In this document: in pieces, positions 1 to 64,000 of the stretch
Layout of the letters: every line of letters begins with the position of its first letter
How positions within the stretch are numbered: position 1 is the first letter of the stretch
Assembly: GCA_044892505.1 (NCBI GenBank)
Contig: CM097882.1
Coordinates: forward strand, 257,424,001 to 257,488,000
From: Schmidtea nova
Lineage: Eukaryota
Length of the DNA stretch: 64,000 bases
Direction: 5' to 3'
The notes under the pieces: model-generated
Told to the model about the DNA's origin: nothing
What the model saw: the letters and a program-made list of their open reading frames with translations, nothing else
Databases searched by the model: none
Translations under genes and position numbers: made by a program

Positions 1-2
1 AC

Positions 3-506
3 CTCACGCCGAGAGGAAAAATGAGACATTTCCAATCGAGAATACATGGCATCACAGAAATTGCGAGTAGGAACCAATGCGACCAATATTTGGAGATGAA
101 ACAAATTCAGAATTTAACTGTTGGGAAAATATTGGTTGGCCATGATTTGCATGCAGAACTCCAGTATTTGAAAATTTGGACAAATCAATTATATGGCATT
201 CGGGATTTGTCCACGGCAAAGGCACTTCAATTGCAAGAAATATCGAGAAAAGGTGAATTTTTCAAACTGAAAACTGTGGTTGAACAAATGCTTGGAGAAC
301 AAATGCAAGTGCGCATCCATTCAGCTCTAGAGGATGTCAAAAACATTCGGAAAATATATCTAAAAATTGAAAATTCATGGATTGATGATATCCAAATTCC
401 CAAAGAAGTATTCATTGGAGGAATATCGAAAAGTTCATACCATAAACACAATGCCAACGACGAGCACGGCAATTACGAAAACCATTGCCCTGTCTGTGGG
501 AATTGA
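3..506 (+). CDS. DEDDh 3'-5' exonuclease, REX4/ISG20-like (5'-partial; frame open to the window edge)
   Basis: LTPRGKMRHFQSRIHGITE resembles ISG20 IRPEGEITDYRTRVSGVTP; ExoII-like ILVGHDLHAEL, IRDLST and ExoIII HSALED are present; C-terminal HCPVCG; no introns. The ExoI motif would lie upstream of the window. Confidence 0.8.
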   Translation, partial: LTPRGKMRHFQSRIHGITEIASRNQCDQYLEMKQIQNLTVGKILVGHDLHAELQYLKIWTNQLYGIRDLSTAKALQLQEISRKGEFFKLKTVVEQMLGEQMQVRIHSALEDVKNIRKIYLKIENSWIDDIQIPKEVFIGGISKSSYHKHNANDEHGNYENHCPVCGN

Positions 507-510
507 GAAA

Positions 511-825
511 ATGGCAGAGCAAATCGATTTGACAGAGGATATGGAAGTTGATTTGGAAATTGGGAAATCGAAATTGAAGTTGGCAACAGAAAATGATCTC
601 GAGGCAATTGAAGAAAACGTTGAGGTAATAACCGGTTTGTCTATCGCAAGAGTTTTAATATCATATGAAAATGGACCGATCCTCCACCTCGAAAATAGAA
701 AAAGAAAATATGCACAAATAGAAGCCAGTGAAACCATAACGGTAAATGGGATTATTTATCGGCGCGAAAAAACGTTTATTCGCTACAAAAGTGAAGTCGG
801 AAAAATTGAATTAAAATTAGACTAA
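511..825 (+). CDS. Hypothetical ~104-aa protein (MAEQIDLTEDMEVDLEIG...), directly after the exonuclease ORF
   Basis: ATG at 511 lies 4 nt after the TGA of the upstream ORF; frame is open 367-825; AATAAA at 859-864. Confidence 0.5.
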   Translation: MAEQIDLTEDMEVDLEIGKSKLKLATENDLEAIEENVEVITGLSIARVLISYENGPILHLENRKRKYAQIEASETITVNGIIYRREKTFIRYKSEVGKIELKLD

Positions 826-1029
826 CAATATATATGTGTATATATATTTTAATTAAGTAATAAATATTTTATTGTCTTTGATTTTGGCGTCCCATCCCAA
901 AATAAGTTAAATAAACCAAAAAAAATAAAATAAAATAGAAATTATGAGTACGATAGAAGTAACCCTCATACAATATGAGAGCATTACCATTGTCGTCGTA
1001 ATCGGTAAAAAAAAATTGTTAGAAACGTT

Positions 1030-1264
1030 ATTAAGAGTATTATTATTATTGTTATTATCATCATTATAATTATTAATTCATTATTATTATTATTATTATC
1101 AAAGTATTGTTATAATTATTCTTAGTAGGGGTAACGTATATTCATTATCATTTATATTATGATCAATTATAAAAGACATTATAAATAATTATTGGTATTA
1201 TTACGATCATCAATATGAAATTATTATTATATATTATTATTATTATTAATAATAGTTATCACTG

Positions 1265-1308
<44 letters not shown>

Positions 1309-1400
1309 TTTACTGTTATTATTGTTATTGTGATTATTATTATTAATATTAATATTGTAAATACATTATTATTATGCATTATTAATATTATTATTATTAT
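1030..1400. repeat. Degenerate (ATT)n microsatellite tract
   Basis: Visible imperfect ATT/ATC/GTT triplet repeats. Confidence 0.9.
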
Positions 1401-2045
1401 TTGACACTACTTTTTTTAAATATCCAAATAAATTTGGAGATATTGACTGACTAAAATCACACGCCGGATCTATATTTACAGAAATAAAATCGAATTCTAA
1501 GAATAACTGTTGTAGACTGTCAACTCTTCTCAGTCCCAAATACCATTCGGTTCCCGGGGAAAGGGTGAATCATAAAATTTCACGTTGAATCCAAAAACTC
1601 GTACTCTAATGGCCACTGCAATTCCGGTCTGGCCTGATTGAGAACAGTTATAATTGCGATAAATTTGTTTGAGATAAATTTACCCAAGCCTATCAAACCC
1701 GGTGTCTGCCCTTCGATAGGTCTCACCATATGAGAGTTTGTGGATTTCTATTCCGTTCGAATATCTGTTTCGATTTGTAAGTAGAATTGGTGAGAAATGA
1801 CGTGTGACGGTACAGATTGAGAATCAAGCATATTATCAATAACTTTAATAAATCGTTGAGTATTTATTTTAATTGTCATCATAGAGCACGTGTCGAGCCA
1901 GTAAATCCTAATCAACTCTTTTTTCTCCAAATTTTTTTCAAATGTATTTAATAAGAATTTAATAAATATAAATTAATTTATGACAAATGAAAACCGAAAT
2001 TGGTTTTCTCATTCTAAAAATAATGTACAACTTAAAAGTAAGTAA

Positions 2046-2483
2046 TTATAAAATTATAATAAAAAAATTACTTCTATCTATTGGTGAATTTAATCCAAAA
2101 ATTGTATTGGATTCTTCATTTTTGGAGGCTTCTTGAGGAAAATTCAGAACGTTTGGCCACTCACTGACTGAGGAAACTTTGGAAATTCTTTCATCATCCG
2201 ATGAAATGGTTTGAGTTTCATTTATTTGTTTACTTGGAAGTGAATTAGCAGAAATCCGAACAACTTTCCGATTAATTGTTGGTGATTTTTGGAATTGAAT
2301 TTTTGAAACTGTTTCAAATGTTTCGTGTTTTCTGTCTATTTTGTGAATTTTCGGTGACGATTGAGTTTCCTTATTTACATAAGTCACTTGAACGGGCTGA
2401 TTGTGCTGACTGGTTGGTTTGTCAAATTGTGGCTGAGTCTTTACAGATTTAGATTTAGAAGAATAAAACACACCGAATTGCAC
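2046..2483 (-). CDS. Hypothetical S/T/Q/K-rich ORF, possibly a decayed element gene
   Basis: 145-codon open frame with higher GC than its flanks; no recognisable motif; neighbouring minus-strand frames (1500-1930) contain stops. Confidence 0.3.
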   Translation of the reverse strand: MQFGVFYSSKSKSVKTQPQFDKPTSQHNQPVQVTYVNKETQSSPKIHKIDRKHETFETVSKIQFQKSPTINRKVVRISANSLPSKQINETQTISSDDERISKVSSVSEWPNVLNFPQEASKNEESNTIFGLNSPIDRSNFFIIIL

Positions 2484-2725
2484 AGGAACATGATCATTGG
2501 AAAATCAACTGAACAATTGTTGCTTGTATTGAAATACTTTTCCTCTACAAAGAATCTCGCCATCCGCTGCCTCATTTTGTGTTGCGCTGGCTACGGCAAT
2601 GCGCATTTGATATTGACATGTGGTGTTCCGTTGGTGTCATTGGCTTGCCGATGTATTGAGTGCTGATTTTTGAGGAGAAAGAAATGACATTAAAAAACAA
2701 ATTTTTCATAAAAAGAAAGAGAAAT

Positions 2726-2986
2726 GGCCAATCACAAATAAGCGTTCTGTGATTGGCCGGTGCGTATATCCTGGCAAGAAGATTGCCATCAAATAAAATC
2801 GGCAATGCCGATTAAAAACAAATTGGAGCTTAAAGCTCATCAAATAATCGGCAACGCCGAAATTAATGTAAATAAAGATCGGCAAAGCCGAAATTAAAGC
2901 AAATAAAAAAATCGGCAATGCCGAAATCTTATCAGAATAATCGGCAATGCCGAACAATTGTTGCATCGATTATCGGCTGAGCCGAT
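2726..2986. repeat. Cluster of short palindromes including six TCGGC-N3-GCCGA units
   Basis: TCGGC starts at 2799, 2848, 2879, 2912, 2941 and 2973. Also GGCCAATCACA/TGTGATTGGCC (2726-2758), TGGCAA/TTGCCA (2772-2788) and GAGCT/AGCTC (2826-2838). Confidence 0.9.
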
Positions 2987-2989
2987 TTA

Positions 2990-3021
2990 ATATTATTATT
3001 ATATTTGTTATCATTATTATG

Positions 3022-3103
<82 letters not shown>

Positions 3104-3622
3104 CTAACTATTATTATCATCGACAGTTATTGTTNNNNNNNNNNNNNNNNNNNNNNNNNNNNNNNNNNNNNNNNNNNNNNNNNNNNNNNNNNNNNNNNNN
3201 NNNNNNNNNNNNNNNNNNNNNNNNNNNNNNNNNNNNNNNNNNNNNNNNNNNNNNNNNNNNNNNNNNNNNNNNNNNNNNNNNNNNNNNNNNNNNNNNNNNN
3301 NNNNNNNNNNNCAGTTATTGTTCTTATTATTAATATTAATATTATTAATATTATTATTATGATTATTATGATTATTATGATTATTATTATTATTATGATT
3401 ATTATTATTATTATTGTTCTTGTTGTTCTTATTGTTAATTATTATATTATTATTGTTGTTGTTCTTGACTATTATTATCATCAACAATTTTAGAATTATT
3501 AGTATTATCATTATTAAGATTGCTATTACTATTAAAATAAGTATAAGTATTATTCTTAGTGTCATAATTATTATTTTCATCATTATCATCAATATGAAAC
3601 TATTACTATAATATATTGTTAT
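2990..3622. repeat. (ATT)n microsatellite with assembly gap (N 3135-3311)
   Basis: Long perfect ATT run followed by degenerate ATT/GAT repeats. Confidence 0.95.
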
Positions 3623-4628
3623 TGTTAGGATCAGGCCTTTGGCCTTAACGTTTTGAGGTTTTAATAATAATAATAATAAATTACTAAAAATAATTAAAAT
3701 AAAATAAAAATAATTTAAAACAGTTGTTAGAAAAAAAAATAGAAAAACAATTACTAAAAATAGAACCAGGCCTTTGTCTGGTAATTGTTAGAATATAATT
3801 GGCAATTATTTATTGACAAAATCGACGTAGGTAGATTTAATTTCAATATAAATAATACGGCATTTTAGTTTACAAAGGACAGACGGACGGACAGTGAAAA
3901 ACAACGTGTGAGAGAAAAATAATAAATACATTTGAAGTGAACGTTGATCGACGAAACAATCAGGGTGGTAACCTACAGCATCGAAATTTGGCATATATAT
4001 ATATATATATATACATATATATATACGTATATAGAAAAATATAGGTATTGGAGACAAGAGAGAGGAGAGAGACAGAAAAGAGAAAAAGAAAATTATCGTT
4101 GGAAAAGAAGTAATTTCTAAACTTGCATAAAAATATTTATAATCGAGTAGAGAGTGAAAGATAAATTTATCTTTTTGGTTGTAAAATCATTATTGTTAAT
4201 ATTATTTTTTAAAGCGGATACAAAGTAACGAAGATTACTTTAGTATCCTCTGGGTGCCCCAAAATCATTCCTCTTGCTTATCCTCTCTAGTAAAAAAATT
4301 TCTTAGCGATCGTTGTGCTACTGAGGTGCCAACGATTTCTTGCAGACTGTCACAAACAGTAGGGATTAATTTAATCCGAGATCTTTCTTGTTCTGTACAT
4401 CGATAAATTTTGTGAATAATTTGAATATTGTTTTGTAAATTGATTAAATAAAATTTGGAAATATAGTTAGTTTTCATTTACAGATTTTACCTGTTTTTAA
4501 AATACACGCAACCACATTAATTTTGTTATATTTATATTTATTCATTTATTTGTTATATAACAATATATAGATATAAAATAGGAGTCAATTTGTGTTAAGA
4601 TCAGCACCCCCATCTTTTGATCTTGACA
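3623..4628 (+). repeat. 5' LTR (1006 bp)
   Basis: TG...CA ends with an imperfect terminal inverted repeat (TGTYARGATCA); (TA)n/TATA-like tract near 3990-4030; 3' half duplicated at 12584-13117. Confidence 0.9.
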
Positions 4629-4631
4629 TTT

Positions 4632-4649
4632 TGGTGAGCCCGACGTGAT
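4632..4649 (+). promoter_or_regulatory. Primer-binding site complementary to the tRNA-Trp 3' end
   Basis: TGGTGAGCCCGACGTGAT, 3 nt after the LTR CA. Reverse complement ATCACGTCGGGCTCACCA differs at 1 of 18 positions from the vertebrate tRNA-Trp end ATCACGTCGGGGTCACCA (recalled sequence). Confidence 0.85.
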
Positions 4650-4764
4650 ATATTTTTTCGGGGGATATAAAAATATTATTGATCAGAAACAGTTTTCTTT
4701 CTAAATCATTGAGTTAAGAAATAGGAGAGTAAATTTTAGACCAGGTAATAGAAATCAACAGATA

Positions 4765-6822
4765 ATGGCAGACATAAATAATTTACAAAATGATAATAAT
4801 TTACAAAATAATGTCAATAATAATAATGTGCCAGTAGCTCAACCACCAGCGGTAGATTTTATGAGATACCCAACAATACCAATTAAACCATTTAGTGGGA
4901 ACCCCGGGGAGTTTCCAGAATTTATGTCCGAATATTTTCAGTTAGCCAGAGCATTAGGTTTCCCCGAACCGGTAATGATTTTGAGATTACCTTTATATCT
5001 AAAAGGGATGGCGCGTGAAATATATAATGATGTTATTATAGCCGAGCATCCAGCTGAATGGAATGTATTGCGGTTAGCGTTACAAAATAGAATATTACCC
5101 GGGGATGCAACCAGAGTGCTTAGACAACAATTTTATAATAGGAGACAGAATTTGGGTGAGCATGTTGGGGAATTTTCTTATCAAATACTAATGTTGGCAG
5201 AGAGAGCTTTTGGCGATAGGGCAGCTTGGAATGAGGCAACAAGAGCGTTAGTAAAAGACCAGTTTTGGTCAGGGTTATCGTCCGCAATGAGAAACGCACT
5301 CAGTTTACATATAGGGGATAATTTAGAGGAATTAACTCGTAAAGCTTGTTTAATTGAAAGTAGTATAGAGAAGTTAAATAATTTCGCAATTAGTACCAAT
5401 AAGTCCGACATTGAGTGTTTTAACTGTCATAAAAAGGGTCACATATCTAAAGATTGTAGGAGCAGGAATAATCCTATAGGGGAAAAATCATGTACCAGAT
5501 GCGGGAGAAACAATCATGTGGCGGCAAACTGCAGATTTTCGGACTTGAGTTGTGAGAAATGTAAACGCAAGGGACATGTAGCGTCAGTGTGTAAAGCTAG
5601 GTTTGGGGAGACTACCTCAAGTAATAATTTTAATAATAATAGAAATAGAAGCCCCGATAGAAATTTTCAGAATAATAATAATAATAAAAATTTTCAGAAC
5701 AAGAGTAATAATTTTTCAAATAATAATAATAATAATAATATAAAGAGGGATGAAGTGAATTCGGGGGGTAAAATTAAATGTCATACGTGTGGAAAATTTG
5801 GTCATATTATGCGTTCATGTCCACAAAATCAGTTGATTAATAATAATAGCAGTAATAATAATAGTGGTAGTAGTCGACCGAAACAGACTACGTTTGCAGT
5901 GAATTCTGATCACAAATTAACGTATTTACAGCAGCTTGAATTAGAAATTCAAGAAGAGAGAAATAGGTTAGCACGGCTAACGACAAATGAAATCGATGAA
6001 TACGGAGAAGATGAAGCCGAGGTGTATATGTTGTCAGCCAGAAAGGGGCGCAACAAAGATAAAAATAATAAGAGTAAATTAAGTAATGATATTGTAGCAG
6101 AACTTGAGGTATTGATGCTTCAAGAGAGTCCACAGGAGGACCGAGAGGAAAAGGCTATGGTTGTAGAACCAGAGGCTTGTGAGGGTTTACCGATTTCACC
6201 CAGTAAAAATCGAAAGACCATGGTCAGGGAACCAGAGGTCAAAAGTGGTTATGAGGGTTTACCGGTTTCACCCAGGAAAAATCGAGTGGCTATGGTCACA
6301 GAGCCAGAGGCCAAAGAAGGTTTACCGGTTTCACCTAGTAAAAATCGTAAAGTCATGGACATAGATCCAGTGGCTAATAGGAAATATCCAACAGAAGTTT
6401 TGGAAAAACGATGGGCTTCGGTCAGTGAGCCGGAAGTCTTAATAACCACATCATCCCAGAGAGATGATGGTGGCAGCAAACCAATAAAAGTTAGAGAGGC
6501 ATCGAAAGAGGAAAGTAATCCCATCGATGACTGTAAAATGCTATTACGTCATAGGAACGTATGGCAAAGAGAAATGGAACAGAGGCTAGAAAATATTAGA
6601 TTAAACCCCATTAACGAGAATGAGGTAGATAAAATAATGGATATCATATTAGAATTAAATAGAAATGATGAGTACCATCCGGTATTAAGAGAAATCCTTC
6701 GAAGCATAGGATTAAGTTGGAAGCAAAAAGGAGATCTAGAAGATTCCATAGTTTTTGTTGTCCTACCAAGAGGTTGTTTTTGTAGATATACAATAAACCC
6801 AAGAGAAAAGTCGAAGCACTAG
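4765..6822 (+). CDS. gag: Gag with capsid domain, four CCHC zinc knuckles and a long C-terminal extension
   Basis: PIKPFSGNPGEFPEF capsid start; CFNCHKKGHISKDC, CTRCGRNNHVAANC, CEKCKRKGHVASVC and CHTCGKFGHIMRSC (5416-5820); three EGLP(I/V)SPxKNR repeats; the extension ends in the first half of a ubiquitin-like fold. Confidence 0.93.
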   Translation: MADINNLQNDNNLQNNVNNNNVPVAQPPAVDFMRYPTIPIKPFSGNPGEFPEFMSEYFQLARALGFPEPVMILRLPLYLKGMAREIYNDVIIAEHPAEWNVLRLALQNRILPGDATRVLRQQFYNRRQNLGEHVGEFSYQILMLAERAFGDRAAWNEATRALVKDQFWSGLSSAMRNALSLHIGDNLEELTRKACLIESSIEKLNNFAISTNKSDIECFNCHKKGHISKDCRSRNNPIGEKSCTRCGRNNHVAANCRFSDLSCEKCKRKGHVASVCKARFGETTSSNNFNNNRNRSPDRNFQNNNNNKNFQNKSNNFSNNNNNNNIKRDEVNSGGKIKCHTCGKFGHIMRSCPQNQLINNNSSNNNSGSSRPKQTTFAVNSDHKLTYLQQLELEIQEERNRLARLTTNEIDEYGEDEAEVYMLSARKGRNKDKNNKSKLSNDIVAELEVLMLQESPQEDREEKAMVVEPEACEGLPISPSKNRKTMVREPEVKSGYEGLPVSPRKNRVAMVTEPEAKEGLPVSPSKNRKVMDIDPVANRKYPTEVLEKRWASVSEPEVLITTSSQRDDGGSKPIKVREASKEESNPIDDCKMLLRHRNVWQREMEQRLENIRLNPINENEVDKIMDIILELNRNDEYHPVLREILRSIGLSWKQKGDLEDSIVFVVLPRGCFCRYTINPREKSKH

Positions 6823-6956
6823 CCAAGAAAGTCGCTGAGGTAAAACCTCGATTGAAATGCGAACTATATTTGTTGGGAGAAAAACTATTAGAGGGAGAAA
6901 CCCTACTAGATTGTGGTATAATACCAGGAAAACAAATGCTAGTAAAAGCAAAGTTT
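6748..6956 (+). other. Ubiquitin-like domain 1, split across the ORF1/ORF2 frame junction
   Basis: IVFVVLPRGCFCRYTINPRE|KVEALAKKVAEVKPRLKCELYLLGEKLLEGETLLDCGIIPGKQMLVKAKF aligns by eye with ubiquitin ([21 protein letters not shown] vs CELYLLGEKLLEGETLLDCGI). Confidence 0.7.
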
Positions 6957-9900
6957 CACAAGGAAACTGTCACGGTAGTGGACTCAGAAAATGTCCTAAC
7001 AATAACTGAAATGGAAATAGAACAATTAAATCAAATATCAGCGATACCACAAAGATTGGGGACGGAGCTGATGCAAAACCCGAGGGACGGGGAAACCATT
7101 AAGATGATAATGGATTTGATATTGGAGTTACGAATCCCAGTAGATACTCTTAGAGAGGTTATGCCGTTGGTGGTGCCCTTATTGAAAGAAACATCACCAT
7201 TTCAAACGCAAGCAAAGATGCTAGTAATCAAAAATGGGCATGCTATTAGACACCAGGATAATAGACAAGGTCCAGTTATGTTAGATATCAGGATACCCAG
7301 GAGAGGACACCTGATACAACAATTTTCGTGTTTCCATAAAGTCAAGAAACTGAGGAAGCGAGTATCGACAATAGTAAAAGAGTCATTTATAATAATGATA
7401 CACGGTTGTCAGGTTGATGACGACGAATATTTAGTGGATGTAGGATGTTTTCCTCAAGAGGAAACTATAGTATTGATATTATTGGTCGAGCTTCCAGAGG
7501 ACCAATGGGCAACACTGAGATTGCCAGATGATGCTGAGTTAGAGAAGGATGAGATCCCTCCCGAGCAGCAACAAGTAGGTGAAGATACCCGCCTACAGGC
7601 AGGGGAAACGGTAGATTTAGATGCAGAAATAGACAAATATTTACGGGAATTCGACAACACTGAGGATGAGTTGATCGAAATAATGCCACCTATAGAAGAT
7701 GAAAGTATAAGATTGAACCAAAATGAAACGAACATCGGAGCTAGTACTTCACAGGGAATTGGGCCACCAAGAGATAGGATGAGCCCGAGATTTGTTGAAA
7801 ACAGGAGAAAGAAGGAGAGAAGAGGGAGACCAAGAAAGAGTCAAATGAACCCGCCTCCAAGAGAACTCCTAAGGCCTATCACGATACAAAGCGTAAACAG
7901 GCAGGTTTTGGCAGGGATAGCCAGCCAAATTGATAAAGGCACAAGAGACTTTAGTGCTAAAACGGAAACATGGAGGAGATTGAACCAAATATTAAGACTG
8001 ATGAAGCCCGAGTGGCAAATCAAGAAAGATAAAGCTATAAATATTGAGAAAATTACAGACAAGATTAAACAAGCAATGAATAAGATTCCGGGAAGCACAA
8101 CTGAACAGGAATTGTTCGAGGTAGCAGGACAATTTATGCAAGAAGGATTGACAAAAGGGAAAATGATAACAATTTTAGCACTAATGTTTAAAAATACCGT
8201 AATAAAACTCAAGGATGATCCATCAGGAATTCAAGTAGCCTTGGACAGGCTGACTGATATTATTGAAGTGAATTTTGAAACGTGGATGACGGAACACAAG
8301 TTTTGGGAGACGAAGGAAACGAAAGGAAAGTATGAGATAAATGAGGAAATGTTGACAGAAAATGTCTCAAGTAATCCACGGGGAACAGGTGGATTCACAA
8401 ATTGGATGATGATGTTATTAGTAATGATGGGAATATTGAGACAGACAAACTCCTTAACAGCATACGACTGTAGCGAACCGATATTAGCACGGATTTACTC
8501 ATTAGTAGACACAGTGGAATGCAAGGAAGCATATCCAGATAAAGTTGCAAAACGAGAGGATGTAGAATACCATGTTTATCAGCAAACAGAGTTTTATAGG
8601 ACCAGGGTGAGGGAATGTCGAATACAGAGAGCGACATTTGAGTATTACTGTGGATCACACAGTTATACAGCGTTTCTAGTAGCTAAGCTCATTCCAGTAC
8701 CATTGATAATCCCACCAGAGGATTGCATAAATGCTTTTAGATCTAAAAATGTCAAAATAGATGACGAAGTGACAATCACAGCAGAGGAAGGAAAGAAGCT
8801 GGGTATAACGATTACCAGAGGAGGACCGATAGCAGATGATGGTTCTTGCACCGGTAGAAAGAAATTAAGAGGTTCTAATATTGTGAGTTATGTAGTAACA
8901 GTTGAGGATTACACTGTAGAGCTGATAGAATACGAAGGAACATTTGAAGTATCCACGGGTAAAATGATGTCCCATCCTGAATGTAATGTAAAGTTTGGGT
9001 ATTGTAAAACCAGCACAGCGGTACTAACATATCAATCAATGAGAGAATTTTGCGATTTGGGATACCTGAAAAAAGTAGTATTTTCAAGACTTGATGGGAA
9101 AAGTTTTGCAGCACAAGAGTCACACCAAAGCGGGTGGGGAGATAAGATAACTCACAAGACGAAAAAAGAGAAAGTATCCGAGAAAAGCACAGCAGTAGTT
9201 TTAGTCGCAAAGGATCCAACCGATGCTATCCGACTAGTTAGAAAGAAGCAGATAACAAAATGTGGTGTGCCAATATTCGAGACAAACTATAAAGGAATAT
9301 TCTTAGCATACAAATATGTTCCGGCAGCAGAAACATTACATTTGTCAGATATAAAAATAGCAAAATATATCAATAATAAAATTGACTTTTTGTATCATGA
9401 TTTACAGAAGCAATTGTTAGACGTTTATCAGGAAGTGATCTTGAATGATTGCCGTTTAAACAGGGAAATAATACGAAATAGATTAGCAACATCTATTTCA
9501 AACCCTGATTTAGTAATGCCAATGTTAACCGAGGAGGGAACATTTGGTAGAATTTTGGGAGAAGCAATTTATAGCTATCAATGCAAGGCGGTGGAGGTAG
9601 AAATAACCAAATACGATCAATGCACTTTAGAGCTTCCAGTAAAATATAAAGGAAAATTAAGATTTATGATACCAGTATCACATCAGTTGATGGGAGAAGA
9701 TGCGACTCCATTGAAGACAATTTGTAATCCAGCAATGTCACCGTTATATAAAATCAACAATATATGGATTTCCTTACCAGATAGGAAACCACCTTCTAAA
9801 CCAGTAGAAGTGTTGCAGGCGACTAAATTGGAAACTAAAATGGAGTTTCGACCATTAAATGAGATGTCAAAAGGGGGAGTATATACTCAGGAAGATATTG

Positions 9901-12602
9901 AAGAAGCTAGGAGAGCAATAGTGTTTCCTCAAATCAGAGATAGAGGAGTGACAGAGATAATAACTAGAATTTATCAATCATACGACGGTAAACCGGACTA
10001 TAATTTATTATTTGGACCGGAACACTACAAGCAAGCAGCATCAAACGTGATTCGGAGAATCTGGGGAAGATTCACAAGTTTCGGAATTTTTGTAGCAGGA
10101 TGTTCAGGCATATACGCTATAGTGATGATATTGAAAATAATCATATCACAATTATTTTCCACATATAGTATCTTCAAAATCGGAGGATGGTCTTGGAAGT
10201 TGCTATTGGGAATGTGCCCACTTTGTGCAGATTTCGCAGTATTTCATCATCACAATAAAGAAATCAAGAAAATGAAAAGACAAAATGTAACAAAGCACGA
10301 AATAATAAAGTATGAATATAGTCATCGAGACGATGACAATTCTGACGAGGGAGGTAACCTAGAGGGCGACAAGACCTCATATAACACCTCAACAAAACCA
10401 GACAACAAAAAACCGAATTTTCAAAATTTTGAAACTAGTACTTTTCAACAGTACCCTGTTAAAACAAAAAGACGAAAACAACAGGAATGGCCTGTGAAAT
10501 ATGTGTCACCATATGAAACTAGGAGAAAGATAATACCAGAAAAAGTGGAAGAGGAGATGTTGAGGCGTTTCGATTTTAGGACAAACGCAGGTATATCAGC
10601 ACCTCCTATACATTCAGAGTATCACATGAATTTCGAGACAATGCCACCTTTGGGAACATCGGTACTAGAAACAGTACCAAAATATCCGTTTAGCACGTTA
10701 GAGAGGCTAAAGGAAAATTATCAAGATGAAATAAAATCGGAAGACGACAGAGATAGCGAGAATCAACAGAAATTCAGAGATAATATTCGAGGAATATCAA
10801 CAGTGTTTATGGTAAATTCCAGCAAAAAGACGCACAAGCCTACAATTAAATTAAAGGTTAATAGGCATACGGTTCATGCCATTATCGATTCAGGATCAGA
10901 TGTAACACTGGTTGAAGCAAATTTATTAAATGAAAAAGAATTACAAGCAATAGTACCGACATTAACAATTACATCAGGAGCAAATGGTCAGCCAATCAAT
11001 GTTATCGGGACATTAGATTGTGAGCTGAGGCTATGTGATCAGAAATTTAGACACGATATCAAGGTCACCAGACAGTGTATGGCAGAATGTATCGTGGGAA
11101 TGGATATATTAAAAAAGTTAAAAGATATAGTATTTGATTGTGCGACAGGTGAATTGGTAAAAATGACGGGTAGAAAACGGAAAACATACAGTGTTGATGT
11201 AGTTTTTCTGGATAGATCTGTGAAAATACCACCAAGAACCGAAACAGTTTGTTTTGTGGCAACACACCAAGAGGTCGAGGGAGATGTTATTTTCGAACCC
11301 AGTGAGCAGTTCATGAACAGATATAAAACACCTATGGTGCAGAATTTGGCAACAGTACGGGGAGGAAGAATCCCAATTAGATTAACGAATCTAGCGAATA
11401 AATCATTGAGGTTGTACCCAGAGACAAGAGTGGGTAAAGTGATACAACTTTCCAATCCTAGGAAAGAGTCTGAATCAATATTATCGGTGAGCGAGGAGGA
11501 ACGAGATCCCGATATTGAGTATTACGATGCACCTAGTTGTGATAGTAAAACGTTAACGAGAAAAGAGAATATTAGAGTTAATCAATTATTACGAAAATAT
11601 GATCAAGTGTTCGCAAAGCACGAATATGACTTAGGGCAAGTTAATATTTTAGAGCATGAGATTAAACTAACAGAGAGTAAACCAATAAAGATACGTCCGT
11701 ATAGAATACCTCAAAGCATACAAGGGTCCGTGGATAAACAAATAAAATTAATGCAAAAATATAATATAATCAGACCAAGTAAATCTCCATATTCTTCACC
11801 CTTGGTGATTGTAGCTAAGAGAGATGGTTCCGTTAGATTGTGTAATGACTATAGGAAATTAAATGAACAAACTGTAAGTGATAATCACCCACTACCTTTG
11901 TTAGATTATATATACGATAAAATGAAAAATTCGAAACTGTTTACTGTGATGGATGCACAGAAAGGATTCTATCAAATAAAAATGAGCGAAGACTCAATTC
12001 CTATGACAGGATTTTCAACTAGTAGTGATCATTTTGAATATTTAGTAATGCCGTTTGGACTAAAAGGAGCACCTCCAACTTTTCAGAGGGCTATGAATAT
12101 TATGCTGATGGATGCACATCACGCAATGGTATATATTGACGACATTATCATTTTCTCGGAAAATTTAGATAAGCATTTAGAACATCTTGAGGATATTTTT
12201 AAACGGTTAATCATGGCAAACTTGAAAGTTAAACCAAGTAAATGCAAGTGGGCAGAATCAGAAGTGATTTACGTAGGGCATGTAATATCACACGATTGCG
12301 TAAAACCAGATCCGGCTAACACGGATAAAGTAAAGAATTTCCCGCAACCAGTGAACGTGAAACAAATTAAAGGATTTTTAGGGTTGACGGGATATTATAG
12401 AAAATTTATTAGGAATTTCTCTGCAATCGCTTTTCCTTTGACTACGTTAGAAAAGAAAGGAGTAAAATTTTTATGGGGAGAGGATCAGCAGCAAGTATTT
12501 GATAAGTTGAAAGATGCATTATGCAAACCTCCAATCTTACGATTTCCAGATTTTAAAAGACAATTCATGGTGATGACAGATGCATCGTTGGAAAAGAAGT
12601 AA
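6786..12602 (+). CDS. pol: Polyprotein in the -1 frame: Ubl modules, Bcl-2-like domain, class III envelope glycoprotein, aspartic protease, RT, truncated RNase H
   Basis: Single open frame from after TAG 6783-6785 to 12602. [11 protein letters not shown] protease (D at 10887), RT motifs [14 protein letters not shown] and YIDD (12132), [12 protein letters not shown], then FMVMTDAS, which runs into LTR sequence. Confidence 0.93.
   Translation: [1938 protein letters not shown]
7275..7487 (+). other. Ubiquitin-like domain 2
   Basis: [71 protein letters not shown] follows the beta-grasp pattern (V..L+..V; I.I.G.Q.DD..L.D.G....ETIVL). Confidence 0.65.
7878..8312 (+). other. Bcl-2-family-like domain within the polyprotein
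   Basis: BH1-like [22 protein letters not shown] vs Bcl-xL [22 protein letters not shown]; BH2-like [14 protein letters not shown] vs HLEPWIQENGGWDT (same W-x6-W); G-to-W spacing 42 vs 43 aa; N-terminal [12 protein letters not shown] resembles BH4 QSNRELVVDF. Confidence 0.78.
8394..10280 (+). other. env: Envelope glycoprotein of chuvirus-G / gB type (class III fusogen), embedded in the polyprotein
   Basis: Hydrophobic signal [20 protein letters not shown] then LTAYDCS; Cys-rich ectodomain ([37 protein letters not shown]); C-terminal [28 protein letters not shown] and GWSWKLLLG match the membrane-proximal/TM pattern of chuvirus-like glycoproteins found in LTR elements. Confidence 0.88.
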
Positions 12603-13117
12603 TTTCTAAACTTGCATAAAAATATTTATAATCGAGTAGAGAGTGAAAGATAAATTTATCTTTTTGGTTGTAAAATCATTATTGTTAATATTATTTTTTA
12701 AAGCGGATACAAAGTAACGAAGATTACTTTAGTATCCTCTGGGTGCCCCAAAATCATTCCTCTTGCTTATCCTCTCTAGTAAAAAAATTTCTTAGCGATC
12801 GTTGTGCTACTGAGGTGCCAACGATTTCTTGCAGACTGTCACAAACAGTAGGGATTAATTTAATCCGAGATCTTTCTTGTTCTGTACATCGATAAATTTT
12901 GTGAATAATTTGAATATTGTTTTGTAAATTGATTAAATAAAATTTGGAAATATAGTTAGTTTTCATTTACAGATTTTACCTGTTTTTAAAATACACGCAA
13001 CCACATTAATTTTGTTATATTTATATTTATTCATTTATTTGTTATATAACAATATATAGATATAAAATAGGAGTCAATTTGTGTTAAGATCAGCACCCCC
13101 ATCTTTTGATCTTGACA
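12584..13117 (+). repeat. Partial 3' LTR (534 bp, lacking the first 472 bp)
   Basis: Same length as 4095-4628 with no difference seen by eye; ends GATCTTGACA followed by TTAT. Confidence 0.95.
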
Positions 13118-13430
13118 TTATTATCAATAATATTTATTAGTAGCAATAATATTTATTATTATTAGTGTTGTATTAACATTATTCTTATACTCATAAAATT
13201 ATCATCATTAACATTATTATTATAAGCATAAAATTATTCTTATTAAAATTATTATGAATATGGTTAGCGGTAATTATAATGATTAGTATATTATTATTTT
13301 TACAGTTATTATTATTAGTAGTATTATTACCAATTATAAGTTTAATTATTATTGATATCATTATTATAAAAAGTAAATTATGGTCATTAATAATATGGTA
13401 ATATTATTATATTAAATTGTAAATTATTGT
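13118..13430. repeat. Degenerate ATT-rich tract flanking the LTR element
   Basis: Continues the low-complexity tract seen left of 3623. Confidence 0.8.
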
Positions 13431-13539
13431 AGTTGGTATTGAGATTACTCTACCATCTTATTTATAAGCTAAACTATTATTAGTATATATATTAATGGTA
13501 TTGAGTGGACTCTACCATTTTTAATAAATCAAAAGATAG

Positions 13540-14336
13540 ATTCGAGGACGAATCTTAAATAAAGGGGTGAGATATGTTGGGGTTATTATAAAAATCACAA
13601 AATTAACAAGAAATATCAAAATAAATAAAAATGCAAAAATTAATTAAAAGTTATCAAAAATTTAAAATTAATATTCACTAGGGGAAATGGGCATGGTTGA
13701 ATACCAAATCAAAGACGAACCCAAAAATAATAATAGAAATTTAATAAGGGGTCCCCAGAGAAAGTTATTTAATAAAAACAAACTAATTAAAATTAATTAA
13801 TCGCTCAATGGGAAACCCGAGACAATGGGAAGCCCGAGGCAATGGGAAACCCGAGCGATGAGGGAAGCCCGAGCGCAAAGAGACCCGAGAGATCAAAGTC
13901 GGGGCAATTAGGAAAAATCCATCCGAGGATAATTAAAATAATTTGTTAGCCAAACAATTAAACCCAATATTGGTTAACTTTTAGGTATCGATAAAACCTA
14001 ATTGCTATGTGCTAGAACTATAAAAGGCAGCGCAAAACAGAGGACGGGGCCGACGAGTGGACAGTTAAAAAGAGATTATTAAAAAGTCTTTGAAAACGAG
14101 TAAAGAAAGATCCTGAAGAAATTAAACAGACAAAGTAAGAAAGTATCCTGTTAACTAAAGAGTCAAATCCGAATCCAAAGAAAGCGTAAATTAATCAAAC
14201 GTGTGTGTAACAAAGATTGTAATTTGTGTTGATCGTGAATAAAAATTTGTTCTGTGTTGGGTTCATTAATTTCGATCATTAAAGAGCACGAGGAGTCAGG
14301 TCAGTAAACCGATCTTAACCAGAATAATAACCCAAC
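13540..14336 (+). mobile_element. Polypurine tract plus 3' LTR (13575-14336) of a second gypsy-like family
   Basis: GATTCGAGGACGAATC...AAAGGGGTGAGATA precedes TGTTGGGGTTATT; ends AATAACCCAACA (terminal inverted repeat); TATAAAA near 14019; AATAAA near 14238; a related PPT-LTR start lies on the minus strand at ~53780-53830. Confidence 0.8.
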
Positions 14337-15563
14337 AATACTATTTAGAAATCAATTTAAATTATGCAAATAAATAGATGTATATAAGTACATGTCTGTA
14401 AATATAATATATTAACATACATTACCGATGGTGCGCTTATCAACATTCTACATCGTTGAACCAAACTCCATTTTTCAAGATACCGATCTTTTTTCACTTA
14501 AACTAAATGAGCTATACTTGAATGAGATATTTTCTGATGTGGAACGCCAGATTAAATGGCTTGCGCGGTGTAAGTTGATCAAGAATATGCATCTTTGCCG
14601 CCACTGCAATGATGACAAATACTTGCGTTTGGTCCGAAGAACATCCTCGACTGATGGTTTCTACTGGAAATGCAATGCAACATGCAAACACACGGCCTCG
14701 ATCCGAGCCGGAAGTGTATTTGACAATATTAATATGACATTTGAGAAAGTCATTAAAGCCATTTACAAGTATACAAATGGCTGTTCTTTCGTTGATATTG
14801 CCTTTGACCTACACATGCATAGAAATACGGCGGGGGAAATTGGGAAATTGGCTAGGGAAGCAATTTTGCAGTACATGGCCGATAAAAGTGATAAGTTGGG
14901 GGGTGTTGATTCGTGTGGCAATGCCAAAATTGTAGAAATGGACGAAAGTCTATTTTTCAGAAGGAAATACAATCGCGGCAGAATAAGGAATGGACAGTGG
15001 TTTCTTGCGGGCATTGAACGGGGAACCAGAAAGATATTTATCATACCGGTCGAAAACAGGAATGGCGATACGATCGCAGGTGCGATTGTAGACAATGTTG
15101 AGCCAGGCTCCATGATAATAACGGACAAATGGAGAGCCTATGGGTCTGCAATACGAAATTTAGGGGGATATGGGCATGCAACAATAAACCATACATTGAA
15201 TTTTGTGGATCCAGAGAATTCGGAAATTCATACGCAGAATGTGGAGGGTTTGTGGTCAAGAAGCAAATATTCCCTGCGAAAACGGATAGGAATGAAACAA
15301 GAAGCACATACGGAGTATTTAATACAATTTATGTGGGAATATTCCGTGGAGAGGCGCAAAAGACTGCATACGCTTTTGAAAATTCTACATGTTTTGGACG
15401 TGAAATGATGTTAATTTTATTTCCTACTGGTTAGTAAATAGTTGAATTTATGGATGAATGTAACTATATACAATTTAGTTAATGTATGTTAATATATTAT
15501 ATTTACAGGCATGTACTTATATACTTATTTCTTATACTTATGTACTTATTTCTAAATAGTATT
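14337..15563 (+). mobile_element. Merlin (IS1016/IS1595-like) DNA transposon with ~85-bp imperfect TIRs
   Basis: Left AATACTATTTAGAAAT...TAAGTACATGTCTGTAAATATAATATATTAACATACATTA is mirrored at 15480-15563; no TSD recognised. Confidence 0.8.
14428..15408 (+). CDS. Merlin/ISXO2-like DDE transposase, intact, 326 aa
   Basis: N-terminal zinc ribbon (CRHC...WKCNATC); catalytic VEMDES, ITDKWRAY and TQNVEGLW; RKYNRGR motif. Confidence 0.93.
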   Translation: MVRLSTFYIVEPNSIFQDTDLFSLKLNELYLNEIFSDVERQIKWLARCKLIKNMHLCRHCNDDKYLRLVRRTSSTDGFYWKCNATCKHTASIRAGSVFDNINMTFEKVIKAIYKYTNGCSFVDIAFDLHMHRNTAGEIGKLAREAILQYMADKSDKLGGVDSCGNAKIVEMDESLFFRRKYNRGRIRNGQWFLAGIERGTRKIFIIPVENRNGDTIAGAIVDNVEPGSMIITDKWRAYGSAIRNLGGYGHATINHTLNFVDPENSEIHTQNVEGLWSRSKYSLRKRIGMKQEAHTEYLIQFMWEYSVERRKRLHTLLKILHVLDVK

Positions 15564-16879
15564 AAAAATTCAAAATAGTATTAAAAATTCAAAATAGTAT
15601 CAAAACCGGCACTTACCGGATTCTTTGCTCTTTTGATCGTTTTTCAATTGTGCTTTCAAACTTGCCATGTCTTTATGTTGATGATGTGTAATAAAAAATT
15701 TTGCCAAAATGGAATGCAACTAATGATCATTTTCCATGACCGATATTACGTATATTCTATGAGCAGATAGTACTTATGATATAATTAGATTTAAAGCTAC
15801 TGCAACTACATAAATTCCAATTAAACCAGCACACGCTTGTCCTAAGAACATGGATTTGTCCGCAATCTTTTCCATCGTTTTATACGTTGCTCTTTTGAAA
15901 TGATCAGGTGTTAATAAATATAAAAATTCGCCGATATATCGTTGTTTTGTTTAAAATTTCATGAATCAATTTAGTATTGGCTCATGTAATACATTTATTT
16001 ATATATATTATAAAAATCAAGATCACTGTACATCAACAACAAAGGGTTTATTAAAAAAAATTTTTTTTGAAATAATTTGTTTAAATAATTGTTTTGTGTT
16101 GGTGAATAAATATTTTAATTGGAAGTTACTATTTTTGATATAATGAATAACGATTTGGGAGACTCCATAGCTATGTCCTATATGCAACCCTCAGAAAACC
16201 CCATCACCTTATCCTCTAAGTTCCCACTGTTGTACACTCTTGTGCTCATTATTATAGAAATCGCACAATTCAGAGAGTTACGACGGCTTCCCTGTGCCCC
16301 ACGGCTCGGCACCGTGTAAGAATTTAGTTTTGGTTGAGAAGATATGAGGGTTTCCACACAAATGAATACGAACCATAAAAATAAATAACTAAGTACTGTA
16401 TATGGTATGATGGTCCCTTTTACAAGCTTCGAAACACGATAAATTCTCAAAGTATAACATCTCCAAAGATAGTTTTAGACAACTGGTTGTAATCGTAATA
16501 CGGCTGACGATACTGATGCTGAACCGCTATATCGCAATGAAACTTAACTGTCAAGTATCTTTTTACACTGACTTTAGTGTCGGTATCCTGATATCAATAT
16601 CAGGTCACTCTTGGCCAATCAAATTCGGCTTGCCCACTTCATATGGTAGGTAATTCGCTTTGTTTATTTGTTATACTTGATTGACGTTTTAGATATCCAT
16701 TAACTTGGCTCAAATTTCAATTTTTTAATTTCGTAAGTACTTTTATTTTCTTAATATTCGTTATTTTAATTTAAAAGACTTAAAGTTACTTATTAAAGTT
16801 ACTATTTTGTGGATCAAAATATTTTTAAAAGTTACACGAATTTTCGTCAACCTTTTCAAGTTTGTATATTTACAAAGTT

Positions 16880-17245
16880 ACTAACCATCAATAATAGTAA
16901 AAATCAACGTAATAATAAAATAAAGAATAGAAATAAAATAGATGAAAATGAAAAGGGGAATTAATAATAAAAATAGGCTAGGGTAGAAAAAAATTAAAAT
17001 CAATTAATGAAAGGAATAAAAATGGAAAACTCCCGAATAAGAATAACAAATAAAATGGTAATAATTTAATTAAAAATAAATCAAATATTTAACAAAAGTT
17101 CAAAAATTAATTAGAAAATTAAAGAAATCTAATTGTTTAAAAACAAACTATTAAAACTCACCAATTTAAGGGGACGTATCCATTCTGATTGGCTGGTTTA
17201 AATCACAGAATACTGTATAAGAACCAGCCAAATCAAAAGGAACAT
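16880..17245 (+). repeat. LTR U3-like fragment with reversed CCAAT box and TATA
   Basis: A-rich tract followed by CTGATTGG (17185) and TATAA (17216); same layout at 45680 and 53493(-). Confidence 0.4.
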
Positions 17246-17254
17246 TGTCTAAGC

Positions 17255-17320
17255 CAGCAGTTCTCAAAGTGTGTGCTGCGGAACCTGTGTTCCGAGGCAA
17301 AATTTTATGGTTCCGCGGAT
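17255..17320 (+). mobile_element. hAT-like left terminus (MITE remnant)
   Basis: CAGCAGTTCTCAAAGTGTG...GCGGAACC...GTTCCGCGG resembles Charlie/SPIN-type hAT ends; no matching right end found. Confidence 0.45.
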
Positions 17321-18404
17321 ATTAGATAATTATATAATAAGACAAATAAAATATACATTAAAAGACTTGGTCAGATTCAATTATTATTAGTATAGACAAA
17401 GAACTCATTAATTTGAATGTCAAATATTTTCAAGGACAAACTAAAATATATATATCTAAAAAATAAAGTAGTCAAAACAAGAACAAAAGCCAACTGACTT
17501 TAAGAAGAATTTGCTTGTTTACAATTGAAATATTTTCTACAGTAAATGCTTGTTTACAATTGAAATATTTTCTACAGTAAATGCTTGTTGTCAAAAGTAA
17601 CTATTTAGACGATAACCGAAAATATAAATTGGGTTACCACAAATTTTGTAATTGAAATATCAAAGTAAATTGTTAACAATAGGAATTAATTTAATAGCAA
17701 ATATAATAAGTGCTAATAAAACAATTACTAAAAATATTTAACCTCAAAAATAATTTATATATAATCCCTTGAAATTTAGAAGTAAAGGACGAATAAATTT
17801 AGTGCGAAATTTTATCGATTCAAATAATGGGAAAATATACACGTTTAAAAATTAACATTAGATATTATACGACTAGTGTAAGCTAAATAGAATCAATCAA
17901 CAAATAATAAAGATAAATTTATATTCCAATAACAGTTAAAACTAAAAACAACAGAATTCACAAACGAGACAATTATCAAGAAAATTAGAGCAAAGTAAAA
18001 ACAGAAATTAAGATTCTATAGAAGATAATTAATACGTTCATTGGTATCATGATTAAAAGGATAATCGATTATCTTACTGTGTATTTTTTAGATATGATAA
18101 ATAATAAAACGGTTTATTTGATATGAATACATATTAAATAAATAATAATTTTAATTTTAAGTGCGATAAACCGTTGACCATTTTTGAATTACATAAGTAG
18201 CCCCAAAAATAAGTTTTTCTTGTTCTTCTGTTATACTTAGTGTAGGTTGTTGTGTTATAAAGGAACTATCTGTCCAGTACTTGTAATATTCTGTTATTTT
18301 AACACAAAAAACATTTGTAAAATTGTAATTTCAAATAGATAATAAAAATAATTGTCTATTAATTTAATTGACTTTATAATATATATAATATATTATATAA
18401 TATA

Positions 18405-18593
18405 TTTTAAAGGGGGAAGTTATGTGAATGTCATATTTTATTGTTTAGTTTATTTTATGATTATGATTGTGGATGGTATTGTGCATACCGGAACCCCCCT
18501 TTATCATTATTTAGGCGCTTTATGTCTGGGGATTATGGTTTTTTATTATTATTATTATTTAAAATTATTAAAATTCAAAATAAAAGAATCACA
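18405..18593 (+). repeat. PPT plus short 171-bp LTR (TGTGA...TCACA, 18423-18593)
   Basis: TTTTAAAGGGGGA then TGTGAATGTC; near-identical copy at 21405-21577. Confidence 0.75.
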
Positions 18594-19115
18594 GTAAAGA
18601 TTAATACCACAACAACAACTATCATCCTACCATCCCTTCGCAATAAACTATCAAATATCCTAATCCGATATTAAAGCAAAAACTAAACAAACTTTTGTTC
18701 GATTTGCGAATTCAATCTGATATTAAAGCAAAAGCTAAACAAACTATTGTTCGATTTGTGGTCAGATCGTTCACAAAAATCTAATACAAAAATCTACAAC
18801 AACCACAACTATCATCACACAATCCTATCGCAATAAACTATCAAATATAAAGCAAAAACTGAACAATCTATTGGTCGTTTTGTGATCCAACAGTTCACAA
18901 AGTAATTGCATTGTGATTGTTGTGTTAGAGTTAAATAATTCAAATAATAAATTTTTATAATAACGTATCATTTTGTTTACAGTGTTTACGCATAACATAG
19001 CATACACCCCGAGTGTCTGCACACAATTACCGCAAGACTCTCTCGGGCACTACGACATTTCTTCACACACACAAGATACTGTGTCGTATTTACATATAAT
19101 AACTTACTTTACAAC

Positions 19116-21577
19116 TGGTGTCGGAAGTCAACACAACACACACTCGTCGTTTTTTTCAAATGTTAACGCCTTCAGCATACCTATTATAGAGGTATAAGGA
19201 TTAACGTCACTTTTAGCCGAACACAGTAGGCTATATCCTTCAGTCAAGCTCATTTTTTTCACATAAAAAACAACATAACAAACAGCAACAATACAATCAA
19301 ATGGCATCGAACCAAGCAAACCCAAACACTTAACAAACACCCATGGACAACGAAAATGCACAATCCCAACACCAAAACAACAATTATTATTACAACCGCA
19401 AAAATACACACACAATAAATTCGGTAATTAGCCCGAAACCTAACCTACCAAACTACTTTACAGATGAAAATCTTGCCTCAACAACACTCAATTAGGTGAC
19501 AATAAACCCACTGATTTCCTCAGGCAATTAAAACAAAAACTAGAATATTTGCAACCAAATATCACAAATTCGGGTTCAAATGAACTAGTAAAAGAATTTT
19601 TCATGCGAGCAATGCCACCAGAAATCAGGAGGATTCTGGCAGCCAGCAACAATGCTGATGTTGAAACGCTTGCCGACATAGCGGAAAAAATCAACTAAGA
19701 AATTTATCCGACTATATGCAGCACCCAAAACCACAACAAAAACAAAACTAACTACAATAATCTACCAATCAACAAACACAACGAAACAAACGACAACATG
19801 AACAAACTATTAAACACACTAATCAGCAAATTCGACGAAATAATAGTCGAAAACAAACAAATTAAAACAGAACTAGCCGAAATAAAAGAACGTTGTAATA
19901 AACAAAACTTTAACTCAAACCAATCATACGATAGTTACAACAGATACAACCACAACAGAGACCAAACATCCGACTGTCAAAACAGACAATGCTACAATCA
20001 ACCCCCAGAATACAACAGACAAAACTGCAGCCACAGTCAATCACCAAACAACAATTACAGAAACCAGTCGAACTCCCCAAATCGAGGCAACAATTACCGA
20101 AACAGAAGCCCAGAAAGAGATTCAAGAAACAATTACCTAAACAAAAGCCTCTGCTATTTCCACAAAAAATTCGGTGAAAAAGCATTTAAATGCACACAAC
20201 CCTGCGAATTCAACAAAACAGAGCAGGGAAACCAATAAGGTCACCAATGATAGCACCCACATCAGGTGACCAAAACAACACATTTTGGGTGCACACAAAC
20301 AACTTAGATTTTTTAATAGACATAGGCTCGGTGATCTCCCTACTACCCCATTCCATGTATAAAAGTGCCAACAAAACAGAAAAACCATTAACAGCAGCTA
20401 ACGGCACAAACATAAAAACTTTCGGACAACAAAAAATAAATTTAAACATAAACAAAAAAACTACAACTGGACATTCACCATAGCTGAGGTCCAACAAGCA
20501 ATAATAGGAGCAGATTTCCTAACAAATTACAACCTCCTAGTGGATTGTAAAAATAAACAAATAATAGAAAATAATACTAATGCTACAACACCACAGCACA
20601 ACACGAACAATGGAGGAAAACCGAAAATAGACATTGGTGTTATCCAAATGGATCCAATGAACTACAAATCAGAAATAAATACAGAAATAAATACATTACT
20701 GGAAAAAGCCGACAAACTTATCGCACCAGTAACTTTCAACGAGAAAACAAACATAAAAAATAAAGAAGAAACAAATAAACAAATAACAACCAAAAACAGT
20801 GAGAACATCGAAAACAAATTAAAAGGAATATGAAAGAGACCAAACTCAGAGAACGATGGCAAGATCGTACTAACAACCGATTATTTACTAATAAAGAAGC
20901 CATACTCAAAAGGTCCCGAAGATGAATACGAAGGCCCATTCAAAATACTCGAAATCAACAAAAACGTGGCCACAATAATAAAAAACAACAATAAAACAAG
21001 AATAAATTTACGCAAAACAAAACCTTACCACAACAAGCAAAACATCTCAAACAACCCCACAAAAGAAAAAATACCGACAGAAACAAAAACACAACCAAAC
21101 CACAAACACATCTCTTTCAACTCCAAAAACTCAATAAAACTATTCGACAAGGACACAATAATCACACCCCTATCCAAAAAACGATATAGCGAATGCCTCA
21201 AGTAAAAAGCACAAACATACATAAGCAAAACACAGGCACAACATAGTCATTTGTACAGTTTTTATTCTTTTGTAAATACGTAAATGTTATGGTTAAAACG
21301 TTGTAAACAACAAAACAAATACAAAACAAAACAAAACAAAACAACAAAAATAAGTTGTCAACATTGTTAAATGGTAAATTTTTCGTTTAAATGTTAACCT
21401 CCGGTTTTAAAGGGGGAACTTGTGTGAATGTCATATTTTATTGTTTAGTTAAGTTTATTTTATGATTATGATTGTGGATGGTATTGTGCATACCGGAACC
21501 CCCCTTATCATTATTTAGGCGCTTTATGTCTGGGGATTATGGTTTATTATTATTATTTAAAATTACCAAAATTCAAA
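19116..21577 (+). mobile_element. Internally deleted Ty3/gypsy element: tRNA-Leu-type PBS, gag, protease, integrase tail, PPT and LTR; no RT or RNase H
   Basis: PBS TGGTGTCGGAAGT at 19116; Gag LGDNKPTDFLRQLK...RAMPPEIRRILAA and CYFHKKFGEKAFKCTQPC; protease FLIDIGSVISLLP...IIGADFL; GPF motif EYEGPFKILE near 20930; stops and frameshifts. Confidence 0.85.
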
Positions 21578-22219
21578 TTTTTAATTTGAATCAAGCAGCT
21601 TACTATAGTAATATACTATAGTAAGCTAAAGACAAAATAAAATCGATTTCAGAATTAAAGATTATAATTTAAATTAAAAAAACTAATTCATTTGGCTACA
21701 ACGGGGAATTACTGAAATTTGCAAACAAATCCTAAAACTAAATCAACTCAGGATCTACGCTGGTACAGAATATCAATCAAAAGACCTTGAATTCAAGTCG
21801 GTGTCGATTAAGGTGATCCGCAAAGCTTTCAAATAAATTTTCCCTCGATTTTTCCCGGCCAGAAACCAAGCTTAATAAAATCAATTATTTCAATTAATCA
21901 TTTCACACTATTATCCAAAGACAAAAGAATTCTCGAGCGTTTATTTTATTTGCAAGTCAGTAATCAAACATATCATCGCAACTCAATTCGGGAATCAAAT
22001 ATTCCTCTGGAAATACATATTGGAGGATATTCAATCATCGTTGTTTTTAACTAAATGGTTATTATTTTCATAATTTTCCCAACTTATGTTTTTAATATTT
22101 AAAATTTAAGTAAGCTTTATTTGTGCCCTACCCCTATTGTCTATCTTGCTTTATAACATATATTAAATTTTACCAAAAATTTAACGTTAAAAATTTAAAT
22201 TATCACCGAGGCCTTGACA
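21578..22219. repeat. Partial LTR-like repeat ending ...CCGAGGCCTTGACA
   Basis: The terminal motif recurs at 29862-29875 (CCGAGGCCCTGACA) and ~35375 (CCAAGGCCTTAGA). Confidence 0.45.
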
Positions 22220-23249
22220 ACGGCAACAGTTACAATGTAGCAAATTTAAACAAGCTTGGATCTGTCATATATCCATTCAAAGGCTATTTATGTTTTTAGA
22301 ATTTTTAGTCATATTAAAAATTTATTTCCTGAACCCCCCTTAACAAATAAAAAATTATTAAACTCCTATAAAGCATTATATATATACACACTAATACATT
22401 TTTTATTTTTATTTTATATTTCGTTATTAACAAAATCCAACTTGATTGGTTGGTTTCTTATATTATATAATTCTCATGTCTATGCATATTGTAAATATAT
22501 TGATTTTTAGATCTAGCTTTTCGGTTAATTTACTTGTTAATTGTAAGCTCTATTTAGTTGTTCACAATTATTTACTCTTCCTGTCATTCAGAAGCTCGGC
22601 TGGTAGATGAATATTTTCAATTTTACTCTAGCAGAATTTATTAATTTACCAATTCAAGAGAAAATTTAATTCTGCCTTCGTCTTTTGCAATTACGTTCCC
22701 CTGATCTTAAGTAGCAATTCAGAAATGATGGAAAATTAGTTATGCATATTGCCTTTAACTTGGGAAAATTAATTCCAGAGGAAATGCGAAAATAGAAATT
22801 AAATTTTTATTTTCAACTTGGGTCTCCCGGAGTAACTTCAAATTACTATTAAAGACAAATTGGACAGTGTACTAGCCCAGGTGGCAAACTAAATGGGAAT
22901 TTCTCTTTCGGTTGGAATGTTATCGACAAACTCCTCTAGATTCTGTTTTAGAATTCCTCATTCCGCTCATGCTTCCTTTTAAATCGTCTGATGATTTTTC
23001 TGTCAAACAATCGATTTGGCAAGTTAATGATTACATTTTGATAACCCATTTTTGTTTTTTCGGTAGATTTCATTTAATAAATTTTTGTTGTCAGGACTTT
23101 TTGATTAAAAAGTGATAGGTTAATGTACCATTGATAATTAACAAAATGAATATAAGGAATATTGCTATAAAATTGCATTATTCAGTGATTGAAATAGTCA
23201 AAGAGCTTATGGTTGGCGTTATTTTTAGTTATTTTCTTTTACTTTAGTT

Positions 23250-23605
23250 AATTTTGGTAAATCTGTAATATGAAATAATAATTCTTCCCTTAAAATGAAA
23301 TGTGCCAAGGAATGTCGTGAGATCTTTGGTGCTAACGATACTAATATGTTGTAGGAAAATGCTCATTAAGAGAAGAGGTATAATTGGAGATATTGTTATG
23401 CCCAACCGGAAAATTGTATTCATAATGGATGCAAATGCGTGACCCTTTTTTGAATGTATCATGCTGATAAATATTAATGAGTGAAATGGCGTGGTATGTG
23501 TGTATTGGTAGATGAATATTTTTTGTACAGTAATGGATGTGGATGTATTCATTTCATGATATCGTGATGGGTATTTTACAATGGGTATTTTACAATGGGT
23601 ATTTT

Positions 23606-23641
<36 letters not shown>

Positions 23642-26140
23642 ACGGTAAATGTACATTACCAGGTAAATGTATATATTAACTGCAAGATTTGGCAAATGTA
23701 CATATAACATACATTTACCGATTATTTAGTAATCATTTATACTTTTACCTAGAGGAATGGTAAAAGTGTAAAGGAATAAAGTTAATTATTCGAGTATAAT
23801 ATAATTGATAATAATGTTTATTATACCAAAACCAAAATTTCTTAATAATTGTTTTAAGGTTATGTTTATTATTTTATGTTTATGTTTTTAAGCGTAAATT
23901 AAAACTCAACAAATTTTCTAGGTGCATTATTAAACAGCAATTATTGTAAATATTACAATTTTAAGTAAGTTTTATTATAGTTCATGATTTACGTAATAAT
24001 TTTATAAACCTCAATACTAAATATTGCAGAAATGAATCAACGAGAAGAATTTCTATGTGTACATTTACCGGCGAATGTGTACATTTTGACATTATTTCTA
24101 CATTTTACAAGACCTTGATATAATGTATACATTTACCCGTAAATGTATGTATAACAAACTTTTTCGAAATAGTAAACTTACATTTACCCATTGGTGTGGT
24201 CTATGTGTACATTTACCGGCGAATGTGTACATTTTGACATTTTGTACTATAACCGTAACACACACACACATATATACATATATATATATATATATATTGT
24301 AAAATACCCATTGTAAAATACCCATTGTAAAAATAAAATAATAATTATGTAATAATTATAATGTAACTAAATTTTTAAACTCGATAAAATTTATATAATA
24401 AAAAATTCTTGTTTAACAAATTTTATATATTAATAATTCGAGTTAAATTTTTTCATATAATATTTTTTTTATAAAAGTAAATTTTATTTTTTACAAAATT
24501 TAATTTCGATCATATAGGAACTTCCGAAATAAAATATATATAAAATTTCAAGACGGTTCTTTTGGCGATCTCGAATACTCAAAATCCTAGATGCAATTCT
24601 TAGAAGTTTTTATCAATAATGTTTCAATGGAATATTATCGAGCATAATCCGTAAGCATAATTCGATATAACATTTTTATTACTCTTTCGGTGGTTATTTA
24701 TGAGGTTTTCATACATTCGACTTTCTAAATGATTCTATACATTTATTCATAATGAGGTAAAGACCATGTTCATTGAGCGAAGGTGATTAACGAGGTAAAT
24801 GCATATTTTCGATTTATTTTTATTATGTCCGAATTTTTATGTAGTTATAAGAGTTATATAATGTAATATAAATAAATATAAATACTATAAATAAAATATT
24901 CATTTGCGTCTTTGAATACCGCATCGCATTTCAAAAAATGTAATAGGATTCTAGACGTTAATTATTTTGAACAGACCTTGCGCTTAGCCCAGCCACTACT
25001 ACTCATATAGCCAGGTATGAGATGAAGCGTTATTGGATGTTTGCGCTCACTTCGATTAAAATATGGATAAGAACACTGAAAGGACTCCAGCGAACTGATG
25101 ATTCACCATAGCGACTAATGACGGTACAACAACTAGGTGGACCATTATCAGACATATAGAAATGGTTTTAATGAGAAAAAATATAGATATGCATATAAAT
25201 AAATAAATGAATAACAATATAATGATGTTAGTTTGTGAGAAAATGTGATCAAAGTAACAAATAAAATTTAAAATCAATCAAAATACCTATGGCAGGGTAA
25301 TGAAGGCATGATTCGCTAGCCTGCATAACAAAAAAACTCAAGATCCTTACATAATCACTCGCATAGGATTCGCCGCTCGGTTCAGATGTGGTTAAGAGTA
25401 AATTGGATTGTATTCGTCCGAGATCACGAATGCGAGTCTTGGATTTTTTCGCAAAACTTCCGAATTTTGTAAATCGGAAATTGATTGACTGTTTCTGGAA
25501 ATCTTTCGAGTGGTTCACTTTCACAGAAATTTCTCTTCAAGCAAATTCTCTCTTAAAATTTTATTGCTAAAAACAATTTAAAATTTTTAACAAAAAAATT
25601 CTGGCAAATTTTGATGGGGTTTATATAGTTGTTTCAAACTGTTATTTTTGTTGATGTATTAAAACAAATTGTTCTAGAAGGAATTTTCGATTATTTCAAA
25701 ATTAATTTTAATAATTTTAAGCAAAATTGAATTATTATTTTTGTAAAAATTTTTATAAAACTTTAAATAATTTACTTTCTGATCTAAAAATTTATTTTTA
25801 AATCAAAGTTTTTCTAATTTAGTTTAATTTACCAAAATTTTAAACTAAAACAATTTTTTTTATATTTCTTTGAATTTTTAAGTTAAAATCGAAAGTTTCA
25901 TCAGAAAATATGTTAATTTTTCCTAGTTTGTTATTTTATTACATTATTGATGTTTTTATGTTATATTTGTGTTTTCAACGTGTATACTTGATGCATTTTT
26001 GTTCAGTTTAATTTTTAAACGTGTTTTATTTAATTATTTGTGTGCTTTGTTGTTACTGTGTTTTACTTGGTGTTTTTCTCAATCGTATTTTAAGTCTACT
26101 TCATGCGCATTCTCTAAATGCTGTATTACCGCGTTATTTA
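23250..26140. repeat. Copy A of an unclassified ~2-3 kb interspersed repeat
   Basis: Collinear similarity with 33120-35250 (e.g. TTCATTGAGCGAAGG, GGATTCTAGACGTTAA, AAAATACCTAYGGCAGGGTAA, TTCTAGAAGGAATTTTCGA); end motif also near 48580-48620. Confidence 0.85.
23567..24332. mobile_element. Foldback/MITE-like insertion with compound TIRs
   Basis: Left: (ATGGGTATTTTACA)x3, (TA)n, GTTACGGT. Right: ACCGTAAC, (CA/TA)n, (TGTAAAATACCCAT)x2.5. Internal TACATTTACC repeats; absent from copy B of the host repeat. Confidence 0.75.
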
Positions 26141-27161
26141 AATAAAATTCATTTTTCGCCCAACAATTTTATCAATAACCCACGATATTGATACGATTTG
26201 TACACTTTGAGAATTAATTCCTTTAACCATCGCTTACAAAAGGCCTGAGTTAATATTTAATTCATTTCCATCTCAACCGTAGTCTAGCTGTCCCCGTCAT
26301 TGTAGTGTTTTCCTTCATTTCTCTTTTCCATTAACAAATAATTTAGTGTGATTTTAACAACATCTGGCATTTTCCATATTTTTTTCCTAGTTCCCACTTT
26401 ATCTCTGACGGCTGTCGATATGCCGATTTTGTTTTCGTTTTCAAATTTTGGTATTTATTTGCTTTGTTGTTTAATTTCTTTTATTTTTTTACTACTTCCT
26501 AATTTCTCAATTTTTGCTTTCCATTTTCTTCTCCAAGTTCCAGAATACCATCTCAATTACGCTATTGGTTCACACCCAATTTATTCATGATATATTTAAC
26601 TATTTAGTTATCCTCAACAATTTTTTGTCCTTCGAAATTACTTTGTATGTCCACATTTAATTTTAATTTATTCATTTAATTTACTTATCTTTATGTATTA
26701 CTAACTTCTGAAACATATTTATCCTAAATTTTTAACAAGATTAAATAAAATTATATTAATTATATAGACTGTTTTCAAAAGAATTCGCTACTTCATTCTT
26801 GCAGTCTTATTGAAGAGTGTAAAGTATTTCAAGTGTTTTTAGAAATTATTTTAAATTAATAATTGTCAAATATTTAAAGGATATATCATGAGCAATTGAA
26901 TAAAAAACTTTTAAGTATAACACAAATTTAAGAAATATCTTTCAGAAATATATTTCACTCTTGTTTATTTGACTCCTGACAATTGATTTTTAAAACTAAT
27001 AAAAATTACGAACAAAAACAAAAAATACATTTAGCGACATTCAATTGAATGATTAAATGAAAAAACAAACGTATTTGATTACTTTTGTGTTTTAGCTGTC
27101 ATTGAACATGACAAATAAATTTTGAGTTAAAAACCATTTTTTATAATTTTCTTCCAATATA

Positions 27162-28611
27162 TACCATTTTCCGGTCAATTCAGTCTTTTTGCCAACCAAT
27201 TTAGTCCTTTTTTAAATAATTTAGTCTTTTTACCAATCAATTTAGTCCTTTAATAATAAATTGAAATTTATAAATTTTATAGCAGTTTAATACAAAAAAA
27301 ACCAACTATAAATTTTTTGATGAACATACGCCATTCCAGCTGCACAATTAATAATATTACGAATAATATATCTAAAATACCCAGAACAATCCCTAGAATT
27401 TATAGTTATTGTTTCTGCCATAATCAGTTCAGATAATGTACCGGTTAAACCTTCCATTAATTTAGATCGAACTCCATTTTTAATTTTAGATTGGGTTTAG
27501 CATATATGAATAAGGTGATAGGAACTTAAAATCAAATCCATATTGAGAAGTTATTCTTTTCATATCATCTCTTCGGTGAATACGCGCATTATCTAAAATT
27601 AAACAGGCGTTCTCCATTTCTTTAACATCTCTTAAGTACCTACATAGCTCGTTAATATATTTATTAAATATATCGGAATTAACTGTTGAATTAGTAATGG
27701 TTTTACAAAATCCCATTCCGTCAACTGTGAGACTGGCAATTAAAGAAACCGAACGACCCCTGACAGTTGGCATTCTTACTATAGCCCTTGTTCCTCGCTT
27801 AGACCTTTCATATGATCTTTTGAGGTGTAAATTAAAACCGCTCTCATCAAAAAAAAGGCTTTTAAATAGTCATTTTCAAAGTAATTATTGAACCATATTG
27901 AGTATTGCTTTCGTAGTTCAATTTTTACCCTTTCAAGCTCTCGATGCGTTAATTTTATCGTGATTTTAAGCTCTTGAAGGCACCTATTGATTGTTGAAAC
28001 GGAAACAATGTTCCTGTTTTGCGATTCAATTTGAAGAGCCCTTTTGATTTGATTTAACGTAAATTGAGAATTGAATGTAACTATGTTCTCAATTTCGTTG
28101 ATAATTTCAGGTGTTAGTATCTTTTTTTGACTTCACCTTTATTTTTCAACTCTGTCTTGCCTCTTTTTTCGTAGTTTTTTAATATAGTTTTTGCTGAACT
28201 ATAATTAATTTCTAATAATGAAGAGGCCTCTTTAATGTTCTGCCCTTGATCATTAACTAAACGTATTAAACTTAGTCTTTTTTCATTTGAAATAGAATTG
28301 TTTTTTCCAGAGCTGTTCCTATTTCTAGTACTATGATTAATTCTGTCTTCACCGTTATTATTCATTAAATAGGGTATTAAAAATTTTTGTAAATCCTTGA
28401 AAGGCGCGGTAAATTAATGATTCTAAATAAATAAATTTTAAAATATTTATTAATTCGAAAATGACTATTTTGACTGAAAAAAAGACTAAATTGATTGGTA
28501 AAAAGACTAAATTGCTTGATAAAAGGACTAAATTGATTGGTAAAAAGACTAAATTATTTAAAAAAGGACTAAATTGGTTGGCAAAAAGACTAAATTGGCT
28601 GGAAAATTGTA
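27162..28611 (-). mobile_element. Tc1/IS630-type transposon, pseudogenised, TIRs built from 21-bp tandem units
   Basis: TA-flanked ends; GACTAAATT units at 28484, 28505, 28526, 28547, 28567 and 28588, with four inverted copies at 27178-27248; HTH N-terminus, FFDESGF, LILDNARIH and LSPYSYMLNPI* with frameshifts. Confidence 0.9.
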
Positions 28612-28903
28612 TATATTCCGCACTTCGTCGGACCCACTCATTTCAAAATTTTACGCAATATTATTAAATATTAAACTACTATTAAAAATAAGTAGTATAA
28701 TTATAATAAATAAAATTCTAGAATTCTATGATGCCTTTGTGTTTTTACCTGTCAATTCCTCCACCGTTTTCTAAATCTACTAATAATAATTATCAATAAA
28801 TAAAATCTGATAAATTGCAAATAAAAAAGTTATTACAAATATCATGGACTAATTGTATTAAATTGTTGCGAAGTATGGAAAAAGAGAATGTAAATATACG
28901 TTG

Positions 28904-28944
28904 TGTTAGGATCAGGCTCTTAGTCAATACAAAGTAAAAATTTG

Positions 28945-28988
<44 letters not shown>

Positions 28989-29875
28989 GAGGAATATACA
29001 TTTTTGACCTTATGAACCCAAATGTAGTGTAAAGACAACTGGAACGGCAAAAATGCGTTAGTTTATGTGCTGACAGAACTCCGTTGATGCAAAGACGGTA
29101 GAAAGGACTTATCGCTCACGTTCGAATTTTTAAACAAAGTGTTAAAATTGTGATTCATGGGACTAGTCAGTTCCGTTTGATTTACACACAAGTTGGAAGC
29201 GCGGCCGCCTGAACTGAATATATACAAGGTCAGATAGGCTAAAAATCACCTTAACAAGGAAATTACGTAAACGACGAGAGTATCGAAAAACAACTGGATA
29301 CCAATAAAAAACAGCGTCACAAAACGTTTGAAATGAATACAAATCTATAAATCGCAGCAGACGCAGAAACTTCAGAATTGATGCACCGAAAAATCGAAAT
29401 TTATCTCGATATCTTAATTAATCTTGAAATTTGTCCGCGGTTTTACATTACGATGCCCTCGGTTAGATAGAGTACCAGATCAATCGATTTGCGATGTCTA
29501 CAACGAATATTACTTTATTTGTAGTTAATAAAACATTTATTTCAAGCCAGCAAGAGTTATTGATTTCCGAAATGCAAAGGTTTTTTTATGTATTTATCCA
29601 TACAACATCATTCTCAGGTAGAATCTGATCACTACTCAATTCGTGGATCGAATATCCAGAAGAATTATATTCGGGGCATTTAATCGGTTATTATTTTATC
29701 CTATTTAACTATTATTTCCATGGTTTTTAAAATTTTGGATTTTTATGTGAGAAATTAAATTAAAATTCTATCTATATACTAATCTTAATGTCTATCTTAC
29801 TATATTAAAAATTACCTACAATTTTATTAAAAATTTAATATTTTTATCTTTTAGAAAATTTGCCGAGGCCCTGAC
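28904..29875 (+). mobile_element. Probable solo LTR related to the 3623 family
   Basis: Starts TGTTAGGATCAGGC exactly as the LTR at 3623; ends GGCCCTGACA; ~970 bp; no TSD recognised. Confidence 0.55.
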
Positions 29876-30691
29876 AACAGGTACCGATGCAAATTTTCCT
29901 AAAAGTTTTTTTTATTATTCCAAAGATTTATTTGAGGTTTTTATGAATTGTATTATAATTTTCTAATTTGAAATTATATTTTTATTTAGGAAACCGAATT
30001 CCGATCGCTTTCTGTCAGGAATACCTACGATCCCCCGAAGAAAGGAAACACTATATAAATAGGAAAGCAAAAATTACTCATTGTAATTGGCCAATTTATA
30101 TTATGTGATTTAATTTTCAATAGTAATTTATTAATTTCTTAAATTTATTTTAGACGTTGGATTTTCATTTACTATTATTTGGGTGTCAGTCAACTTAATC
30201 GTTATTCTCTTTCAGTAAATCAAATGAAGATGCATTCAATACAAGGGCTTTCAACGGTCACTGGTTTATTCTCTATCCTCTCGTACAATATGGAATAAAT
30301 TTATTTTCTCTGATTTCGTCAAAACATAGCCTTCTCTGCAAAAGGAATCGAACTGTATTTGTTCCAGGATACCATGTGCCGGGTTTTCTTACATCATGGA
30401 TTTTCAAAAATCGAAAGTGTGATTGTATAGACAAATCGCTAAATTATGATTGTCACTGAAGAAAAGTAATTGATCTTGTGTTTAATTTCATGGAATATAT
30501 AGTATAATCAAACGTTTGTTTCCTCTTTCCATTTAAATTATCCCTGTGGAAAGGGAAACATCTAGTAATAAATACTCTTATAAAAATATGGTTTCTCAGA
30601 AACGTCTTTTCCACATTACATCGGGTTCTGCCATTGATGATTCTTACAATGGATCTTTAAATAAAAATATAATAAAAAATTGTCCTTTTAA

Positions 30692-31581
30692 CCCTTTCGC
30701 CCCTATTGGGACAATACGTCCCAGAAACTTTCATCATGATCCTACTGGGATATTTTCAAAGCAATTTGCGGTGTTAAAGTTTATTTTCAGTGTTTCATTG
30801 TTCTATTTGAATTTAAAATATTTACCGTTAGAATTTTTCTTATATTTCTGTCAATTTTAATATAACTCGTGGACGGTCTCTTTTAGTGCTGAAGTAAATT
30901 TACAAATTTTAAGTGTTTTCATAAAAATAAAAAAAAATAACATAATATTTTATTTTCGGAGCATAAAAATAACCGAATTACATTATAAAAAGTAAGTATT
31001 AATAAAATTTGTAGAATATATTCGTAGTTTTTACTTTTGGGATTATATATCCCAACAGTATTTTATGGATTTTTTAATTGGGATATATGGTCCCAATAGT
31101 ATTTTACATTAATGATTTTCTATTTTTTTTTAAAAAAATAGAATGTCTAACAGAAAAAAACTACTGGATCACGAAATAGAAGCACTTATGAATGCTAGTA
31201 GCGATGATGATGATCCAGATTTTGCAGTTTTTTTTGATACAGATTCAGAATATTTACCGAGTGATGTTGAAGAAGCAAATGAAAATATGGATGGAATAGT
31301 AAATCAATCTAACATTGATGAAGAAGAACATTGAACAAAATTGTTGTTCAATTGTTCAATTGAACATTGAAGAAATTGAACAAAACATCATGCAACATGA
31401 TATTTGGGTTGCTACTGCTGAAAATTTTCGTCCTCGTATGGAAATACCACCAGAAATTCGGCCCAGTATAATTGCTGAACTAGATAGGTCATCAAGTGAG
31501 TTAGAAACTTTATTGAAAATATTTCCTAGAAGTTTATTTATTCATATTGCCGATTGCACAAACAAACAAAAAAAAATGTGA
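30692..31581 (+). mobile_element. piggyBac 5' fragment
   Basis: TTAA|CCCTTTCG left end; acidic N-terminus (31143-31334) and LKIFPRSLFIHIADCTNK at the start of the piggyBac DDD domain; truncated. Confidence 0.75.
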
Positions 31582-31851
31582 AATTTTATAGCTACAAGTT
31601 AAATTTTATTTAAATTTGAGTGCGGAATTCGTTCATGTTTTTCACTCCTGTCTTTTATTGTTATAGAATAGAATATTCCTGATTTATATTTAAAGTTAGG
31701 TGCAAGAATAAATTTTTTGTCTGAGTTAGCCGTTATTAGGTTTCCATCATAGGAGTGATATGAGCTATTTAACATGAAATGTTACGAGTCCGGATTTCCG
31801 CAATTTCTTAATTGATTGGGAAAAGAGTTGGTTTTACTTGTTGTTTATCGG

Positions 31852-31869
31852 ATCCCACTTCTGACACCA
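31852..31869 (-). promoter_or_regulatory. Orphan PBS complementary to tRNA-Leu(CAA)
   Basis: Minus strand reads TGGTGTCAGAAGTGGGAT, the classic Leu PBS; no intact downstream ORF. Confidence 0.7.
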
Positions 31870-33119
31870 TTTTCGTATCTTAAACGATGATAATGCTTGC
31901 ACTTGTTTGATTATATTGCTTTATTCGTAAGAACTGAAATTCCCAAGCAGATCAAGTTCATAAGCCGTTAATTAAATTCCAATATCTATTTTTTTAAAGT
32001 ATCAACAACAATTAATAACTCTTTATATTTTAAAATAAATCCAAACAATTTACAAAATTCTTAATTATTTAAATAACCTTCAGTAAAATAAAAGATAATT
32101 AAACTAAACTTTTTATGTTCATTCATTTGGTAAGCTGCAAAATTGCCAATAATTTGAAAATAATATATCTGGAATAGATTTGGGATAATCTATATTGCAT
32201 TTAATACGCAGTTTAAGATTAATAGAATTATCATAGGACTATTTGATTGAACTTGACAAACCCGATAGATTATCAACCATGTGGCTTTCTTTCGAATTTG
32301 GCGCGATCATTTAGGATACTTTGAGTTGAAACGAATTTTGGCGATTGTACTTTATTCAAACTCATTCTATTGAAACTTCTTTCAAATTCAACAAATCCCA
32401 CAACAATGGTACTCATGTCGGCACTGCCGACACATATCAATCCGCCGGTTTGAGACGATTTGAATTTTAGTTTCTTTCGTTTCATAGATCGTATGAGTGA
32501 AGAAGGAGATTGGTGAGTGACAGGTGGTTTTTGGTATTCTATCTTTGAAGGTGATTGAAGAACTCTTCTCAGAAATTCACACACATTCGGACATGCCCGC
32601 CGAACAAAAATAAAATTCTCACCACAGGGGGTATGAATTTATCGGTTTCTGTCCCAGATGTTAGTTAAACCATTATATTTGATAATTATATTTTCCTGGA
32701 TAGGGTAGTTAGATCAATGGGTCTTATTGAGTGAAATAGTAGATTTTCCTCATAGTATAATTAAGTTTGGCGGGTTATGTGTACTGCAAAACGAGATAAT
32801 CAACACTATATGATGTCATATGATGCAAGTTGGTAAATTTCATGTAGTTGTATAGGTTAAATAGGAAATTTTCAGTATGATGATTTGGTAAATGATGCTA
32901 ATGGGTGAAGTGGATAGCATGATGATAAATATAAATAAGTGGAATGTTACTGAAACTTGCTAGATGTGGACTATTAATGACTGAGGTGATGGGATTTGAA
33001 TGGATGTATGGGTGGGTAAATTCTCTTTCGTAGTGCTGGGTGTGGATGCTGATTTCTGACTACACTGATTAGATGAATTTGTGAATAGGGATGTTGTGGG
33101 ATGCAACTAAATTATATAA

Positions 33120-35250
33120 TTGGATGCTGTGAGTTGCAAGTATACATATTATGAGATGTTATTTGCAATGAATTAGTAACATGGGATGTCGTAGATGCAA
33201 ATTGATAATTATATGTACTTTTATAGACGAAATAGTGAGTTTTCAGTGTAGTAATTTGAATATATATGATGCGGTTGGATGAAGTGGGTAATTCAATGAT
33301 GAATGTGAATGGGTAATTTTTTTGCATGGATTTTCTGGATGTATGATGCTGATGGGTGTTAATGAATGAAATGATGTGGTATGTGTGTAATTGTAGATGA
33401 ATAGATTTTTTATGTTGTATTAGATATGGATGGTGTTAATAGGTGGTATGGGTGTATTCAGTTGTGAATATGAGTGTATAATTATTTCGTGATATCGTGG
33501 GGAGGGGTATTTTATAAAATTTATAATTTCTTCAAAATAAATTTAAATTTAAAATTCTAAAAAATTTATATGTAATAATAAGATTTTTGGTTTATAATTT
33601 TTACATTCTAAAGATCCCATCCTAATTTTTACATAATTATTCACAAAAATAAAATTTATTTTGATAACAATCATATGCGAAATTTTGATAAAATATATAT
33701 AAAGTTTCAAGACATTTCTTTTGGAAATTTCGAATAGATAAAATGTTCAGAGGTTTTTTATAGTAAGATTTTGGACTTAAAGTGGAGTTCAATTGAATAA
33801 TATCAAATATGATCCGAAAGTGTAATACAATATAGACATTTCTATTACTCTTTGAGGTGTTAGTTAAGAACTTTTAATATATTCGACTTCTTAAATGACT
33901 TTGCTATTTCTTTCATAGTGAGGTAAAGACGACATTCATTGAGCGAAGGCGATTTACGAGATGAATGAACATTTTTGATTTATTTTTATTATGTCCGAAT
34001 TTTTATATAGTTGTGAGAGCTATGCAATTTGATATAAATAAATATCAATAAAATACTATAGGAAAAATATTTATTTGCGTTTTTGGATACCATATCGCAC
34101 TTTAATATAAATGTAATAGGATTCTAGACGTTAAATTAATTTGAAAAATACTTGCCCTTGGCCAAGACACTGTTTCCAAACATTAGTGTATGGGATGAAG
34201 TGATCATGGATGTGTGGGCCTCGCCTTAGATAAAAATATGGACTGACCGTTGATGAACCTCAACTAAACAGCGATCCACCTAGGCTACTTTCGTCAGTAC
34301 AACTCAAGGCCAGACTGACTTCAGAATGTACGGAAGTGATTTTAATGAGAAAAAATATAGATATGCATATAAATAAATAACAAAATGTGACAAAATTAAA
34401 ATTTAAATAGAAAAATTATAATTTCCAAAAAAAATCATGAATAACATATTAAATCGTACAATAACGTATTACCAATATTCCAATTGAAAGGCCAATTAAA
34501 ATACCTACGGCAGGGTAACGAGGGCGTGACTAGCTAGCCTGCATAATAGAACAATTCAAGATCCTCACATGCTTGTCTTGGAATTTTCGCAAAACCTCCG
34601 GATTCTAAAAGTCGGGAACTGATTGATTGTTTTCCCAGTTGGTTTTGTAAAAATTTTCAAAAATATCACTTTCGCAGAAATTTCTCAAAATTTTCGAACA
34701 AATTCTGATGATTTCCATTTTGATGGCGGTATTTATAGGATGTTCTGCATGTTGTTTCCATTGTCGCAGTAAAAAAATTGTTCTAGAAGGAATTTTCGAC
34801 TTTTCCAAAATTAATTTTAACAATTTTACGCAAAACTGAATTATTATTTTTGCATAAAATTTTAATAAAACTTTAAATAATTTATTTTTAATCTAAAATT
34901 TTAATTTTGAATTAAAGTTTTCCCTAATTTAGTTTAATTTGTTACATTTTTAACTAAAACAATTTTCTTTTATATTTTTACGAATTTTTAAGATAAAATC
35001 AAAATTTTCCTTCTAAAAATACTTTAATTTGTCCTAATTTGTAGTTTTATTACATAATTGATGTTTTTATGTTATATATGTATTTTCCACGTGTATATTT
35101 GATGAGCTTTTTGTTAATTTTAATTTTTAAACGTGTTTTATTTAATTATTTCTGTTTTACTTCGAGTTTTGACTCAAAGAATTTTAAATTTACTTCGTGC
35201 GCGCTCTCTACGTGCTGTGTTACCGCTTCATTTAAACAACTCTTAGTTTT
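33120..35250. repeat. Copy B of the unclassified interspersed repeat
   Basis: Collinear with 23250-26140. Confidence 0.85.
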
Positions 35251-36573
35251 TGCCCAACAAAATTATAAAATTTAATACAAGTAAATATCTGTTTTATCGA
35301 AATAAATTATCCCCTTATACTATTAAATTATATTAAAATTTTGGATAAAAATTTAACTTTAATTTTGAATTATCACCAAGGCCTTAGAAACGGCTATAAT
35401 ACATCGAATTTCTATTATTAGTCTTATTCTATCTTAATTCATGGAAAATTTATGAAAAATATCTTTAAAAAATTTTAAGTTAGTTTATGAAAATTAAGAA
35501 TCTCAGATGACCCCCTTTTAAATATCCTTACTGTAAATTAGTAAAATACTAATTCTACAGCCTAATTGTAAAAAAATTGTATATTATTTTTTATCTGTGT
35601 ATTATTGTGATATCGTCTAATTTACAGCATCACGAACAAGGAAAATCTATTAATTTCTCATGGAACTTTGAAAAACAATTTTTAAAGCGGTTTGATTTCA
35701 GATGTATGATATTCGATTGAATTTGTATTGTTTTGTAATATAATTCTGCCAAATATAGAAAGTAATGGACTAACTCATTTTAAGTTAATTCTGGTGATTT
35801 CCGTAATTGACAATTATTTGGATTTATATCTCTGTCATTTACGGTGAAATTTCTTCAAATGTGAATGCTCTTTTCCAATATCAGGTGGGTAAAATTTTGT
35901 AAATCTTATCGTAAACTCTTGGAAATAACTCTTGTCAATTCTGTTAAGATGTAAATTAAGATAAATAGTACTTCTTATTTGATAAATTTATAATACCTTA
36001 GATACATGTTAGAGATTTTTATGAATTTAAATTAGATTGTATAAAATCTTGTATACATATTGTATAAATATTGAAAATCATAAAATTCTAAATTAATTAG
36101 CTTAACAGGGTCTATTTACTTTAAATAAAGTAATTGTTGAAAGAATATTTTCATTTATATGAATTTCTGTTAACTAATTGGAATTGGTATTTAGATATGA
36201 TAACTAATTCTTTATTTCAGCTAGAAATCAGAGAAAACACGCCAGAGCCGATGTCAGAAAGAGGCAATCAAGACTCTCGAGTGATATTCGGCGTAATCTT
36301 TGTGAAAAATAAAATTTTATTGGTCTACATTTTGATGATATTTAAGTAGGAGAGTATGTATAGAAGGTTCGATCGTGTACGTGACTTCAGATGAAACAGG
36401 GTTAACCCTTTCGCTGCATGAACCGTACGAAGCCGTAAAATATTTTTGTGGCTCGTATGCTAGAATCGGTTTAATACGCAGGCAAAATTTTGGTACTAAC
36501 TGCGTAGAAAGAACGCATATGCTGCATTATAATTATGTTATAACAAATAAAAATTACCTTTCGTTTTAATGGG

Positions 36574-37590
36574 ATGGAGAAACACTTCATCGACAACTAC
36601 AGGATCAACTCCTTCTCAACTTTTATTCGGAACACAAACAATCCAACCTTAGAGGAACTAGAGGCAACAAGAGCACACTTCCTCACTATCAACTCAGACC
36701 CTCAATTCACAACAAGTACCACATATAAACCGTATATTCCACGAAGTTTTGAAAAAGAAACTCACGTTTGGATCAGAACAACATCTGATTCTGGTTTAAA
36801 ACCAAGATACCTAGGCCCACACAAACTTGTAAAGATGACTGATAATCACGCACATGTGATCATCGATGGACAAAATCAGACAATAAACTTAAGTCGATTA
36901 AAACCAGCATTAGGTATCATCGAACAAAAAAATTCACAAGACTATGAAGTTGAACACTTCGTAGAAAGAAACCACGATTTCATGTACAATCAAGATTTTA
37001 GTTCAAGCCCAAATGATGGTTACCAAAACAATGTCCAAAATCAAAATCAAACGAATGATTTTGAGACAATGACAACAATACCAAACAACACCGAACAAAC
37101 ATACAAACCAAACACATCAATTGAAACCCAAGACTTAAAGAACAAACAATCAAACAAAAAATCGATTTTAAAAAACAACCAACAAGGCAGACCTTCATCA
37201 AATACAAGATCCAAAAAGACATCATTCGCATATAGGGTACGCGAAAGAACAATAGAACAACCGATAAATACTCCTACACGGTTGATACGCTTCATAAAAT
37301 AACCAAAAAACACTTATAACTTCTTTTCTTCTTCTCCTTTTTCCCTAACTCCCCAAAATTGTCGCAAGTTTGTACAAATCTGTAAATAAACATGTAAATA
37401 TAAAGAGTGCTAGTTTCGGACAATGGTTCCTACATGCTCCGCACTTTTTCCGGGGGGCTATATGTAAGTAACTCTTCTAGTTACTGTATTTTTTATTATG
37501 TTTTTTGTTTGATTGTTTGAATGTGATAAAAAGGAATAAGTGATATCTAATCACAAAATAAATAAATCAATAATATTTTTAATATTTTTT
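36574..37590 (+). mobile_element. Ty3/gypsy 3' fragment: integrase C-terminus, PPT and LTR start
   Basis: HVWIRTTSDSGLKPRYLGPHKLV...TINLSRLKPA (GPY/F region); TTTTCCGGGGGGCTA then TGTAAG at 37463. Confidence 0.8.
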
Positions 37591-37775
37591 AATACTTTGC
37601 AATTGTAATATTTTATCAATTATATTCATCTTCTGAAGAATACTTTGCAATTATAATACTTTATCAATTATATTCATCTTCTGAAGAATACTTTGCAATT
37701 ATAATACTTTATCAATTATATTCATCTTCTGAAGAATACTTTGCAATTATAATACTTTATCAATTATATTCATCT
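37591..37775. repeat. ~49-bp tandem repeat, about 4 copies
   Basis: AATACTTTGCAATTATAATACTTTATCAATTATATTCATCTTCTGAAG units. Confidence 0.9.
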
Positions 37776-40700
37776 ACCGAAGATCGGTTAAAGATATGTT
37801 TGATATTCCAATGGATAGTGATGAAGACAATGATGGTGATTTTCAAGGCAATAGTGACGAAGAAAATATAAGTGACTATAGTGAAGATAAAGTTGAAATG
37901 GATCCGGTTTTACTTACAAATAGAGAAGAAGAAAGTGAGCAAGAATACATAGGTCCTACCCAGAAAAAGAAGAAGAATTTGAATGGGAAAAAACTGATAT
38001 TTTTTTACCTACAGTTCACGACTTTTCAGAAAAAAATTCAGGTTGTGTAGATAAGAATTTAAAACAATCCTGTGGTATACTGGAATGTTTTGAAGCATTT
38101 TTTCATCTCATTTGATGGAAAAAATTACCTAAGAAACAAATAATTTTTATAAATACACAGTTGCACTAAATGTTTTTGAAGATAAATCACGTTTGAAGAA
38201 ATGGAAAGATACAACAGTTGATGAATTGTATTGCTTCCTTGCTGTTAATATGCTAATGCCACAAATGAAAAAATGAAAAATTAACGATTATTGGAGCACT
38301 GATGCTTACTTAAACACACCAATTTTTCCTAAATTAATGTCACGCGATCGATATCTTCTTTTATTACGAATCCTGCATTTTTCAGACAATGATCACGTTG
38401 ATAAGGAAGATAAACTTTTTAAGTTACGATGTATAATAAATCATGTTAAATCTGCCTACAAGCGTGTGATGTACCCATTCAAAAATTTATGTATTGATGA
38501 AAGTTTGATGTTGTTTAAAGGACGATTATATTTTAAACAATACATCCCATCAAAGAGGCATCGATTTGGTGTGAAACTTTTCATATTATATGATAGTAAA
38601 ACAGGATATATTGCCAATTTTATTATCTATACTGGGGCTCATACTTAAGTGAAAACGTTGGTCGACAATGTTGGTAAATCAGGAAATATTGTTCTTATAT
38701 TATTGGAACCATACCTGGATAAAAGTCATGCTTTATTTGTCGACAACTGGTATTCAAGCCCACAACTTTTTAGCTATCTTCATGAGCGCAATACAAATGC
38801 ATGTGGTACAGTAAGAAAAAATAGAAATTGCATGCCGAAAATGAGCAAAAAATTAAAGAAAGGAGAATGCGTTGCTTATAGAACAAATAATCTTTTAGCA
38901 ATCAAGTGGATGGATAAGAGAAAGATTAGAATGCTGACCACGATGCACTCTAATGATATAATATCGAACGGAAAGAAAGATACTAAAGGCAATGAAATAA
39001 TAAAACCAGAATGTATTGTTAATTATAATTTCAATATGGGAGCTGTTGACAAAACAGACATGCTAGAAAGTTCTGAAGTCAGTAATAAAAAGTATCAATT
39101 GGTACAAAAAACTTTTTTTCCATATATTGGACATGAGTGTATTGAATGCTCATACTATATATGAACTAAATTCAGGAGTTAAAATACCACTGTTGCAATA
39201 TATATTTTAGCGCTAGTAAAAGCAATTATTACAAAATATAAAAAGAATGAACCGCGAGCGTCATCCAGTAAAGCACAAGAAAACAACACCTTACCTTTCC
39301 GCCTTACCGAAAGGCATTTTGACGCCATTTATCCGCCGAAGGAAAAGACAAATAAACCACAATCTAAAAGATGCGTCGTGTGTTATAAGCAAGGCGTAAG
39401 AAGAGAAACTCGATATACATGCAAAGATTGTGTTGTTCCTCTTCGTGTAGTGCCGTGTTTTGAGAAATATCATACTCAAATGAAAGTTTAAATATATGTT
39501 TTATATGTTCAATATGTTTTCTTTACCTTTATGTAATGCTTATCAATAAAACGCAAGTTATAAACAAAATGTTTGTTTTTTGTTATTAAATAGTAAATTA
39601 ACTGCGGATACCATGTATATACGCACGTACATCATACATAGTACGACAAACGTACTAATCCGCGCGCCTAAAAAAACGCCGCACAGGAGGTCCAGAGCGC
39701 TTAAACACGCGCCGCAGCTAAAGGGTTGACAAATTATTACATAGATAAAACTACCGATAATTCACACGTTCTCAAAATTAATTTTCAACTGTCATTAAAA
39801 TTGTCATAAAGAAAAAATAATTTATATTTTTCGTTTGGATTTTTAATTAAGTTAATTTTTACAATAAAATTATATATAAAAAAACATAATTGTACCGTAG
39901 GACCTAATTATTAATTAGGAAAATCTGCGATAAAATTTTTCTAATAAAAAATTTTCTTTACATTACTGGCTGTAGTATAAAAATTCTATAAACCAGACAA
40001 AATTTTTACATAAAAAACTTTTCCCGATAAATTTTTGCAAGAAAAAAATTTTCATTTTTATTGTTAACGGTAACGGAAATCTTTTATGAAATAAAAATAA
40101 TTTTCATTAAAATTTCATTAAGTTTTATTTCTAAATAAACATAATTTTCTATAAATCATCATCATATTAAATTAGGATTTAAATGGGTTTTGTATCCAAA
40201 TAAAATATACATTAACCTTACATATGTTGAGTTTTTAATATTTGATGTTATTAACTCAACTTCGGTCACTAGTATATAAATGAAATAAAATAACTGTTTA
40301 AAAACTTTATTTGAAAAATATAACAGTGTACAATGAGACTTTACCCTTTACCACCAAAGTTTTCTCGAATTTGTAAATTTGTAACAATTAAATATTAAAT
40401 GTTTTGCTTGCAAATGCCTAAGCTGGGCTATGTTTTGTACGCTTTAATTTGAGTCTTCTAGTTTATTTCAAACTTAGAAATTTAGGCGCAAAACCCTTTT
40501 TTTGAGTGGTTTGACTGAAAAATCAGTCAGTATTTATACTTTTTGTGTTGTGTCTTTTTGTAGAGATAAGGGTCATTATGTTGTCAATAATTTGTTTTTT
40601 GTAGACAGTTTTATTTTTAGACATCTTCATTTTTATATTGTACTTATGCATATTATTTTTTTAATTTTGTTATTATCATTATTATTATTATTTACAATAA

Positions 40701-40932
40701 TATATTCTGCCGGAAAATTGAAAGTCAACCAACGAGGTAATTTCCACGATCGATTTGCATGAATCTCGCGAGAAACAGGTGGTAATGAGGTATGAGCTGC
40801 GTAGCAAGATCAATTAACACTAGTGTCTGGTTTGCATGTCTGAATGGAATATTTTTATTTTGTTTTTAAGGCACTTATGTGCCATTGATATGGTATTTTA
40901 TTTTTTGAGGCATTATTTTTTTTAATTTTACC

Positions 40933-41307
40933 ATTTGAGAAATGAGCAGAAACCCCTGCAAACTCGGCTGGATGACCAAAAGAAATCCCGTTAGCAGCGT
41001 CTATCGGCCAAACTCCTATCAACCCCAATGGAAATCGACTACTTTTCGAGACACTCCAACAAAGCTGGGAGCCGCCGAACCATACCCAATCCGTTCCAAC
41101 GAAACTCCAGGTTTCGTTACAAGTTTCGACAACTCCCTGCTGCTCTGATATTCTTTGTTTATGATTTTCGCAATTATCCATTCTAACGACACCCTCCACA
41201 CAATGCTCCACAGTCGTGAGATACCTTATCAAATAATCCTTTCGAACTTCGCAAACACAAGACAGCTCTGCTGGAAATGAAGACGGAATGACAGGTAAAT
41301 TTTCCAT
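40933..41307 (-). CDS. Possible first exon of an unknown gene (MENLPVIPSSFPAELSCVC...)
   Basis: About 125 open codons at raised GC between AT-rich flanks; GT donor-like site ATG|GTAAAAT at the 3' end; no motif recognised. Confidence 0.3.
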
Positions 41308-41566
41308 TGTATCAACATTTTATTGATTAATCTTTAAAATAACTTAAAAACATTTTAATATAACACATGCCTCTTTAAATAACTAAATGAAAATAATGGA
41401 TTTAAGTGAATCTTAATGAAAACACAATTTATTCTAAATTTATTTATCTAACTTTTATTATTGGGTCCCAAACACAAAATAATATAAATTAATGTCAAAA
41501 AAATCAAATAAAATTATTGTAAAATATTAATGTTTAAATCACAGATGCGATTCACTTTGAACATTT

Positions 41567-42772
41567 GGATCATGTACATTATACGACATCATATGCCGTA
41601 TAATGTACATGATATTTTTAATTTAAATTTTAAATTTAAACTTTTAATCAATTTAAATAATTTTTGATCAATTTAATTAAACATTTGATCAAGTTGGTTA
41701 GTTAGTTTATGGTATTTAAAAAATAATTAGTTGTTCCCTAATGCATTTCGAAAACGAACTTGAAGAAATTATACAATTGAATGATGAGCAAGTTGTTTCT
41801 AGACTAATGCATCTGGGATTTATTCATTCTCACATGGAATGTCCTTGGTGCAGTGTGGAAATGATTATGAAGCCTTGCAAAGGCAAGATTGATAAGTTTG
41901 AGTGGCGATGCATGCACTCAGGATGCATCAAGAAGCATGCAAGCCTCTCAATTAGGCATTCTAGCTGGATGGAGGAGTATAGACTTACCGCAAAGTCTAT
42001 ACTAAAAGTGCTATTATACTGGTCTAATGACATTAATCAAAATGTCATTTTAAGATTTGTGGACATTAGTAGAGGCACATTGTCAAAACTAAGAAAATTT
42101 TATATATCCAGGATTGAGGAATACTATAATATTCATCCAATATTATTAGGTGGCCCAGGATGTGTGATTAATGTTGACGAAACAATGATAAATCACAAGG
42201 TGAAGGCCCATAGAGAAAGAGCCCCTCACATTCAGACTTGGGTTTTATGTATCGTGGATACATCATTTGTTCCTTCTCGAGGTTTTTGTACTATCCTAGA
42301 GAATAGAACTGCCTCTCACATACTCCCTATTATTTCTAGAGTTGTTAGGCAAGGCTCCACTGTTTATACCGATGAATTTGCATCGTATAATCAATTAAAG
42401 AATATGAATGACTACATTCATCAAACAGTGTGCCACAAATATCATTTTGTGGATCCAATCTCCAGTGTTCATACTCAGAATGTTGAAAGCTTTAATAACA
42501 AGCTTAAGAGTAAGATCAAAACAATGAAAGGTCTTGACGATGCAGGGAGAAAACTATTTCTCAATGAATTCATGTTTTTTGATCAATTTAAAGATCAAAG
42601 TTATGATATGATTTTAAGTTTGTTAAAAATAAATCAAATTAAATTTTAATTTTTTTTAATTTATAATTTTTTTGATTATTTTTTTGATTATTATTTATTG
42701 ATTATTATTAATTTAAAAATAAGCCGTATAATGTACATGATCACTTTTTATGCCGTATAATGTAATTGATCC
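41567..42772 (+). mobile_element. Complete Merlin transposon (1206 bp) with 8-bp TSD GAACATTT
   Basis: GAACATTT|GGATCA...TGATCC|GAACATTT; the GATCATGTACATTATACGGCA motif occurs twice at each end. Confidence 0.97.
41741..42649 (+). CDS. Merlin/ISXO2-like DDE transposase, intact, 302 aa
   Basis: CPWC...WRCMHSGC zinc ribbon; INVDETM, YTDEFASY and HTQNVESFN catalytic motifs. Confidence 0.95.
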   Translation: MHFENELEEIIQLNDEQVVSRLMHLGFIHSHMECPWCSVEMIMKPCKGKIDKFEWRCMHSGCIKKHASLSIRHSSWMEEYRLTAKSILKVLLYWSNDINQNVILRFVDISRGTLSKLRKFYISRIEEYYNIHPILLGGPGCVINVDETMINHKVKAHRERAPHIQTWVLCIVDTSFVPSRGFCTILENRTASHILPIISRVVRQGSTVYTDEFASYNQLKNMNDYIHQTVCHKYHFVDPISSVHTQNVESFNNKLKSKIKTMKGLDDAGRKLFLNEFMFFDQFKDQSYDMILSLLKINQIKF

Positions 42773-43649
42773 GAACATTTGGGTATTTGGCCAATTGGAC
42801 AATCTGGTTGAATTGACATCTATTCAAATGGGTATTTTGATGATTATTCATTGACGCAAACATTTATTCTATATTTATTCTGTCCTATTTTATAATAATT
42901 ATTTAAACAGAATATATCTATTTTTTGACCATCCAACATCATACATCATAAAATCAATAGGATTTTCGTTAAGTAAATTGAATAGATTTTATTCGAATAT
43001 CAAATAAATTGTATAATTTTCGATTTCATCCGTAATTGTCCTAAAATAAACTAATTTGTTCCTGAATGTTTGGCCCACCGACTTTTGAATAAAGACAAAT
43101 TGCTTTGAGATGCAAATACTCTCATGACCCGACTGGATTACGAATTACACGATAATTTTTACGGGTGAGCGATTTACTTTAAGCTACATGTCAGCGAATT
43201 TCCTGATTTATGTGATGTTTAAAAGTTGTAGGTCAATGTAAATACATATAATTACTATATTATAATAAAGATTAATTTAATTTGAACAAATATAGAATAC
43301 TGCAAAAGCTTTGTTCATCGTGTTTAGACGTGTCCCTTTTATTATAAAAAAATTATTTCTCTAGATATTCAGATTTTTATAACAATTTTAGTTTTGTAAA
43401 AATTGCAATTATATCAGATCGTGATAGCGAATAATTTTTCAATGAATTATATGCGGATGACTTATCTGATTGTCCGAGTGATTTGAAAATAAATTGTAGT
43501 GATTTTATAAGTGATAGTTTATCGGAAGCCTTCAATGGTTGGAAAAAATGTTGGAGTTGTTAATTTAATTCTCCTACACATAAAAGACGCTGGAAAATGT
43601 TCAACTGATTTTGAAATGTTCATTTGCCACTGCTTTCTGCACCTTGAAA

Positions 43650-44561
43650 ATCTATATGCACAAGTATTGAATGTCGCATGTAATGTCGGTCGTTGTTACA
43701 GTAGTTAATTCAATTAAAAATAATTCATTAATGCATCGCCAGTTTCAAGAATATCTTCGTGAACTGGAATCCGAATACAGCGATCTACTTTTTTACGCTA
43801 AAATTCGACCGCTGTGTCGTGGAAATTGTTTATTAAGATTTTGGAAATTAAGGGATGAGATTCGAATTTTTATGAAAGAAAGTAGCAATGATATATTTGA
43901 ATTTTATGATGATCAATGGCTTCTAGATTTGTTTTTTAACAGATATAACAATAAAATTAAATGAATTAAATCAGAAGCTACAAAGTGAAAATAAATTGAT
44001 TACAGAATGTTATCAAAATATAAAAGCTTTCATATCAAAACTCAAGCTTTATGAATATCAACTACGGTCAAATGATGCCACTCATTTCCAATTATTAAAT
44101 GACTTTAATAGTGAGAGTAAATTTTTTTCAAAATATGCAAATGAAATCTCAAATTTAATTAAAGCATTTAGCGACAGATTCTCATACATGAAAAAGTATG
44201 AGGAAATGTTTACAATATTTTAGCTATATTTAACGTAGAAGTGGAATCCGCACCTGCAAAATTACAAATGGAGTTAATAGACCTATAATCAAGCATCGAG
44301 GTAAAATGCATGTTTGAAGGAAATAAACGTGAATTTTATAAAAAATATATCCTCGAGGATAAATTTCCGAAATTGAAAAAGCTGGCAATGTACATAACAG
44401 CTGCATTTGGGACCACATATTGCTGCGAGTCGTTCTTTTCAAAATTGAAAATAGCGAAAGCGAAGTGTCGTAACAGATTGGCTGATGAAAACTTGACAAA
44501 TCAACTGCGATGTGCATCGAATAAATTACAAGTCGATATAAAAAAATATCAAATGGTATAA
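43650..44561 (+). pseudogene. hAT transposase (SPIN/GTF2IRD2-like) C-terminal half, disrupted
   Basis: VMSVVVTVVNSIK...HRQFQEYL...RPLCRGNCLLRF and hATC dimerisation region FPKLKKLA...FGTTYCCESFFS; several frameshifts. Confidence 0.9.
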
Positions 44562-45039
44562 GAAACAAGTGTCACATTAATTATTAAATAAATGAAATAT
44601 TTTGATAAGTTGTTTGTCTTTTTTTAAATAAAAAAAATGTTTTGGTAATAATTTATTAACTAGGTAATTGTAAGGCGCCTAAGGCGCCCGTGGACAAATC
44701 ATAAAATAAATGAACAATTTGATGTACGATATTTTTATTAAAAATTCAATTTCTTTTATTCTTAAGCAATTGAAAATTATTTCTGTTATATATATATATG
44801 GAATGGCAAAAAAATTGTTTTTATTGAAGAACGTCTAGAAAAACTACATTCCGTGTGAATTGTCTTTGATCATTCAATAAATTTCCTTGCTGTGGATTCG
44901 ATTCAATAAGCACCTTCACTTGACTTGCAACTCTTGATTAATTTTTAATTTTTATTTTGTAAAATAAACTTAGAAAGCGCTGTTTAAAACTTGTTAATCG
45001 TGTAAAAAATCTATGTTAGTATTAGTAGTTCAAAAAATT

Positions 45040-45333
45040 ATGATAGTGTTAGACTCAAGCAAATTTCTTTTTGAAGTAGCTAGGGAATGGATAACTGTAG
45101 ATTCAAATGAATGCAGCTTTGTACCTGGCACTTCTTCGCGTACTTCTTAAAAGGCTCCGTACAATGATCCACCTTTCAGGCTGTCAGGATATCTAAAAGA
45201 CCACGTTTTAGAAAAATTAGTCACCGGTGTAAAAATTAATCCAACTTCAAAAGGAAAGCGAAGTGAAACAAAATATATTTGCAAAACTTGATGTGTACCA
45301 TTACACATAGGTGGTTGCTATACGGCATATAAT
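45040..45333 (+). pseudogene. piggyBac transposase C-terminal remnant
   Basis: FLFEVAREWI...PPFRLSG...HVLEK...RSETKYICKT*CVPLHIGGCYTAY; interrupted by the TG-starting unit at 45334. Confidence 0.75.
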
Positions 45334-46484
45334 TGTTGGGCCCACCAAATAGGCTAAAACAACTAAATTAATATAAAAATTTAAATAATAATAGAGTAAT
45401 AAATACAAAAAATATCACAAAAGGTAAATTAAAAACAGGAATAAAATAGTAAATAATAATTAATAAATTTCCAGCAAAAGAAAATTTTAAAAATAAAACG
45501 GAAACAAGCAGTAAGGGGGGCCTGAAATAAGAATATTAAGAATTAAATAAAGTAATAGTGCAAGTAATTAATTAATTACTTGAAAAACCAGGACCACCCA
45601 GCGAGAAACCGGAAAAGGAAGTAAAATAATATTTAGATTTAAATAAAATAGAAAAAACACTTTGATGGACGGTCTGATCCTGATTGGTCAATCTGACCAG
45701 CCAGATCAGTATAAATACCGATCCAAAAATCACAACTTTTAACTTTTTTACCTTTAACTTGAGAGAACGTTTTACTTTTAACTTTTGAAAATTTGTTGAA
45801 GAAACTACCAATCCGGAAAACTAAGGAGTAATTTTTATTTATTTTATTTTATTTTGTCATGTACCATGATTTTTTCATTAAAACTTATTTAAATGCTGAA
45901 TTTTTATTTTGTTTTTACTTTTTATCCATGCATATAGTTATGCTTCCTCGACTGCTCACGCGGCGAGGGAGCCCGAGTCGTCGTTGTGGGGCTTCACGGT
46001 CTCACATGGCGGTTCAACCTTTTTTTAATTTTAGTCTGATAAAATTTTTCGATAACTCTGATAAAATAACTTTCGATAAAATTCTGATAACTCGATTTAT
46101 TCCAGTCGATTAACTGGCGATAATTAAAATCTTTATTGTTTGGTTGCACAGAGGATGAATTACACGGTTGCAATAGTAAGAAATTAGAGGGTTATTTGAC
46201 GATGAGGGACATCCAAGGGGTATGGCGTACTCATCACCAGAGAATTTAGTAAAATAAGTTGGAATTGAGCTCTCAGAGTCGAGAGAGGTGAATAAAAAGC
46301 AGAAAATTTTCGAATAAGTCAACATAAATTGTCGATCCAACCGGGGTTAAAGTTCGATTTCAATCGGTATAATCAAAATTTAGAAATCGACAACGAATCT
46401 CAACATACATACACGTACGTCTATTAAATTCCGATCGCGGCAGACTGCGACGGGAATCCAAACTAGATCTAGAATCCTAAATAT

Positions 46485-46650
46485 AAACCGATCGCTGTAA
46501 ATAGCGCGGAATTTCCTAATTATGAATTTATAAACCGATCGCTGTAGATAGCGCGGAGATCTTAGAACCGATTTTTATTCTTCCTGACCGCTGTACATAG
46601 CGCAGGACTAATTGTGATTACATTATTTCGGCCGCGGTACATCACGGCGA
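46485..46650 (+). ncRNA. Array of four hairpins with G-U-closed UANA loops (putative cis-acting RNA element)
   Basis: CGCTG-TAAA-TAGCG (46493), CGCTG-TAGA-TAGCG (46540), CGCTG-TACA-TAGCG (46589) and the variant GCCGCGG-TACA-TCACGGC (46631). Confidence 0.6.
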
Positions 46651-46732
46651 AGACGAGTCGATGGATAAAAATTTAGAAACCTATTAATGTTTGCTTTATA
46701 TATAAATTGAACATGATAAATGGATAATACAG

Positions 46733-47215
46733 ATGACGACAGCAGAGATCAATTATCGACTAACCAAAATCCGCATCTCGGAAGAGAAAATCGGGAAGGA
46801 AAGAGCGACAAATGGATTCAAGGAGCTGCCACCGCGGATTTTGCGTACCATCAATGCGCAAGTTTACAAATGGCGTCGAGGGTTTAATCGGAGATGCCCA
46901 TTCTCCATCTGGGCGGATGGAAGGGACCGAATATTCTACCGGGGAGGCCCGGATTGGCCAGTCTCGGAAAAACCCTACTCCGAGAAATTTGGACAAATGG
47001 TCATCTTGATCAATGATGTCGACGGACGGCCAAACCAGCTCATCTACTGGGGGCACATCCCCCGGAAGGAATTGTCCAAATTAGGGCTGCGAGCATTCAT
47101 ACCAAAAAAGTCGTTCGGAAGAGAATGCGACGATGGACGATCCCCATTTTCATGGGCCAGACTTCGCAGAACCCCCATAAATCACGAACTACATATTTTA
47201 TTTCCACAACAATAA
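46733..47215 (+). CDS. Hypothetical 160-aa basic, Trp/Arg-rich protein
   Basis: Intact ORF, GC well above background, TACAG immediately before the ATG, AATAAA at 47234. Confidence 0.6.
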   Translation: MTTAEINYRLTKIRISEEKIGKERATNGFKELPPRILRTINAQVYKWRRGFNRRCPFSIWADGRDRIFYRGGPDWPVSEKPYSEKFGQMVILINDVDGRPNQLIYWGHIPRKELSKLGLRAFIPKKSFGRECDDGRSPFSWARLRRTPINHELHILFPQQ

Positions 47216-47384
47216 TCAATATGATTTAATAATAATAAATAATTCAGTAATGCTCATGGTGTTGATTTTTTTTTCTTTTTGTTTGGTTTTGTCTTAATAT
47301 CATAATGCGGAGAATATTGATAAATATGAATAATGCATGACCTGAGGACGATACATCAAATTTTAATCTAGCTAAATTATAGAA

Positions 47385-47642
47385 ATGGACCTAGCAGCCG
47401 CTCAGAAGGAAATCGAAAAGATGTGGCGAATCCGGAGGGCCCAAGATAAGGAATTGGGTCTCCTCAAAGAAAATCTAACCAAAGCGGAAGCGCAAATCGC
47501 CTATTTGAGTAAAAGTTGGTTCGTTCCTGCTCGAATGAAAGAGCAGATTGGAAAAACAGAGCGAGCCCAATGGACAGCGGATGATTACAGGATGGAGTGG
47601 GAAGCTACCAAAATCGAGTTCGTAAATGCCTTCACTCCGTGA
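47385..47642 (+). CDS. Hypothetical 85-aa coiled-coil protein
   Basis: Heptad-like DLAAAQKEIEKMWRIRRAQDKELGLLKENLTKAEAQIAYL; TATAG two nt before the ATG. Confidence 0.55.
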   Translation: MDLAAAQKEIEKMWRIRRAQDKELGLLKENLTKAEAQIAYLSKSWFVPARMKEQIGKTERAQWTADDYRMEWEATKIEFVNAFTP

Positions 47643-47719
47643 CGGCTTCCTACATTGAACGGGAGTTAAAGGAGCAAATATGACCAATAACATACCAGGA
47701 ATGGACGGCGGAGAAAAAA

Positions 47720-47980
47720 TTGGGAACCTCGATAGGTACGGACATCGAAGGCCTTATCGAAACCCGCGCCGAACCAAATTCGCCAATCAACACTACCACT
47801 CCAATCGTCAATACGCATCAAAAGCGTAAGCGAATCGGACAGGAAAGGCGTCGACAACGAAAACCCTTCGCCCAAAAGCTGCAAAATCAAATAGAAGCTC
47901 TACATAAATTAACCGAGGAGGAATTATTAAATGAAGTATTCCCCCCAGAAGGAATTTTTAGTAGCTTAATAGAAAAATAA
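47720..47980 (+). CDS. Hypothetical ORF with a basic NLS-like stretch (start uncertain)
   Basis: HQKRKRIGQERRRQRKP; the stop overlaps AATAAA; no in-frame ATG. Confidence 0.4.
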   Translation: MGTSIGTDIEGLIETRAEPNSPINTTTPIVNTHQKRKRIGQERRRQRKPFAQKLQNQIEALHKLTEEELLNEVFPPEGIFSSLIEK

Positions 47981-49455
47981 ATGAAATTTTGAATTGTAGT
48001 TTTTGTTATTTCTTAAATTATTTGAATAATAAAATTAAAGTAAATAAATAATTATAAGGGCACCAAATTAGAAAACTTCATGCAAATTTTATTATAATAA
48101 AGATCAATTCTCCAGAGTTTATGTGAATTACATAGTATACCATTAAAGCGTAAGTCCTTCTAACGGCAGCAATGAACCCGTAAACATAAATGGGGAGTAG
48201 TACTAGCAATGGTGCTCACCTGCCCATCATTGTTTAACCACCCTGCGCATCACCAACTTGATTATCCAGGGAAATAATCAAGGGCGCTTGAGTGTATAGT
48301 TGCACATTTTATGCATGATCATGGATGAGGGATCCCTAGTCATTGTTAGAACAATTTTCATCTAACCCCTCCATGAACCCAGCATAATACTAAAAATATA
48401 TTAAAAGTTATATAAAAGATTTGTACAAAATTTTATTTCAATTCATTATGTACATTATTCATTATCGAAGGTTATTTATATTGTTTCAGTTCCACATTGA
48501 ATTACGAAAAAATAGCGGATGGCATGAGATAGCTTCAGCGTAAAATTGCCGGTCAACAATGTGTTAAGTTTACTTCTTGGGCGTTTTCTACGTGCTGTAT
48601 TACCACTTTATTTAAATAAATTNNNNNNNNNNNNNNNNNNNNNNNNNNNNNNNNNNNNNNNNNNNNNNNNNNNNNNNNNNNNNNNNNNNNNNNNNNNNNN
48701 NNNNNNNNNNNNNNNNNNNNNNNNNNNNNNNNNNNNNNNNNNNNNNNNNNNNNNNNNNNNNNNNNNNNNNNNNNNNNNNNNNNNNNNNNNNNNNNNNNNN
48801 NNNNNNNNNNNNNNNNNNNNNNNNNNNNNNNNNNNNNNNNNNNNNNNNNNNNNNNNNNNNNNNNNNNNNNNNNNNNNNNNNNNNNNNNNNNNNNNNNNNN
48901 NNNNNNNNNNNNNNNNNNNNNNNNNNNNNNNNNNNNNNNNNNNNNNNNNNNNNNTACCAGCAAACTTTGGCTATTTATTCCCTCTTAATTATTTTGTGAT
49001 GCTCCCGCGTCTGTGTGCGTGGAGCGGGTTTTTATCACAGCGTGTTATTGTATTGTCTTATCAGCGTCTGTGTGCGCTGCGAGTAATTCATTAGCATCTG
49101 TATATATATTATGTTTTGTATTTTTCTGACAGCGTCTGTGTGCGCATGAGGTTTAATTGGTAATTTTGGATTTATGTAGAATAATTTGTTAATTTGATTT
49201 AATTGATTTTTTAGAATAGTGAATTTGGAGTAATTGTTGAATTTTTAGATTCGTTTGTTTGAATACTCCAATTGAGTATTTTTTTTAGATTTAGAATTTT
49301 TTTGAATATGGTTTCGATTATGGAATTTAGAGGAAGCTTTGAATTTGATTTGAATTTAGTCTCATAATTTGGAATTTATTATTACTGGATTCTTGTTTTT
49401 CTTCGATTTTGATTTGGATTGAAATTAAAACGTTAATTTCAAAGTGTGAAATAGC

Positions 49456-49506
<51 letters not shown>

Positions 49507-51199
49507 TATAAATACAACAATACTCACATCATTATGACTATTCTTATGGCTATTTGATACTTTCAATTTAGCTGTCTAAGAAATTTACATCCGGCTATTA
49601 AAAGTATCCAATAATTTATTTTGTTTTCAATATATATTTCTTGATTATCGTTCTGGGTACTAATGGCGACCATTCAATGCAAAATTAAGCCCGACAAATT
49701 TAATTTATTTTGTAAATAAATATTTAATAATTAATTAATTTTTATTTCAATAGTTTATGATCCACATCTGTATCGCCCTATAGTTTCTAATTTTTCATAT
49801 CTTAATCCATTAAATATTATTTCATCTTTTCCCATTGATTCTAACATATCGGTGCTAGTTGTCGTTATTTGTGGATAATGGTTTGGGTTCTACTTTCAAT
49901 TCCACTCTCTCTTATACACATTGAATAGTTTACTCCTCTATTGCAAATTTAAGTCGGAATTGGCTTCAGGAGTATGGTAATAACTAAATATTATCGTACT
50001 CTAGCTCTCTGGGCATGACGCTTCTCTATGTTGGACTGAATCCCTCTCCTCCCTTGATTCCTCCAGAAATTTGATTATTAAAGCAGAACAAATTATAATA
50101 CAAGAATAAAATTTTATTTTATTTTTCTAGATAATAATTTTGCTATTACAATCGTTAGATCCTGGCCAGGATGACTGAGCAGGATATTGAGAAACGGAAG
50201 AATGTCGCGTTTCATAGTGATAACGATCTGTTGAACGCCTCGAATTCAGGTGTGTCGAGCTTGCCAGGATTTCTTGGGTAAAGAAGTCAATATGACAAAA
50301 TCAGATAGATTTGAATAAAAATGTTTGGCATAGACTGAAACAATCTTCAGGTAGATTACCGTTAGAGAAACACGAAAGAATTAATACTATTATCGGATTC
50401 CATGATTCTCTTTGATTTTTTTGTATTCAAATTACGAAAATAACGAAGACATTCATTCATAGTCGATATTAATTTGTTTTCTACGACTTCAGTGGTTAAA
50501 TCCGATGTCGCATTGACTCGGCTATCACCCGAGAGTTTGAATAAAATTCGGATAGCAAAAGATAAACTCTGAGTTTCCTGTTGCATCAAGTTAGGCTTTC
50601 CTTTGTCTTTAAAACCATCTTTTCATAATAAATTTCTGTTCTTGATCTGAATTGAACTGCTTAGCGAATTCATAAGATTTCAAAATTGCATTCGATTAAT
50701 TTGAACAACTGGCACGGAGTCAAATACATACATAGACCTTCCTGCGGAATTTCCAGTCCCCAATGGTTGGGATGTTCATCAATAGATTTGGCAGTAATAC
50801 TGAGTGCCGATTCCGATCGCAACGGCTGCATACGTGTATCGAGAGATGAAATATCAGTTTCAGGAACATTTTGTTGCGTTAGTTCAGAATTTCCACGAAA
50901 ATCATTTGTCTGCTTTCGTTCAATGTTATTATTTGAATTTTTAGAAAATAAAGTTTCTCTAGATTTTGGTATTTTGTTTTTTGGAAGCAGAGCGTGGTTT
51001 TCTTCAAGGGCCACACACAAAATCTAGAAATTATAGCCCAGATGAGGGGCTTCCAATATTTCTACAGCCTCACAACAATGAAGAGAACAGAGTGATGATG
51101 TTGAAACCAGAACGATTTAATGGGTCCGCATCTGGAATTTGGAAGCAGTTCATAATTAACTATGGTGATCTTTATTTTGATTTTGATTTTTATCTTTTA

Positions 51200-51412
51200 T
51201 GTGAATATATTTTAAATGTGAGATTGATCACCCTTCCTCCGAAACGCGTTTTGAAAGTGAAGATGTTAGGGTGTTTTAAGAAAGGGAGATCCCCCGTGCA
51301 GCAAAGGTTAATTTTTGCTGGCAAGCAATTAGAAGGATGCCAAAAATATCCGGATTATATGGTACAGGGTGGATCCGCTATTCATCTAGTATTAAGATTG
51401 TGTGGAAGGCAT
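51200..51412 (+). pseudogene. Ubiquitin/NEDD8-like sequence inside retroelement DNA
   Basis: [38 protein letters not shown]: [12 protein letters not shown] is identical to ubiquitin and GGS.(I/L)HLVL is NEDD8/RUB-like; terminal GG is lost. Confidence 0.85.
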
Positions 51413-51424
51413 CACGAATAAGAA

Positions 51425-53392
51425 ATAGTTCCTGTGAGCATCATCGGAGGTCACATTCACAATATGACTACAAGAATACTCACGATGACGTTAATAAGTT
51501 ATGATCAAAAGATGAGGAAACAGTTTACAGCGTCAGCCTTGAAGAGTGTAACCGAAGAAATTAGAGTAATAAATTGGGAAGAGGAAAATGGCAATGGGAA
51601 CATTTAAAGGATATACGGTTTCCAATGCTTGATGAATGACAGGTTGTGCATGTTCTTATAGGAGCCAATTATTTAGGGTTGCAAAGATTATTGAAAGAAG
51701 TGGATGGGAAGATAAATAACCCGATTGCAAGATTAACTCCGTTAGGCTGGACTCGTGTTGGTAATACACGTCTATTGGGGAAGCTGTGAAGTCACCAGAG
51801 TAATTTTACGAGAACCTTTTTTAGACAAGGAGATGGATTGGAAGAACAAATGCAAAGATTGTGGAAAGTTGATTAAATTGGATTTAAAGAGATGGAATTT
51901 TCAAAAAACGATCAAATAATATATGAGCAAACAATGAGAACTTTGACTAAAGTCAATGATCACTATAAAGTGAAAATAACCGTGAAATTTTCTTCAAGGT
52001 TATTACCAGAAAGTACTTTAATGGCAGAGAGACGACTCAAAAGTCTTCTATGAAAATTAGAAAAGGAAAAGATTGTGAAAGAATACGAAAGTATCATTGA
52101 GGATTATCTGATGAAAAACTATATCACAGTGGTAGAGAAGGGCAATAACAAGAAAAAGCTAGAACGGATTTTACCTCACTTTCCTGTAATCCGACGGGGA
52201 AAAGAGACAATTAAAGTGCGTATTGTGTTTGATGCATCGCATGGAACTAGTGGAATGAAGTTGAGTGTGCATGTGTTTGATATCTTGGTACGGTTTCGAA
52301 AGTATTTTGTTGTTCTGGTCTGTTATAATGCAGAGATGTATCTTTAGGTAAACATTGCGTCCGAGGATAGACCTTATCATCGATTTTTGTGGTATAAGGA
52401 TGGGAGAATAGTTAAATATGAGTTTAACAGCTTATATTTGGTTTAAACGCTTCACCGTTTTTTAGCAAAATTAGTTGTTCAAGAGAACGCTAAAGAATTT
52501 GAAAATAAGTACTCACAAGCAGTGACAATTTACAAATCCACATATATGGACGACACAATGGATTTTGTGGATTTAGAAGACGCAGGAATTGAACTGATGA
52601 AGGAGCTATCGATAATATGGAGTGAAGCAGGAATGAAAGCAAGAAAATGGATGTCTAACTCCAAAAGAATTATGGACTTGATTCCCGAAGAGGATAGAGC
52701 AAAAGTTGGAATCAGTTATTGCCATTAAAACATTAGGATTGAAATGGTATGCAAAAAGTGACGAGCTTAGTTTTGATGTGAATTTGCCGATGGAGAAAAT
52801 ATTAAAGAAAAGGAAGGTTATAAGTATTGTAGCGAGAGTTTTTGAACCATTAGGATTAATTGGACTATGGGTATGGGTATTGGGAATTGATTGGGAAGAA
52901 ACGCTGCCTAAAGAATTACACGAAGTACGTAAATGGATTGACGATGCGAACAACCTTGTAAGCTTGCGAATTCAGAGATGTTTAAAAATGAATAAGGAGG
53001 GTAATTGGCAATTGCATGTGTTCTCAGACGCGTCGAACAACGCTTATGGATCAGTTATTTATTTAAGAGAAAAGGGAAATTTTCATCGAATAACATTAAT
53101 AGCGTCTAAGACTAAGGTCGCGCCGATACAAATTGTAAACATTTCAATAATGGAACTGATGGCGGTTTGCATCGGAGTCAAACTAGCGTTAAGAGTGTCG
53201 GCAGTCTTAGTTAAAGAGATGAAAGAAATATATTACTGGTCAGAGAGCCAAGATGTGATGTACTGGATCCGAAATTACGCGAGAAAGTTTAAGCTTTTTG
53301 TTGCTAATAGAATTTGTGTCATTCAAGAAGAAACAAACATAAGTAAATGGCAATATGTTCCAACAAAAAAAATCTGCAATAAAAAAACCTAA
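51425..53392 (+). pseudogene. BEL/Pao retrotransposon pol remnant (protease tail, RT, RNase H)
   Basis: PIARLTPLGW, LPHFPVIRRGKETIKVRIVFDAS, YMDD, WQLHVFSDASNNAYG, LIASKTKVAP and YWSESQDVMYWI; many stops and frameshifts. Confidence 0.93.
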
Positions 53393-53830
53393 GTTGAAGT
53401 TGAAGTGATAGTAGTAATTAGTTTGGTGGTTTACTGAAGTTAAGTTTTTGAAATTGACTGGTCTTTATATAGTATCTTCCCGATAACGTAAGCCAATCAG
53501 CTTCCTGTCACCCCCGTAATTGGTTGAAACAATTACAAAATTTATCCATTTAAATTTGATTTTTTGACCAATTATTTTTTATTATCTTTTTTATTTCCTT
53601 TATTTATTTTACATTTATTCTCTTTTTCAGTGGTTGTATTAACCTAACAATCTATATTTTTAAATTTTCAAATTTTAATTAATTTTCATGGTTTAATTAT
53701 TACTTTTAAAATGTCTATTTTTTATTGATTTTTATGAAGTTTTTGTGCTTTTAATTTTTGTATTTGAGCTTATTTTATTAAACCCCAACATACCACTCAC
53801 CTTTAATTAAGATTCGACCTCGAATCTGTC
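53393..53830 (-). mobile_element. PPT plus truncated LTR of the 13540 family
   Basis: Minus strand GATTCGAGGTCGAATCTTAATTAAAGGTGAGTGGTA|TGTTGGGGTT; CTGATTGG and TATATAAA near 53500-53464. Confidence 0.7.
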
Positions 53831-53837
53831 TATATGA

Positions 53838-53891
<54 letters not shown>

Positions 53892-55008
53892 TCATGGTCT
53901 ACTTCAGTGTAGTGATACCATAATAAATATTACTTTATATTTCCGCGATGATGTGAAAATTAAAACTCAAAAAACTATTAATAGTAATGATAATAATAAT
54001 TTATTTAGACAATCTCATTAATGAGATATTAATTTTTTGTTAATATTTTTCCGCGTCAAAATTTCTCGGAAATCTCTTCGGTCAATCCTCCTATACAATA
54101 AAGTATCGCGCGATATATAATGGAACTCCCTTTAAAATATTTCATTATAATTTTGAAATTATGATTCTGTTATTTTGCCTGTTTTATTTATTTATTTTAT
54201 TTATTATTTTTTGTCTTATTAGCTACCGAATTTAATGAAAAATTGTATGTAGGAAACGCTAGTGCTTATTGACACCATAATTTATTATCAACAGCTTTAG
54301 CATCATACGGAGCTCTAAATTAGCATTCTTGCTTACACATTAATTCTATCGTATTTCGTTATCCTACACAACAGCCATCAATATCTTGTAGGTTTTTTGT
54401 ATTTTCTTTTTTTCGGAAACGTAAAAATCAACTTTTTTACATATATCTAATACTTAGTAAATTCAAAAAATGTGACTGTCATTTTGCAGGCTTTATTTAG
54501 ATAATAATGAATAATTTTTATTAATTTAATTTATTAAATTGCACATTAAATTTTTTTTTAAATATTGTATACAATCGATTAATAACACCGTCTTTCCCAT
54601 TTTTTGTATGTAAATAGCTTAATAAACTGTGATGAAAAGTAATAATATATAAAAATAACAAACTAACCATCAGTATCTATCACTAAGACATTTGCGAAAT
54701 AATATTATCTGCAATTAGCTAGTTTCCAAAAGCACGGCAGTAATTTTTACACCTGAGTATCAATTCCATAATCGATTGCATAGGCCAACTTGCTCAAATC
54801 AATACCATTATTACTGGTATATACCAATTGTCATCTTTGATGTGCTTAACAAAAACAGCAAATATCGTTATTAGAAATAATTTCACTTTTAAATATATAA
54901 TTTTGTAACCTAATTATTTTAAAATTTAGATATATAATTATTCTAGTTTAGTATTTATCTATGATCGAATTATATATAAATATATTTGTAAATTTATAAT
55001 TAATTAAA

Positions 55009-55054
<46 letters not shown>

Positions 55055-55467
55055 TTTAATAACAACTAGTTGGTCACATTCAAAAGCTTTTAGATTTTAA
55101 GATACTTACGCAGTACTGAATGATCATGATATTGAATTAAAAATTACCATCAATACAAATGTTTCTATTCTAATATTTTGTTTTCAAATTCATTAGTTGT
55201 TCAAAATAGAATTCTAATCTTGCAATTTAAACAAATTTAATAATTTTCATTTTGAACATTAGTAATCGAACAAATGTTAGAATCTGTAATTTATATTTAA
55301 CTTTGCATTAAATAGCATGATTAAATTCAATAATATTTTAAAAGCCAGAGTTTTTAAATTTCAGGAAAAAATAGAAATTAACAAGAGTAAGTTAATTAAT
55401 TTTAATAAATAGATTTGTAATATTTTTATTTTATTTTGTTACATAACACATGAAGCGAAAATTAGTA

Positions 55468-57553
55468 CAGTCGACTCCGCTTATAAGAATAAGCCCGGAC
55501 CAAATAATAGGCATTCTTATACGCGGAGTATTCCTATATGGAGAGTTAGACCAATATTAACTTTAAAGTATGGAGTTTTTTATTGTCAAATTAATAATTA
55601 AAATATCAAAGGACATACAATTATGCTTTTATTGTTTAAAAAATCTGTAATTTTCCGTTGTATGCGATTATTGTATGCATTTTTCTCGATCATATCTGCA
55701 ACTGCATAATACTCGTCGTATTCTGTAATATCTTGCTCCAAATAATGTCGAATAGTCACGAGCGCGTGTAATGCTTCTTTATGAGTTACTCTGGGTGCCT
55801 CAAACAACTGCACCCCATTAAGTTCTTCATGGTCATTGTCGTCATTCACTTTTTGGTGCTTACTCTGTACTTTATCGCAAATTTCAGCATTGGTTGACGT
55901 GCCATAGCATGCGACTTCATTATCGCAGTCTACGAATGCTTCAAAATCCTCTTGCAAGACTGCTTCTCCTAGCTCGGTAGTAGCTGATTGAATTGGGAAT
56001 AAATCATCTTTATGATATTCTAGACAAACAGTTTGAAAACCAGCCTTTCGGAAACAGTTTCGGATCGTGGCTGGCGACACAAGTAACCACGCCTGCTTCA
56101 GTATGTGCAAGGAAACTAGCACGTCAATTGATTTTGCGTAATCAATAATTAAGTATTCTTCTTCGATGGCCTGAAGCATTTGCCGCATCTCTTGCGTTCT
56201 GTAGTGAACTTTCATAGTACGGATGATTCCTTGATCCAACGGCTGTATAAGAGACGTTGTGTTCCGTGGTATAAATGCCAATTTAATATTATTGAGCTTT
56301 CCTTCCATTTTATGACAAGCAGCGTTTTCGGCAAACAGAATGATTTTTCTCACGCCAAGCTTCCGATCAAATTCAATAAGAATACTAGGCCAAATTCGAC
56401 TGGTCATCCACGCATTACTGCTGTTAAAATATGGCAAAGGCGGTCAAGCATTTCGAAAGCAGCGTGGATTTGCGAATTTCTCAACTGCGTATGCTTTCTT
56501 TTCAGTACCGTTAGAGTTGCAGATAAGAAGCACAGTCATTCGTTCTTTAAGCGCTTATCCGCCAGTTGGTTGAGTACCAGTTGCAGCAAACGTACCAGAG
56601 GTTGCTGCTTTGTAGAATAGGGATGTTTCTTCGGCATTAAAGATATTTGATTCATCGTACCCTTCAATCAAGGTGGGCAAGATGTTGACAATCCAATTTT
56701 CAGCCCCGGTATGATCTGCAGCAGCTCTTTTGCCGACAATTTTCATGAATGTAATGTTATGCCGAATTTTAAGACGCCCTAGCCAGCCATTAGTTGGAAC
56801 AAATAACACATGCCCAAGCATCACTGCTAACTTCCGCGCCTTTTCCATCATTAATGGGCCATTGATCACAGCATTTTGCTGCCGCATTTGAAAAAACCAT
56901 TCCATCAGCGCATCGGAAATTTCTTCATTTGGACTTGCCCGTTTTCTTTTTGGGTTCAGATTCCCGTTTGTTAGAGCTTCATGGCGGATCTCTTTTTTTG
57001 CTTTCTTTTTTTTTGGAGATTGTAGATTGACTCACATTAAACTTCTCAGCAACAGCAGGTTGCTTTTCGGATTTTAACGCTTCCAAAACTTGTAGCTTTT
57101 TCTCAATTGTAAGCGTGTTTCTTTTCGAAGCATTAGCCATGATACTGATACATAATAATTATTTATATAATAAAATCAAACATACGCTTTATAATGTAGC
57201 AAACATAAACATTAAATAAAATATGTTTTTATTCACGGTAATGACCTTTAATATAGCAGCATAAAAAATTTGCACTTAAAAATTCTCAAAAATTCAGCCA
57301 ATAAACAAGCGTCGACATGCTCACTACGATGATGCTTATTGTATTGATACATGTAAATATGCACTTAAGCGGAGTTTAATTCGAAAATCAATTTCATTTC
57401 ATATTCTTATATGTGGAGTATTCTTATATCCGATATTCGTTTAAGCGGAGTTCTCACTATATAAAAATTGCAAAAAAAATCCGGGACATATAAATTCCAT
57501 CATTATAAGCGGAGTATTCCTATATCCGATATTCTTATAAGTGGAGTCAACTG
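55468..57553 (-). mobile_element. pogo/Tigger-like transposon, transposase pseudogenised (57140-55598)
   Basis: TA|CAGTCGACTCCGCTTATAAGAATA ... TATTCTTATAAGTGGAGTCAACTG|TA; CENP-B-type HTH (TLTIEKKLQVLE), PTNGWLGRLK and QPLDQGII; frameshifts. Confidence 0.95.
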
Positions 57554-58310
57554 TAACTCTAAATTACAAAATCAAATATTTTAATAAAATCTAAATTTAT
57601 TTATCTTATTAAGCATCATTTATATCAGGTTTTTCGAAAAAAATAGTTTTAGGTTATTAACAAAATGGTTGGTTGTCAAAAGTATCTGAACTTGAATTTC
57701 TATGGTAACAAATTTTAATTAGCGATCAGGTAGAATTTCCTTTAATTATCCATTGTTATGCAATGAAATATACTCGTGAACGCGTGACTGGATACATTCA
57801 CATTTGTTGGTGTATGGTTTGTAAAAATTGTTTTTTCTAGGGATTGCTTTAACAAATATTAGATATAACTCACCGTGTATCTATAGCTACTTCTTGGTAA
57901 ACTATGTTGGTAATGTACACAGTGGCGTGATAATTCAATGAGCAGACGAGCTATCGATTTTCCCTATCTTGATCAACTATAAATTGTGGTGTGTATGTAT
58001 ATAGTGTTGGTGCATATACATTGTTCTTCTTAATATTATCTTGTGTTTTTAATGAATTTTACAATACCTTTTTTTAGTGCGTGTGTATTTTTGAGGCGTT
58101 AAAACAATCAGAAATTCCACTTCAACTAGCCCAGCAATAATCTTTTGAAAATTCTTTGATATTTATTTACTTTGTCATTTATCACTAATTTTTAGTCTGT
58201 CTAACTTTATTTTATTTTTACTCGCAAAATTCAATTATTCAGTTTTTAATTAATTTGCATTAACACTAACAATATTAGTATTATAATAAAGTCAATATTA
58301 TATCTAAACA

Positions 58311-58947
58311 CAAATGCCAATAAAAAATTATATTCTGCTAATTATATTCTGATAAATTCCTTCTCATCATTAGGTACTATTCAGTCAACCATTACAATAT
58401 AAATTAAATAAATTGATTTTCAAACCAATTAATCATAACTTTTTAAAAAAGATGCAATATATAATTTTATAAAATAGCCAGAACATTTAAAACGATAAAA
58501 TTATTTTTTTAAATATTTTTTTTTTTGATCTTTGTTCTATACTCGTCAAATTATTCAAATTTCATTGGCGAAATGCGACCTACTTTAGAAAAGACTGATC
58601 GTCTTTTCTCTACTTTAGTTTTAGAAAATTGTCAATTGATGATGATGTGTTTGGTCTTAAATCATACTTATTTATAAATATGGGAATATTTATGAAATAT
58701 TTTTAAAAAATATATTTTTTTTAAAAAGAATATGGTTTTTAAAGATTAATTTATCTAAATTAAAAATAATTTTATCGTTTTAAATGTTTTGGCTATTTTA
58801 GAAAATTATATATTGCATCTTTATTAAAAGGTTATGATTAATAATCTATCTATTTGATTTAGATTGGAATGGTTGAATGAATAACACCTTATGATGAGTA
58901 GTTTCTCGAAATATATTGTGCAGAATATAATTTATGGTTGGCGTTTG
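58311..58947. repeat. ~195-bp inverted repeat (58311-58512 / 58759-58947) with a ~245-bp spacer
   Basis: AAGATGCAATATATAATTTT.TAAAATAGCCA.AACATTTAAAACGATAAAATTATTTTT is mirrored; both arms carry ATGATGAG. Confidence 0.85.
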
Positions 58948-59301
58948 TTTTTAATTATTCCAGTGCCATGTTTGTTGTGTTATGTAATGAAGAAAAATAT
59001 AATATTTAAATAATCAGTTCCTCAAACCACATGAAGCATTTGACACTAATCAAGATTGATGATAACGATAATTTCTGCAAAATAAATTTCAATTTTTAGC
59101 ATTTTCAATTATTAATAATGTCAGATTTTCTACTTATTTTAATAAATATTTAAAAAATTAAAAATATCATAAATATTTAAGGTTCTCATATTAATAATAA
59201 TCAATTGTTTGACTATATCATTGAATATACAATATTTCTCATCTTAATTTAAATTGATTATTTATTTTTTGTGTCAATTTACATAGAAATTTTCAATTGA
59301 A

Positions 59302-59535
59302 ATGAAACTCAAAGTGAAAAATACTGACGGAAATCGAATTCAGATATTTTTGAACGAATTTGACACCTGCGAAATTTTGAAACTGAAAATCGAAAAAGGT
59401 TTGGGAATCACTCCAGAAAATCAAAAACTGGTGTTTAATAAAACAATATTAGAAGTGAATAATATTCCTCTAAAAAATTATGGATTATGCGACGAATCTA
59501 TAATTGATGTTTTCAATTATTCTAGGTATCAATAA
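59302..59535 (+). CDS. Ubiquitin-like domain protein, 77 aa, no C-terminal GG; possibly the first exon of a host gene
   Basis: MKLKVKNTDGNRIQIFLNEFDTCEILKLKIEKGLGITPENQKLVFNKTILE...LKNYGLCDESIIDV aligns throughout with ubiquitin; possible donor AG|GTATCA near 59523. Confidence 0.85.
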   Translation: MKLKVKNTDGNRIQIFLNEFDTCEILKLKIEKGLGITPENQKLVFNKTILEVNNIPLKNYGLCDESIIDVFNYSRYQ

Positions 59536-59897
59536 TTTATTATTAATTTTACGTTGTATATTCTTGTTTTAATTTTGACTGCAATAAGATCAATATTTTG
59601 GTTTTAATTACATTTTAGTTTGCATATATTGTTACTATTATTAACAATAGGTCCATAATTACTTGATAGATGTGAGAATTGTAAACCTTATTTGGTACGA
59701 TTATACAAATATAATAATAATAAATAAATACCAACAATAAATAATTATAAATAAAAACAAATAATGATAAATAATAATAATAATAAATACAATGAATGAC
59801 AAATAATAATATTAATAATAATTATTATCTGAAATATAATTACTTAAATAAACATGGCAAAGATTTAATAATTGAAAAGGCCACTCATATAACCTTC

Positions 59898-59960
<63 letters not shown>

Positions 59961-60229
59961 CGACTGACTCCTTGCCATCGTTAGGCATTAGTCATACAGA
60001 TAAAACTGTCATTTCAACTTATATAAACAAAATATAAAATTATTTTTTTTAAAAAAGTGTTATTTAAAAATATGTCTAAAATTAATTTTTTATTAAAATG
60101 ATTTACAAATTTTTCAATATTAACAACTTTTAAAATTGTTAAAATTGTTTATTCAAAATAAATTAATTTTAACAAAATTTTATCATTCAATTTAATTAAT
60201 ACAACAAAACACATATTAACACACAACCT

Positions 60230-61410
60230 ATTTAAAAACATTCAAAATACACGTGTTCACAGCATTAATTTTAGTATTCAACGATCTTTTCAACAACGCT
60301 TCACATATAATGCGTTCATAATGATTATTAAGATCTTTTGATGATATTTTAAAATCAGGTATCCAAAAAACTATAATAATTCAAATAAAAGAAACAAATT
60401 AGAAAATATAATTAGAAAGAGTTTAACATTTATTATATAATTTTAATTTATTAAGAATCAGACCATAAATTAATTTTAAAATGATTAATTATTAACAAAT
60501 TTTATTTAAAATTTCTAAAATATATTAAAAAAATACTTAAAAAATTTTATTTATTAAATTTTAATAAAACTAATTTCATCATTGAATATAATTAATACAA
60601 CAAAACACAAATATTTAAAAACATTCAAAATACACGTGTTCAGAGCATTCTGCACATTAATTTTAGGATTCAAAGCTCTTAGCAATAACGCTTCACATAT
60701 AATGCGTTCATAATGATTATTAAAATTTTTTGATGAGATTTTAAAATCAGAAATGCCAATCTTTCTATTACAGATTTTATTATGATCACTAATATTGGAC
60801 ACTCCCTTCGGTTGACCATGTTCAAGAACTCGAGTACAGCGATGACGGACAGTCTCTCCGATGTACGTGGCATTACATCCATTACATGGAAATTGATAAA
60901 CGAGATCTGAATACAATCCAACCGGAGTTTGTGAGTTATTAACAAACATACTACTCCTTTTGCACTAATTATAGACAATCCGAAAGTTTAAACCACTCAA
61001 TTGCTTTCCTATCTTCTCTTTTATACTCTTTAAAACTTCTCCAAATTAAGCAATACCATCGTTATTTTAGTCTTTTCTTGTTTGATAGATCATAAAATAC
61101 TGTTTATTCCATCATGCGAATTATCAATTTTATTAGATTCACGCTGACAAGGATCCTTAGCATTATTTATACATTTATCAATCGTTTCTCTCATCATAGT
61201 CATCAAAAATCGCTTTGAATAACCATTCTTTATCTACAATTCCAATAGTTTATCTATACTTTAAACAGAATTTTTGAAAGTTGAAGACACCATGATCAAT
61301 AAATCAATCCTTTTACCATATTACTCTTATATTTAAATTCACAAAAACTATCATTTTAAAATTAATTTGTGGTTTGATTCTTAATAAATTAAAATTATAT
61401 TTAAAAAATT
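60230..61410 (-). mobile_element. Penelope-like retroelement 3' fragment with GIY-YIG endonuclease and pLTR-type repeats
   Basis: LVYQFPCNGCNATYIGETVRH...RVLEH...ERIICEALL...NPKINVQ (60620-60920); decayed RT C-terminus (KNGYS) upstream; the 3' end is partly duplicated at 60230-60360 and inverted at ~61352-61405. Confidence 0.9.
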
Positions 61411-63287
61411 TGCATGAGTTTGAGACAATTAATGTGGTGTTAAATAAATAAACTGTAAAATAAATAAACAAAACTTTAATTTATTAATTTTATTTAGAAT
61501 TTTAATTTTATTTAATTAGAATCCTAATTTTATTAGAATATTAATTTAATTAGAATCTTTTGAATCTTTTTAATTTTATTTTTTATTAATTTTTTATTGA
61601 TTATTATTGATTATTATTATTAATTATTATTAATTATTATAATTAATTATTAATTATTATTAATAATTAATATTTATTAATTATTAATTAATATTAATTA
61701 TTAATATTAANNNNNNNNNNNNNNNNNNNNNNNNNNNNNNNNNNNNNNNNNNNNNNNNNNNNNNNNNNNNNNNNNNNNNNNNNNNNNNNNNNNNNNNNNN
61801 NNNNNNNNNNNNNNNNNNNNNNNNNNNNNNNNNNNNNNNNNNNNNNNNNNNNNNNNNNNNNNNNNNNNNNNNNNNNNNNNNNNNNNNNNNNNNNNNNNNN
61901 NNNNNNNNTTANNNNNNNNNNNNNNNNNNNNNNNNNNNNNNNNNNNNNNNNNNNNNNNNNNNNNNNNNNNNNNNNNNNNNNNNNNNNNNNNNNNNNNNNN
62001 NNNNNNNNNNNNNNNNNNNNNNNNNNNNNNNNNNNNNNNNNNNNNNNNNNNNNNNNNNNNNNNNNNNNNNNNNNNNNNNNNNNNNNNNNNNNNNNNNNNN
62101 NNNNNNNNNNNNNNNNNNNNNNNNNNNNNNNNNNNNNNNNNNNNNNNNNNNNNNNNNNNNNNNNNNNNNNNNNNNNNNNNNNNNNNNNNNNNNNNNNNNN
62201 NNNNNNNNNNNNNNNNNNNNNNNNNNNNNNNNNNNNNNNNNNNNNNNNNNNNNNNNNNNNNNNNNNNNNNNNNNNNNNNNNNNNNNNNNNNNNNNNNNNN
62301 NNNNNNNNNNNNNNNNNNNNNNNNNNNNNNNNNNNNNNNNNNNNNNNNNNNNNNNNNNNNNNNNNNNNNNNNNNNNNNNNNNNNNNNNNNNNNNNNNNNN
62401 NNNNNNNNNNNNNNNNNNNNNNNNNNNNNNNNNTTAATTTAAATTTTTTTAAAATTTTATTGGAATCTTAATTTTATTTAATTAATTAAAGTTTGGTTTA
62501 TTTATTTTACAGATTATTTATTTTACACCACATTTTGAGACAATTAATGTATTATTAAATGTTTGGCTTTGAATTGAAATAAATAACATTGGTTTTGTTA
62601 AGTTTAAATTATTTTTAGTAAATAATTTAAAAAAATTTATAAAATTGAAAATGATTTAAAAAAAATAATTTTAAAATGTGTTTTTATTAAAGAAATATTT
62701 AAAATTTATTTTATTATATTTAATAATTTATGTGTATAAATCTAAATGACAATTTTTCATGTGTGATTATTCCCTAAAGAAGATAAGGGTCTATCGAATT
62801 ATTTAATAAGTTATATGATTGGCATTTTTCTTAAATAATAATAATACTGCCCCATCCGAAAATATGATATTCATTTAAAGAATAAAATAAATTGAAATGT
62901 ACGGACGGAGGAACTAAGAAATTATCGGATCTCTTTCAAATATTTACTATTATTGATTAAGAAATTAAAATCACATCAAATAAAAAGGGCTGAGCAACCA
63001 TAATGCAGCATAATCATTCATTTCAGTTATCAGTCATAACAAAATGCGACTCAGTTTTGCTATTAGATGACAAATAATCGATATTAAAAAGGCAGCAACT
63101 TCAATTTTTGGCACGGAAATTTTTAAATATTTAGTAGAACTATAAATGTTGATTAATTAACTTCTAATAATAACATATAATTAACGTCAATATCTTACTT
63201 ATGTCTTTAAATTACTTTTAATTCAATTATTTTATTGGAAAATTGTTTAAAACAACAAAACTTTTGCAAATGATGTGTTTAGGCAGA

Positions 63288-63340
63288 GGGGTTGCCGGAA
63301 AAAAAAGCCAACGGAAAAAAAGCCAACTAAAAAAAGTTTC
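63288..63340 (+). mobile_element. Possible Mutator-like terminus
   Basis: GGGGTTGCC followed by (GGAAAAAAAGCCAAC)x2; no partner end or ORF. Confidence 0.3.
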
Positions 63341-63613
63341 AAATGTGTAAATAAAAGCTATGTATTTAATTTATATGTATTTACTATGCTCAATCTATAC
63401 TCAAAAATGGTTTGTTTGAAGTGTGCTAAAATTTAATTTATTCATTCATAATTTTTAATATTTTAAATAATAGAATAAAATAAATAAATATCCCTCAGTT
63501 TCTTCGTGGTGTCAGTCATAACATCAGATTTGGTCAACCATTGTGTAAAAAATAATAATAAAAGTAATAATTATGAAAATTTGTCTACTTAATTTAAATT
63601 TTCATTTGAAACA

Positions 63614-64000
63614 CAGGGTTATTCCAAAATATATATAAATTATTCCGAAATATATATATAGTATTCCAAAACATATATAAATTATTCCAAAATATATATA
63701 ATCTATTCCAAAATATATATAAATTATTCCAGAATATATATACGAAATACGTTTTTAGTGAATATACAATACCCGTCCTCCGCTATCGTATAAATCAGTT
63801 ATTGTTAATTTATATATCAATTTATATTTTAAATTTCTTAAACCATATGGAAAAGCAACAGAATCTTAATACTCGTGAAAGGCGTGAAGATACAGTACCA
63901 ACAGGTCCCGTGCGGAAGAAAAGAATCAACGTCTCAGTTGATATGATTAAATATTTTAAAAATATGGTCACAAAAGCTACCCCAATCAAAGAAATTGCAT
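63614..64000 (+). mobile_element. Probable left end of a Tc1/IS630-type element with six 21-bp repeats and an ORF running off the window
   Basis: CAGGGT then TATTCC units at 63620, 63641, 63662, 63683, 63704 and 63725; ORF from 63848 MEKQQNLNTRERRE...KRINVSVDMIKYFKNMVTKATPIKEIA (HTH-like start). Confidence 0.5.

Follow-up and report, generated by a model that had tools for sequence, protein, structure and literature searches.

The LTR element at positions 3623-13117 of the window, the whole stretch of 64,000 nt analyzed here from contig CM097882.1 of Schmidtea nova, is a damaged member of a gypsy-type LTR family of ~15.3 kb (family A). All lines of evidence taken together lead us to a reading to which we assign a probability of roughly 80%: the window holds a recently inserted and since damaged copy of an element whose single frame of ~3,550 codons has the layout of the Burro elements and of the GAG-ENV-POL errantiviruses. 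The frame of family A encodes, in this order, Gag, two modules of a helical part and a ubiquitin-like (Ubl) domain, an AT-hook, a likely Bcl-2-like domain, an envelope protein (Env), protease, reverse transcriptase (RT), RNase H, and integrase, and ends in what is predicted to be a second membrane protein. The parts found in the window copy, and the two that had to be located in other copies, are listed in Table 1.

Table 1. Features of the family A element, with counterparts from other families where L053, L082, P0002, or window 3-506 is named; positions are those of the window unless another stretch is named
Feature	Position	Strand	Remarks
Target site duplication (TSD), TTAT	3619-3622 (left copy); 13118-13121 (right copy)		4 bp
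5' LTR	3623-4628	+	1,006 bp, TG..CA ends
Primer-binding-site-like tract starting TGG	4632-4648	+	behind the 5' LTR
Gag, capsid-like region and four CCHC zinc knuckles	4765-5830	+	zf-CCHC E=3.5e-12
Three 62-nt repeats in the linker between Gag and cassette	6181-6377	+	repeat family D17
Module 1, helical bundle and probable Ubl domain	6520-6960	+	spans the frame break of the window copy
Region of the copy-specific frame break	6786-6822	+	splits the single ORF of the family in two
Module 2, four-helix bundle and ubiquitin/SUMO-fold domain	7008-7484	+	pLDDT about 60-85
AT-hook-like RGRP motif	7818-7838	+	invariant core in families A, B, and C and in P0002
Bcl-2-like helical domain (candidate), divergent BH1/BH2-like motifs	7875-8315	+	profile matches; aligned sister domains
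Internal signal of Env, predicted	8403-8453	+	hydrophobic stretch, by eye
Class III (mononegavirus/gB-type) Env ectodomain and TM helix	8454-10142; TM 10086-10142	+	PF24664
Aspartyl protease	10833-11123	+	Pfam
RT core	11814-12287	+	RVT_1 E=3.6e-31
RNase H start	12474-12585	+	truncated by the ~5.77-kb deletion; overlaps the LTR remnant by 2 bp
3' LTR remnant	12584-13117	+	last 534 bp of the LTR
Post-integrase region	L034:3902-4846; matching ORF1 ends in P0002 and in stretches L053 and L082		deleted from the window copy
3' ORF, about 690-830 codons	L034:4940-7126, L053:3450-5597, L082:2575-5058; window 3-506		ISG20/ISG20L2 match

The 4-kb block of cassette and env has at least 37 matches in the genome (37 scored of 436 candidates), and every one of the 37 spans the whole block at 96 to 100% identity. 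A search with the Bcl-2-like domain returned, among the best 150 of 497 candidates, 92 matches that belong to family A and 58 that belong to a sister family, B; 33 of the 92 lie inside frames of 3,520 to 3,567 codons, and the frames of family B reach about 3,450 codons. A reading made from the sequence alone (the sequence-only reading) had placed Env and the cassette inside a separate Pol frame, and this has to be revised, the family having one Gag-Env-Pol frame. Its view that the block at 6560-10280 is an integral part of the element is upheld by the scored matches, all of which carry the complete block, and by purifying selection on it (see below). Of the 36 other copies listed, 20 were fetched, each as two stretches that were analyzed separately. 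The full-length copies that the sequence-only reading had proposed to look for do exist, as 8 of the 20 are open from Gag through integrase/the end of ORF1, and a second (3') ORF of at least 690 codons is kept in 14. The Pol order, read in a family copy, is protease-RT-RNase H-integrase. LTR pairs were found in 16 copies and are 95.3 to 100% identical, five of them at 100%; eight copies have clean TG..CA ends and a matched 4-bp TSD, and the element length is 15.0 to 15.5 kb. Three copies (L019, L022, and L024) lie on different contigs but agree in their TSD and in the lengths of LTR and element; they may represent one insertion within a duplicated region.

At the locus itself, the sequence-only reading had described identical LTR copies. 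The 5' LTR with its TG..CA ends stands, and the identity holds for the shared segment (534/534 bp between the remnant and 4095-4628 of the 5' LTR), but the 3' LTR is not full-length. That the insertion, which has TTAT on both flanks, is young is borne out by this identity and by the empty target site: in contigs of 4/4 public runs (from a single study), position 3618 is joined directly to 13118, with 9,499 bp skipped. Since the empty site is joined in the contigs of all four runs, the insertion is likely polymorphic and recent. LTRs with TG..CA ends and TSDs of 4 to 6 bp are features of Ty3/gypsy elements, and the window copy and family copies have such LTR ends and 4-bp TSDs. Troyka, which has CG ends and 3-bp TSDs, was considered as an identity and rejected. 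The tract behind the 5' LTR, a putative primer binding site that may be of the tRNA-Trp type, recurs with no more than two mismatches next to the 5' LTR of the 16 family copies for which an LTR pair was found, and a search of the host tRNA genes for a match to it retrieved Lys and Arg genes only. The tRNA genes occur in tandem arrays (stretches L101-L130), tRNA-Lys(TTT) with a period of 419 bp and tRNA-Arg(TCG) with a period of 264 bp.

Two lesions private to the window copy account for its two-frame appearance and for the absence of integrase. The "two long open frames" of the sequence-only reading are indeed present (4705-6822, 705 aa, and 6786-12602, 1,938 aa), but the break between them near 6.8 kb is a copy-specific lesion, seen in 0 of the 20 other copies. 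The second lesion is a deletion of ~5.77 kb that starts within RNase H and ends within the 3' LTR. It removed most of RNase H, the integrase, the post-integrase region, and the 3' ORF, shortened the LTR by 472 bp, and left the first 38 Pfam positions of RNase H. Its junction is spanned by 1 of 40 scored genome matches, the window itself. The deletion probably postdates reverse transcription, because the 5' LTR retains the segment that is absent from the 3' LTR; an assembly error may be an alternative source of the deletion at 12584.

The amino-terminal part of the polyprotein begins with a Gag whose four CCHC knuckles, claimed from the sequence alone, are recognized by Pfam, and whose match to Retrotrans_gag is no better than E=0.13. 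Two helical-plus-Ubl modules had also been claimed, and for module 2 this is confirmed by structure. Its second half superimposes on ubiquitin/SUMO-fold chains in a structure search (Z 12.2, rmsd 1.4 Å, 72 residues), so that the modeled Ubl identity of this half is well supported. The domain lacks a C-terminal Gly-Gly and is therefore likely an integral domain and not a modifier. For module 1, the claim rests on alignment and pattern: it aligns with module 2 and with families B and C, its model has a pLDDT under 50, and a ubiquitin-like second half is probable. As to the helical halves, a role as integrase tethers resembling TFIIS-N or the LEDGF IBD had no Pfam support, and the best PDB profile match (E=0.07) was to unrelated helical proteins; in the fold search with module 2, the matches were taken up by the Ubl domain. 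The AT-hook-like motif, likewise claimed before, is retained in view of its invariant core, and the Pfam AT_hook match in the protein P0003 is no better than E=8.4.

The assignment of the Bcl-2-like domain, made from sequence profiles, is of moderate confidence. The claim finds support in the sister families, in which Pfam Bcl-2 matches the aligned domain at E=2.1e-5 (family C) and E=0.028 (family B), but family A itself is weak, with BOK as the sole match among PDB sequences at E=0.98. A profile of three sequences retrieved Bcl-2 family chains at E=1.5 to 2.2, behind unrelated helical repeats, and the structure model of the domain is of low confidence. With regard to a host Bcl-2 origin, a three-sequence profile matched only one of six host Bcl-2 loci, at E=0.3.

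Some 35 residues after the BH2-like motif follows the predicted signal of Env, and a hydrophobic stretch, judged by eye, is common to families A, B, and C and P0002 at this position. The class III glycoprotein between gag and pol, as proposed from the sequence, is confirmed: it matches the Monjiviricetes fusion glycoprotein PF24664 of Pfam at E=1.3e-80. Fourteen cysteines are in register in families A, B, and C, which are about 36 to 62% identical, and the ectodomain has 0 to 1 N-glycosylation sequons in these families. A comparison of Env with PDB sequences gave no match.

Protease and RT, both of them already read from the sequence, were found by Pfam. The spacer of ~115 aa between the two, where Burro has a dUTPase-like segment, is conserved and has no dUTPase match in Pfam. 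In families A, B, and C and P0002, ORF1 extends beyond the integrase and is predicted to encode there a second signal, an ectodomain rich in beta structure, and a TM helix. For the ectodomain, an atlas search points to fibronectin type III (FN3) with a score of 0.87, and a Foldseek search with a low-confidence model had a best E of 6e-4, with nearly all of the matches listed being of FN3 type; an FN3-like identity is a lead. Homology of this region to that of P0002 rests on position and hydrophobic pattern, because hhalign gave a probability of 0.2%. The 3' ORF, deleted from the window copy, matches ISG20L2/ISG20 exonucleases at E=3.4e-14, and those of its motifs that resemble a catalytic site look eroded in A and B and, next to the better-kept copy at window 3-506, also in C.

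Purifying selection acts on every module, the cassette included. The sequence-only reading had suggested a comparison across copies, and this comparison came out in favor of constraint on the cassette and Env (0.03 to 0.15): in pN/pS ratios summed over 10 of the 20 copies, chosen for open frames and set against one shared reference, so that the comparisons are not independent, module 1 has 0.15, module 2 has 0.03, the Bcl-2-like domain has 0.09, and Env has 0.04, with 0.04 for protease, 0.02 for RT, 0.39 for the linker, and 0 for the capsid (0 nonsynonymous versus 72 synonymous differences).

Two further families of the same genome have the domain order of family A, family B with an ORF1 of 3,448 aa and family C with an ORF1 of about 3,060 to 3,080 aa. 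The order recurs in P0002, an ENA protein of 4,057 aa, which is the family backbone plus ankyrins. Families B (stretches L052-L069) and C (L081-L088) are both multi-copy; family C has a single helix-plus-Ubl module and at least 150 matches, all scored rows being at least 88% identical. The RT phylogeny proposed earlier could be answered in part: a tree of seven RT rows, which include no named gypsy reference, supports the grouping of A with B and resolves no other grouping. The kinship to Burro rests on layout and not on a tree.

The sequence-only reading knew of no element with this whole architecture; it is already published, for Burro/GYPSM1 (PMC6431247) and for the GAG-ENV-POL errantiviruses of ~15 kb (PMC13524379). 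In the former paper (Arkhipova and Yushenova 2019; PMC6431247), Burro1-4/GYPSM1 of S. mediterranea and a Burro-like element of Dugesia tigrina are described, with a polyprotein of Gag with CCHC, Ubi/SUMO-like and BCL2-like parts, an in-frame mononegavirus-like Env, and PR-RT-RH-IN; a provirus nature and an interference with apoptosis are stated there as hypotheses. Family A shares with Burro/GYPSM1 an Env that lies in frame within one ORF running from gag to pol and a Ubl domain (that of module 2, Z 12.2 with 72 aligned residues) upstream of the candidate Bcl-2-like domain. Directly before Env, where Burro/GYPSM1 has its BCL2-like domain, family A has this candidate, with E=0.98 in family A itself. 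Burro, however, exceeds 30 kb, with an ORF1 of 4,873 to 5,140 aa and with MATH, BIR, ankyrin, and Smc-like parts (PMC6431247), whereas family A, at 15.0 to 15.5 kb and about 3,550 aa, is not of giant size, has no MATH, BIR, or ankyrin match in Pfam in the window or in a family copy, shows no Smc-like part either, and carries two helix-plus-Ubl modules and an AT-hook.

Family A has the features of Platyhelminthes GAG-ENV-POL errantiviruses that we examined, namely, layout, Env, and copy number. Smed_errantivirus_1 to _6 are multi-copy elements of 14.5 to 18 kb with the order GAG-ENV-POL and an Env of the HSV/gB type, according to Chary and Hayashi 2026 (PMC13524379). As in these, Env of family A lies between gag and pol and is of class III with a predicted signal and a TM helix, and there are multiple near-identical intact copies (the 33 of 92 matches in long frames), with a DNA identity of 96 to 98%. 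The Env domain is identical to that of Smed_errantivirus_4 at ~160 of 252 residues (~63%, counted by hand), and family C resembles Smed_errantivirus_3 by eye; unlike Smed_errantivirus_1 to _6, family A is a distinct family of another genome. The main text of PMC13524379 has no mention of Bcl, ubiquitin, Burro, exonuclease, fibronectin, in-frame, or polyprotein, so that this text gives no account of the cargo or of a single ORF. The FN3-like post-integrase protein and the ISG20-fold 3' ORF were not found in the passages of PMC6431247 and PMC13524379; Grohme 2018, Repbase, or Dfam may describe them. More distant parallels exist for single parts. Anakin, as described in the passages of PMC7642597, is also an LTR element with a class III glycoprotein of the negative-strand RNA virus type, but it is a BEL/Pao element with a chuvirus glycoprotein, and no Ubl/Bcl-2 cassette is described for it there. 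In LTR elements of bdelloid rotifers, too, an additional 3' ORF encodes an exonuclease of the DEDD fold (DEDDy exonuclease ORF3; PMC5408684), whereas the 3' ORF of the present families is of ISG20/ISG20L2 type, has motifs that look eroded in A and B, and coexists with Env.

How such an element might work can be modeled from its domain order. A single translation product would provide Gag, Env, and Pol in equal amounts and would be cut by signal peptidase at the two internal signals and by the protease of the element. This would give a Gag-Ubl-Bcl2 part and the Pol enzymes in the cytosol, Env with its TM helix on the lumenal side, and a type I membrane protein of FN3-like character, and the separate 3' ORF would add an ISG20-fold protein. 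The Env signal may stay behind as a membrane (tail) anchor of the Bcl-2-like domain. Judged from sequence, a putative role of Env in the passage of particles between cells is likely, and so is a putative role of the Bcl-2-like domain in delaying the death of producer cells. It is imaginable to go further and to regard the families as true enveloped viruses, with entry by two glycoproteins, a polyprotein in the style of flaviviruses, an FN3 protein that binds or triggers the gB-type fusogen, a signal-anchored viral Bcl-2, and an ISG20-fold decoy of RNA defence; we consider this extended version rather doubtful.

The same parts could serve an intracellular retrotransposon, in which Env and cargo have a role within the cell (anchoring of assembly, budding into the ER, or folding of the polyprotein), with neither spread nor an effect on apoptosis. 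The 0 to 1 sequons in the Env ectodomain of the three families would fit such a role, and so would Bcl-2-like motifs that are far from canonical; furthermore, according to PMC13524379, a route of transmission is known in Drosophila only. Env, however, is as constrained as the protease (0.04) and has kept its 14 cysteines, as expected for a working fusogen, and we hold a purely intracellular role to be quite unlikely.

Highly improbable, in our judgment, is a separate lineage that reached a Burro-like layout independently and deserves a class of its own. Half the size of Burro, the lack of BIR, MATH, and ankyrin matches, and a post-integrase membrane protein and an ISG20-fold ORF that are absent from the published passages could be taken in this sense, as could the statement in PMC13524379 that GAG-ENV-POL elements are not monophyletic. 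This is countered by the hand-counted Env identity to Smed_errantivirus_4 (~160/252) and by P0002, which bridges both forms, with ankyrins on the same backbone. There is next to no chance that a one-off nested insertion or a misassembly put env and cargo into an ordinary gag-pol element, a possibility that the sequence-only reading had raised against itself and that the broken window copy with its missing integrase might suggest. It is refuted by the whole block in 37/37 scored copies, by the fetched copies, and by the 33 of 92 matches in single long frames, and an order common to three families and P0002 is against it as well; moreover, contigs of the 4 runs cover 30 of 30 bins.

With the damaged copy in the window read as a member of a family of Burro and GAG-ENV-POL layout, the locus adds a family and not a concept, since the layout is known already. 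Family A is only half as large as Burro, has been active recently, and is strongly constrained in every module, which makes it a tractable case for several questions: how one polyprotein can deliver capsid, fusogen, and enzymes to the two sides of a membrane; whether the Bcl-2 of a retroelement affects host cell death; and how errantiviruses with a gB-type Env enter without the helper glycoproteins of herpesviruses, a role for which the predicted FN3-like protein is a candidate.

Other repeats came to light in the course of the analysis. A high-copy BIR repeat (L089-L100, e.g., L094:4101-9543 and L095:379-3257) has at least 150 matches (150/150 scored; 1,295 candidates) and ORFs for a SUMO-like, protease, and ankyrin protein (1,053 aa), a TRAF-like RING-zf-MATH protein, an IAP-like BIR and RING protein, and an unknown protein of 527 aa. 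When it was considered as a giant Burro, RT was adjacent in 0 of 3 fetched copies; it is possibly a non-autonomous Burro derivative. Just upstream of the family A element, window 1-825 (together with L051:3107-7786) is the terminal part of a fourth env-pol family, truncated at its 5' side, which is preceded by ORFs for a protein-primed DNA polymerase B of the Polinton type. Elsewhere in the window are two ISXO2/Merlin-type transposase ORFs, a Pao peptidase fragment, and a DDE_1 transposase fragment (14416-15408, 41720-42646, 52682-53389, and 55601-56443), MITE-like pairs of long terminal inverted repeats (23574-24332, 27156-28617, and 58428-58842), and a diverged duplicated segment (24670-26043 versus 33836-35155), whose two copies lie about 9.1 kb apart.

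Follow-up and report, generated by a model that had tools for sequence, protein, structure and literature searches.

An envelope gene read in frame ahead of the protease of an LTR retroelement has been described before. Arkhipova and Yushenova presented Burro/GYPSM1 as the first such case (PMC6431247): its mononegavirus-like Env, accompanied by ubiquitin/SUMO-like and BCL2 domains, stands in a single ORF between the BCL2-like domain and the protease, in an element of over 30 kb that codes for 4,873-5,140 aa and carries MATH, BIR and ankyrin cargo. Chary and Hayashi describe elements with gB-type envelopes in GAG-ENV-POL order from nematodes, bryozoans and flatworms (PMC13524379). Their platyhelminth HSV/gB-type errantiviruses have a Ty3/gypsy Pol, many near-identical copies and a region of about 15 kb. 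In searches of that paper's main text we found nothing on reading frame, cargo or topology, and its Schmidtea rows list no LTR or primer site. Because Env between Gag and Pol is thus already in print in both papers, the order that was flagged at the locus studied here is not new. A chuvirus-type glycoprotein is also found inside the Anakin LTR elements, which differ in belonging to the BEL/Pao superfamily and to mosquitoes (bioRxiv 10.1101/2020.02.15.950899).

The window, the whole 64,000-nucleotide stretch of Schmidtea nova DNA that was analyzed and whose positions are used below (forward strand unless marked), contains one copy of a related element. This copy lies between the two copies of a 4-bp target-site duplication (3619-3622, recognized from its sequence context, and 13118-13121), and the empty insertion site, with 3618 joined to 13118, is present in contigs of all four public runs, which come from one study. 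The 5' LTR (TG...CA, about 1.0 kb, 3623-4628) has ends that match sister copies. It is followed by the primer-binding site (4632-4649), a motif common to all five families described below, which we take to be of the tRNA-Trp type; a tRNA search returned no primer tRNA. The Gag part (4765-6822) comprises a capsid region, four CCHC knuckles with a zf-CCHC match, and a spacer. Gag is a separate frame in the window copy only, which has a frameshift near 6805 that splits the first ubiquitin-like domain. Downstream, the frame 6786-12602 is open over 1,938 codons, up to the start of the RNase H region (12474-12585), where sister copies read on but the window copy breaks off, about 5.8 kb having been deleted with a 2-nt microhomology at the junction. 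This loss took RNase H, integrase, a second membrane module, ORF2, the polypurine tract and, of the 3' LTR, the first half. The remaining part of that LTR (12584-13117) is a 536-bp repeat that matches the 5' LTR over its second half at 100% identity. With the frameshift and the missing 5.8 kb, the window copy is defective.

In the frame 6786-12602, a hydrophobic stretch (8394-8453), an AYDC motif (8460), the protease DSGS (10887) and the reverse transcriptase YIDD (12132) follow one another. The sequence-only reading had proposed a chuvirus/gB-type envelope fused upstream of protease and reverse transcriptase, and its AYDC start, Cys-rich ectodomain and two C-terminal hydrophobic segments (10080-10157 and 10185-10244) were all found in their places. 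A profile search of 8394-10280 confirmed the identity of Env (Pfam PF24664 Monjiviricetes_fusion, E 5.3e-81), and the BDV_G profile also matched (E 9.5e-4). As had been claimed, there is no stop before the protease: Env runs on in frame into protease and reverse transcriptase. None of 20,000 base shuffles left the 540-nt linker between Env and protease open, so its openness is not due to chance. Among 20 other copies, picked by DNA similarity to the env/protease junction, the stretch from the transmembrane segment to the protease is open in all 20 and that from AYDC to the protease in 15; the five exceptions are broken or deleted within the ectodomain, none of them at the junction. No copy examined has a stop between the Env anchor and the protease, and intact relatives show neither a stop nor a frameshift between env and protease, the one finding in such relatives that the earlier reading had named as fatal to it.

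In intact copies there is one frame of about 3,550 codons, which reads Gag, two ubiquitin-like domains, a Bcl-2-like domain, Env, protease (PR), reverse transcriptase (RT), RNase H (RH), integrase (IN) and a second signal-ectodomain-TM module. Frames of 3,500 or more codons were found in 33 of 77 full-coverage family-1 matches in a genome search, and frames of 3,400 or more in 22 of 59 family-2 matches counted by hand. Of the 20 copies mentioned above, 13 have a frame that is continuous between the Gag start and RT, and in 11 it stays open as far as the stretch was fetched. A programmed frameshift between Gag and the rest, for which slippery heptamers were listed from the sequence, was ruled out by these 13 continuous copies. 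Of 273 candidate matches to the env-protease junction 40 were scored, which gives the genome at least 40 copies, nearly all of them at 98% identity or more. Fifteen of the 16 copies that were followed to their ends have an LTR pair, with 96-100% identity between the two LTRs; the sister-copy ends inspected show a polypurine tract and in most cases a 4-bp duplication, and the element measures about 15.2 kb. The element is a young, high-copy, recently active Burro-like Ty3/gypsy family. In four further families the order is the same as far as integrase or RT, and the post-integrase module is present in all. The five families are 40-92% identical overall in Env and 49-94% in RT; since families 3-5 are mutually close (RT 94%), they amount to three independent lineages, between which Env is 40-60% and RT 49-76% identical. 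All domains are under purifying selection: dN/dS, estimated from copies chosen for open frames and from non-independent pairs, ranges from 0.00 to 0.27 among 10-11 family-1 copies, and from 0.03 to 0.43 between families 3 and 4 where dS is estimable. By domain, the values are 0.04 for Env, 0.01-0.05 for its two C-terminal hydrophobic segments, 0.11 for the linker, 0.10 for the Bcl-2-like domain, 0.04-0.09 for the ubiquitin-like domains (0.04 for the second) and 0.17 for the second ectodomain.

The family has the PR-RT-RH-IN order, LTRs, primer-binding site and target-site duplication of the HSV/gB-type GAG-ENV-POL errantiviruses, with Env placed between Gag and Pol by sequence, and its closest relative seen is Smed_errantivirus_4 of Chary and Hayashi (PMC13524379), whose envelope is identical by eye at 73 of the first 100 positions, a likeness that also points to a planarian host. 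With Burro it shares the single ORF, the in-frame Env between Bcl-2-like domain and protease, and ubiquitin-like sequence ahead of the Bcl-2-like domain, which is here seen as two weak and separate profile matches (E 0.013-0.017). Unlike Burro as described in PMC6431247, it has four knuckles and two ubiquitin-like domains, is about 15.2 kb long with 3,550 aa, and gave no MATH, BIR or ankyrin Pfam match over the ORF1 and ORF2 parts scanned, where remote copies could be missed. Because its size and cargo differ, we file the family as Burro-like, not as Burro. It is a compact, recently active, high-copy version of the Burro plan at half the size, and this compactness brings within reach the question of how an env in this position, in frame with gag before it and pol after it, is threaded, cut and kept in balance. 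The signal-FN3-like-TM module after its integrase is not mentioned in the text of the Burro paper (PMC6431247). Among the literature listings searched we found no earlier description of such a membrane protein, nor did we find in print a signal peptide that doubles as a Bcl-2 tail anchor, as proposed below; the figure of the Burro paper, or other papers and their supplements, may already show the post-integrase module. The unreported parts would be this second membrane protein and the topology model given below, both predicted.

Upstream of Env, the Gag assignment was supported by a Retrotrans_gag match (E 2.5e-7) in a sister family. For the cargo domains the scores are modest, yet methods and literature agree. 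Ubiquitin-like domain 1 (6745-6960) matched ubiquitin-fold chains weakly with profile A2 (E 0.017-0.57), and in sister families Pfam gave ubiquitin/Rad60-SLD at E 0.008-0.035. Ubiquitin-like domain 2 (7272-7490) shows weak homology to the UHRF1 ubiquitin-like domain (profile A2, E 0.013). The Bcl-2-like domain (7878-8321), with BH1/BH2-like motifs, lies just 5' of the signal peptide; profile A1 matched Bcl-xL in the PDB at E 3.4e-4, and all of the best 60 rows were Bcl-2 family members or their named homologues. Its Atlas features reach 0.91 to Bcl-2 clusters, with recognition below the tool's threshold, and Pfam Bcl-2 gave E 2.5e-4 in family 3; all Bcl-2 and ubiquitin Pfam matches are below curated cut-offs. 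Thus the BH1/BH2 helical core of the Bcl-2 family is indicated by profile evidence, at scores below the Pfam cut-off. The domain does not keep NWGR, the conserved BH1 motif of the family, and a single-sequence fold of the ubiquitin-like/Bcl-2 region was unusable (pLDDT 37). The signal peptide begins about 30-40 residues past the BH2-like motif, and cellular Bcl-2 proteins have their tail anchor at the corresponding position after BH2. We infer that the signal peptide may double as the tail anchor of the Bcl-2-like domain.

The signal peptide (8394-8453) had been noted in the sequence-only reading; its hydrophobic core is present, but it is internal and not N-terminal, 536 codons into the window frame and about 1,230 residues into the intact polyprotein. 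In all five families the core is followed by QT-x-(S/T) or QA-x-S ahead of (L/M)(T/V)A(Y/F)DC, and cleavage is predicted here. The chuvirus/HSV-gB-type ectodomain (8454-10070, the PF24664 match) has 14 cysteines in the family-1 copy examined, in a pattern kept in all four families examined. A phmmer search of the PDB with Env returned nothing relevant. In Anakin the glycoprotein is reportedly placed 3' of the integrase. Both C-terminal segments exist as claimed, but only the first scores as a membrane span. H1 (10080-10157) is the predicted single transmembrane helix of Env by hydropathy, with insertion energies of +0.6 to +1.4 in four families, and H2 (10185-10244), a conserved GWSWK/Cys-Pro hydrophobic segment at +3.2 to +4.6, is predicted to lie against the membrane without spanning it; these energies come from a rough hydrophobicity scale. 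For comparison, the same scale gives -1.9 to +2.1 for the two signal peptides, -0.5 to -4.3 for the final TM, and +4.3 for a soluble RNase H helix (families 1 and 2), which falls within the range of H2; H1 is near the signal peptides and is itself marginal. The variable open linker (10245-10830) measures 128-229 aa across families and has a candidate protease site near 10803, at its end. A hydrophobic word stands 27-28 residues before the catalytic Asp in all five families, and between RNase H and integrase in four of five; this pattern was chosen after seeing the data, and its whole-protein count is clearly above shuffles in family 1 only. The word before the protease is a candidate release site at which the Env-Pol tether is probably cut.

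In Pol, the retropepsin protease (10833-11123, DSGS at 10887) scored above the cut-off with both RVP and gag-asp_proteas, and the reverse transcriptase (11814-12287, YIDD at 12132) matched RVT_1 at E 3.6e-31. Between them, a spacer domain of about 100 aa (11181-11480) is kept in four families and stands where Burro has its dUTPase-like domain; it had no PDB match at E 10 and no dUTPase Pfam match. The order PR-RT-RH-IN was confirmed by Pfam on sister copies. In the downstream stretches, integrase follows RNase H in the same frame, and then come signal, ectodomain and TM.

This post-integrase module ends ORF1 (L043:1557-2537, minus strand; L108:2113-3069; L116:1222-2427; L120:1222-2427) and is deleted from the window copy; families 1, 3 and 4 have a Tyr-acidic motif at the end of its tail. 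A model of the family-3 second ectodomain shows tandem FN3 domains, with pLDDT 70-90 over most of residues 11-190, and searches with it gave Foldseek E 1e-7 to fibronectin and a VIA Z of 9.7. From this model, the family-3 module likely has an FN3 beta-sandwich. No FN3 match was found at the sequence level in the modules of families 3-5. The family-1/2 profile had IFNAR1 as its best PDB match (E 0.0067); its hhalign comparison with family 3 was not significant (E 0.056-0.074, with 34 and 131 of 500 shuffles as good), and the family-1 ectodomain gave no usable Atlas match. The second ectodomains (248-326 aa) have 3, 2, 8 and 6 sequons, versus 3 in the 416-765 aa upstream, an enrichment that is clear in families 3-4 and slight in families 1-2. 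A full HMM search with the post-integrase alignment returned 3 unnamed proteins only, and word-index homologue searches gave no matches. Among public proteins related to the module, P0005 has an integrase-tail-like start before its signal, and P0004 looks free-standing. A separate ORF2 of roughly 450-700 aa precedes the 3' LTR (L043:3-1349, minus strand, with L061; L108:3073-5220; L116:2824-4272). It had no meaningful Pfam match and exists in two different versions within family 1. Of additional note, window positions 1-830 hold an exonuclease-like frame fragment (RNase_T, E 0.033); judged by eye, its 3' end looks like the terminal part of ORF2 from families 3-4.

Based on these findings, we think it probable that the intact frame of this roughly 15-kb Burro-like element makes one polyprotein, which is threaded through the ER membrane and cut in the manner of an RNA-virus polyprotein. 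The simplest topology predicted from the sequence has four passes: signal 1, H1, signal 2 and the final TM. Gag, the two ubiquitin-like domains and the Bcl-2-like domain would be made first and remain cytosolic. The internal signal peptide would then translocate the gB-type ectodomain and, once cut by signal peptidase, would remain with the upstream chain, where it would serve the Bcl-2-like domain as a tail anchor and would also tie the Gag precursor to the membrane. H1 would halt transfer and H2 would lie along the cytosolic face, leaving PR-RT-RH-IN as a cytosolic loop. After integrase, the second signal peptide would translocate the glycosylated, likely fibronectin-III ectodomain with its own anchor. 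By a cut about 28 residues ahead of the catalytic Asp, the element's protease could release itself from the Env tail. As a consequence of the whole scheme, Gag, Env and Pol would assemble together at a single membrane, and the element would spread from cell to cell. Since only H1 scores as a span, Pol is predicted to be cytosolic; the earlier view of Pol as the cytosolic tail of Env is therefore kept as far as its position behind the Env anchor is concerned, but the tether would probably be cut by the protease. Because Gag is in the same frame, the primary product is predicted to be Gag:Env:Pol at 1:1:1, and not just Env:Pol at 1:1 as had been supposed. This would leave Gag short by retroviral standards, and so some unseen control step must exist. 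Counted against the threading model is that the family-1 Env ectodomain has no sequon and the linker three; in families 2-4 the ectodomain has 1-2 and the linker 0-2, with none in the linker of family 3. A similar use of a signal peptide is seen in rubella virus, whose capsid retains the E2 signal peptide as a membrane anchor and is anti-apoptotic (PMC3040668). This is an analogy only, as rubella is an unrelated RNA virus with no Bcl-2 fold and with its enzymes outside the structural polyprotein.

A bolder version of the polyprotein model, which we consider doubtful, is a retrovirus built on an RNA-virus plan. In it, a signalase-processed four-pass polyprotein would have arisen by capture of Env at the tail anchor of a Bcl-2 gene, the anchor becoming the signal peptide, and the second glycoprotein, an FN3 protein resembling cytokine receptors and produced 1:1 with the gB-type fusogen, would be an attachment partner or immune decoy. 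Were the second membrane protein either of these, it would extend the known captures by retroelements and bear on spread between planarian cells; were the whole version true, a retroelement would possess a two-glycoprotein entry system.

The proposed polyprotein should be weighed against a scheme in which the single frame is only the genomic message and spliced RNAs additionally give Env, Env-Pol or Gag; the ratios would then be free to vary, and the signal peptide, which is rich in Met, could act as an ordinary N-terminal one. The ORF2 start codon lies just behind a T-rich, acceptor-like AG in all four families (two by scan, two by eye), and a donor-like site stands 20 nt before the family-1 Gag ATG; since ORF2 looks spliced, splicing elsewhere is possible. 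Cer1, too, has no gag/pol stop and yet makes a spliced message (PMC10309623). In a crude scan, however, the 1 kb ahead of the envelope start held no acceptor-like site in families 1, 3 and 4, and family 2 had one at -1010. One in-frame deletion with GT...AG ends does exist, but in one tandem array of 4 copies only, among 40 matches scored, and in a weak splice context. Contigs of the four public runs, whose type is unrecorded, show no GT-AG joint and no leader-ORF2 join among those listed; apparent tagmentation adapters in some make them silent on expression. Of the alternatives this one survives best, and it has a real, if minor, chance of being correct.

It is also conceivable, but rather unlikely, that what keeps Env is a use inside the cell (budding into the ER, membrane anchoring, or interference with receptors) and not cell-to-cell spread. 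The family-1 ectodomain has neither a sequon nor a strict R-x-K/R-R furin site, and derepression of planarian transposons was reported, as "data not shown," to bring no infectious behavior (PMC8532177). Against this, the whole ectodomain including its cysteines is selected as strongly as the protease (dN/dS 0.04-0.05), and gB-type envelopes do not all conserve the furin site (PMC13524379).

In a third alternative, at least some chains, if not all, would have H1 and H2 as a hairpin of two spans, with Pol in the lumen, and mixed topology would lower active Pol relative to Gag and Env. The high conservation of H2, the marginal hydrophobicity of H1 and the linker sequons of families 1 and 2 are in its favor, but H2 scores like a soluble helix, the family-3 linker has no sequon, and an all-luminal Pol could not work and would invert the second membrane module, which makes the hairpin improbable. 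Finally, that the fusion is an accident of the window copy or an assembly artefact, as its frameshift and large deletion might suggest, is already refuted by the copy survey, given that all 20 other copies and four further families have an open junction and that contigs of four public runs, all of one study, span it.

Several further observations were made on the copies and on the window. The tandem array with the GT...AG deletion (G000:C3:25.16-25.20 Mb, L028) consists of four copies 11.08 kb apart, in which the in-frame deletion extends from the fourth zinc knuckle into Env; as a spliced retrocopy it is unsupported, being found at one locus only. The window copy is set in AT-rich repeats, and the flanks of L061, L063, L067, L069, L071 and L074 place several copies within long (AAT)n microsatellites; a preference for such repeats as insertion targets is possible. 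At 13530-14338 the window contains the 3' end of a different LTR element, recognized by eye as a tract rich in purines with a TG...CA unit of about 760 bp behind it. At 14416-15408 and 41720-42649 there are two ISXO2/IS1595-like DDE transposase frames (Pfam E 1e-11 and 3.5e-16), the first with inverted repeats at 14337-14424 and 15480-15563, and a DDE_1 transposase fragment (E 2e-24) lies on the minus strand at 55598-56443.
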